IMG/VR virus record: IMGVR_UViG_2061766007_001136
DNA: 48,884 bases
Origin: an uncultured virus (IMG/VR IMGVR_UViG_2061766007_001136)
Lineage: Duplodnaviria > Heunggongvirae > Uroviricota > Caudoviricetes
Reading direction: 5' to 3' (one strand)
In this document: positions 1 to 48,884 of the stretch, piece by piece
Layout: every line of letters begins with the position of its first letter
Position numbering within the stretch: position 1 is the stretch's first letter
Position numbers and translations under genes: made by a program
Notes under the pieces: model-generated
Seen by the model: the letters and a program-made list of their open reading frames with translations, nothing else
Told to the model about the DNA's origin: nothing
The model's database searches: none

Positions 1-178
1 GTTTCTGCTGTTTTAATTGATTAATTAATTTATCTCTATCTTTAACCATTATTTCTAGTACTTGAATCCTTAACTGAGCTTTAGTTAACCTTTCAAATTG
101 CTTATTTAAAGCATTATAAGTTAACAAAGAAGTAATTAAAGAGCCTATAAGAATAGTAGAATAAATAAATTTTAACAT
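1..178 (-). CDS. partial hypothetical protein, N-terminal TM helix plus coiled coil (runs off window)
   Basis: Manual translation MLKFIYSTILIGSLITSLLTYNALNKQFERLTKAQLRIQVLEIMVKD...; GGAG RBS at 185-188 (minus). Confidence 0.5.
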   Translation of the reverse strand, partial: MLKFIYSTILIGSLITSLLTYNALNKQFERLTKAQLRIQVLEIMVKDRDKLINQLKQQK

Positions 179-205
179 AAAAACTCCCATTCTAGTAGTA
201 CTGTC

Positions 206-256
206 AAAAAATATGCTCATAGACAGTCTTTCGACTGCCTATGAGCATTTATTTTA
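206..256. terminator. bidirectional intrinsic terminator
   Basis: ATGCTCATAG-ACAGTC-TTTC-GACTG-C-CTATGAGCAT hairpin (213-248) flanked by an A-run and a T-rich run. Confidence 0.7.
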
Positions 257-266
257 ATTGTTTTAG

Positions 267-806
267 TTATTCGTCATAAGTTGTATTAGAATCAAGTCCT
301 GCCTTTAGGATTAAATCCTGTTGAGCAGTTTCGAGTGCCTTACGATACATATCTTCCCATCTCTCATGAGTAATATCGTTAAGGTCATCTTCGTCTAAGA
401 GGACACCTAAAGAGCTAGCTGTAGCTTGTAATAGTTCCCTGAAGTCCTCAGGAATCATTTGACGACCAGTATTGAGCTTTCCATTGCTATCCACATATGG
501 GAGATTGCCTCCCGTGGAATAATATAAGTCAATGTGTGCATTACTTAGATTTGTAATTTGTAACAACTGCTTCCGGAACTTTGGGTTCTGGAACATAAAT
601 CTAAGAATCCCAATTACACGTCCACTCTTATAGGAAAAGTCAGCATAAACTGGCTTCCCAACAATTTGCTCCATCTGTTCGCAAATTTCATCTAAACGCT
701 TGGAGTTAAGCTTTGCAATTTCCAACTTCTCGTTTATGCGATTTCCGAGAACTGCTTGCTTTTGAGCTGCTAACTTTTCGGTAAAGAGCTTCTGATAATC
801 AGTCAT
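267..806 (-). CDS. hypothetical early protein
   Basis: 179-aa ORF, ACAGGAG RBS upstream. Confidence 0.8.
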   Translation of the reverse strand: MTDYQKLFTEKLAAQKQAVLGNRINEKLEIAKLNSKRLDEICEQMEQIVGKPVYADFSYKSGRVIGILRFMFQNPKFRKQLLQITNLSNAHIDLYYSTGGNLPYVDSNGKLNTGRQMIPEDFRELLQATASSLGVLLDEDDLNDITHERWEDMYRKALETAQQDLILKAGLDSNTTYDE

Positions 807-831
807 GATAATTCTCCTGTGGGTTTAAAGG

Positions 832-1104
832 TTAGTCATAATCATCATAGTCGTCATCTTCCGCTTGAGGAAGAATGCTTCTAAGAGTGATTGGTGAGTA
901 CCAAAGGTAGATGCTTATAATGGCACTTCCTATTGTGCCTACCACTAAGGCACTAAAGGAACCGCCAAACACAATGCAAATAATGGCTAAAAGAATCATA
1001 TCTATGGTGGCATTGAACCACCTGTGATCCTTGTATTTCTTAAGAATCACAAGAAAGTTAAACGAGACGGCTATGCCAATTAAGGCTAAGGCGTATCCAT
1101 TCAT
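832..1104 (-). CDS. small multi-pass membrane protein
   Basis: 90 aa, three hydrophobic stretches, acidic tail, GGAGG RBS. Confidence 0.75.
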   Translation of the reverse strand: MNGYALALIGIAVSFNFLVILKKYKDHRWFNATIDMILLAIICIVFGGSFSALVVGTIGSAIISIYLWYSPITLRSILPQAEDDDYDDYD

Positions 1105-1194
1105 TTATTCTAGTCCTCCAAAAAAGGGGTTAAGGGGAGCTTGTTAGGCTCCCCTTTGGTTTCTATGCCAGACTTCGTGCGGACTTAGGGCAGT

Positions 1195-1452
1195 TTAGGA
1201 CTTCTTGTTAATCCTCCACTGTCCCTTGTGGTTCATCATCTGCCACACTTCGTGTGGCGTTCTGAAATCAGGACCGCATCTTTCGACAAGTTCCTCATAG
1301 GCGGNNNNNNNNNNNNNNNNNNNNNNNNNNNNNNNNNNNNNNNNNNTTTCCGTATCTAACACATCTGAAGCATGGCTTGTAACCTGTCTGATGGGCTTAC
1401 GGAAAATCATATAAACGATGAGGACGAGGATAATAAGGCTGATGAGTTCCAT
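1195..1452 (-). CDS. N-terminally anchored membrane protein (TM-FRKP type)
   Basis: MELISLIILVLIVYMIFRKP...; ACAGGAG RBS; contains a gap. Confidence 0.7.
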   Translation of the reverse strand: MELISLIILVLIVYMIFRKPIRQVTSHASDVLDTEXXXXXXXXXXXXXXXAYEELVERCGPDFRTPHEVWQMMNHKGQWRINKKS

Positions 1453-1488
1453 AATACTCTCCTGTTGAGTTTTTGGTTAAAGGTTAGG

Positions 1489-1725
1489 TTAAATCATGTA
1501 AAACATGAATGTGTCTATTAATATGTTTGCCAATGGGATTTCTCTATTCGGCAATAGGAAATAGTGATATTCCCATTTTTCATTATTATCAAAGTTCACA
1601 TANNNNNNNNNNNNNNNNNNNNNNNNNNNNNNNNTTTCTACCCATTGAATATCGTAGGGTGGAAATTCAGCTTTTCTAGAAATTTCATGAAGCACTTTTT
1701 CTAATCTCACATATTCTGGACTCAT
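1489..1725 (-). CDS. hypothetical early protein
   Basis: Likely start MSPEYVRLEK at 1725 with AAGGAGG RBS at 1732-1738; contains a gap. Confidence 0.6.
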   Translation of the reverse strand: MSPEYVRLEKVLHEISRKAEFPPYDIQWVEXXXXXXXXXXXYVNFDNNEKWEYHYFLLPNREIPLANILIDTFMFYMI

Positions 1726-2100
1726 TTTGATCCTCCTTNNNNNNNNNNNNNNNNNNNNNNNNNNNNNNNNNNNNNNNNNNNNNNNNNNNNNNNNNNNNNN
1801 NNNNNNNNNNNNNNNNNNNNNNNNNNNNNNNNNNNNNNNNNNNNNNNACAAAACAATAACTACCAACGAAACTATCCCATGATAAAGATTAAGTTCAGTA
1901 TGGTAACAATAGGTTTTGAATTATTATGATTAGTGAGATTTTTCTTGATTTTCTGAGAAAATTATGTTATATAATTANNNNNNNNNNNNNNNNNNNNNNN
2001 NNNNNNGGGCCTACGCTAGGGTCTAGTGGGGTTCGAGGGTCTAGGGTGCTTGGATAGGATAGACGTTCTAGTCGTCTTGGTTTTCATAGTAGGAACAGTT

Positions 2101-2149
2101 AAAAAATAAGGGCAGAGAAGCTAGCATATAGCTAACCTCTCTGCCCTTA
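2101..2149 (-). terminator. intrinsic terminator
   Basis: TAAGGGCAGAGA...TCTCTGCCCTTA stem with A6 run on its left (U-tract on the minus strand). Confidence 0.7.
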
Positions 2150-2154
2150 ATTGT

Positions 2155-2259
2155 TTACTTGTTACGAATACAAGAGATAAGTCCTATGACCATACCTATG
2201 ATCATAGGTGTGAAGAAAGGAGATACTAACAATAAACACTCTGCAATGCTAAAAGACAT
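2155..2259 (-). CDS. 34-aa hydrophobic membrane peptide (not in ORF track)
   Basis: MSFSIAECLLLVSPFFTPMIIGMVIGLISCIRNK*, AGGAG RBS at 2266-2270. Confidence 0.6.
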   Translation of the reverse strand: MSFSIAECLLLVSPFFTPMIIGMVIGLISCIRNK

Positions 2260-2273
2260 AGCAGTCTCCTCTG

Positions 2274-2759
2274 CTAAAGCGTGAAGACTTCAGCATTTGG
2301 ATCAGCTTGCGTAGCCTGCACAGTAAGTTGAGATTGAGGCTGAGGCTGAGTTTCGGGTTCAGTCTTTTGAGGTGCTAAGTCGTTTAGCACACTCATGAAC
2401 TGAGCCTTAAGCAAAGCCTTCCTTTGAATGTCGGTAAGAGGTCTGCCCTTCTCACCGACAGTGATGTCTGCCTTAGTAGCTTGGTAGCCACAGTAGAGAG
2501 AATGTACAGTGACACCCTTCTCTACTAGGTCCTTGTTCTCTTGAAGCACATTAAGCACTTCAAGGGTACTGCGAACAGAAGACGTAATTGCGGCTACTTC
2601 TACTTGGTCACGAAGTTGGCTGAGTCCACCATGGAGAATGTCAGCACCAATCTCCACAGTCTCAGCTACTTCGTTCGCAATAGACTTTGCTGGTTTACGA
2701 AACCAGCAAAAGACGACAATAGCAATGAAGGCGCAAATGGTGAAGAGCGAGATATACAT
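2274..2759 (-). CDS. N-terminally anchored membrane protein (TM-FRKP type)
   Basis: MYISLFTICAFIAIVVFCWFRKP...; ACAGGAG RBS. Confidence 0.75.
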   Translation of the reverse strand: MYISLFTICAFIAIVVFCWFRKPAKSIANEVAETVEIGADILHGGLSQLRDQVEVAAITSSVRSTLEVLNVLQENKDLVEKGVTVHSLYCGYQATKADITVGEKGRPLTDIQRKALLKAQFMSVLNDLAPQKTEPETQPQPQSQLTVQATQADPNAEVFTL

Positions 2760-2782
2760 TTTAGTCTCCTGTATTGCTACAG

Positions 2783-3169
2783 TTACTTGCTAAGAGCTTC
2801 AATCATCTGATCAAGCTCATCTTCAGGCATCTGGACGCCTCTGAAGACGTTGTGGATGAACGCCTTCATCAGCTTCGTCCTCTTGTCCATGCGCTTGTCA
2901 TACTTGATAGAATCAGGGTTCTTAGGCTTGATGTTGTCACCCTTGCCTATGTGTGTCTCCTGTGCCTTACGGTCGTATTCCTTTTCGGCAACAGCCGATT
3001 CAACCAGTAAGCGTTGAGCTATGCGTTCCGTTACGAAGAGTGAGTGTCCATCAGGGCACACGATGGTGTAACCGACATTGTTGCTGTTGGTGGTCATGGT
3101 CATTTCCTCCTGAGGCTGAGTGTTAGTGGAAGTGGAGACAGTGGAAGAAGACTTACGAGAAGTAGACAT
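2783..3169 (-). CDS. hypothetical early protein
   Basis: 128-aa ORF with CAGGAGG RBS; a second in-frame start (MTMTTN) has its own GGAGG. Confidence 0.75.
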   Translation of the reverse strand: MSTSRKSSSTVSTSTNTQPQEEMTMTTNSNNVGYTIVCPDGHSLFVTERIAQRLLVESAVAEKEYDRKAQETHIGKGDNIKPKNPDSIKYDKRMDKRTKLMKAFIHNVFRGVQMPEDELDQMIEALSK

Positions 3170-3221
3170 AATACCCTCCTGTTGGGTAAATCCGTTAGAG
3201 CGTTATGCAGAATCCAAGTTG

Positions 3222-3274
3222 CCCTAGCCGTTAGACCCTAGGAATAATGACTGCTCCTAGGGTCGATGGTTAGG
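3222..3274. other. intergenic hairpin (terminator or processing site)
   Basis: GACCCTAGGA...TCCTAGGGTC stem with an imperfect outer stem. Confidence 0.45.
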
Positions 3275-3277
3275 CGA

Positions 3278-3844
3278 CTATTCGTAGTAAGTGTTGTGCA
3301 ACTTTGCTATTTCCTCAAGCAAAGCCACAAGACGTTCTCCCTTGTAACAGTACAAGGGAACCATAAGCTCCTTACCTTGATTAATTAAGTGAACTTCACC
3401 TATTTCCAGCTTCTGGCTAGGAGTAAACTTGACTGTCACACGGTCATGGCAATCTCTGATTATTTCAACAAGATCTCTTATAAGTTCATCAGGGTAATTT
3501 TCTAATGGAAGTTCTTGACGCAAAATCACTTCCTCGAAGAAATATTCTTCAAATTCGTAGACTAGGGTGTACACCTTATACTCGTGAGCTTCTCCAAAGT
3601 TCCAATCTTCCACAATAAATGTGTCAGATTCATACTCATCCCAGTTGTGATTGTACGAGCCATCTTCGTTATCTTGACGATACAAACGAATCATCTTTTC
3701 TCCGTTATTAGCAGTGATTACATATTCTCCATTCTCTTCTGAAATATTAGGCTTCATGTAAGGATAGATCTGCTGCAATGCCTTAGCCGCACAGATAGCG
3801 AGAACGGGAAGAGAGGAGCTGTTGAGACGAGACTGCATAGTCAT
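3278..3844 (-). CDS. first early gene, hypothetical acidic protein
   Basis: Likely start MTMQSRL at 3844 with ACAGGAGGT RBS at 3850-3858. Confidence 0.75.
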   Translation of the reverse strand: MTMQSRLNSSSLPVLAICAAKALQQIYPYMKPNISEENGEYVITANNGEKMIRLYRQDNEDGSYNHNWDEYESDTFIVEDWNFGEAHEYKVYTLVYEFEEYFFEEVILRQELPLENYPDELIRDLVEIIRDCHDRVTVKFTPSQKLEIGEVHLINQGKELMVPLYCYKGERLVALLEEIAKLHNTYYE

Positions 3845-4114
3845 GACGTACCTCCTGTGGTACAGAGGGCTAGAGCGTGAGACAGGGACAAGAGCCAACA
3901 GACACAGCACAGCCTAGACATGGCACAGCGTAGAGCCGTGCAGTGCATGCACAGTCCAGTATGCAGACTAGGCACCCCTTAGGGTCGCTTCTAGCGGTCC
4001 ATTCGGGGGGTGGTTTCAACTCTAGGGCCGAAACCGTGCTTGCAACACCTATAAAAAATATCGAGTATTCCCTACGGATTTTTTCTGGAATAAATTCAGT
4101 ACCTTGAAAGGACA

Positions 4115-4235
4115 TACCCTCAGATGCTTCGAGGATGGCTTCTGACGCATTCGAGGAGTACCATGATAAATCATAAGGGGAGACCCCTAGAAGCGTCTCA
4201 GAATCGATCCTGGAGGCATTTCAGGGCATGTGAGG
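4115..4235. repeat. dispersed periodic element 1 (strong-gyrase-site-like)
   Basis: Core ATGATAAATCATAAGGGG at 4163-4180, identical to 48271-48288; TCAG/TCGA/CTAG-type tetramers recur every 10-11 bp on both arms. Confidence 0.6.
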
Positions 4236-4300
4236 GGGAATGGAGAGGAGGAGATTGACTGAGGGGAAGGGAGGGGGATAGAGGAGGGAGTCTATGGAGG

Positions 4301-4543
4301 ATGAAAGGAATGAAAGAGGCAGAGTTGGTAGTAGACTATGTAGATAGTCTAGTAGATGTGTTTGAAGATGTAGGTATAAGTAATAGTCTAAGGTATGAAG
4401 ACGTGTATAGAATACAGCATGCGATTTTGAAGAGGCTTAGATGGATAAGAAAGCTTACAGGATCGGATGCAGTACAAGATGAAATTGATGAATTGGATAT
4501 GGCAGATCCTTATGATAGGAAATATCTTAGGATAGATGAATAA
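4301..4543 (+). CDS. hypothetical protein
   Basis: 80-aa ORF with G-rich RBS. Confidence 0.6.
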   Translation: MKGMKEAELVVDYVDSLVDVFEDVGISNSLRYEDVYRIQHAILKRLRWIRKLTGSDAVQDEIDELDMADPYDRKYLRIDE

Positions 4544-4639
4544 AATGAAAAGGCTCCCTAGGTAAAGGAGCAGAAACCCTAGAGAGCCTTGGCTAGCCAC
4601 GTTAGCTAGCCGAAGGAATAGAAAGGCAAAGGAGAGCAA

Positions 4640-5332
4640 ATGTCAAGACTGGAATTGGAGACTGTCAGGAAGCTGGTTCCTAAGAACCACAGAAGCATCA
4701 TTACTCAGGATTTTCTGGACAGAGTGGAAGGTGCAGTGGCTGATCCTGCTATGGCAGAGCAGTTTAAAGAGAATTTCATTAGCTACTTGGATGTCTTGAA
4801 GACAGGCAAGTACAAGATGGAAGACTATATCTCTGCTGTTAAGTATGTATCTTTTAAACTGCTGGGGTATACGAATAAGGATGCCTATGCAGCTACGTTT
4901 CCTGAGAGGTATGCTAGGCTTAAGAAGAGTGGTCAGGCTATAGATGCCTTTGTTGGAGCGTATAACAAGGGAAAATTAGTCAACCAGATCTATGAACAAA
5001 CATTGGTGCCTACTTGGGTGCTTAATGCTCCTCTTCATCAGGAGGCTTTAACTGAACTGGCTAGAATGATAAGAGATCCTTCTGTGAGAGGGATGTCTAA
5101 AGTCAAAGCCTGTGAAGCTATTCTTAACTATACTAAGCCACCTGAAGTGCAGAAAGCAGAGTTGAAGATAGGCGTAGACCAGCAGGATACCATTTCTGAA
5201 CTTAGGGAAGTTACTGAACAGCTAGCTTCAGCACTTCAGCAGTCTGTGAAGAATGGAGAATCACTGGTTAAAATAACTAACCAGAAGATCATAGATGTTA
5301 AGGCTGAACCTACGGAGGTAGAAAATGGATAA
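4640..5332 (+). CDS. N4 gp69-like conserved protein upstream of terminase (possible small terminase role)
   Basis: F-x-ENFISY...GKYK...Y...VKYVS.KL.G..N..AY...FP.RY pattern typical of the N4-like terminase-adjacent gene; synteny. Confidence 0.7.
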   Translation: MSRLELETVRKLVPKNHRSIITQDFLDRVEGAVADPAMAEQFKENFISYLDVLKTGKYKMEDYISAVKYVSFKLLGYTNKDAYAATFPERYARLKKSGQAIDAFVGAYNKGKLVNQIYEQTLVPTWVLNAPLHQEALTELARMIRDPSVRGMSKVKACEAILNYTKPPEVQKAELKIGVDQQDTISELREVTEQLASALQQSVKNGESLVKITNQKIIDVKAEPTEVENG

Positions 5333-5426
5333 TGGAGTATATTGCCTCTGCTACTTTTGTTTATTAGTGGTTGTAGGATTAGTTTTAAAAGTAGCTATAG
5401 ACGAATTTTGTAAATTTAAGAATTAG
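5325..5426 (+). CDS. 33-aa Cys-containing membrane peptide (not in ORF track)
   Basis: MDNGVYCLCYFCLLVVVGLVLKVAIDEFCKFKN*, GGAGG RBS; fills the space before terL. Confidence 0.5.
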   Translation: MDNGVYCLCYFCLLVVVGLVLKVAIDEFCKFKN

Positions 5427-5428
5427 CC

Positions 5429-7030
5429 ATGAATGATGAAAGTAATCTTAATTTAGAGCAGATAGTTAATCAGATACATTACTCTAGGTTTGACCAAGGA
5501 TATGTACCTAGCAAATTTGCTCTAAAGTTTATTAGCTTCATAAAACTAGTTAATGGTGATATAGGAGAGGAGAATAAATCTCCTCTCTTTCATTATGAGA
5601 TACTAGATACCATCTATGAGAATAATAACGTACTTATCGTTAGTTTTCGTGGTTCTGCAAAGACAACTCTTACTGCTGAGTACATGTTCCTATACATTGC
5701 TACATTTGGTGAGCTAGAAGGATTCGGTAAAGTTAATGTAGCTATGTATGTAGGCGACACTATGGAGAACGGATGCAAGAACCTCAGAGCTAATATCGAG
5801 CATAGATATAGGAACTCTGAGTTCTTGCAGAAATTCATACCTATCACTAGATTTACAGATGCTGAGATGGAATTCACGAATGCTGATGGACACCAGTTCT
5901 GTGTTAAGCTCTTTGGTGCGAACACAGGTGTTCGTGGTTTTAAGAAGTATGGTATCAGACCTCAGCTAGCTGTACTGGATGACTTGATGTCTGATAAGTC
6001 AGCAGAGTCTAAGACGATTACGAAAGACATTGAAAATGTCATATACAAGGCTGTTAGACAGGCTATGCATCCTACCAAGAGGAAGGTTGTGTGGATAGGA
6101 ACCCCATTCAACAAGTCTGATCCTCTATACAAGGCTGCAGGAACCATTGCATGGACTACTAGAGCCTATCCTATAGCTGAGAAATTTCCATGCGAGAAAA
6201 AGGATTTCAGAGGAGCATGGGAAGATAGATTCTCCTATGACACTGTTAGGTCTGAATACAAGATGTTAAAGGCTAATGGTAGGATAGATGCCTTTAACCA
6301 AGAATTAATGCTTAGGATTCTTAGTGATGAAGATAGGCTAGTCTTAGATGAAGATATTATCTGGTACAATAAAGCTAAGTTTATGCCTAGCCTAGATGAC
6401 TGCAATGTCTACATCACTACAGACTTTGCTACTTCAGAGAAGGAATCTGCTGACTTCTCTGTAATATCGGTATGGGCATTAGACTATAAAGGAGTGTTTC
6501 ACTGGATTGATGGGATTGTTAAAAGACAGGATATGGCTAAGAATGTAGATGACATATTTAGATTTGTTAAAATATACAAACCTTTGATAACTGGTGTAGA
6601 AATTAGTGGTCAGCAGAAAGGTTTTGTTAGTTGGCTAAAGAGAGAAATGGCTATCAGGAATATATTCTTTACCTTAGCTAGCGATAAGGCTAGCGGAGAA
6701 GAAGGATTAAGACCTACAACTAGCAAGCTAGTAAGATTTAATGCTGCATTGCCTTTGTTTAAGGCTAGAAGAATAGCTTTTCCGGAGGAATTAAGAGAAT
6801 CTGCTACACTGTTAGAATTTATAGATGAATTAACTAGCGTTACAGTAGCAGGTTTTAAGTCTATGCATGATGACTGTGCTGATACAGTTAGTCAATTACC
6901 GTTAATAGAATACTTTAGTCCTCATGACCCTAAAAATGTAGTCACAAAGTCTAAGTCGATTGACTATGGAATTTTCAGCAGATACTTTGAGGAACCAGAG
7001 GAGCAGTATGTAGATTCACATATAGTGTAG
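5429..7030 (+). CDS. terL: terminase large subunit, N4-like
   Basis: Walker A-like SFRGSAKTT, Walker B LAVLDD, coupling motif IGTP, RNase H-type nuclease TTDFA...DFSVISVW...HDDCAD. Confidence 0.95.
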   Translation: MNDESNLNLEQIVNQIHYSRFDQGYVPSKFALKFISFIKLVNGDIGEENKSPLFHYEILDTIYENNNVLIVSFRGSAKTTLTAEYMFLYIATFGELEGFGKVNVAMYVGDTMENGCKNLRANIEHRYRNSEFLQKFIPITRFTDAEMEFTNADGHQFCVKLFGANTGVRGFKKYGIRPQLAVLDDLMSDKSAESKTITKDIENVIYKAVRQAMHPTKRKVVWIGTPFNKSDPLYKAAGTIAWTTRAYPIAEKFPCEKKDFRGAWEDRFSYDTVRSEYKMLKANGRIDAFNQELMLRILSDEDRLVLDEDIIWYNKAKFMPSLDDCNVYITTDFATSEKESADFSVISVWALDYKGVFHWIDGIVKRQDMAKNVDDIFRFVKIYKPLITGVEISGQQKGFVSWLKREMAIRNIFFTLASDKASGEEGLRPTTSKLVRFNAALPLFKARRIAFPEELRESATLLEFIDELTSVTVAGFKSMHDDCADTVSQLPLIEYFSPHDPKNVVTKSKSIDYGIFSRYFEEPEEQYVDSHIV

Positions 7031-7040
7031 GAGTTATAAT

Positions 7041-7319
7041 ATGATACATGCAGGTATAACTTTAGTATTCTGCATTGCTTTACTGGTTTCAGGGTTTAGT
7101 AGTTACTTAGTGTGTATACCTATCTTTTTCTATATAGGTAGAGAATATACACAGGCAGAGTATCGCTACATAGAAGCTCATGGAAAGAAAAGATCTGAAT
7201 GTCCTTGGTGGTGTGGATTAACTAAAGAATCTTGGACAGTGAAAGGAGTTATGGATTGGTTTCTTCCTGCTATTGTAGCTATTACTACAGTAGTAATTTT
7301 TAATTTTGTAAAGGGCTAA
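7041..7319 (+). CDS. small membrane protein
   Basis: Hydrophobic ends with a GREYTQAEYR core. Confidence 0.65.
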   Translation: MIHAGITLVFCIALLVSGFSSYLVCIPIFFYIGREYTQAEYRYIEAHGKKRSECPWWCGLTKESWTVKGVMDWFLPAIVAITTVVIFNFVKG

Positions 7320-7329
7320 AGAGGTAGCT

Positions 7330-7950
7330 ATGCTTAGGTACACTTATGATCCACCTTACAATCAATGGTATGGCATAAAGAATAAGAATCTTCTTAGATT
7401 TAAAATTACCTATGGTGGTACTGTTGCTACAGCTAATGATCTTCCACCTAGAGGATTTATGCCTGGAGTTATGTTTAATATTCAGGAAGATGGATCTAAC
7501 TATATGTGGAATGGTGTTAGCTGGGATAAAATGGATTCTAATGTATTTGTAGGATCTACTAGTACAGCTAATGGTATTCAAGGATTAGTTCCACAACCTT
7601 TAATAGATGATAGAGGTAAGTATCTTTCTGGTAGTGGAGGATGGAAATACTTAGATGCTTCTGACGTAAAGACAGGTGTCTTTGATTTGGCAAGACTTCC
7701 TGCAACAGCTACAGAAAGACTTATACAGGTAGCAGATGAAAATGCTAGATTTGCTCTTACTGATAATGATGTAAATGTAGGTGATACTGTTTTACAGCAA
7801 GATACTCAAACTTTATATAGGGTTGTAGATACTACAGAATTAGATAATGAAGATGGGTATGTTGTTTATCAAGCTAGTACCATGTGGGAAAATATTATTA
7901 ATAGACCAGAAATTATCACTACTCTGCAAATAGATGCTATTTGTGTTTAA
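7330..7950 (+). CDS. fibre/virion accessory protein
   Basis: GLVPQP...YLSGSGGW fibre motif, G.FDLARLP...ARFALT..DV..GDTV module, C-terminal ITTLQIDAI. Confidence 0.7.
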   Translation: MLRYTYDPPYNQWYGIKNKNLLRFKITYGGTVATANDLPPRGFMPGVMFNIQEDGSNYMWNGVSWDKMDSNVFVGSTSTANGIQGLVPQPLIDDRGKYLSGSGGWKYLDASDVKTGVFDLARLPATATERLIQVADENARFALTDNDVNVGDTVLQQDTQTLYRVVDTTELDNEDGYVVYQASTMWENIINRPEIITTLQIDAICV

Positions 7951-7961
7951 GGATTTCTATT

Positions 7962-8525
7962 ATGTCTAAATTTAAAGTGTGTATAGATCCTGGACATACC
8001 CAAGGCATAGGTACTAGAGGAGATCCAGGAGCTGTTAATGGCAGTTTATGGGAATCTGTAGCTGCATTGGATATTGCTCTTAGTATGGGTGAGATGTTTA
8101 AAGGTGCAGGATGTGATGTAGTCTTTACTAGAACTAAAGGTGATCCTTCACTTACTTTAAAGAAGAGATGTGAGATAGCTAATAAAGCTAATGCTGATGC
8201 TTTTATTAGTATTCATCTTAACTCAGCTAGCAATAAGTCTGCTACAGGTATAGAAACTCTTAGATACGGATCTGTTTCTGAAAAAACTCGTAGATTAGCT
8301 GATATTGTACAGCAAAGACTTGTAGATGCTACAGGTTTTAGGGATAGGGGAATTAAGATCAGGAACAATTTGTATGTTTTGAAGCATACAAAGATGCCTG
8401 CTATTCTTGCTGAAGTAGGATTTATTAGCAATGATGAGCAGGCTAGGGATCTATTCTCTGATGACTGTCAGTTCTACATTGCTCAAGCTATCTTTTTAGG
8501 TACTTTGGAAGCCTTTAGGAGGTAG
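7962..8525 (+). CDS. N-acetylmuramoyl-L-alanine amidase (Amidase_3), probable endolysin
   Basis: IDPGH, E, FISIHLN and PAILAEVGFISN Zn-amidase motifs. Confidence 0.92.
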   Translation: MSKFKVCIDPGHTQGIGTRGDPGAVNGSLWESVAALDIALSMGEMFKGAGCDVVFTRTKGDPSLTLKKRCEIANKANADAFISIHLNSASNKSATGIETLRYGSVSEKTRRLADIVQQRLVDATGFRDRGIKIRNNLYVLKHTKMPAILAEVGFISNDEQARDLFSDDCQFYIAQAIFLGTLEAFRR

Positions 8526-8526
8526 C

Positions 8527-8952
8527 ATGAAGACTCCACAATGCAATCTGGAGCTTTATCAAGGCAATGATGACATCTTTGTTCTAAGGATTGAAGAAGT
8601 GGACAATGAGGGGAATCGAACTCCTGCAGATCTGTCCTGCTACTGGTTCATTCTTAGGGTGAGGGAGAATCCTCTGAAGCCTGTCTTGATGGAGCTTACT
8701 CCAGACAATAAGTGTATAAGAGTAGGTGTCATAGATGAGGAAGGTAATTTTAGAGATGCAAAGTTTAAAGAGAAACCTTATGCTTTGCAGTTGCATTTTC
8801 CTCATGCTGATACTGAAAAGCTTTATGCGCCTAAGTATGAATATGATTTGTTTGGTGTAAAACCTGATGGTGTTAGAGAAGTACTCCTACGAGGAGAAAT
8901 AAAAGTAGTTAGGAGTATCACTTATGGAAAAGATTGTACACAATGCCATTAG
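8527..8952 (+). CDS. virion protein with BppU-like beta-sandwich (fibre attachment)
   Basis: LYQG...DLS....LRVR...YEYDL...LLRGEIKV pattern. Confidence 0.55.
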   Translation: MKTPQCNLELYQGNDDIFVLRIEEVDNEGNRTPADLSCYWFILRVRENPLKPVLMELTPDNKCIRVGVIDEEGNFRDAKFKEKPYALQLHFPHADTEKLYAPKYEYDLFGVKPDGVREVLLRGEIKVVRSITYGKDCTQCH

Positions 8953-9328
8953 TATTTCTAAACCTAAACCTACAGAGATTAATGTTTCTAAACCTACTCC
9001 TAACTTAGTTACAGAAGCTATAGTAATAGAAAAGCCTAGGCATATAGAAGTTACTGTAGCTAAAGGTTCTGTAGGTGTTAACGGTAGAAATGGTGTAGAT
9101 GGAAGAAATGGAGCAGATGGGATAAATGGAAGGGATGGAAGAGATGGTTTAGATGGTATGGATGGAAGAAACGGTAAGGATGGAGGTATATNNNNNNNNN
9201 NNNNNNNNNNNNNNNNNNNNNNNNNNNTGGAAGAAAAAGTTACTACTTACCCTTCTCCAATTAGTATATTTAATAATGTAGATAGAATAACTAATGCTGA
9301 TATTTATAGCATAGTTAATGGAGAGTAG
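8924..9328 (+). CDS. collagen-like (Gly-X-Y) fibre protein
   Basis: GVNGRNGVDGRNGADGINGRDGRDGLDGMDGRNGKDG run; C-terminal ITNADI. Confidence 0.8.
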   Translation: MEKIVHNAISISKPKPTEINVSKPTPNLVTEAIVIEKPRHIEVTVAKGSVGVNGRNGVDGRNGADGINGRDGRDGLDGMDGRNGKDGGIXXXXXXXXXXXXXEEKVTTYPSPISIFNNVDRITNADIYSIVNGE

Positions 9329-9329
9329 C

Positions 9330-9887
9330 ATGGCAACTACTAAATATTTAGATTATGATGGGCTACTTTACTTTTGGACATTAGTTAAAGGTAAGTTAGC
9401 TCTTAAAGCTGATAAAGCTACTACTTTATCTGGGTATGGCATTACAGATGCTAACATTAANNNNNNNNNNNNNNNNNNNNNNNNNNNNNNNNNNNNNNNN
9501 NNNNNNNNNNNNNNNNNNNNNNNNNNNNNNNNNNNNNNNNNNNGTGGTGTTACTGCAGGTACTTATAAATCTGTTACAGTTAATGCTAAAGGTATAGTTA
9601 CTGCAGGAAGTAATCCTACTACTCTTAATGGATATGGTATTACTGATGCTTATACTAANNNNNNNNNNNNNNNNNNNNNNNNNNNNNNNNNTGCTATGCA
9701 TTATAAAGGAAGTGTTGCTGCTGTATCTAATCTTCCTAGTACAGGCAATGCAGTAGGTGATTTTTATAATGTCACTGCTACAGGTGAAAACTATGCTTGG
9801 ACAGGTTCTGATTGGGATGTAACTGGTAGTATAGTTGATCTTCAATCTATTACTAATGCTGAAATTGATACTATTATAGCTAGCTAA
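9330..9887 (+). CDS. fibre protein (head/tail fibre segment)
   Basis: N-terminal YLDYDGLLYFW; TTL.GYGITDA and GTYKSVTVNAKG repeats; C-terminal ITNAEIDTII. Confidence 0.75.
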   Translation: MATTKYLDYDGLLYFWTLVKGKLALKADKATTLSGYGITDANIXXXXXXXXXXXXXXXXXXXXXXXXXXXXXGVTAGTYKSVTVNAKGIVTAGSNPTTLNGYGITDAYTXXXXXXXXXXXXAMHYKGSVAAVSNLPSTGNAVGDFYNVTATGENYAWTGSDWDVTGSIVDLQSITNAEIDTIIAS

Positions 9888-9897
9888 GGAGATAGTT

Positions 9898-12579
9898 ATG
9901 GCTTCTANNNNNNNNNNNNNNNNNNNNNNNNNNNNNNNNNNNNNNNNNNGATGGGTTAATAGTTCTAATGCTAATGTTGTTCATAGGACGGGAGACGAGA
10001 CCGTTCAGGGCGTGAAGGTCTTTTCCAATGCACATGCGACAGATCCGGTTTCTTCTCCTGACTTGCGGGCTTCTTCCATAATTATTAAAAGCCCTGACCT
10101 TGTTAGAGGCGTGCTGCCGGAATATAAACGCCATGTGAATTTGCAGCTTGTAGATTCTACAGGAACAGACGTTGGACAGACAGGCCGTCTTGGAAGCATG
10201 GAGTACGAAGCTCCAATGCAAGGTGGAGATGGTCATTATGGCGTCTATATCCGCNNNNNNNNNNNNNNNNNNNNNNNNNNNNNNCCGAATCCTTCTACCG
10301 GCACTGCCTTGTTCGTTGGCTACGACAAGGATGAAATTCCTTACTCTACTGCCCCTGCTACATCTGATGAACGTACAGATTCAACTGATATTGTGACCAG
10401 AGGCTACATGGAAGCCTCAGAATGGAACTGGCAGAAGACGAAGAAGGCAGTGGCAGTCGCGTTCAAGCCTGTTCCCGAATCTGACTTGGAGCCTGTCGTT
10501 GACTTCATGTTCACGGAAACTCCTCCTGCCGAAGGAGAGAAGGGGCCGGAGAATCCGAGCACTATTGCTGGCGTGTCAAGCGCAAATGTAGGACGAATAG
10601 GGAAAAATCAGCTTTTGAAGGTCAATAGCTTTAACTGGCTGGGGCTTGATGTAACGGCTAATTCGGATGGAAGCTATACTTTCAATGGAACTATTTCTAC
10701 ATCTTCATACAGTGTAAAAGCATTTACAGACAGTTCTACATCTTTTTCGAGTACAAAAAGTTCTGTGCATTTAGATCCAAACAAAAACTATACACTATCA
10801 TGTGAGCTTGTTTCGGGTTCTGTTTCTTTATCAAACCCAGATGGGGTTAAACCGTCTATTGTGTATGGATATTCGGATTCTGCTGGCGGTTCTTTATTCG
10901 TACACTTGCCTTTGACTGTTGGGAAAAATAGTCAACATAGTCTTGCAAAAACGACTAGCAATGGTGAGTTTATTGCAAGAGTACAGCAGTTTCAGTCTGC
11001 TACATTTACAAATGCTGTATACAGGTTCCAGCTTGAAGAAGGCAACGTCGCTACCGACTTTGAAGCGCCCATGCTTCCAGCCGATGCTANNNNNNNNNNN
11101 NNNNNNNNNNNNNNNNNNNNNNNNNNNNNNNNNNNNNNNNNNNNNNNNNNNNNNNNNNNNNNNNNNNNNNNNNNNNNNNNNNNNNNNNNNNNNNNNNNNN
11201 NNNNNNNNNNNNNNNNNNNNNGTCTCAATTTGGTCCATGTAAAGTTTTTGGCTATCAAGAATCTGCCGGATATAATGGTTCCAGTTATTTCTGCAATATG
11301 TATGATTGGGATAGAACTGGTACTACAGTTAGTTATCATTTTTCTAGATCTACTTTTTCCCTTTCAGTATCTGCGTCTTCTGCTGAAGAAGCTAATACAT
11401 ATATAACAAATTTAGTTGCTGAAAAATATGCCGCCGGAACACCGATTGTTTGTGGTTATCCTCTTGAAACACCCTACACAGTTCAGCTCACTCCTACCCA
11501 GATCCGTTCCCTCTCCGCTCTCGACAAGTACGAGCCGAGAATCAACACCGTTNNNNNNNNNNNNNNNNNNNNNNNNGGTCGGGTATCAGAGATATGTTGG
11601 AAACAGATTTTGGAAAGATGTTATTATAGATAAAACGAATCCTACTCTTTTCTTAGATGGTTCTGCTGATTCGACAAGAGACGATATTCAATTTAGAGTC
11701 AAAAATCAGCAAGGTGAGAAGAAGGTTCTTGCAGCGGTTAGGCTTGTTCCAACTGGAGCATTGATGATTGGTAGAGCTTCAGATCCTGCTGGGTATTGGT
11801 ATGATGGTGCTCATATTTCAATGTTTAAAACTGGTGGAATGTCTTTATATGTCAGAAATAACGATGGCTCGAAATCACATGTACTTGGATTAGACCTCTC
11901 AGGATCTCTTCTTTGGGATAATAAAGACATTACTGGTGATGTTCATACTACTGGTAGTAATGTAATAACTGCTTATGATTTTGCTTGGAGAAATAATGAT
12001 GCTTCAGGTATAAGCATTTCTGGCGGTTCTGCTGCAGGAAAAGGTGCTAGACTTGTTTTATGTGGTAAGAGTAATGCTAATAATCCTGGACAATTTATTT
12101 TGCATGCAAACAATGACAATGGTAGCGATATAAAGCTAATAGGTAATCCTAGCGGAACATTTTCATGGAACGGCCAGACTATTCAAACTACCTCCGATGA
12201 ACGTCTGAAGACTACCCTTTCCGAAGTTCCTGACGCTATTCTCGATGCGTGGGAGGAAGTGAACTGGGGGCAGTTCCAGTATCTCGATGCTGTGAAAGTC
12301 AAAGGTGAATCTGCCCGCCTTCACCTTGGCTTGATTGCTCAGCATGTTATGTCCGTTTTTAGTAAGCATGGGCTTGATGCTTGCGAGTATGGCATTCTCT
12401 GTCATGAAGCACACGAAGCTACAGAAGATTCAGAGGCTATAGATCTCTGGATGGTTCGCTACGCCGAAGCTCAGGCAATGGAAGCCTGCTGCGTGCGTAG
12501 AGAAAACGCACGGCTGAAGAAGCGTGTAGCTGACCTTGAGGAGAGGCTGGAAGCCCTTGAGCTTCTTCTGAAATCGTAA
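9898..12579 (+). CDS. tail fibre/spike with C-terminal intramolecular chaperone (peptidase S74); one gene split by gaps
   Basis: The ORF-track frames join across N gaps; VVHRTGDET..G.K.F motif, FQLEEGNVATDFE module, TSDERLK...HLGLIAQ...RY.E and a terminal coiled coil. Confidence 0.8.
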
Positions 12580-12652
12580 TAAGGTTTTTACAGGTATAAA
12601 GGAGCTTTGGTTTTATACCTTTAAAACTCTCTTATACTAAGGAGAATTTAAT

Positions 12653-13420
12653 ATGAGTGATTCAGTTATGATTCCTGCTATGGACGGTACAGGTTTTGGT
12701 GGTGCAGGAATGGGTGCTGGATTTATCGGTGGCTTAGTCCTTGGTTCCATCTGGAATGGTGGATGGGGAGGATGGGGCAACAATGGTCGTGGTGCCATGC
12801 AGGCAGGTGCTGACGTTGCTCTTGCCAATGCCATTGAGCATGTTGGGGATCAAGTGAATCAAGGGACCATTTCTGCCCTTCAAAGCTCTAATCAGCTTGG
12901 ACTTCAGATTGCCAACTCCAATGCTGGAACTGTCAATGCTGTGAATCAGAATACCATTGCAGGCATGCAGGGTACTGCTCAGCTTGCTCAGCAGCTTTGC
13001 TGTTCTACTGGTCGCCTTAGTCAGGAGATTGACCAGACAGGCGACATGACCAATGCAGCCATCAATCAGGTCAATATCCAGAGCATGCAGAACACTCAGG
13101 CTCTTGGCGAAAAGCTTTGTGCTATTAACAATAATATTACTAGCCAAGGCTATGAGAACCGTCTGCAGGCTCAGGCTTTAGCCTCTCAGCTTCAGGCTCA
13201 GCATGCACAGCTTAGCGCTCAGATCTCCGATGAAAACTGCAAGGACCGTGAACTTATGCGTGAGATTGCTGCTCAGAACGTCCGTGATCAGCTTGCTCAG
13301 GCTCAGGCTCAAAATGCTGCTCTTGTTGCTCAGATCAATCTTCAGAGTCAGCTTCAGCAGCAGACTCTCTACCTTGTCGATCAGTTGAAGCNNNNNNNNN
13401 NNNNNNNNNNNNNNNNNTAG
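12653..13420 (+). CDS. Gly/Trp-rich N-terminus plus long Gln/Asn coiled-coil protein (conserved phage hypothetical)
   Basis: GGWGGWGNNG segment, QLCC, Q/N-rich heptads; AAGGAG RBS. Confidence 0.8.
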   Translation: MSDSVMIPAMDGTGFGGAGMGAGFIGGLVLGSIWNGGWGGWGNNGRGAMQAGADVALANAIEHVGDQVNQGTISALQSSNQLGLQIANSNAGTVNAVNQNTIAGMQGTAQLAQQLCCSTGRLSQEIDQTGDMTNAAINQVNIQSMQNTQALGEKLCAINNNITSQGYENRLQAQALASQLQAQHAQLSAQISDENCKDRELMREIAAQNVRDQLAQAQAQNAALVAQINLQSQLQQQTLYLVDQLKXXXXXXXXX

Positions 13421-13426
13421 ATTCCT

Positions 13427-13464
13427 AAGGAGCTTTACTAAAATCTAGTAAGGCTCCTATTTTT
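13427..13464 (+). terminator. intrinsic terminator
   Basis: AGGAGCTTTACTA-AAATC-TAGTAAGGCTCCT followed by ATTTTT. Confidence 0.65.
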
Positions 13465-13480
13465 GTATAAGGAGTACACT

Positions 13481-13999
13481 ATGCGTATAGTTAAGATACC
13501 TCTTATTAATTGGTGTCATAAAGATTCTTGTACTACAGATAAAACTAAGGAACAATTAGAAGAGGCTATAGAACATGCAAGGTCTACTCAAATTATTGGA
13601 ACTATTAGCAAATCTGGTAAAGTCTCTCAAAGCACTGCAAAAGAAATAACTGAAAAAGATCATGATAAAGCAGTAAAAGCTCTTATAGAAAAAGTTAAAG
13701 CTAAAGCCTATGAAGAAGCTAAGATGCATTTCGATGCAGAAAAGAAGGAATGGACAAAGGACAAGCCTAAAGACTGGGCTTTCATGGAGCAGTCTGGAAA
13801 GGTCTTGAAGGATTATCCTGCTACATGGATGCAGTATCCAAACACTGTGGAAGGTGCTAGAGCCATTGTCGAGATGGAGTACGGAGAGGTCATGGCTGCA
13901 TGCAGGGATCAGCTAGGAGCGGAGGCTGTGAGCCATGAACTGGTCCATCTGGCCTCTGCCTGCCTGCTTATGTGGAGGAAGCTGAACCATGCTGAATAG
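13481..13999 (+). CDS. hypothetical protein with possible C-terminal MazG-like all-alpha motif
   Basis: EMEYGEV...ELVHLASAC resembles the ExxE...EL motif; AAGGAG RBS. Confidence 0.5.
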   Translation: MRIVKIPLINWCHKDSCTTDKTKEQLEEAIEHARSTQIIGTISKSGKVSQSTAKEITEKDHDKAVKALIEKVKAKAYEEAKMHFDAEKKEWTKDKPKDWAFMEQSGKVLKDYPATWMQYPNTVEGARAIVEMEYGEVMAACRDQLGAEAVSHELVHLASACLLMWRKLNHAE

Positions 14000-14569
14000 C
14001 ACCCCGAATACGGCCTCTCAGGGCCTCTCTCAGCCACTTCTGGGGCAGACCCCTATACCTAGTGCCTACATGGCTCCGATGGCTCCTAGGGCCGTTCTAG
14101 GGCTCACACAGGTGGAACGGTTCGAGCCTGTGAAAGAGTTCGNNNNNNNNNNNNNNNNNNNNNNNNNNTGACCAAGGCTAGCTATGATTCCACCAGAGAC
14201 GTTCCTGACCCTAAGGCTGTTCAGATAACGGACTACTGGAACCATGAAGTTCCTAACATCAAGCAGAAGGTCTATATCTACGTCGTGGAAGGAATCAGAA
14301 TGCCTAGGGTGGAGATTGAACAGCCTTCCAGGATTCTCTACCAGTGGTTTAGTGCAGTCTTTATTCCTAAGTTCGATCCTACAATGATAACGGATAGAGA
14401 ATGGTTAAGAGCTAATGTTTATTCTGCTTCAATAGGTGACACTAGGATGAGCAAGCTTAATGCTCTGTGTAAAGTAAAGGAGACTAAGGCTTCTGAGCCT
14501 GCTAAAGCTGAAGAGGAAGCCTTGCTAAGAGTGGAGGAGTTAGGTAATGGATCTTCTGAAGGAAATTAA
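13989..14569 (+). CDS. hypothetical protein (one gene across the 14143-14168 gap)
   Basis: After the gap the frame TKASYDSTRDVPD... continues into the 14285 ORF. Confidence 0.6.
14005..14115. repeat. dispersed periodic element 2 (strong-gyrase-site-like), intragenic
   Basis: TCAG 14018, TCAG 14030, CTGG 14040 / CTAG 14086, CTAG 14097, CAGG 14109. Confidence 0.5.
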
Positions 14570-14739
14570 GGAGTATGTAGAAAATGATGACAGAACACCT
14601 AGTGAACAGTTGTCATACATAAAAAGGCAAGGGATTATGATGATGGCTAGTCCTAGGCTCTATAAGGATCATGTAGTCACTTTCTGTGGTTCTCTAATTA
14701 AGTTATNNNNNNNNNNNNNNNNNNNNNNNNNNNNNNNNN
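14547..14739 (+). CDS. small hypothetical protein (stop probably in gap)
   Basis: GGAGGAG RBS; the track fuses it to the next gene only through Ns. Confidence 0.5.
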
Positions 14740-14747
14740 GAAATCAC

Positions 14748-17675
14748 ATGTCGTACTTAAACTACGATGGGTTAGCCTACTTCAAGTCTAAGCTTACTAA
14801 CTGGGTTGATCAGAACTATCTTAGCAAAACTAACACAGGTAACTTAACTGTTGCTGGCAATGTTACTTTTACTAAGTCTATTACTGGTGACTTAGACGGT
14901 AAAGCTAAGAAGGATTGGTTAGGTCAGAAGATAGACGAAACTTATATTAAAAGCATTGCTACAAACGACAATGCAGGAACTATTGTCTATACTAAGGGCA
15001 ATGGCTCTATCAACCATATCCTTATTGATCTTTTACAGGGTGCTACTCCCATTGCTAATGGTAGAGCTGGTTTAGTTCCTGCTCCTACAGTCTCTGAGAT
15101 GAACTACTTCCTCAGAGGTGATGGTAACTGGGCTGTTCCTACTGATGTTTATGTCAATCAGAACCTCATTGCTTCTAGCAACAATAACCAATTCCCTGTT
15201 CTTTTAAGTGGTACTTCTGGTACTCCTGCTACCAAGACTAATGCTACAGTTGGTTATACCAATGTTGTCAGTGTTAATCCTCTGACTAATGCTTTAATGG
15301 CTAGTCAGTTCATTTCTAAGCATCCTACCTACAATCGTCAAAGCACTGTTACTTCCAAGGTTCAGTACTCTTTAAACTTTACTGATATTGTTTCTGGTGC
15401 TGGACATAACCTTGGTGAAGTTGTCGGCTATGTGGACACCGTAGCTAATGGTGGTGAGCATGAACTTGGACTTAGGCTTTTTGGTAATCCTAATGTTCAA
15501 GGTACAGAAGAAGATTATGTCTACATGGGTGTTGGTCTTAGCAAGACTAATGTTGCCTATGGTCATGCTCCTTCCACTCCTCTTCCTTCTGCTCATAATG
15601 AACCTACTGACATTATCACTAGGGATTGGTTAGCTAGGAATGGTTCTGAGACAGGTCTTGTTCATACTTCTATGAACGAGACTATTGGTGGTATTAAGAC
15701 TTTTACTGATGAGACTAGGAATACTTCCTCTGTAGGTATTACTACAACCAAGCTTACTGCTTCTGGCAAGATTACAGGTACTGGTACTGCTGAGATTAGT
15801 GGTGGTTCTGGTAATACTCCTAGCCTTAAAGTTACTGGTAATGAAACAGTTACTGGTGATTTAAGTGTTGGTGGTAATGAAACTGTTACAGGGAATATTT
15901 CTACTACTAACGGTAATGTCTCTACTACTAATGGTACTGTTAGCGGTAAGACAGGTTCTATTGGTACTGGTGGTTTAACAGTTACTGGACCTAGTAATCT
16001 TAATGGTAAAATTACTGCTGGTAACGGTTTAGATGTTACTGGCAATACAGAAACAGATACTCTTACAGTTAATACTAATGAAACTGTTGGTGGTACATTA
16101 ACTGTTACTGGTAAAATTACTGGTAATGGTGGTGCAGCTATTAGTGGTGGTAATGGTTTACAGGTTACAGGAAATGAAACTGTTACAGGTAAATTAACTG
16201 CTGAAGATTTAGAAGCTACTGATGATTTGACTGTTGGAGATACCGCTACTGTTGGTGGTCAGATTCTTAAGAAAACAGGCACTAACACTACTCAAGAATA
16301 TGTTAGCTATGTTACTAATCAGCAGGAAACTCGTAATACTATCATAACTAATGTAGTTAAACCTAATGGTGGTTTAGCTGTTGTTTCTTCTGGTGCTGAT
16401 AAGGNNNNNNNNNNNNNNNNTACTGGTTTAAGTATTAATAGTAATGGTAAAATTAATGTTGATTTTGAAGATTTAGATCCTGATGAAGTTGCTAAGATTG
16501 TTAGAGGAATGATTCCGATTGAAAATGGAAAATATATCGGAGGTCTTTCTGTTATTCCTCTCGAAGATGAAACAAATGGTGGTAAACTAATTGTTGATTT
16601 TGGTAGTATGCCTACAGGTAAATTTGAAGAAATGCTTCAAAAATTGCATTTACCAGTATGGGTAGGTGAAGTTAATGGTGAAAGTTATGTTGGTACAAAT
16701 TTTTATGTAGATTTTGAAACTGGTACGAATACAACAGCAAATGGTCAAGGTAGATCTGAAGATAAACCTTGGAAAACTATTGCTTATGCTACACAAACAT
16801 TAGCTAAAAATTATAATATCAGTAATAAAGAAGTTATTATTAATGTTTCTGGTGGTACTTATACAGATCCTGTAGCATTACCTTTATTACAGCGTACTAC
16901 AGGTAAAGTGTATATCCGTCCAAAAACAGCTAATGATGTTGTAAATATAGAATGGACATGTGTTTCTTCTGGTGCTAGCACTATTCACCATAGCGGTGGT
17001 TCTTGGGTTATTGATAATTNNNNNNNNNNNNNNNNNNNNNNNNNNNNNNNNNNNNNNNNNNCGTATTATTATTATCCTCACTTAATTAATTCTACAGATA
17101 ATACTGGTGGAGTATCTTTAAGAAGCTGTAATTTCTCATTTGTAGATAATACAGTTCCAGTTGATTCTACTCATGGGCTTTGTGAAGCACGTCTTATTTG
17201 TGCTTCAAGGGGTAATATTCAAATTTCTAATGATGGTTTTTATGGTGACCATTCTACTGTTGCAGGACGTACTACTACTTGGTCTGGCACTAAGACTAAT
17301 GCTAACATCTTATGGATTCACGGTGAATTTGGCGGTAATGTTACTTTTTGGAGTGGTGGTCAGGAATACAATTTACCATATACTTATGCAGTATCTGGAA
17401 AGTGGACTAGATTTGCAAACCTACTTTCTAAGAGTCAAATTACATCCAATGGTGTTGGTCCTCATGCTGTATTTTCCTATGACATCACTCAAATCGGTAG
17501 AGGAAGTCAGGGCTACTATATAAGTAGTGGTGCATCTGCTTCTACAGGTACTAATTCTGTAGAAGCTAGAGAAAACTATTTCCCAAGAGGATATATTACT
17601 ACAGAAGGTTCTGACACTCCTGTATCTAACTACTGTGATTCGTCTCAATTTAGTTATATTTCACCTACTAGCTAA
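14748..17675 (+). CDS. long tail fibre/adhesin
   Basis: Start MSYLNYDGLAYFK; GLVPAP...FLRGDGNW; LxVTGNETVTG repeats; FYVD...G.....G.SEDKPWKTI..A motif preceding a beta-helix-like region. Confidence 0.8.
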   Translation: MSYLNYDGLAYFKSKLTNWVDQNYLSKTNTGNLTVAGNVTFTKSITGDLDGKAKKDWLGQKIDETYIKSIATNDNAGTIVYTKGNGSINHILIDLLQGATPIANGRAGLVPAPTVSEMNYFLRGDGNWAVPTDVYVNQNLIASSNNNQFPVLLSGTSGTPATKTNATVGYTNVVSVNPLTNALMASQFISKHPTYNRQSTVTSKVQYSLNFTDIVSGAGHNLGEVVGYVDTVANGGEHELGLRLFGNPNVQGTEEDYVYMGVGLSKTNVAYGHAPSTPLPSAHNEPTDIITRDWLARNGSETGLVHTSMNETIGGIKTFTDETRNTSSVGITTTKLTASGKITGTGTAEISGGSGNTPSLKVTGNETVTGDLSVGGNETVTGNISTTNGNVSTTNGTVSGKTGSIGTGGLTVTGPSNLNGKITAGNGLDVTGNTETDTLTVNTNETVGGTLTVTGKITGNGGAAISGGNGLQVTGNETVTGKLTAEDLEATDDLTVGDTATVGGQILKKTGTNTTQEYVSYVTNQQETRNTIITNVVKPNGGLAVVSSGADKXXXXXXTGLSINSNGKINVDFEDLDPDEVAKIVRGMIPIENGKYIGGLSVIPLEDETNGGKLIVDFGSMPTGKFEEMLQKLHLPVWVGEVNGESYVGTNFYVDFETGTNTTANGQGRSEDKPWKTIAYATQTLAKNYNISNKEVIINVSGGTYTDPVALPLLQRTTGKVYIRPKTANDVVNIEWTCVSSGASTIHHSGGSWVIDNXXXXXXXXXXXXXXXYYYYPHLINSTDNTGGVSLRSCNFSFVDNTVPVDSTHGLCEARLICASRGNIQISNDGFYGDHSTVAGRTTTWSGTKTNANILWIHGEFGGNVTFWSGGQEYNLPYTYAVSGKWTRFANLLSKSQITSNGVGPHAVFSYDITQIGRGSQGYYISSGASASTGTNSVEARENYFPRGYITTEGSDTPVSNYCDSSQFSYISPTS

Positions 17676-17680
17676 TAGTT

Positions 17681-18268
17681 ATGATAGTTCAAGATATTAT
17701 TTCTTTAATACAGATTAGATCTCAGCATATAGGAGTTACAGAAGATACTCATTCTATGATTATCTTTATTAATATGGCTCTTAGTGAACTCTATAGAAGA
17801 TTTAATCTGTCTATTAAATCAGAGACAATAGTTACCAATACAGATATAGCCTTGTATGAACTTAGAAATGAAGATGTACAGCTTTTACTTTCACTCTTTG
17901 AAAAAACTGGTAGAGAATTAGTTCAATCTGATGTGCTAGGAAGCTCTTGCTATGACTATAAATTAGTTAACTACAGGAGCTTCCTACTCAATAAACCTAA
18001 AGATGGCTATCTCTATGCTGTATACAAAGCTTCACCTATTCCTCTCAAAGATATAGAAGATAAAATACTTCTACCTGACTGCATGCTTAACCCTATGCTT
18101 ACTTATATATCTTATTTAACTAATGATACTATTAATAGAGATAATAAGAATGAAGCTACTATGTTCATGCAATTATTCGATAAGCAGTGTCAGGAACTTG
18201 AAAATCAAGGCTATAAGGTAGCATTGAATACTGAAACGCTAGCTGTACAGGCTAAAGGATTCGTATAA
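17681..18268 (+). CDS. head-tail adaptor, N4 gp67-like
   Basis: IN.AL.ELYRRF.L and I.LP...L..YI patterns; size and position. Confidence 0.65.
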   Translation: MIVQDIISLIQIRSQHIGVTEDTHSMIIFINMALSELYRRFNLSIKSETIVTNTDIALYELRNEDVQLLLSLFEKTGRELVQSDVLGSSCYDYKLVNYRSFLLNKPKDGYLYAVYKASPIPLKDIEDKILLPDCMLNPMLTYISYLTNDTINRDNKNEATMFMQLFDKQCQELENQGYKVALNTETLAVQAKGFV

Positions 18269-18708
18269 TGGCTGAGACAAAGTATAAGCAGTTTGTCTAT
18301 ATCAACCATGCCTGCTGCAATCCTCCGCATCACTATCATGGACCTTGCAATCCTTATATCTGTTATCCACATCCTTGTGGACACCAGATGAAGGGTGCAT
18401 TAAGCGAATTGAATACTGGAGATCCTGTCTTCTACTTCAAGCATAAAATGGATGGTACTGTTGTCTCAGTCTTCCATGTAAACATCATAGATCTTTTAGA
18501 TCGTGTGTTTGTTGCTGACGGTATGCGGTTCCTTAGTGAAGAGCAGGAAAGATACTTCAATGAGTACTTTACTCAGGCTGGCATAGTTACAGATAAACTT
18601 AACAAAGAAATACCTGATCCTTTTAATAACATGGATCAGACATTTATAGAACTAGATACCTTCTTAGGTAGCTACTTAGGAGTAGATCATGGGCCATATA
18701 CCCGGTAG
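18268..18708 (+). CDS. hypothetical protein with Cys/His/Pro-rich N-terminus
   Basis: HACCNPPHHYHGPCNPYICYPHPCGH; TAATG coupling to the upstream gene. Confidence 0.7.
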   Translation: MAETKYKQFVYINHACCNPPHHYHGPCNPYICYPHPCGHQMKGALSELNTGDPVFYFKHKMDGTVVSVFHVNIIDLLDRVFVADGMRFLSEEQERYFNEYFTQAGIVTDKLNKEIPDPFNNMDQTFIELDTFLGSYLGVDHGPYTR

Positions 18709-19343
18709 CAACTACGATCCCTCTCCTGCCCATAACTGCGGATGCGGTGACTTCCATCATCACCACCATCCCATGACATGCTGTTCCACTATGGTTCCTC
18801 CTGCCGTTCCTTNNNNNNNNNNNNNNTCACGGAATCATGGGCAGGGAGAACATGCATCTCTTCTTAGAAGAGAACTGCAACTCTAAAAACAGCTTCATCA
18901 GGAATGTGAACATTCTTGCTCTCAATGTCCATATTCTTCAGAGCGTGTTTGAACACATATGCGAGATCATGACGCTTGCATGCAACATGGAATCTCTGTG
19001 CATGATTGCCAATCACATCGACTATGTAAACTTCATAGCTAAGAATGTAGATTCTATCATTGCTTTAGTGTCTCAGAACACTGGCATGGCATTTAGCTTT
19101 ACCTGCTGCATGACTGTTGAGCAGGATCAGCCTACAGACTGCATAGTCACATTTAATGACGAGAATGCTGCATACCTTCCCTTTAGCGATACTCTCATGG
19201 TTTCCTACAACGGAGTTGAATGCTACAGGGATCTTCAGTTTGAAGAGATGGGTGAATACGGTGTTCTTTCCAATAAAGTCAGAATGCTGTTCCCTCTTAG
19301 AGAAGGTGATCAGCTTTTGTTTAGGGTTATCAACCATAACTAG
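18689..19343 (+). CDS. Cys/His-rich virion-type protein (one gene across gap)
   Basis: HNCGCGDFHHHHHPMTCC; C-terminal L.VSYNGV...F.E...V...FPL.EGD module. Confidence 0.6.
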
Positions 19344-19352
19344 GAGAATGTC

Positions 19353-19757
19353 ATGGGTACTTGCAACTGCAACTGCGTAGGAAGCAACATTGTCAGTGCT
19401 GGAAATGGAGTTAGCGGATGCCTTCCCAAGGCATACACTCCCAAGGCTACCGGCACATTAGTTGAAAGAGACATTAGGGACAGGTTTGCAGACATTGTTA
19501 ACGTCAAGGATTATGGTGCCAAGGGTGATCCTCAATACGATGACACTACTGCTTGGAATCATTTTCTCAGCGTTGAAAATGGCGTTAAATACATTCCTGC
19601 TGGAGACTACCGCGTTAGCGGTGAAATCAAGCATTTCCCTGAAGGCAGGATTGTGGGTTATGTTCGTGAACCTGAATTCATCACTCATGCTCAGATAGAC
19701 GCTATCTTTGCTTCTAACTGGAGCTATTCTCAAATCAATGATCCTGAATATCTCTAG
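19353..19757 (+). CDS. short tailspike head-binding-like protein
   Basis: ATGT...R.I.DRFADIVNVKDYGAKGD..DDT.A and YIPAGDY; ITHAQIDAIF near the C-terminus. Confidence 0.7.
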   Translation: MGTCNCNCVGSNIVSAGNGVSGCLPKAYTPKATGTLVERDIRDRFADIVNVKDYGAKGDPQYDDTTAWNHFLSVENGVKYIPAGDYRVSGEIKHFPEGRIVGYVREPEFITHAQIDAIFASNWSYSQINDPEYL

Positions 19758-19768
19758 GAGAATAAGTT

Positions 19769-20008
19769 ATGACTATGGAATCTAATTTCTACAGTGGCAA
19801 GGGTGTCAACTACAACCTTAACGGCAAGTATGTCACTGCTCTTGAATTTGCTCAGATGACAGAAGCCGTTCAAGCTCTGCAGGCTATTGTCGGCAGTGCA
19901 AATTCTGGCCTTGTGAAGGACGTGAACACCCTCAAGACTACAGTGGGCAACTCTTCTTCCGGCCTTGTCAAACGTGTCTCAGACCTAGAAGCCGCAATGG
20001 AAAGCTAG
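19769..20008 (+). CDS. small coiled-coil fibritin-like protein
   Basis: VG...SGLVK.V..L repeated twice. Confidence 0.6.
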   Translation: MTMESNFYSGKGVNYNLNGKYVTALEFAQMTEAVQALQAIVGSANSGLVKDVNTLKTTVGNSSSGLVKRVSDLEAAMES

Positions 20009-20061
20009 GACGGAGCTAGGGGACTAGGAAAAGCCTAGTCCCCTTCTCCTTTGGAGAAGCC

Positions 20062-20331
20062 ATGAACGACAAAGCCTTTGCCCTCTGCATCCTTCTCATC
20101 GGAACCTCTCTGGTGTTCCTCCTCTCCTGGCAGTCCCACAGGATATGCCGTTTAGAGGCCCTCAGCGCCTCTCTAAGGCACGAGATTGAAAAATACGATG
20201 AATCTACCGTGAAGGAGAACAAATCGCTCAGAGAGGCTCTCAGGGGCCTAGATTTTGATTTGTATGACAATGGGTGTATCAAGGACATGCACAGGGCAGG
20301 GAAGAAGGAGTCTGGACATGTGCTACCGTAA
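20062..20331 (+). CDS. TM-anchored coiled-coil protein, possible i-spanin
   Basis: N-terminal TM helix plus helical region; lysis-cassette position upstream of portal as in N4. Confidence 0.45.
   Translation: MNDKAFALCILLIGTSLVFLLSWQSHRICRLEALSASLRHEIEKYDESTVKENKSLREALRGLDFDLYDNGCIKDMHRAGKKESGHVLP
20145..20255. repeat. dispersed periodic element 3 (strong-gyrase-site-like), intragenic
   Basis: Core ACGATGAATCTACC (20195-20208) is the reverse complement of 27346-27359; arms TTAG 20152, TCAG 20162, CTAA 20173 / TCAG 20228, TCAG 20240, CTAG 20248. Confidence 0.6.
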
Positions 20332-20500
20332 GTATGTATGTCCTTTCTACACTGAAAAGGGGCTGTGCGAAGCATGTGCAAACTGCGAACATTTGAAGAA
20401 GGCTCACAGATCCATTCGCAACGCTAGGATTGGCCTAGTGGTAGCGATTGTGCTGTTTATAGTTATGACTGCGATACTGGGAAATGCTTACCCTATCTAA
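20318..20500 (+). CDS. small Cys-rich protein with C-terminal TM
   Basis: MCYRKYVCPF...CEACANC; AAGGAG RBS at 20305-20310. Confidence 0.55.
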   Translation: MCYRKYVCPFYTEKGLCEACANCEHLKKAHRSIRNARIGLVVAIVLFIVMTAILGNAYPI

Positions 20501-20852
20501 CGTAGAACTGATATACTTAGGCGTATGGGCCTTCATAGGCTCTGTACTGGGCTTCTTTGCCTTCAGCTACACGCCTGAAAGAACCCCTTTCGGCAACTTC
20601 ATGAGGGGAGTCTTGTCTGTCGGCATAGGAATGTTTATAGCGTTCCCTCTGTGGGCGTATCTTGAGGAAACCCACGGAATGTCCAGAACGCTGAGCATGA
20701 TGCTTTCTGGACTAGGTGCCTTTGGACTGCCTGACTTCATCGTCAAGTGGTGGCCTAGGTTCGTACAGACCATCGGTGAAAAGCTTTTAGACAAGGCTTC
20801 CGTAGACGATGGTGCATTTAGCAAGTTCTCTAGCAAAGTTACTAAGAAATAG
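20484..20852 (+). CDS. probable holin
   Basis: Three TM segments, basic C-terminus, immediately upstream of the portal. Confidence 0.6.
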   Translation: MLTLSNVELIYLGVWAFIGSVLGFFAFSYTPERTPFGNFMRGVLSVGIGMFIAFPLWAYLEETHGMSRTLSMMLSGLGAFGLPDFIVKWWPRFVQTIGEKLLDKASVDDGAFSKFSSKVTKK

Positions 20853-20866
20853 AAAAAGGTTAGCTT

Positions 20867-22966
20867 ATGCCTATGGAAAACATGGAAGAGCTTGAAGAGC
20901 AGGAAGAGGAAAGGACCGAGGAACGTGCCTTGGTTGACTGGCCTAATCCTCCCAAGCTTTCAGACTTAAAGAATGACCTTAGCGAGGCTGAATCCAGCCA
21001 TAGGCAGCATGTAGCTAAGGTCAACGAATGGCTCTCTACACTAAAAGGAGAGCTTAGGATTAAAACTCAGGATGGACGAAGCAAGGTTCAGCCTAAACTA
21101 GTCAGGAAGCAGTCTGAATGGCGGTATCCTGCATTGGAAGAACCTTTTCTCTCTACTGGAGAAATGTTTAGGGTTCATCCTGCTACCCATATGGACGTTG
21201 ATGCTGCTAGACAAAATGAAATGATTCTGAACAAGCAGTTCAGAGTTGACATTCCTAAGGTCAAGTTCATCAACGAATATGTCAGAACTGCTGTCAACAC
21301 TGGAACAGCTATTGTAAAGCTTTCATGGGAAACTCAGGTAGACACTGCCATAGAAGAAGTGCCTGTCTATACGCAGTCTCCAGAAGAAACCATGATGGTT
21401 CTGCAGCAGATGCTTCAGCAGGGACAGATAGACGAACAGACTGCACAGCAGATGGCTATGTCTGGTCAGCCTATACAGACTGGTACTGAACCTCAGGAAG
21501 TAGAGGAAGAAGTAGTTAATAGACCTGTACTTCAGGTTAAAGATCCTAGAGACATTATCATAGATCCTTCATGTGAAGGAAATATTGATAATGCACAGTT
21601 TATCATAGACAGATTCTATAGCGACTTATCTACTCTCAAAAGAGATGGAAGGTATCAGAATCTAGACCAGATAGTAGAAAAAGATATTACAGCTAATGAT
21701 GATCCTACTTACTACGAAAATAATTCACATAGAGATCCACTGTTTAGATTCAATGACAGACCTAGAAAGAAGCTTATCGTCTATGAATATTGGGGATACT
21801 GGGATATTGACAACTCAGGGATAGTCAAGCCTATCGTAGCTACATGGGTAGGAGACGTTCTTATCCGCTTGGAAGAGAATCCCTATCCTGACAAAAAGCT
21901 TCCTTTTGTGGTTGTCCAGTATCTTCCTCCTACAGACAAGAATGTTGTCTATGGAGATGCTGATGCAGCCTTATTGAAGGACAATCAGGACATCATAGGA
22001 GCTGTTACTAGATCTATTATAGACCTTATAGGTAGAGCAGCAAATGCACAGCAAGGTGTCAGAAAAGACATGCTTGATCCTATCAACAGGGACAAGTTTT
22101 CCAAAGGATTGGACTTTGAATTCAATCCTGTAGGCAATCTTGCTGATGGTCTATACATGACAAAGATACCTGAGGTTCCTAGGTCTGCCTTGGAAGTCAT
22201 TCAGATGCAGAATAACGAAGCTGAAGCTCTTACAGGCATCAAGGCTTTCACTGGAGGCATCTCTGGACAGGCTCTAGGCGATTCCGTAGGTGGCATACGT
22301 TCTGCATTGGATGCCACTGCCAAGCGTGAGCTTAGCATTCTTAGAAGGCTTTCTGCAGGCTTGAAGCAGATAGGCAGAAAGATAATAGCCATGAATTCCG
22401 TATGGCTGTCTGATGAAGAAATCATTAGGACTACAGACGATGAATTTGTAGCTATCAAGCGTAGCGATTTGGCAGGAAACTTTGATTTAGACCTAGACAT
22501 CTCTACTGCTGAAATGGACAACCAGAAGGCAGAAGAGTTAGCCTTCATGCTTCAGACAATAGGAAACTCTGTTCCTTTCGACATAGTGAAGATCATTCTT
22601 CACAAGATAGCTCATCTAAGGAAGCTTCCTGATCTGGCTAAAGCTATTATCGACTATGTTCCTCAGCCTGATCCTCTTCAGCAGGAGAATGCACAGCTTC
22701 AGAACGATATGCTCAAGGCTCAGATCTTTAATGAGCAGGCTAAGGGTGAAGAGAACAAGGTCGATGTTGCCCTCAAGTCTGCCAAGACTGAAAATGAGCT
22801 TGCAAAGGCTAGGCTCTCTGGCTCTCAGGCTGACAAGACTGACCTTGACTATGTTGAGCAGGCTTCTGGACTTCAGCAGGAAAGGAAGCTAGAGGAACAG
22901 GCACTTGGACTTCAGTTCAAGGAAAGGCTGAATAGAGAGACACGTTACAGGAAAGACCGTAGTTGA
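20867..22966 (+). CDS. portal protein, N4 gp59-like
   Basis: DWPNPPKL.DLK.D, RSKVQPKLVRKQ.EWRYP.L.EPF, VYEYWG.WDI, LEENPYPDKKLPFV, EAEALTG.KAF.GG. Confidence 0.93.
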   Translation: MPMENMEELEEQEEERTEERALVDWPNPPKLSDLKNDLSEAESSHRQHVAKVNEWLSTLKGELRIKTQDGRSKVQPKLVRKQSEWRYPALEEPFLSTGEMFRVHPATHMDVDAARQNEMILNKQFRVDIPKVKFINEYVRTAVNTGTAIVKLSWETQVDTAIEEVPVYTQSPEETMMVLQQMLQQGQIDEQTAQQMAMSGQPIQTGTEPQEVEEEVVNRPVLQVKDPRDIIIDPSCEGNIDNAQFIIDRFYSDLSTLKRDGRYQNLDQIVEKDITANDDPTYYENNSHRDPLFRFNDRPRKKLIVYEYWGYWDIDNSGIVKPIVATWVGDVLIRLEENPYPDKKLPFVVVQYLPPTDKNVVYGDADAALLKDNQDIIGAVTRSIIDLIGRAANAQQGVRKDMLDPINRDKFSKGLDFEFNPVGNLADGLYMTKIPEVPRSALEVIQMQNNEAEALTGIKAFTGGISGQALGDSVGGIRSALDATAKRELSILRRLSAGLKQIGRKIIAMNSVWLSDEEIIRTTDDEFVAIKRSDLAGNFDLDLDISTAEMDNQKAEELAFMLQTIGNSVPFDIVKIILHKIAHLRKLPDLAKAIIDYVPQPDPLQQENAQLQNDMLKAQIFNEQAKGEENKVDVALKSAKTENELAKARLSGSQADKTDLDYVEQASGLQQERKLEEQALGLQFKERLNRETRYRKDRS

Positions 22967-22993
22967 CAGGTTTCTTGAAGCTGTCTATAGAAT
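22963..22993 (+). promoter_or_regulatory. candidate sigma70 promoter for the head genes
   Basis: TTGACA at 22963-22968; TATAGA/TAGAAT at 22986-22993. Confidence 0.4.
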
Positions 22994-23023
22994 CCCTATC
23001 TTAATACTTAAAGGAGAATCACT

Positions 23024-23377
23024 ATGACTATCACTCCCGAACAGGCCAATGCTATTCGCAAGGAATGCAAAGAACACATTGAACGCAAGAATCTTCTTGA
23101 TCGTCTTAACCAGAATCCTGACTTTCAGGCTTTAATCAAGTTCTATCTGGAAGATGAATCTACCCGCCTTGTTCAGCTTTACGGTGAACCTTCCATCAAT
23201 CTTGGAGACAAGAGGGAAGTGAACCGTGAAGAAATTCATGAACGCCTCATTGGAATCGCTAGGTTTGCTGAATTCCTCAGGAGCGTCCACATGATTGCAC
23301 AGCAGGCTGAGAAACAGCTTCAGGATCTTGAAAAAGCTGAGAATGAATCTCCTGTTGACGGCGAAATGATTGGCTAG
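23024..23377 (+). CDS. N4 gp58-like protein
   Basis: L.RL..NPDF..LI..YL..E..RLV motif; synteny. Confidence 0.7.
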   Translation: MTITPEQANAIRKECKEHIERKNLLDRLNQNPDFQALIKFYLEDESTRLVQLYGEPSINLGDKREVNREEIHERLIGIARFAEFLRSVHMIAQQAEKQLQDLEKAENESPVDGEMIG

Positions 23378-23387
23378 GAGCTAGAAN

Positions 23388-24514
23388 NNNNNNNNNNNNN
23401 NNNNNNNNNNNNNNNGGCCACGGAAGAAGCCAGCCAGAGCGAGTCGGAGATGCCCTCAGAAGGCTCTCAGATGCCCTCAGAGCCACAGCAGGAGCCTGAC
23501 CCTAGCGATGATGCCTCCGAAGCTTCCGATGCCTCAGAGGGGCCTTCAGAGGCCCAGAACGAGGTGCCTCAGGAGNNNNNNNNNNNNNNNNNNNNNNNNN
23601 NNNNNNNNNNTGAGTACGTCAACTCAGGAAAGATGCCTCAGAGGAAGGAGCAGGAATCTGCAGAAGCTCCCAAGGAACCGTCTCAGGAGAAGGTTCAGAA
23701 GCCTGTTCAGAAAGCTGAACAGCCTCAGATCAACTATGAAGAGGTTGTGAAGCAGATATTCTCTCCTTTCAAGGCTAACGGAAAGGAGATAGCACCTAGG
23801 ACTGTAGAAGACGTTGTTCAGCTTATGCAGATGGGTGCCAACTACACTAAGAAGATGCAGTCGATAGCTCCCATGCGTAAGGCTGTAGAGTCTCTATCCA
23901 ATGCAGGAATCGATTCAGAGGAGAAACTTAGCTACCTCATTGATCTGTACAAGGGAGACAAGGAAGCTATCAAGCAGCTTCTTAAGAACAATCAGATTGA
24001 TGCTATGGATCTTGACTTGGATGAGATTCACTATAATCCCAACAAGCAGAACATAGCTTCAGATGCAGATGTCAAGTTTGCAGAAACCTTGTCTAATATT
24101 AATGAATCCCTGCCTCAAATTCAGAATATTATAGACAAGCAGTGGGATGCAGAGAGCAAGAAGATTCTTCTCTCTGATCCAAGAGCTTTGCAGGCTCTTC
24201 ACGAAGAAATCCAGATGGGTAGATTCGAGCCTGTACAGAAGCAGTTGGAAGTTGAAAGAACCTTTGGACGCTATCAAGGTGTTCCTGATATCCAAGCATA
24301 TATTGATATTCTGAACAGAATGTCTGCTCAGGAACAGTATCAACAGCAGATGCAGGAACAGCAGAAGAAACCTTCAAAGAATGTCCCAGATAAGAGGAAA
24401 GCAGCTCCTACCAGAGCAAAAGCCAAATCTGGTGGAACTTCCCTCACTCCTAAAGACTTGTTCTCAATGTCCGACGAAGAGTTTGAAAAGCTTAGCATTA
24501 AAGACTTAGTCTAA
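23388..24514 (+). CDS. N4 gp57-like protein (annotated tape measure; possibly scaffold); start lies in gap
   Basis: Acidic N-terminus, PFKANGK, LMQMGANYTKKMQ, LS.LIDL..GD.EAI..L, C-terminal MSDEEF. Confidence 0.8.
23450..23575. repeat. dispersed periodic element 4 (strong-gyrase-site-like), intragenic
   Basis: TCAG at 23456, 23467, 23477 / 23534, 23546, 23569. Confidence 0.5.
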
Positions 24515-24541
24515 AAATAAACTCTTTAGGAGAATAATATT

Positions 24542-27061
24542 ATGCCTTCCGGTGTTTCTTTTGAAAATCCCCAGGTTTACAACAATCCCCCGTCTACTGC
24601 GGGTTCCTATCCTCAGCTTATTCCTTTCTACTGGCAGAGGAAAGCTCTTATTGACCTTAAGAAGAAGCAGTACTTTGGTCAGTTAGCTGATACTGTTAGT
24701 ATGCCACGTCATTTCGGCAAAACCATTAAGCGTTATCACTACATTCCTCTGCTTGATGACCGTAACATTAACGATCAGGGCATTGACGCTACTGGTGCCA
24801 CTACTACCGATGAAGTGACCATCACCATCACTGACCCTGCTGGTGCTTCTAGGTATGCCGTTGGCAATGGTGCTTCTGCTGCAGCTGCTCTTACTGCCGC
24901 TAAGGCCAAGGCTGTTGACATCTTCAAGAACATTGGTGCTTTTACTACTGACTACGCCACTACCAAGGCTGCTCTTGTTGCCGCTGACTGGACTATCACT
25001 GAAGGTTCTGCCGTCAATAGCTCCGGCAACCTTTACGGCTCTTCCAAGGACGTTGGCACCATCACTGGCAAGCTTCCTGCCATCTCTGAAACTGGTGGTC
25101 GAGTNNNNNNNNNNCTAATCCAGGTTCCTATCCTCAGCTTATTCCTTTCTACTGGCAGAGGAAGGCTCTCATTGATCTTAAGAAGAAGCAGTACTTCGGT
25201 CAGTTAGCTGATACTGTTTCCATGCCGAAGCATTTCGGTAAGACAATTAAGCGTTATCATTACATTCCGCTTCTGGATGATCGCAACATCAACGATCAGG
25301 GCATTGACGCCACTGGTTCCGTTGTGGCTGATGAAGTTACCATCACCATTACTGATCCTCAGGGTGCCTCTAGGTACGCTGTGGGCAATGGCGTTAATGC
25401 GGCTGGTGCTTTAACTGCCGCTCAAGCCAAGGCTGNNNNNNNNNNTAACCGTGTGGGCTTCACTAGGCTGACTCTTGAAGCTAGCATCAGCAACTTCGGC
25501 TTCTTCGATGAATACACGGAAGACTCCGTGAACTTCGACAACGAATCCGACCTGATGCAGCACATCAGCCGTGAAACTCTCCGTGCCGCTAACGAGATTG
25601 TCGAGGACATGATCCAGATCGACCTTCTCAACGGTGCTAACGTGGTCTTCTACGGTGGTGCTGCTACTAGCACTGCTGAGCTTACTGGCGAAACTGGCTC
25701 TACTGCTTCGGTGCTGGACTACGACACTCTCGTTCGCGTTGAAGAGGCTCTTAACGACAACCTCTGTCCTACCGACACCAAGATCATCACTGGCTCTAGG
25801 ATGACCGACACCAAGACTGTCGGTGCTACCCGCTATGCCTACGTTGGTGCTGAACTGAAGCGCAATCTTCTCAAGATGGTTGACTACCATAACGAGAAGG
25901 CTTTCGTTCCGATTCAGCAGTACGGTGCTGCCGGTACCTTAGCCTCTGGCGAGATTGGTGCCATTGGTGGTTTCCGTTTCATTGAAGTTCCCAAGATGCT
26001 CCACTGGGATGGTGCTGGTGCTTCTGTCTCCAACAATGGTGGCTACATGGAGTCTGGTGGCAAGTACAACGTGTATCCTCTTCTGGTTGTCGGTTCTGGT
26101 TCCTTCACAACCATCGGCTTCCAGACTGACGGCGAGAACACGAAGTTCAAGATCCTCCACAAGGCTCCTGGCTCTGCTATGGCCTCTAGGAACGATCCNN
26201 NNNNNNNNNNNNNNNNNNNNGCCTCGCTGCCTAGTGATAGACAGCAGATAACCTCCTTAATTGCTGGGAACTCTCATTGAGACAATCAGCAGCCAAGCTT
26301 TCATGATTGAAAGAAGGTTCATCGACTATCCCGACAGGGAGTACACTCAAGCGAGTGGAAATGGGAGGCTCTCCTAACTGGAGATGAAGATATAGTCAGG
26401 ACTGCATAGCGATATGCAGCAGTAAGTTGACAAGATGGTATGGTTAAGGCATTCTCATTAAAACTTCGAGGAGGAAGTTATGAGAATAGCAAGCATACCA
26501 AACTACCCAAACTACCAAATCTACGATGACGGTTCTGTTATCAATATTAAATCTAAAAAGAAGTTAGCTACGCAACCTAACACAAGAGGCTATCTTACAG
26601 TAAATCTCTGGAAAGAAAATAAACTTAAGAAAATGTTGGTCCATAGGTTAGTAGCAGAAAATTTTATAGAAAATCCTCATAATTTACCCTGTGTAAATCA
26701 TATAGATAAGAATAAGCAGAACAATAGTGTAGATAACTTGGAGTGGTGCTCTTATAAAGAAAATAGCCGATATAGCTTACGCGAAATGCGAGATGCTAGA
26801 GAAGCTCTTCCACATAAGATACCAGTTAAAACCTTTAGAAATGGTGAATGGAAAATCTACAAATCTATTTCTNNNNNNNNNNNNNNNNNNNNNNNNNNNN
26901 NNNNNNNNNNNNNNNNNNNNNNNNNNNNNNNNNNNNNGAAATTTGGGAATATGTCAACTAACGGGAATAGTTTAGCGAACTATTCTGAACAGATTGGGTA
27001 CGGAACAATGATCCTTCGCCCCGAATGGATCGCCTTAGTTAAAGTAGTTGCCGAACGTTAG
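24542..27061 (+). CDS. major capsid protein, N4 gp56 family; intron-split, with an assembly-duplicated 5' allele
   Basis: YFGQLAD...[49 protein letters not shown]; exon 2 (W)[15 protein letters not shown] at 26997-27061. Confidence 0.93.
26221..26996 (+). ncRNA. group I intron (subgroup IA) in the major capsid gene; 5' splice site in gap 26199-26220
   Basis: P3 CCTCCT 26252/GGGAGG 26363; P4 TTGCTG/CAGCAG; P7 GACTAT 26324/ATAGTC 26392; P7.1 and P7.2 hairpins; P8; P9; terminal G 26996 followed by GG-TAC-GGA, restoring W-Y-G. Confidence 0.9.
26480..26961 (+). CDS. intron-encoded NUMOD4-HNH homing endonuclease (I-HmuI-like)
   Basis: [39 protein letters not shown]; after the gap it ends EIWEYVN*. 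Confidence 0.88.
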
Positions 27062-27081
27062 TAATTAAATAAATAATTAAT

Positions 27082-27118
27082 AAGGGCAGGGAGAGTGAAG
27101 TCTCTCTGCCCTTTCTTC
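27082..27118 (+). terminator. intrinsic terminator after the capsid gene
   Basis: AAGGGCAGGGAGA-GTGAAG-TCTCTCTGCCCTT followed by TCTTC. Confidence 0.65.
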
Positions 27119-27136
27119 TAAAGGAGAAACACTTTT

Positions 27137-27793
27137 ATGCTTACTATTACAGAACTTAAAGAAATTGCTTCCGAGCTTGGCCTTGGACACTTTGCAAACA
27201 TCGGTCTGGAAACCCTTAGGGGAAAGATCCGTGACTGGTGTGCAGAGCATGGAATAGCCGATGACGATCCTGTCCTCAGGGGATGTCTCCAGATGCCCGA
27301 AAATGCCACGAGGATCGATTCTAAGGCACAGGAAGAGGGTGGCATGGTAGATTCATCGTCCGAGACCAAAGCAGAGCCTGTTTCGTCTGAAAAAGGGTTT
27401 TCCGAGAAAATAGAGAAGCTGAAGCATCTCACCTTCGAGGAAGCCGACAGGAAGCAGATAGAAACCGAAGAGAAGTCGGTCTGGAAGAAGGCCATGAAGC
27501 TTGTGAGGGTGCAGATTTCCTGCAACAATCCGAACAAGACTTCCTATCAGGGAGAGATATTCTCAGCTAGGAACAAGTTTATTCCTGAAGTGAAGAAGTT
27601 TGTTCCTTTCAATGTTCCTACGCATGTTCCTGTGATTCTTCTGAATATGATTAAAGAGAAGCAGCTTCAGACCTTTGTCACTGAAAAGCTTCCCAATGGA
27701 ATGCAGACTAAGAGNNNNNNNNNNATTCTCTCTCCCCTTACCTCTGAAGAGTTCAATGCCATCAGGCAGAAGCAGCTTGCTGAAGGTAACTAG
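27137..27793 (+). CDS. N4 gp55-like protein
   Basis: KLVRVQI.C.NP.K....GEIF...N.....VKKFVPF, PLT.EE...I...Q. Confidence 0.8.
   Translation: MLTITELKEIASELGLGHFANIGLETLRGKIRDWCAEHGIADDDPVLRGCLQMPENATRIDSKAQEEGGMVDSSSETKAEPVSSEKGFSEKIEKLKHLTFEEADRKQIETEEKSVWKKAMKLVRVQISCNNPNKTSYQGEIFSARNKFIPEVKKFVPFNVPTHVPVILLNMIKEKQLQTFVTEKLPNGMQTKXXXXILSPLTSEEFNAIRQKQLAEGN
27270..27410. repeat. dispersed periodic element 5 (strong-gyrase-site-like), intragenic
   Basis: Core GGTAGATTCATCGT at 27346-27359; periodic GC-rich arms including GATCGATTCTAAGGC. Confidence 0.55.
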
Positions 27794-27795
27794 CC

Positions 27796-28462
27796 ATGTC
27801 TACTACAAATTATGTGAGTACATTTGAACTAATTAACATAGAAGAATTTACTCANNNNNNNNNNTACCCATACCGTTACTGGAGAAGGCGTATTCGACAT
27901 TCTCATGGAGACTGCTACAAAGCATCTCCTAGCCCAGTACGAAGCCAACAGGATTCGTGGAGAAGGCTATGCAACTGCTTATGTTCAGGTCTACATAGAG
28001 ACTCTGAAGGCTGCATTGAGAGTGTGGATAGAGAAGGGTGCTCAGGAGCTTCAGGCACAGCTTCTTGAAAAGCAGATAGAGCTTGCAGACAAGAACCTTG
28101 AACTTGCAGACAAGCAGATAGCTCTTCAGGAAAAGCAGATAGAGGCTGAAAGCATGAAGGCTAGCCTCTACAAGCGTCAGATTGAAGGCTATGACGAAAA
28201 CTACAAGGAAAAGATCCTGAAGATTCTTCTAGATGCATATACAGTCGTATTCTCAGTGGCTAATGAAGGCTTTGAAGGTGGCATACCTAAGCTGATTACA
28301 GTGTCTGGCATTAACGACATATGCGACATTATTACCAAAGATCTCAATAAGCCTGCTACCAATAACGAGTCTGATGCTACATGGGTAGAGAAAATTAGAA
28401 ATGACACTAGCCTGACAGTTCCCAACAGCTACTCCACTGCTGGATGGGATGAAAACGCATAG
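27796..28462 (+). CDS. N4 gp54-like structural protein (one gene across gap)
   Basis: GEGVFDILM....HL...Y...RI.G..YA..Y; LY..QI.GY. Confidence 0.75.
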
Positions 28463-28471
28463 GAAAGAGCT

Positions 28472-28763
28472 ATGGCTGCATACAGCTATCGAGACCGCAT
28501 AATTTCGGTAGTGCCTTGCTCTAAAGAAGACATACCCTCTCACATTGAGAGGGTATTGTCTTACTGGGAGAGTACAGGAACTAACATCGACTACCAGAAG
28601 ATTCTCCTAGAAGCCTGTGTAGANNNNNNNNNNGATTAGAAATGACACTAGCCTGACAGTTCCCAACAGCTACTCCACTGCTGGNNNNNNNNNNAGGAAT
28701 CCTAAGCTTATAAAAGTCTATAAAAAATACTTTTTAAATAATAAAGATATACATGAGGTTTAG
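28472..28763 (+). CDS. hypothetical protein (gapped)
   Basis: MAAYSYRDRIISVVPC... is open to the gap; probable end ...DIHEV*. Confidence 0.45.
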
Positions 28764-28765
28764 CT

Positions 28766-31700
28766 ATGGGTGGTGGATGGAGTCCATTTGAAATAATTGG
28801 AAGCATATTTGCAGGTGTAATAGGTGTTCTTAGCGGNNNNNNNNNNNNNNNNNNNCATAGGTGGTATGCTCGCTATTAGCACCGTTGAAGGCATAGCTAC
28901 TGGACGCATGTTCAAAAGCTTTGGAGCGTTTCTATTTGAACCACTACGACTAGTATGCTCACTTCTAGGCATTACAGACCAGAATGTTACTCAGGGCTTC
29001 ATGACTGCTTCCAAGGTATTTCATGAAAATCAGTATCCAGATACCTTAGTAGCTGCATGCATAGCTAGAAACAAAGACGGTACAGACCTTCCCAAGTACT
29101 ACTACGACTTCTGCAAGGTAGGCACTGCACAGTTCGATAAATNNNNNNNNNNNNNNNNNNNNNNNNNNNNNNNNNNNNNNNNNNNNNNNNNNNNNNNNNN
29201 NNNNNNNNNNNNNNNNNNNNNNNNNNNNNNNNNNNNNNNNNNNNNNNNNNNNNNNNNNNNNNNNNNNNNNNNNNNNNNNNNNNNNNNNNNNNNNNNNNNN
29301 NNNNNNNNNNNNNNNNNNNNNNNNNNNNNNNNNNNNNNNNNNNNNNNNNNNNNNNNNNNNNNNNNNNNNNNNNNNNNNNNNNNNNNNNNNNNNNNNNNNN
29401 NNNNNNNNNNNNNNNNNNNNNNNNNNNNNNNNNNNNNNNNNNNNNNNNNNNNNNNNNNNNNNNNNNNNNNNNNNNNNNNNNNNNNNNNNNNNNNNNNNNN
29501 NNNNNNNNNNNNNNNNNNNNNNNNNNNNNNNNNNNNNNNNNNNNNNNNNNNNNNNNNNNNNNNNNNNNNNNNNNNNNNNNNNNNNNNNNNNNNNNNNNNN
29601 NNNNNNNNNNNNNNNNNNNNNNNNNNNNNNNNNNNNNNNNNNNNNNNNNNNNNNNNNNNNNNNNNNNNNNNNNNNNNNNNNNNNNNNNNNNNNNNNNNNN
29701 NNNNNNNNNNNNTTTGACCTGTCCTGATCTGTACAGTGTATGTCAGGATCAGATTGATAGGAACAANNNNNNNNNNTCTCTGCCATGCTTCCTGTAAAGC
29801 CAATAGCGGAAACTGAAAGGGACGGAAGCCCTTGCATCTTCCGTCCCTAGGGGNNNNNNNNNNGAACCGTGTGGGCTTCACTAGGCTGACTCTTGAAGCT
29901 AGCATCAGCAACTTNNNNNNNNNNTACACCGTACTACGTTGTCTGACTTAGGTGTAGACTTCACAGATGATGACTTAGGCAAGATGGTTAAAGGAAATAT
30001 TAACTGTCTACCTGTAGCTTGTCTTAGAAATAACAAAGTAGATTTAAAGGATGCAGCTAATAACGGTAATGTTTCTGCATCCTTTAGGCATCCTAAGAGA
30101 TATAAGCAAACAAAGAAGCTGTTGAAAGGCATAGGATTAGACATAGAAGAGTTAACTAAAGGGTATCATGAAAATGGAAGCGTCAATGATGTCTATGACG
30201 TGTACTTAATGGCAGGTACCAGTCCTNNNNNNNNNNGATCCTGAAGGTAATCCTTTTTCAGTAGAAGTTACTGCTAAGTATGTATATAAGACTATAGAAG
30301 GTATTTATGAGAATCTTCCGTGTGCAGTAGCTGGTCAACCATATTTCTTTACCTTTAAAGAACCTCCATTAAAAGGTCAGATAGTATGGGCAGGAGTACC
30401 TACAGATGAAATAACTGGTAAGAAGTGTAAGTNNNNNNNNNNNNNNNNNNNNNNNNNNNNNNNNNNTGTATTAACTTATAGGGTTATTCTTCAGGTATTA
30501 ACAGAATATCTAGGTTACGAAGATAGATATAATCAGGGATATGATAGCGATGGTATTGGCTATATAAGTTCTACATCTTCTAGATATTTTAGATATAAAG
30601 CTGAATATGTATCTGTGGATGTTGACTCACTGCCTGTCACTCCTGCTAAAATCTATGAAGCCCTAGACAATAGAACCCCGTTCTTTCCTGATAGAACGTC
30701 TTCTAATGAAGTATGGGCTAATCAAGACAGTATAGGTGATTCATGGAGTGATCAGGGTGTTACTACAGGTCAAGCACCAGAAGCACAGCCTGAATTTCCC
30801 GATATAGCTGAAATACCTTTAGAATGGCCTTACAATAATGTTAATACACCCCCATACACTGGAAATCCTCCGTGGTATCGTATTCTTAGAGCTAAGCGTA
30901 CTGTCAGCTATAGTCATGATTCTGATTCTTATAGCAGTTCTGTAACCTATCTTTATGAAGACTTAGCCTCTAAACCTTATTACACTGATTTAGAACCTAA
31001 TAATCCAGATTATAATTACCAACCTGGATATACTTTTGGTGAACAATCTACTCCTGAATATTATACACCTTACGAAGAACCCGCTTCTTTAATTCTCTAT
31101 TNNNNNNNNNNNNNNNNNNNNNNNNNNNNGTTTATTCTACTGATACAGTAGATCAAGGATTACTAGATACTGCTAGAGTAACAGACAGTAAATTTGTATT
31201 TCCTATAGTCTATGCAGGATTAAAAGCATTAACAGTATACGATAAAACAAAGCTTCTTAGTGAAGGATTTTACATGCTTTTCTTTGCTAAGAAGACTCAG
31301 CATTTAGAGTTCTATGAGACTGCAGCATTTGGTACTTTTCTACAAATAGTAGGTGTAGTTATTACCATAGTAGTATCTATCTTTACTATGGGTTCTCAGA
31401 CTATGACTGTACAGATGGCTATACAGGCATTGATTAAAATGGCTGTAGTCTATGTAGGTGTTACCCTAGCTTTAAAGATTATTTCAGCAGTAGTTCCTGA
31501 TTCTACCATGAAGGCAATACTGTCTGCTGTAGTTTNNNNNNNNNNNNNNNNNNNNNNNNNNNNNNNNNNNNNNNNNNNNNNNNNAGTACAGCTAGCTGAA
31601 ATACCCTCTAAAGTAATAGATATATACACTAAAGATCAGATGAGACTTGCACAGCAGGATATGGCTGACCTTCAGTCTAGGTACAAATCTGCTAAGGAAC

Positions 31701-31921
31701 AGATAGATAAGGCTACAGGACAGACTACTTTAGGCATTAATACTTTCGATGTGCTTTCTGCACAGTCAATAACTAGGGAATGGGGAGGTAGATTGATGTC
31801 GGTAGACGAATACTATACGTTGGCACTAACCTGTCCTGATCTGTACAGTGTATGTCAGGATCAGATTGATAGGAACAAAACAGTTGATTTAGATGTTCTT
31901 TATCCACTCTATGATATGTAA
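28766..31921 (+). CDS. N4 gp53-like large tail/structural protein (gapped; contains misplaced fragments at 29713-29914)
   Basis: Start MGGGWSPF; P.ACLRNN, Y...KKLLK..G.D..EL, C-terminal FYET..F plus TM cluster; synteny. Confidence 0.65.
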
Positions 31922-31924
31922 GAG

Positions 31925-32377
31925 GTGAATAATATGCCAGGTTTAGAAGGTTTTCAATTTGATACAGCAGATAAGTTTACACCAACTTATTTTACTCCTG
32001 AGTTTTATAACTCTAATCAAGACCTTTTTAATAAATGGGGTTATGACGCTAATGGAGGTAGTAGCTGGTTTGGTAAGAATGGATACCTTCCTACTGCCTT
32101 TATGGGTCTTCAGGCTTTAGGTGGAGTGCTTAATGGCATTACAGGTCTTCAACAGTTAGGTCTTGCTAACAAGCAGTACAACTTTGCTAAGAATGCCTTT
32201 AATGCACAGTTAGGAAACTCCATTGAAAACTACGGAAATGCTGCTGCTAATGCCCGAAGGGTTGCCTATGCACTGCAAGGCGGCTATGCACGCAATGCGT
32301 TTGGAGGAAAGTCTCAGAAGGAAGCAGGAGACGACTACCGTGCAGAAGTAACTAGAAACATGACTAGGAGCGTGTAG
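31925..32377 (+). CDS. N4 gp52-like ejection/structural protein
   Basis: LGG.LN...GLQQLGLA.KQ.NF.K.AFN. Confidence 0.7.
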   Translation: MNNMPGLEGFQFDTADKFTPTYFTPEFYNSNQDLFNKWGYDANGGSSWFGKNGYLPTAFMGLQALGGVLNGITGLQQLGLANKQYNFAKNAFNAQLGNSIENYGNAAANARRVAYALQGGYARNAFGGKSQKEAGDDYRAEVTRNMTRSV

Positions 32378-32380
32378 CTT

Positions 32381-33103
32381 ATGGCTATGATGAACTTCAG
32401 CGATGCACTGCTGACCAATGCAAGAGCTAGAGCTAGATCTGCTACCGGGTACAGTCAGGACTACCGAATGGGAAAGACTACCTACGACTGTTCCTCTTTC
32501 GTAGGCAGAAATCTTAAAGACTTAGGCTTCAATATTAATCCTGCTATTACTACTGCTAACTTAACGCCTAACAGCCAGATGATGAGAAACCTAGGCTTTC
32601 AATGGGTTCCTAAAGGTCAGGGCTATCAGGCAGGAGACATTCTCTGGAAGAATGGACATACCGAGATCTACTCTGGTGGAAGGAACACCATAGGTGCTCA
32701 CAGCACCAAGAATGGCGTCTCTGAGTACGACAAGCAGAACCTCAACAGCTTTGCAGGAGGTTGGCGATATGTCGGAGACCGATTTCTGGGAGGAGCGGGA
32801 ACTCAGGGAGCGGATAGAGTCAATGCTCAGGGAACTCCGGTAGCCCAAGGGCAGGCAGTTCCTCAGGGAACTCCTCAGGGAATGGCTGATCCTGCCCTTC
32901 AGCAGGCTGTCATGCAGTCTCAGGGCATTCAGCCTACGGTAGTCCTCCAGATGCCCAGAGAGGAGCCTAGAGGCTTCTCAGGGTGGTCTTCCATGCCCAT
33001 GCAGGACTACTCTGGTCTGGTGAATCAGGGGAATGCCCAGGCAATGCAGATGGCCATGAACGCAGGACAGGGACTTCAGTTCGGGAGAAGGGGAGTCCTC
33101 TAG
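32381..33103 (+). CDS. NlpC/P60 peptidoglycan hydrolase with Gln/Pro-rich tail (virion-associated)
   Basis: YSQ..R...YDCSSFV, GDIL, GHTE, GAH (Cys-His-His). Confidence 0.85.
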   Translation: MAMMNFSDALLTNARARARSATGYSQDYRMGKTTYDCSSFVGRNLKDLGFNINPAITTANLTPNSQMMRNLGFQWVPKGQGYQAGDILWKNGHTEIYSGGRNTIGAHSTKNGVSEYDKQNLNSFAGGWRYVGDRFLGGAGTQGADRVNAQGTPVAQGQAVPQGTPQGMADPALQQAVMQSQGIQPTVVLQMPREEPRGFSGWSSMPMQDYSGLVNQGNAQAMQMAMNAGQGLQFGRRGVL

Positions 33104-33222
33104 CATGCCCGTAGAGGCCACTAGAATGCCCTGTAATCGATTGGAAGGGGGTACCCTGTATGATTTGTCATCCTGACCCAAAACAGAGCCTCAGATCGGC
33201 TCTGAGACGTTTTTCGAGGAAA
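33095..33222. repeat. dispersed periodic element 6 (strong-gyrase-site-like), intergenic
   Basis: CTAG 33100, GTAG 33111, CTAG 33121, CTGT 33131; core GTATGATTTGTCATCC; TCAG 33191, CTGA 33202, TCGA 33214. Confidence 0.65.
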
Positions 33223-33228
33223 TAAGCT

Positions 33229-33504
33229 ATGCCTCAGACACAGCCTATGGGTTTTCAGTCCTACAACCCATTCTCTACTCCTGTAAGGAGATATACTCCT
33301 CAAAATTATAATCCTNNNNNNNNNNNNNNNNNNNNNNNNNNTGATAAGGTTGGGTTATATGGGTATTTTAATACACCTACTCAAACCAGATCTGATAGTC
33401 CTTTTCTTAATTTTCTAACTAATACTGCTAGAGTTATCAGTCCTTATCTTCCTCAAAGACAGGAAATTCCACAATCTCTAGTGCATGTAGGTATTAGAGG
33501 TTAA
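33229..33504 (+). CDS. low-complexity hypothetical protein
   Basis: 91-aa ORF across a gap, GAGG RBS. Confidence 0.5.
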   Translation: MPQTQPMGFQSYNPFSTPVRRYTPQNYNPXXXXXXXXXDKVGLYGYFNTPTQTRSDSPFLNFLTNTARVISPYLPQRQEIPQSLVHVGIRG

Positions 33505-33529
33505 TCTTTTTATAAAGAGGTGAATAATT

Positions 33530-34321
33530 ATGCCTTTCATGTATCCTGAACAGCTTAGAGAGCTTCGTGCGCAGTATCCTAATACTCAGTTTGATGGACG
33601 TGGACGTGTTATTGGAGGTACTCCGTTAGATCAGTATAATACACAGCAGGCTAATCCTGCAGCTATTCCTGCTTCTGTCAGAACTTACTCTCAGTTTGAC
33701 CCTGCTACAGGGACTTGGATTAGACATACTAATGGTAACGCTGTTCCTGCACAGTCTCCTGCTTCTGCACAAGCAGCTAGTCAAGGTCAAGGAGTGCCTG
33801 TTAATTTTAATGAATGGCTTGGCTATACTCCTGCAGGATTTGAAAGTGCTGCTTGGGAGATGGGTGGAGGTAACGCACAGCCTAGTCAGGTTATGAGACC
33901 TCTACCTAGACAAACAGTTAAGCAAAATGCTCAGCCTAGTGACATAGGTCTTGGTGTTACTGTTACTCATGTAAATAACAGTAACCCATACGCTAAACAT
34001 GCTAATGAAAATCCAGTAATGCCTTTAACACAACCTAGAGGTGCTGCTAGAACACTAGGACAGTATTTAAAAAGAAACTTTATACCAGCTACAACTGGTA
34101 CTGTTTTAGCACAACAGCCACAACAGGAAAGTAATGCAGTTTCTTTAAGAGAAGATATGTTATCACCAGTAACTCGAATGCGTTTAGAAAATGCTAACAT
34201 TTCTAATAATCTTGGTAGAGCATTAGCTTCTGCTGGGCGAGGTTTTCTTGGACTTTTTGGATGGGGTAAACCTACAAATTATGATCCTACTTTATCTAAC
34301 CATTCTGATCCTAGGTGGTAA
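33530..34321 (+). CDS. Gln/Pro/Ala-rich hypothetical protein (probable ejection protein)
   Basis: 263 aa, GAGGTG RBS, position between gp52-like gene and vRNAP. Confidence 0.65.
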   Translation: MPFMYPEQLRELRAQYPNTQFDGRGRVIGGTPLDQYNTQQANPAAIPASVRTYSQFDPATGTWIRHTNGNAVPAQSPASAQAASQGQGVPVNFNEWLGYTPAGFESAAWEMGGGNAQPSQVMRPLPRQTVKQNAQPSDIGLGVTVTHVNNSNPYAKHANENPVMPLTQPRGAARTLGQYLKRNFIPATTGTVLAQQPQQESNAVSLREDMLSPVTRMRLENANISNNLGRALASAGRGFLGLFGWGKPTNYDPTLSNHSDPRW

Positions 34322-34323
34322 TT

Positions 34324-35452
34324 ATGGCTAGTACAATATATCAATTACCAACTATTAGTGCTGACACTAATGCTGGTACTGGGGCTATATCTGGTGCTAG
34401 CGAAAGTTTTAGTAGAGCTGGTACTGTCTTTGGAGAATTAAGAAAATCTATTTTAGATGAAGAACAACGTAAAATAGAAAATGATTTTAAACAAAGACAA
34501 TTTGAAGAAAATATTAGACAATTTGGNNNNNNNNNNNNNNNNNNNNNNNCAATTAACTGAGACTAATAGACATAATTTAGCTGCTGAAGCTCTTGATAAA
34601 GCTAGAAATGATATTACAGCTCAACACTATCGTTGGGCTCATGAAGATGCTCAAGCTGCTACTAGAGCACATAGAGCAAGCAATGCTTTACTCCAAGAAG
34701 AAAGAGCAGATAAACTTATGAGATCTAGAGCTGGTATGTTGTTTGCTCAGTATACTCAAGCTAACCCTGATCAGAAACTAGCTATAGCTAAAAGTGTTGC
34801 AGCTACTGGAGATAAAAGCCCTATAACTAATTATCTTCTTACTGCAATGAATGATGATTATAAGAATCCTCCTGGGTCTGAAGAAGATAAACAGATGAGA
34901 ATATTGCAGTTTAGAGCTAGTTTAGGTGATGAAAAAGCTGCTGATTCTTTCATGAAATATCAAGATAAATTGACTGAAAGAGCTATAACAGCAAATAAAA
35001 ACTTTAATGATTTTGTTGCTAAAAACCAAGAAGCTGCATTAAAGAATGCAGATAGAGTTAGTCGTTATCAAAGAACTAATATTCGTTCTGAAGAACCTCT
35101 TTACCGTAAAGCTTTATTAAACATCTTATCTCCTGAAGAACGTGCTAAGGTTAAAAATCTTTATGTTGGTTTAGATAATGCTATACAAGCTTCATATGAT
35201 AACGAAGGTTCTACGTCTCGTTGGTTTGAAAGACCTTTTGGTGGTCCTGGTGATGCGCTAAATTTTAACGGTAGTACTGATTGGGGAACTACCGATAGTG
35301 GTAAAATTGCAAGTATGGAAGATGATGAAATTAGTGCTTTTGGTGGTCATGTTGCTGATAATATCTTTTTAAATAATTCTCGTTTATCTCCTACAAAGAA
35401 ACAACAATATATTGCTGAACTTATTCGTATGCGTAACGAATTAAATCAATAA
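34324..35452 (+). CDS. helical ejection protein, N4 gp51 position (one gene across gap)
   Basis: MASTIYQLP...; helical charged sequence; directly upstream of vRNAP. Confidence 0.65.
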
Positions 35453-35461
35453 GGAGACAGT

Positions 35462-38400
35462 ATGGCTGGGTTAACAGACTACTCTTTTGAGGATTCTAAT
35501 AAAGAAGCACTTTCTAGTGTTATAAAAGACTATTCTGGGTTAGATTCTCTAACCTCAGCTAGTGATAGGTCATGGGCATCTATCCAAAGTCAAATTGGGT
35601 ATATGTCTCCTGCTACTAGACGTTTTCTTGACACAACTAGAACTTTTGATCAAAAGCTAGCTAATGTTCAGGAAAAGCGTTTAGATAAAATGCTTGATAT
35701 TAATGACTATTCAACACTCAGACCTGTAGGTTTTGCTGACCCAGATACTTTCCTTATAAATGTTAACGGAGATATTAAAAGCCTTCGTATACATTCTGGC
35801 TCTCACTTAATGTATGATGCCGTAGATAAGCCTGATTTAGTATTTGGTCGTGAAAAAGAATATAAGAAATCTGAAGTTAGTAGAGCTAAACAAATAGCCC
35901 AAGTAGCTGAAATGTNNNNNNNNNNNNNNNNNNNNNNTACTGATGACGATGTTACACAGGTAAAAAATTGGCAATCTAACGATTTTCTAAGAAGACTTAT
36001 AGATCCTGATTTTAAGTTTCAAAAATTCGATCCTACTCAGCGATACGAAGATGCTACTGGTGAACTTCAAAATATTGAACTTAAAGGTAAAATATTAGGT
36101 ACTGATCAACATGGTCGTACATTAGTTGATATTGTCAATCCTAAAACTGGCAGAAGTCTTGGCTTTGACTTANNNNNNNNNNNNNNNNTAGATTTAATGA
36201 ACAAGCTACTCTTGATACAGAAAGAAATCAGCAAGTGTTACAAAATTATGAGGTACTTAATAAAAGTGCTTTAGATCTTTCTTTGGAAGCTACTAAGAAT
36301 CTTACTACTAATAGTAGAGGTGGAGATTTCTTAGATCTTGCCCAAAGTACTGCCTATCAGTCTGCTGCTAGAGTTCTTCAGTATTTACCTAACGCTTTAG
36401 GTGGTAAGTATTGGGAGAAAGTAGCTAATTCGGAGACAGGACAGAAATGGGCTGATTTAGCTACTGGTGTTAATCAGAAAACTAGAGAAGAGTTTTCTCA
36501 AGCTGGTCAAGATATTGTCGATTATGTTCAAAAAGGTGAATATGGTAAAGCTGTTTGGACTACAATTAAAAATCTTGACCGCTTTTTAGCTGAATCGCTT
36601 CCTCAAATGGCAATGCTTATTGGAGGTCATGCAGGAGCTGCAGCACTTGTAGGTAAACTTGCTTTAGCAGGTAATGCTAGCATGTTTACTAAACTTGGAC
36701 TTGGAGCTATTCCTGTTGCTTTAGATNNNNNNNNNNNNNNNNNNNNNNNNNNNNNNNNNNNNNNNNNNNNNNNNNNNNNNGGAGCGTTAATTACTACAGT
36801 TCCTGATGAATTACTTTTAGGCATGTTTGGTGGTACTGCTAAAAATATCTTTTCTAAACTTCTTAAACGTGGTGTAGAAGCAGGTACAACAGCAGCTTTT
36901 AAAACTGGAAAGCAAACTGTTGCTGATATTACTAAGAATTTTATTGCTGGTGCAGCTACTGAAGCTGGGCAGGAAATGCTTGAAACAGGTTGGGATACTG
37001 CCTCTTCTGCTAAGCAAGAAGGAAGAAACTTCTGGTCGGATATTCTTCCTGAAGCAATGACTAGCAATGAAAACATAGCTGCAGGCATCATCGGTGGCAC
37101 TATGGGTGGTGCATTAGGTGGTGCTTTAGGCAGTGCTTCTACAGTTGCAAACATTCCTGTGAATTTACGAAATAAGCAAATTGTCGAAGAACGCATTAAT
37201 AGAGCTACTACTTATTCAGCTACTGGCGAAAAAGCTGATCAAACTGTGTCTGCTTCTGCAGAAGAAAAAGCTGATCAGATTCGATCTACTATTACAAGCA
37301 AGTCATCTGCTGACGATAAGCTTGTAGCTTCTGCTCAACTTCAACATTTAGTAGATAAAGAAAAAAGTAAGTTAAGTATTAAAACTAGGAATGACTTATT
37401 AGTTCAAAAAGCTGCTTGGGATAAAGAAGCTATCACTTCTTATCTCCAAGAAGGTTTATCTAAAGAAGAGATAGAAAAGAAAATAGGGACTAACATTGAG
37501 AAAGCTATGACATCACAGCTATGGTTTTCTCATGTTAACCCTATGAACTCTCGTCTTAAAGGTAGAATAAGTACTGCTGATTCAGTAGATAAAGCTAAGG
37601 AAGAAGCTAGAGCTTTAGGTAAAAAGCTTGGTTTAAGTGAAGATTTTACTGAACAATTAATAGATGAAATTTCTACAGGTATTAGGTCTACTGAAGAAAC
37701 ACATTTAGATACTATTTCTGATTTAGAAGATACTATTAATACTCTTAAGACTAAAAAACTTTCTCCTGATGAAAAGAAAAGTCTTAGCACAAANNNNNNN
37801 NNNNNNNNNNNNNNNNNNNNNTAGCTACTCACTTCTTAGTTAAAGCAGAGATAGTGCAAGCTATTAATGATGCTATGCCTGATCTTGCTAGACCAGGAAA
37901 TGTTACTGAAACTACTGCTTCTGCTAGAGGTGGTAAACTTAGGTACAAAATATTAGCAGATGATATTGCTAGTAATACTCTTGAAAAAGGTACAGGAACA
38001 TACCGCATTGTCCGTAACCTTCTTAATGATATGAGAGACATAGCTGACGCTATGTCTAATTATAAATCTCAAAGTAATATAGCAGGAGCTATAGCAAATG
38101 CTATAGATAGTAATGGTAATATTAATACTGATGCTATAGACGGTCTTGAAAGTCAGTTTAAGAACTTAACTAATAATGTTCGTACTAAAGTTATGAACGA
38201 ACAAGCTAAGTTCCAAGAAGAAATGTCTAAAAATAGGCCTAGATTTGTCAATACACTTGCAGGACAGCTAGAATGGCTATCTAAGAACCCTACTGCCACA
38301 TCTAACAAAAACTATGGCATGTTTACGCAGAATCTTAATGCTGCTATCAATACTGATCCTACCATAGTTAATGATCTTAAAGTTGCTATAGACTCTCGTA

Positions 38401-41400
38401 CTAAGTTTAGTGAACAGGGTAAAAAGAATATGCAAGCAGCTTTAGATAGGGTTATTGATTTTAATAATACTATTAAAGCTGATAGAGAAACTTCTCTTAA
38501 AGAAAGAGAACGTGGTCTTACTAATTTAGATAAACTGCTTAAAGAAAATACTTTAGAGAAGATTCGTGAAAACACTATTGATGAAGCTAAAGACAGTACT
38601 GAAACTAAGCAAAAGAAACTTAATACGTTAACAAATCTCTTAGCTGCATTTACTGCTGTACAGAGACATTTCCATACTATTTCTGATACTAGTCCTGAAG
38701 ATATAAAACGTAGTAAAGAATTAGCTGAACGTAGAAATGAAATACTTGCTCTTAGAGGTAATGCNNNNNNNNNNNNNNNNNNNTAAACAGCAGGAAGCTT
38801 TAAGCACTACTCGTAAGATTAAATCAGAAGATTTAACTCAAGATACCAATGCCTATATAGATAAATTATCTAGAATAAAAAGTAATAAGCAACTTGATAA
38901 AAATTTAGCAGATATNNNNNNNNNNNNNNNNNNNNNNNNNNNNNNTTAGCTAACAAAGATGCTAAAGCCGCAAACAATGCCATAGCTAAATGGCAGGCTA
39001 CTGTCAGCCGCATGGAAGAGCTTGGCTTCAAGCTTCCTAGAGTTGTTTCTGAAATGAAGGAGAAGCTTGCCAAGCAGAAGGCTGAAGAGCAGGCAAAGGC
39101 ATCCGAAAACNNNNNNNNNNNNNNNGAGCCCGTCTAAGGCATCTGAAGCCTCTGGACAGGAAAACATACAAGGAAAGCCTGCAAGTGCCTCAGAGACCCC
39201 TTCAAACGCGCAGAATGGGCATATGGAGGGAAAGGTTCAGGAGCAGTCCCAGACAGAGGCTGAAGACAAGGCTCTCAGAGACTTCACGGAAAAGTACCGC
39301 GAAGGTCTGAGAAAGGCAGGCATGACCGACGAACAGGCAGAAGCCNNNNNNNNNNNNNNNNNNNNNNNNNNNNNNNNTTTGGGCTGACTCCTAAGGAATA
39401 CCTTGAAAAATCTCTTGAAGGTTACGAAAAAATTAAGTTAGATGATTTTAATAATCTTAGTGATGAAGCGTATAATGAGTTATTTACTACTTCTTTATAT
39501 CAACAAGATGAAAATAATAATGTTAAAGGTGCTTTTAGTGTTGGTACACGTTCAGGTAAATATAAGGGTAAAGGAATTGTACAAATTTTTGAAGATGGTG
39601 ATGTTAGTACAGCGTTACACGAAACTAGTCATTACTTCTTAGAAAGTGTTAGAGCTGCACTAAGAAANNNNNNNNNNNNNNNNNNNNNNNNNNNNNNNTT
39701 GGAGTAAATTAGAAAAGATTTATGGATTTTCTGGTTTATTAGAAAAAGAAGAAGAATGGGATGAATACGATAGAGTTCATGAAAGATTTGCTAGAGACTT
39801 TGAAGCTTACATGCGTGAAGGTAAAGCTCCTAAGAAGGAACTTCAAACTATCTTCGACAAGTGTAAGCAATGGCTTACTGAAATCTATAAATCTATAAAA
39901 AGTCTTTTAGGTAATGATAAATTATCTCCTGAAATAAAAGAAGTTTTTGATGCTCTTCTTACGAATGAAAGTATAGGTAAGCCTTCTACCCAAGCTACTT
40001 CTACGAATACTGCTACTCAACCTTCTGCTACACCTGTTACTCGTACTAGTGACGGTGATGTTTATTTAAGTGATCAGGTTATAGCTAATACACGAAAAGC
40101 TAATTTAACCAGATTAAATTCTCTTAAAGAAANNNNNNNNNNNNNNNNNNNNNNNNNNNNNNNNNNNNNNNNNNNNNNNNNNNNNNNNNNNNNNNNNNNN
40201 NNNTAGAAAAAGTGGTGAATATAGTGATGAAAGAATTTCTGAGTTAAAAGAGCAAGCTAAAGCACCTAGTACACCTACAGAAGCTAACGATGCTGTAGCT
40301 GCTAGAGCTAAGAATACTTTTCAAAGTAAGCAAGCTGAACGCTTAGGGGTTAAGCAAGAAGAAAGAACTAGTAGTGCTGATAACGAGGAAGCATTAGCTA
40401 ATTCTGATGAGAATCCTAATCAGAAGAAAGAAGAAGTTCCTGCATCTTCTCAGACAAAGCTTCTGCTTGATTCTGAACGTCTTATATTCAAGATTCAAGA
40501 AAGATATAAAAAAGGTGAAGTTAGGTCTGACGAAAGCGATTATCTTGATCCTACAGATCAGGTAAGAGCAGGCATGCCTGACTGTATGGTCACGCTAGAT
40601 CCTTCTCTTTACTTTAATACGCATATTCTAGGAGCTACTACACGTCATCAGGATTTCTTAAGAATGCTTGATGAGATGCAGTTCTCTCCTCATGCTATCC
40701 ATACGACTACGACTGGAGAAAATATTCCTGATCCTATGGCGTACATAACGACTAGGCAGAAGGAAGAAGGTCTTAGCCAGTCTTCTATGATAGGCAATGC
40801 TCCTCATTGGCTATTTCTCTATGATGTTGATCCTGATCATCCGTTACAGCCTAAAAATCGTAAAGAGAATAAAGGTAAGAATATAGCTACTAATTTAGCT
40901 TATTGGAAACCTAATAGGCTTACCTTTATGATAGTTGACTACTCTTTAAGAGAGTTCTTTGGAACCACTAGCTATGAACAATATTTTGCTTATGGAAAGC
41001 TTCCTCATAAAGATGAAATAGCAAGCATGTTTGGTCTTAGTGCTGATAAATTATCTTTTGAAGAACTTGAACAGTTGCAAGGATTAATTAAACAGCATGG
41101 TATTCCTAGGTCTATGCTTGCTGAGATGATTGGTAGACTTATAGTTAAGAATCTCGGTCTTAAAGAAAAATTTGAGANNNNNNNNNNNNNNNNNNNNNNN
41201 NNNNNNTTGGTTCATTTGCTTTAGACTGGGGTGCTAAACAAGGGTTATACAATTTTACTACGTTTGATGTTGATGCTTGGTATCTTGATAACTTATCTGC
41301 TATTATGAGCGGTGAATCACTTGTTGATGTTAAACGTAGTGAAGCTAATAANNNNNNNNNNNNNNNNNNNNNNNNNNNNNNNNNNNNNNNNNAACAGCAA

Positions 41401-44400
41401 TCTCGTAGAACAAATCTTTTACGAGTTTTAGATAATGCTTTATCTGCTGTTAATAAAGATAATAAAACAGTAGTTAATAATAAACATGTTGCTGTATTTG
41501 ATGAAAAAACAGTAAAAGCTATTGTTAGATACATAGAAAAAGGTGATACAGGACATGTTTTAAATAACAGCATTGATTGTATAAAAGTAAATCCAGAACA
41601 AACTGAAAAGCTACAGTATATTAAAACTGAATTCAGAGGTTCTTTAGATGAGAAAACAGGAAGAATCAGAGACGATGGTCTAGTTCAATTAAAAACACCT
41701 AAATCTCGATCTTCTGCTCAACCTAGATGGGATAAACCTACAATTTATAGCTTATATAATACTGCTGTTAGAAACACTGGTGGAAAAGTACTTGCTAGTC
41801 CGTTTAGGGTTCTTGCAATGCAGGAACTTTCCAACTGTGCTTATCAGGTGGATACCGATGCCATAGAATTTTTAAATGAGGAAATTACTGATCCTAAAGA
41901 TCCTACCAAAAAGATAAAATTATGGGATACTGTTGGTAGACTTCATGGATGGCAAACTCAAGAAGATATAGATAAACTTAGTTATAGTGGTCAGCTAAGT
42001 GCTGAAGGTGTTAATGTCTCTATTCAAAATGATATAGCCTATATCAGAGATGCTTTAGCTACTCAGACTGACATGATTAAAGAAGGTACCTTTAAAGGTA
42101 TGTTCTTTGATTTCTTTCTTGCTAGAAACGGTCGTATAAACAATGCTTCTACCACCATTAACCAGCAAAGCAGTAAGTTAGCTCGATTTATGGTTCTCCC
42201 TAGAGGAGTTTGGAGAATATTTAATCCTAAAGATGAAAAACAAATAGCTTTTGAAAACTATGCTATTACTCAAGCTTTTGATCTTCAGGGTAGTGATAAA
42301 GAAGAACTCACTAAAAATGCCGAAAAGCTAAAAAGTTTTAGTAAAGAAAAATTACTTAGATTAAGATACTTACTTTGTACAAATACTACGGATCAATTTA
42401 AACAAGCTACAAAAGATGAATTCGATATTGAAATAGGTGTTGAGAATTTTGCTCAATGTCTTAATGCTTTATCTCATCTTCTTAAAAGAGTTGAAGCGAA
42501 TGGGGAATCTTTTACTACTTCGTTAGCAGTAGAAAATGACTCCACTACATCTGGCTATGCTAATAAAGCTCTTAATATGCCTTATGAAGAAACTTTAACT
42601 ACTACGGATAAAGGTGGACAATCTACTATTGCTAGTAAAGTAGGCATTCATATAATTCCTAAGGATAAAGTAGGTACAGTTACTCAAGCTACAATTACTG
42701 CACATGAGTCTAAAAAGTTTCTTCCCTCTGTTCTATTAGAAGATGCTGAAGCTAAAGTTAAAAATTTAGACATGTACAGAACTGTTGCTCTTGAAGTTTC
42801 TAACGAATTGTCTAAATGCGTTGATAAAGATGGTAATGTTACTAATGCTAAGAAACTTGGAGAAATCTTTGCTAAAAGCTTAGCACCATCCTTTGGTAAA
42901 CAAAGTGGTAGCATGGATAAAGCTATCAAAGAGTTAATTGATATTTTTAGAATNNNNNNNNNNNNNNNNNNNNNNNNNNNNNNNNNNNNNNNNNNNNCTG
43001 TTGAAGGTGAAGTCAGCACTGAGTTAAGAACTATGATGAAAGATCCTACAATGGTCTTTATCTATTCTGCTGGTGTTAACACTATGGCTAAAAATGTAGC
43101 TAATAAGATTATGGAAAATTTCTTAAGTACTTATGTAGCTGCAAAGNNNNNNNNNNNNNNNNACCGATAAAGATAAAGCATCTTACGATGCTATTATGAA
43201 AACTATTGATAAAATAGCTACTAACTTTGTACCTGATCAAAATAATCCTACTGAAACGTTTATAGAAGCTTTAAAAACTAGACCTTATTCTAGTATTCGA
43301 GTTAATCAGGCAGGAAGGCATATTACTTTAGATACATTATTTAATCGTCTTATCGGTTCTACCTATGGTCAACCTGCTGCTGAAACACTTAAAAACTTAT
43401 TTGAAAATTTTGTTAAAGCTAATGATGACTTCATTCAAATGACTTCTATGATGTTTGAATTATATAATGAGGTTTATACTGAAGAATTAGCTACTCTTAG
43501 AACTACTAAAGGTATTGTTACTAAAAATGAGATTAAAAGTGCTGCAGTCAGAGAAATGGAAGAACGCATATCTGATATGCTACCTTACATTACTCTTCCT
43601 GATAATATTCATCGTGCAGGTAAAGATAGCTCTAAGCTTCTTATGATAAAATCAGCGAAGAGCATGAACAAAACTAACAAAGCTCAGAACTATCTTTTAG
43701 ATAAAAACGGTCAACTTATACAAGGAACATCCGCTTATGGTGCTAGCAGAGTTCCTGATAGTCCCGGTAGGTCTGGTGCTGTTCTAGGTATTCATGGAAT
43801 AGATGGTCACATCATTTCTATGATTGCAGCTAAATACGCTAGAGAAGGTATTGCCGTAATTCATGATGCATATGTGTCTTCTGCTTTTGTACACGAAGAA
43901 ATTANNNNNNNNNNNNNNNNNNNNNNACTATAATCTCTATGGAAATGTTTTAGAAAACTTTAAACGTGTGTATGATAATTATATCGACTATAGAGTAAAC
44001 CAAGCTCTACAAGCTGATTTCAACCCTGATGCGTATCCTGACAAGCAAACTATGCGTGAAGCTAGAAGAAGATTTAAAGCTGAAGTTAGAGAAAGCATTG
44101 AATCAGCTTTGCGTGATAGAGCTGTAAAAGGTGGTAATAAAGAAACTATATATGTTACTAGAAACGTACCACTTACTTTAGGTACTCTTTTAGATAACTG
44201 CATAGAAGCTAATCAGAAAATATTAGAAGCTAAAGATTGGTTAAGTAAGCAATATTTCATGGTTACAAACATGGATTCTGCTAGACCTGAAGGTGCTGCT
44301 TTAATAACTCCTGATTCTGTATTTAGCTACGAACAATCATTTCATAATATTGTAAACGATGCTAGAAACTGGACTACTGCTGATATGCATGGTTCACATC

Positions 44401-47400
44401 CTGATGGATTCGTATCTTCAGGTATGCTTCACACGATCTATGAACAAGCTTTGAATGATACTGAAGCTAGAGTTCAAAGTTTAAATTATCTTAGAGAAGT
44501 AAGTAGAGCTAAAGGTGAAAGAAATGTAAGTGATGAACATTTTAGTTATCTGCAAGATATTATAAGATCGATAGCATACGATAAAAATATGAATACTATT
44601 TTAGAACTTGCAGATAACGGTTTATATACTGCTGGTCAGGTAGAAATAAGTAATAACTCTAGCAAGATTTCTATTGCTTTAGGGAGTAAAGATAACGGTA
44701 TTGTTTTAGATCCTATCACTGGGCTATCTGCTTGTTCCTACATGTCTCCAGTAGAAATTATAGCTCATGAAATGATGCACATAGCTAATGATTACGCTTT
44801 TAAACACCGTAATGACTTTAAAATAAATCATCTTATTAATAAGCTTCTTAGAAATAGAGAAGAAGCTGCTAAGATCATTACTCCTGAAGATTTTATGCCT
44901 CCTGAAGGTTCTTATGATAAATCTTTAGAGGATACTTATAAAAAGATTGCTGAAGATAGATGGCATTATTACTTTGATAACGATAATTCTGAAAATCTTG
45001 AAAGTCTAAATGAATACTGTGCTTTTATAGCAACTAACGAAGAAGTTAGAAACCGTCNNNNNNNNNNNNNNNNNNNNAAATACAAAAACCTTAGTTTCTT
45101 AGATAAGCTCATTAAAATAGCTAAAGATATTTATGATGTCGTATTTGGTCCTAAGACATTTAAAGAAGCATATAATCATGCCTATGAAGTTCTTAAAGGT
45201 AATGCTTCTATTAGACAGAGATCTTTACTAGAAGATTTTGATACTCTTACAGCTAAAATGCGTGCTATTCAGTTTAAAACTAGAAATAGACTTTTAGAGC
45301 ATCCTATGCGTTGGGTAGAGTGTCTGTTCAGTATTGCAGGACAAGCAATTCATTGGGGTGATAAACATTTACATGATTTACTATATAAAGCTTTTAACTA
45401 TTCAGATCTTCATGGTGGCCCTAGGTATGATCTCATAGAAAACATACCTTTATATGCAACTACTGGTCAGAAACTTAAACAATCTGCACAAATTGCTAAA
45501 TACTTCTTTACTAGTGGTGAACAAAGACGTTTAGCTAAGACTATTTTTACTGATACTATGAAGCTACATCAGCAAGGAATCTTTTTATCTACTATGAGAG
45601 ACTTCTTTGCTCCTGATGAAGATACTGCAATGCTTGAATCACTAGGTCTTAGACTTAGATCTGTTGATAGATCTTCTAAAGNNNNNNNNNNNNNNNNTGA
45701 ATTAAGAGAAGCCTTTGGTAAAGAGTTAAACGATTTTGAAAATACAGCTTTAACAAACTGTGCATTATACACAGATTTACAGTGCTGCATGGACTACGGA
45801 CTATCTACTATAAGGAAATGGTTAGCTGATAATGATGCTATTGATATAGAAATAGATAAACTTAAAAAATCTTTAGTAGGTGGCTATAATAAAAACCAAC
45901 TTAACTGGATTTACAATCAGATAAATAACTTAGCATCTTTTATGGTTTATCATGTTGGTAATCCTGGGATGAACTATAATGCAGAAAATATTGTTAAAGG
46001 TTTAGGCTATCAAGGTACTATTAAAATTAATGAAGATCATACAGATATTATTGATAAACTTATTACTCTTACAGCTTTAAGACATACTGATCAAAGGTAT
46101 AGAGATGTAGTCAATACTCTTAATNNNNNNNNNNNNNNNNNACTCATAAAAACTTTGTAAATGAGTCTAAAAACGGTATTAAGACTGACTATGAAGAAGG
46201 TAATGATACTAGGTATTCTTTCATGAATCCTAGTCATGTTATTAAAGGTTACACTAAACAGTTATTAGATCCTAACTTAGAGCTTCAGGTAGCTGTTACA
46301 GATCCTACAGATCCTAATAAGTTATACAACCAAGGATATAAACTTATTCAAAGCCTTAAACCTAATGCTGTAACTAATCGTTCTGGTGTAGGTCTTTATA
46401 CCCGCTTTGGACTTCCTCTTCATACAGATGGAGCTATTGTAAGTCTTCAAGGTTCAAAAACTCTTGGACAGTCTCTTCGTAAATTAGCTTGGCAAATGTC
46501 TGATCAGTATCCTGACGTTATTCCTGATTCTAGTAAACTATTTACTGTTTATCGTACAGAAGGTGATAAGCAATTTATTGCTATTAATAAGTTAATGGCG
46601 AATAAAGAACTTTCATTTGAAGATTGTGCTAAGCTTCATGAAAAATATTCAGGCTATATTCCTCAACCTAGCATTAGTGCTGATACTATGCCTTCTGACT
46701 ATAATATTACTGTACCTAGGGAATTGAAGCGTTCACAGCTAGGTTTAGATGAAAGAGCTTTAACTATTCTTAGTAAAATGTATGGTAGTGTTACTAGACA
46801 AGTTAATGGTACTTTAGCTAATAACGTATTATTACAATTCTTAAGACAACAGGAANNNNNNNNNNNNNNNNNNNNNNNNNNNNNNNNNNNNNNNNNNNNN
46901 NNNNNNNNNNNNNNNNNNNNNNNNNNNNNNNNNNNNNNNNNNNNNNNNNNNNNNNNNNNNNNNNNNNNNNNNNNNNNNNNNNNNNNNNNNNNNNNNNNNN
47001 NNNNNNNNNNNNNNNNNNNNNNNATTCCTAGTCATTGGCTTAAACGCTGTATTGCTTTAGCTGAAATGATTATGAAGACTGTTGCATATTACCGTAAGCA
47101 AAATATTGTTATTAGAATTCCTGGAGTACTTTTAGGTAATATTATTTCTAACANNNNNNNNNNNNNNNNNNNNNNNNNTTAAAAGTCTTCAAACATACTT
47201 TAGCTAATGCTCAAGCTATTAGAGACTATCTTGATACTAAAAAAGAACAAAATCGTATTCTTCTTAAACGTAGACTAGGTACTGCTACAGAAGCTGAAAT
47301 AGCTAAAGCTAACAGACTTCAAGATAGACTTAACAATAATATTGTAGCTCCTCTTATGAAGAAAGGCATGTACCNNNNNNNNNNNNNNNNNNNNNNNNNN

Positions 47401-48048
47401 NNNNNNTCCTGATGAGTTAGAATCTATTGGCCTTATCAATAAATTTGTTAAGAAAAATAAAGCTATGCAAAAGTTGCCTAATGCTCTTAAGTGGACTGCT
47501 AAGCAACTTTACATGACTGAAGGAACTCCTATCTATGATTTCATGTTTACTGCTACTCAGTATTCAGATTTTATAGCTAGAGCTACNNNNNNNNNNNNNN
47601 NNNNNNNNNAGTACCTACTGAATATAACGATGCTGTTAAAGAAGGTACTCTTCAGCTTAACAAAAAGACTAAAAAGCTTGAAACTAAAGAAGAATTTACA
47701 AAGAGACGTGAACGTGAAATATCTACAGCTATTACTAATGCTTTTATTAACTACGATAAACCACAGTCTCAAGCTGAACAGTATCTTAACGATTTAGGTG
47801 TATTAATGTTTACTAAATTTGCTAAGCGTATTCAGCATGTCATAGGCAGACAGTTATACCATAAGCCTGTTTCAGCTATTTTATTCTTACTGTCTCAACA
47901 TTTCTTAGTGGATACAGAAGATATTTTAGAACAGAACGTGTTTAGCAAGCACTGGTCAGCATTAGTTCATAATCCTATAGAGAACTTTTTAAATACTGTA
48001 GTGCCTATGCCTATACAGTTCATTTTTGGAGACCAGAAGGTCTTGTAG
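35462..48048 (+). CDS. giant virion-encapsidated RNA polymerase (N4 gp50-like), ~4,200 codons, fragmented only by N gaps
   Basis: Single-subunit RNAP motifs ARNGRI, VENDSTTSG (D 42538), R-TMM-K-DPTMVFI-Y (43027-43065), IHGIDG and VIHDA (43865); N4-like C-terminus QYSDF, FINY, YL.DLG; all breaks coincide with gaps. Confidence 0.85.
39126..39225. repeat. dispersed periodic element 7 (strong-gyrase-site-like), inside the vRNAP gene
   Basis: GC-rich island in an AT-rich gene: CTAA 39134, CTGA 39143, CTGG 39152 / TCAG 39190, TCAA 39202, CAG 39211. Confidence 0.5.
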
Positions 48049-48091
48049 GAAGGGAGAGCGATTAGTAGGATAATTAGGCAGGATTGATGAT

Positions 48092-48137
48092 AAAAATAGC
48101 CCCTAGAGACCGCTCCAGATCTCTAGGGGCTTTGTTT
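48092..48137. terminator. bidirectional terminator ending the late module
   Basis: AAAAAT-AGCCCCTAGAGA...TCTCTAGGGGCT-TTGTTT. Confidence 0.75.
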
Positions 48138-48224
48138 GGCACATCCGTCAAGGACACCTACTACTCTGTGTTAAGGGTTGTGCCATGCTTCGGGAGAGGA
48201 CTGTCATCACTCAGCCCTGCACCC

Positions 48225-48315
48225 GAAATAAGGAGCCTAGGAGCCTTTCTGAGGCACTTCTAGGCAGAGAATGATAAATCATAAGGGGAACCTTCAGAAA
48301 TGTCTTAGAATGGAT
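48225..48315. repeat. dispersed periodic element 8 (strong-gyrase-site-like)
   Basis: CTAG 48237, CTGA 48249, CTAG 48260; core ATGATAAATCATAAGGGG at 48271-48288; TCAG 48294, TTAG 48305. Confidence 0.6.
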
Positions 48316-48353
48316 NNNNNNNNNNNNNNNNNNNNNNNNNNNNNNAAAATACT

Positions 48354-48884
48354 GGGCTGGAGAGGCAGTGGGAAGGCTTCTCCAGCCCTTTTACCGATCT
48401 ATGGAGTTTCTTATGGAAACTGCTGGTTCCGTTGCACCTAGTCCTGCTAGAAGTCAGTGCAGGGGTCTACACGGTTTCCTGGTAGCGGAAACTGAAAGGG
48501 ACGGAAGCCCTTGCATCTTCCGTCCCTAGGGGCAGTGGAGGGACTGCCCCGAACCACAGGAGGTTCATGCACCCGTTGTACACCTGTCTCAAGAGGAAAA
48601 ACACGACGCAAAACCTCTAGAGCCTACACGGTATGCTGGTAGCAGAATTTCCATGGTTTCTCCGACACCATGTAAACGGGACTACTCGCACTTCCTACGT
48701 CTAGGAGGCTTTCATGCTCGAAGAATGGCTATCCCGCATGGAGTTGCACCATGTCTAAGCCTTTCGTCCAAGTCTAAGCTTGTCCATAATACTACTTAGC
48801 TCCTCTGTCTGCAGTAAACGGGATAATGAAATTTGAAGGAGGTTTCTGCGAACTCCTCCACAAACGCAGCAGAGTAACCTAGGA
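48354..48884. ncRNA. candidate structured non-coding RNA array (continues beyond window)
   Basis: No ORF of 60 aa or more; more than 10 hairpins; repeated motifs at ~140-157-nt spacing. Confidence 0.5.

Follow-up and report, generated by a model that had tools for sequence, protein, structure and literature searches.

GOLLD and ROOL are large phage RNAs that lie in tRNA islands and fold into striking assemblies, and to our knowledge no function has been assigned to either. The tRNA cluster of phage T4 also harbors small, stable, folded RNAs that are not tRNAs, lie among the tRNA genes and presumably derive from a common precursor; for these, too, we know of no function. The GOLLD source (bioRxiv 10.1101/2024.12.08.627333) places this RNA in phages and prophages near tRNA islands, with tRNAs sometimes located in a linker, and describes its 3' region as conserved. 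The ROOL source (PMC5737381) reports that ROOL was first found in cow rumen, in a phage or prophage context near tRNAs, and describes an RNA of several hundred nucleotides with six multistem junctions as well as three pseudoknots.

The locus analyzed here lies near the end of a 48,884-nt window (the whole stretch of DNA under analysis) and is borne by a phage, as had been assumed: the source phage carries N4-like genes and comes from a cattle-gut (rumen) setting. Among the papers listed in our literature search, none dealt with an element of this kind from N4-like or rumen phages. The locus resembles GOLLD in being phage-borne and rich in hairpins and pseudoknots, with zero to two tRNAs in an internal slot to set beside the linker tRNAs of GOLLD; unlike GOLLD as described there, its conserved part lies 5' on the tRNA strand rather than 3', and a single transcript is here a supposition. 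It shares with ROOL the rumen, the phage context and the proximity to tRNAs, with a core of ~450 nt and one supported pseudoknot, and it presents no counterpart to the six junctions and three pseudoknots given in the ROOL source. The RNAs of the T4 cluster are much smaller, and T4 is an unrelated phage.

The initial annotation had proposed an undescribed RNA or, alternatively, part of a GOLLD/ROOL-class RNA. A cmscan search with permissive filters (E<=10, both strands), covering positions 47900-48884 of the window and 690-1790 of L009, an independent metagenome contig with the complete island, returned no match to any Rfam family, including GOLLD (RF01998) and ROOL (RF03087), in keeping with the first proposal. 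The second agrees with the setting, a rumen phage whose relatives carry tRNA genes inside the island, and fails at the level of family match. Group I introns (RF00028), riboswitches and ribozymes were discarded as candidates with no Rfam match in the island. The same model search found a true group I intron at 26144-26419.

The locus is akin to GOLLD and ROOL by context and a member of neither family. We lean towards the view that the stretch makes up most of a ~1-kb noncoding RNA locus, modular in build and part of a phage tRNA island, its function left aside.

Extent and coding status of the island

The feature annotated at 48354..48884 is present and larger than was thought: comparison with L009 puts its start at ~48138 and its end ~50 nt beyond the end of the window. 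In L009, the full island measures ~1 kb and is enclosed by the terminators of a pair of operons that converge, with the virion RNA polymerase (vRNAP) gene on the plus strand and a DUF669 gene on the minus strand. At its left it is bounded by T1, which ends the vRNAP gene (stop codon at 48046-48048) and is unchanged in L009 (714-747). At its right, L009 presents a minus-strand terminator, T2 (L009 1737-1774, with AATTTTTT following the stem on the minus strand), and then the end of the convergent DUF669 gene (L009 1828). The order vRNAP gene, T1 and island is common to the window and L009, with T2 and the DUF669 gene following in the latter. Because the junctions are identical in both, the arrangement is real phage DNA, and a chimaeric assembly was ruled out. 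The features of the locus are as follows (strand is given where one is assigned).

48098..48131: T1, a two-way intrinsic terminator with a 14-bp stem and a T-run of ATTTTTATCA on the minus and TTTGTTTGG on the plus strand
48138..48315: left module, 163/178 (92%) identical to L009, followed by a short N run
48354..48388: hairpin HA, with a 13-bp stem and a loop of 9 nt, after which the plus strand reads TTTT
48403..48494: unit A, with GGAG-N6-ATG, a variable hairpin (48432-48462) and motif hairpin copy 1 (48467-48485)
48482..48494, minus strand: tRNA-cassette slot, a single 13-mer GTAGCGGAAACTG in the window
48497..48527: hairpin HB, with a perfect 11-bp stem and a 9-nt loop
48529..48566: hairpins HC (GGGGCAGT/ACTGCCCC, loop GGAGGG) and h3 (GAACC/GGTTC, loop ACAGGA)
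48567..48703: unit B, with a candidate closing stem (48573-48582/48672-48680) and motif hairpin copy 2 (48624-48642)
48704..48837: unit C, with GGAGG-N5-ATG, a hairpin (48736-48741/48749-48754), two copies of GTCTAAGC and a candidate closing stem (48730-48736/48818-48824)
48834..48869: H-type pseudoknot, with stem 1 GGAGG 48838-48842/CCTCC 48855-48859 and stem 2 CTGCG 48846-48850/CGCAG 48865-48869
48870..48884: continuation of the island past the window end; L009 goes on for ~50 nt to T2
29804..29853: second copy of the slot and HB segment, 50/50 identical to 48483-48532 (E 1e-20)

The absence of a substantial ORF was borne out. No ORF longer than 59 aa occurs on either strand of 48084-48884, none of nine island ORFs matches Pfam, and no ORF is kept between the window and L009: a frameshift, an exchange between TAG and TGG and the insertion of the tRNAs set their island ORFs apart. 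The G+C content of the island is 0.49-0.52, compared to ~0.27-0.36 in the vRNAP gene. Rich in hairpins and unusually well conserved, the noncoding island behind the giant vRNAP gene is real, and the stretch within it is quite probably a noncoding structured RNA.

Modular architecture and folding

The stretch had been described as a tandem array of diverged units of ~140-157 nt. This description does not hold: TRF (minimum score 30) yields only an 8-nt repeat in two copies, and only a 24-nt and a 10-nt block are common among the units. Units A and B have just the 24-nt block in common (z 8.5; 0/300 shuffles), units B and C just a 10-mer (reached by 12/300 shuffles) and units A and C nothing (88/300 shuffles). 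The smaller elements were recovered as annotated. The 24-nt block at 48467 and 48624 matches at 21 of 24 positions, with two differences in the tetraloop and one outside the hairpin; GTAAACGGGA is repeated at 48672 and 48814; and the hairpins at 48354-48388, 48497-48527, 48529-48550 and 48551-48566 are all present. Sequences able to form the three long closing stems are present, either invariant or slightly weakened in L009, and the stems themselves are candidates. A 15-nt sequence, AGGAGGNNTTCATGC, was dropped as a genome-wide signal (3 matches at <=2 mismatches vs 1.1 expected).

The stretch is structured, as the initial annotation had it: its 538 nt fold better than 100 of 100 dinucleotide shuffles (z -3.78 on the plus and -2.86 on the minus strand). 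The z-scores of its parts range from -1.6 to -4.3 in both the window and L009, those of the left module being -2.1 (plus) and -1.6 (minus). The pseudoknot, previously placed at 48838-48869, is supported by compensatory changes in L009 and in a contig from another sequencing run (X3). In L009, G48848->A and C48867->T turn stem 2 from CTGCG/CGCAG into CTACG/CGTAG, and in the X3 contig the GGAGG/CCTCC of stem 1 is swapped for another complementary pair while the CTGCG loop is kept. In the variable hairpin of unit A, three pairs (48438/48453, 48439/48452 and 48442/48449) change on both sides in L009 and are still paired. This covariation amounts to ~4 pairs and one contig end, from only two full sequences that are near-identical in the core. 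Unit B has further hairpins at 48588-48596/48614-48622 and 48653-48658/48667-48672, and its positions 48591/48619 form an A-A mismatch in the window and a C-G pair in L009.

Beyond these local elements, a global secondary structure was rejected, since the long-range pairs of the MFE fold are not upheld by L009. Over 48346-48884, the L009 changes break 13 predicted pairs and keep 8 on the plus strand, and break 13 and keep 9 on the minus strand; the window, in turn, disrupts a long-range helix of 10 bp that is predicted for the minus strand of L009. In our reading the locus strings together folded modules; it is no repeat array, and probably not one rigid RNA.

The paired changes also bear on the reading of the locus as a DNA-level element, that is, a replication origin, a set of protein-binding sites or a buffer for converging transcription, which we regard as quite improbable. 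The locus sits exactly where the two gene arms converge, its base skew changes sign at the tRNA slot, and it holds short repeats (the 24-nt and 10-nt blocks and GTCTAAGC, each in two copies) together with a palindrome common to other intergenic regions. This palindrome, ATGATAAATCAT (48271-48282 in the left module), forms part of an intergenic repeat and itself has 6 matches at <=1 mismatch vs 0.46 expected, and 48247-48315 is similar (77%) to 4140-4208. Nevertheless, neither an AT-rich unwinding region nor an iteron array was found, close relatives handle the same convergence with a single terminator, and the compensatory changes keep intrastrand pairing, for which duplex DNA sites have no need.

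The tRNA slot and conservation among relatives

The initial annotation had allowed that the region might match tRNAs. The window has none (0 by ARAGORN, and RF00005 gives no match at E<=10 over 47900-48884), and tRNA pseudogenes in the island were ruled out by ARAGORN and Rfam, whereas the L009 island carries two minus-strand tRNA genes, which make this a tRNA-island locus. These genes, tRNA-Ser and tRNA-Thr by ARAGORN and Rfam (L009 1108-1196 and 1199-1275), have their CCA encoded and are flanked by GTAGCGGAAACTG as two imperfect direct repeats. In other rumen contigs the slot is empty (X1 and X3) or holds tRNA-Thr only (X4). An AT-rich tRNA island in another contig, L010, was set aside as a counterpart, having no comparable module. 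The second copy of the slot and HB segment sits inside the structural gene block, with weaker similarity going on rightward. To its left, 15 nt that match, in reverse complement, the 5' end of the L009 tRNA-Ser extend the segment to 29777-29853; there is no RF00005 row at E<=10 in 29700-29960, and no relatives were found of the protein encoded beside it.

On either side of the slot the locus is conserved to different degrees. The left part (48138-48494) is 64-96% identical to L009, with 48394-48466 at just 47/73 (64%) and hairpin HA without change, and conservation switches at the slot. The core is 97.7% identical over 48495-48800 (299/306), including 98/100 in unit C (48701-48800), compared to 86% (379/440) for the neighboring vRNAP coding DNA, in which 38 of 57 differences fall at third codon positions. 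HB is unchanged in L009 and shows no difference among the 42 listed out of 412 (X1, X3, X4 and X15). Parts of the stretch are shared by 20 run entries in 14 studies, and our comparison of Logan contigs covers X1, X3, X4 and X15; the remaining runs, including five RNA runs (shares 0.09-0.14), were not counted for habitat or expression. In the four runs compared, the core differs from L009 at 8/309, 8/348, 4/312 and 9/225 positions, respectively (1-4%), and the flanking genes at 89/730, 80/641, 81/542, 34/554 and 66/380 positions; the stretch is better conserved than its flanking genes. High identity beside diverged flanks could also reflect recent exchange of the segment instead of selection.

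When 50,697 phage records were searched by blastn with the island and with the end of vRNAP, no match was obtained, and motif scans of viral contigs returned 7, 3 and 0 loci, all of them chance or coding matches by blastn. The vRNAP C-terminus was found at one locus in viral contigs (L001, which has no island), at six loci in metagenome contigs, with the island in L009 only, and at none in genome contigs; five other relatives of the C-terminus have no island. A two-motif gapped pattern occurs in 111 stretches of genome contigs, with only tRNA-like similarity by blastn among those compared.

On another view the island would be selectively neutral DNA, a mosaic of defunct tiny genes and spacers of tRNA islands that looks conserved only through recent exchange among related rumen phages. 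Its GGAG-ATG motifs stand 134-156 nt apart, the size of ~45-aa phage genes, and unit B of L009 is spanned by an open frame of 45 aa, ending at the GGAGG that comes next, which a stop interrupts in the window, X1, X3, X4 and X15; moreover, tRNA genes are gained and lost at the slot, a second copy of a 50-nt segment lies elsewhere in the genome, and the island is missing from the five other relatives. We nonetheless consider this unlikely: the core is the best-conserved DNA of its neighborhood in four runs, with flanks that differ by about 6-15%, its stems are kept by paired changes, both its G+C content and its folding energy are above those of the phage DNA around it and of shuffles, and the four differences in unit B show no third-codon-position bias.

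A somewhat less remote, though still doubtful, alternative is that the island forms one giant RNA of the GOLLD/ROOL kind, ~0.85-1.0 kb in length, with the left part and the core as domains and the slot as a linker with possibly attached tRNAs. The boundaries set by T1 and T2, the tRNAs within and the context match to GOLLD and ROOL in the sources cited (phage, tRNA islands, rumen) agree with such an RNA. It is countered by the lack of a match at E<=10 to RF01998, RF03087 or any other family in the window and L009, by the change of conservation and base composition at the slot, by the terminator-like HB right before the slot and by the fact that no long-range pairs between the halves survive the comparison of the window with L009; in strains with tRNAs, tRNA processing would in addition split such an RNA.

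The modular locus that we favor varies by parts. Its left part is moderately conserved, with a hypervariable hairpin tip; its slot (48482-48494) takes 0, 1 or 2 minus-strand tRNA genes depending on the strain; and its core of ~450 nt, from 48495 to ~50 nt past the window, is nearly invariant and comprises HB, HC, h3, two multi-hairpin domains and the H-type pseudoknot.

Strand and start-site-like motifs

Analyses of strand (MFE and z-scores of the whole and of each part, two-sequence alifold, base composition and G-U counts) gave conflicting answers. The MFE of the core is lower on the minus strand both in the window (-138.7 vs -128.4 on the plus) and in L009 (-163.7 vs -146.2; z -3.36 vs -1.91), a difference that stems from base composition and is also seen in shuffles, the minus strand of the core being rich in G+U; the z-scores, moderate in size, differ little between the strands. 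T2 and HB are terminator-like on the minus strand only, an HB sub-stem being scored as such in L009, and on this strand HB is followed by TTTCAGTTT and lies ~20 nt upstream of the tRNA slot. The initial annotation had taken G-U pairs to favor the plus strand. Such pairs, G-T on the plus and C-A on the minus strand, do occur in both copies of the motif hairpin, in HA (one pair) and in the 48736/48754 pair, and the left half of the island folds better on the plus strand; this claim stands for the left part only, and the energy and composition of the core favor the minus strand. The two variants of HC argue for opposite strands. On balance, we incline towards the minus strand for the core.

No promoter was found in the search for sigma-70-like sites, which returned one weak site vs 0.8-1.0 expected. 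From the RNA run X15 come one contig of 225 nt on the core and others on the DUF669 gene, and neither the vRNAP part nor the left half is covered; the contigs are unstranded, at a depth of 3-5 and with possible DNA carry-over, and are evidence neither of transcription nor of silence.

The recurrent GGAG(G) motifs at 48403, 48559, 48704 and 48838 are present, the first three followed by ATG, and further instances occur at 48359, 48537 and 48740, the last of which also precedes an ATG. GGAG-N3-10-ATG occurs four times on the plus strand vs 0.25 expected (0/2000 shuffles) and once on the opposite strand; GGAGG occurs 4 times vs 0.5 expected and GGA 17 times vs 8.6 expected (p 0.003). The ribosome sites of the phage's own genes are of the GGAG type. 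These statistics are compatible with a link to translation initiation.

One such link would be that the four motifs start plus-strand micro-genes encoding peptides of 8-38 aa, and both the strong plus-strand enrichment and a spacing like that of the phage's own genes speak for it. We judge this very unlikely, however, given that no conserved ORF lies behind the four motifs in the window and L009 and that peptide lengths and sequences differ between the two: unit A is frameshifted and runs into the antisense of the tRNAs, and unit B encodes 17 aa in the window and 45 aa in L009. Furthermore, Pfam returns no match, and the nucleotide identity is far beyond what short peptides need.

For the modular RNA locus, a different link may be envisaged. 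The core would be transcribed from the minus strand, on which the tRNAs also lie, starting after T2, and its RNA would end at HB, or be cut near it, just upstream of the slot. Such an RNA might serve the phage takeover of translation. On the minus strand, the HC and h3 loops read CCCUCC and CCUCCUGU, with predicted unpaired probabilities of 1.0 and 0.75, and 4 of 7 CUCC sites are predicted to be >0.6 unpaired, compared to 1 of 7 GGAG sites on the plus strand. The CCUCC loops and the four CAU-N3-7-CUCC motifs are complementary to Shine-Dalgarno-plus-AUG regions and could pair with mRNA start sites; taken in the plus-strand sense, these motifs would be decoy start sites for 30S subunits. We put forward this anti-start-site mechanism tentatively and with low confidence. 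The C-rich loops, which could pair with Shine-Dalgarno sequences, recall RNAs of the RsaE/RoxS type in Firmicutes, and the enrichment of GGA and GGAGG on the plus strand recalls GGA-rich sponges of the CsrB/RsmZ type, for whose manner of display the enriched GGA would be accompanied by a single predicted exposed GGAG of seven. The locus has no Rfam match to either type and is several times longer.

A more speculative extension, to which we give rather little credence, is that cattle-gut N4-like phages commonly carry large RNAs of a new class, in which two folded domains are joined by a linker that acts as a docking slot for tRNA cassettes and the surface carries mimics or antisense copies of the ribosome-site-plus-start signal, so as to capture 30S subunits or mask host start sites while delivering phage tRNAs. 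If true, the GOLLD/ROOL kind would gain in this class a third member, unrelated in sequence and bearing a clue to function that can be read. The locus offers the context of GOLLD and ROOL without their sequence, together with natural variation between 0, 1 and 2 tRNAs at one slot, and, if it is an RNA, its start-site-like motifs provide a testable hypothesis that ties such an RNA to translation initiation. Since the core is at least 96% identical in contigs of four studies, material and natural variants should be easily obtained.

Borders of the island and its tRNA slot

PHROG scans of the window recognised terminase, portal protein, major head protein, tail fibres and endolysin, together with pieces of a virion RNA polymerase (vRNAP; phrog_2206) over ~41.3-48.0 kb, and from this gene set we assign the contig, on sequence criteria, to the N4-like podophages. 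The PHROG-identified genes, vRNAP included, lie on the plus strand throughout, and the places where the vRNAP frame seems interrupted fall at N runs. From 48138 to the window end the longest ORF is of ~56 aa, in agreement with the initial annotation, which had described a region without a substantial ORF. The G+C content of this island is 0.49-0.52, compared to 0.27-0.36 over the preceding 8 kb.

A blastn search of the island and the vRNAP end against 50,697 phage records gave no match. A protein-guided search that used the C-terminal 145 aa of vRNAP as query retrieved one viral contig (L001, 51% identity) and six metagenome contigs (L009-L014), and among these seven the island is common to L009 only, the vRNAP of which shows 88% aa identity. 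In L001, L011 and L013, a short gap, holding one terminator at most, separates vRNAP from converging minus-strand genes. In L010, a 50%-identity relative, an AT-rich gap 3' of vRNAP (2669-4127) carries minus-strand tRNA-Lys and tRNA-Ile genes and two small ORFs.

Features delimiting the island in the window and in L009
48046-48048, plus: vRNAP stop, end of the frame
48098-48131, both strands: terminator hairpin T1, 14-bp stem with T-runs on either side, 3' of vRNAP
48050-48494: matches L009 666-1109 at 83.6% identity
48481-48884: matches L009 1273-1676 at 95.3% identity
L009, 168-nt insert between the matching blocks, minus: tRNA-Ser(UGA) and tRNA-Thr(UGU), CCA encoded in both
L009 1737-1774, minus: terminator hairpin T2, 12-bp stem followed by AATTTTTT, ~50 nt past the window end
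L009, gene end at 1828, minus (converging): DUF669 gene, beyond T2

Because L009 continues to T2 and the DUF669 gene, which by position matches the first minus-strand gene converging on vRNAP in L001, the complete island is ~1 kb long and enclosed by the terminators of two gene arms, with its right end outside the window.

The window lacks the L009 insert and has a single 13-mer at this point (48482-48494, the slot), two imperfect copies of which flank the L009 tRNAs. Among Logan contigs of other sequencing runs, those of X1 and X3 present the empty, window-type junction, and one of X4 keeps tRNA-Thr and skips tRNA-Ser. Thus, one slot holds zero, one or two tRNA genes depending on the strain. 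Since L010 also carries tRNAs there, tRNA genes have landed repeatedly at the vRNAP 3' junction in this clade. ARAGORN found no tRNA in the entire window.

The stretch just right of the slot (48483-48532, hairpin HB included) is duplicated at 29804-29853 with 50/50 identical positions; next to this copy, 15 nt match the L009 tRNA-Ser at its 5' end, and weaker similarity extends farther along. It lies in a stretch between two structural-block ORFs (29714-29938) that has stops in all three plus frames and mostly N surroundings; the site may be an insertion, an intron or a tRNA cassette, and Rfam gave no match on its unmasked part.

Repeats, conservation and structure

The hairpins named in the initial annotation, among them HA (48354-48388), HB (48497-48527) and HC with h3 (48529-48566), were found in the sequence, and its recurring motifs are real: a 24-nt block containing a hairpin recurs at 48467 and 48624 with 21/24 identical positions, and GTAAACGGGA occurs at 48672 and again at 48814. 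In addition, 17-mers containing GTCTAAGC are present at 48749 and 48768. The proposal that these belong to a tandem array of diverged units did not hold, as TRF at its lowest threshold reported only an 8-nt repeat in two copies. In pairwise alignments of the supposed units, A (48403-48494) and B (48567-48703) have nothing but the 24-nt block in common (z 8.5; score reached by 0/300 shuffles), B and C (48704-48837) share only the 10-mer (12/300), and A and C align at chance level (88/300). A loose periodic build is possible, since motif offsets are similar between units (64/66 and 114/111). By TRF and these alignments, the island is not a tandem array, and the likeness of its units goes no further than shared blocks.

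Identity between the window and L009
vRNAP coding DNA: 379/440, 86% (38/57 differences at third codon positions)
48138-48315: 163/178, 92%
48346-48393: 46/48, 96%
48394-48466: 47/73, 64%
48495-48800 (core): 299/306, 97.7%
48801-48884: 75/84, 89%

The comparison set comprised two full island sequences (window and L009) and contig fragments of four runs, with L009 as reference. Core fragments differ from L009 at 8/309 (X1), 8/348 (X3), 4/312 (X4) and 9/225 (X15) positions; contigs differ at 89/730 and 80/641 in the vRNAP end, at 34/554, 81/542, 66/380 and 31/165 in the DUF669 gene, and at 33/374 and 38/382 in the left half. In this neighbourhood no DNA is better conserved than the noncoding core. 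Such a pattern fits nucleotide-level selection, and it would arise equally if phages had recently exchanged the segment.

The 538 nt 3' of a short N run within the island fold more stably than 100/100 dinucleotide shuffles on either strand (z -3.78 plus, -2.86 minus). Pairing was tested between the window and L009, with one X3 contig end. The H-type pseudoknot suspected at 48838-48869 gained support in both stems: in stem 2 (CTGCG/CGCAG) the pair 48848/48867 is G-C in the window and A-T in L009, and in the X3 contig end stem 1 (GGAGG/CCTCC) is swapped for another complementary pair, with the CTGCG loop retained. Three pairs at the tip of a variable hairpin (48438/48453, 48439/48452 and 48442/48449) change jointly in L009 with pairing kept, above an invariant base (48432-48437/48457-48462), and 48591/48619 is an A-A mismatch in the window and a C-G pair in L009. 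The local hairpins and the pseudoknot are thus credible structures at the level of sequence comparison. The global fold given by whole-region MFE models was not upheld between window and L009 (plus, 13 pairs broken and 8 kept; minus, 13 broken and 9 kept), and the window sequence breaks up a 10-bp long-range helix predicted for L009.

Palindromes, CCTAGG and CCCTAGGGG-type, come back in several stems, namely those of T1, HB/HC and T2 and of the left module (48099-48110, 48231-48246 and 48522-48533; L009 1737-1774).

Strand, translation-start motifs and proposed function

Membership of a large GOLLD/ROOL-class RNA, also raised in the initial annotation, found no backing in covariance models: Rfam 15, searched with permissive filters (E<=10, both strands), gave no match in the island to GOLLD, ROOL, HEARO or any riboswitch, ribozyme, intron or tRNA, its sole matches being spurious hairpin ones on T1. 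Since the island shares their phage tRNA-island context yet fails both covariance models, we file it, by analogy, as probably working like the GOLLD/ROOL kind without being a member. The most likely reading is a noncoding RNA locus of modular build belonging to a phage tRNA island; one giant RNA in which the tRNAs occupy a linker is a possible alternative.

The clues to strand conflict. For the plus strand, G-T pairs, whose minus-strand counterparts would be C-A, occur in both motif-hairpin copies, in HA and at 48736/48754, and the left half is more stable on plus. The earlier view that G-U pairs favour plus stands for the left part only. In the core, the minus strand is G+U rich and has the lower MFE (-138.7 vs -128.4 in the window; -163.7 vs -146.2 in L009). 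The slot tRNAs are also on minus, and T2 and, weakly, HB are terminator-like on minus only. The energy asymmetry is present in shuffles too and therefore reflects base composition. As the skew switches at the slot, the halves of the island may be transcribed in opposite directions. On balance, we lean slightly towards the minus strand for the core.

The recurring GGAG(G)-spacer-ATG arrangement was borne out. The plus strand has GGAG seven times (2.1 expected), GGAGG four times (0.5 expected) and CCTCC once, and GGAG is followed by ATG at 3-10 nt at four plus-strand sites (0.25 expected; 0/2000 shuffles) and one on the opposite strand. GGAG-type start sites are in use in the phage's own genes. 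No conserved frames follow these starts between window and L009, and Pfam gave no match for the tested island ORFs: the unit A frame is shifted in L009, running into the antisense of the tRNAs, and the unit B frame, 17 aa in the window and four runs and 45 aa in L009, has four differences without third-codon-position bias.

Read on minus, the motifs become CAU-N-CUCC, and a partition-function fold leaves 4/7 CUCC sites >0.6 unpaired, including the HC and h3 loops, compared to 1/7 GGAG sites on plus. The core would be a ~450-nt minus-strand RNA running from T2 to HB, co-produced with any tRNAs in the slot, and the C-rich motifs predicted to be exposed on it would target the regions where translation begins. 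In mirror image, the locus would be read on plus as a decoy bearing start sites.

Other elements of the contig

As in L001, L011 and L013, vRNAP (41305-48048) shares the strand of the structural genes and points towards the replication-type genes, with which it converges; in coliphage N4 it is co-oriented with early and middle genes.

A group I intron (26144-26419, plus; RF00028, 70.3 bits, E 6.5e-16) is found where the major head protein ORF ends and is followed by an HNH endonuclease ORF (phrog_59), the ORFs around it being 25222-26280 and 26480-27061. By sequence, the pair resembles a self-splicing intron and a homing endonuclease, located within or behind the capsid gene.

A ~70-nt intergenic repeat occurs at 4140-4208, 33150-33202 (reverse) and 48247-48315, centred on a core palindrome ATGATAAATCAT followed by AAGGGGA (4163, 33160 and 48271). 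This element has 6 matches with at most one mismatch (0.46 expected), and the repeat may be a phage operator or promoter element. One copy falls in the divergent region between the left-end minus-strand genes and the plus-strand late genes (3910-4640). This region is rich in G, including runs like GGGGGAATGGAGAGGAGGAG, and is a candidate for a control region or for an end of the genome.
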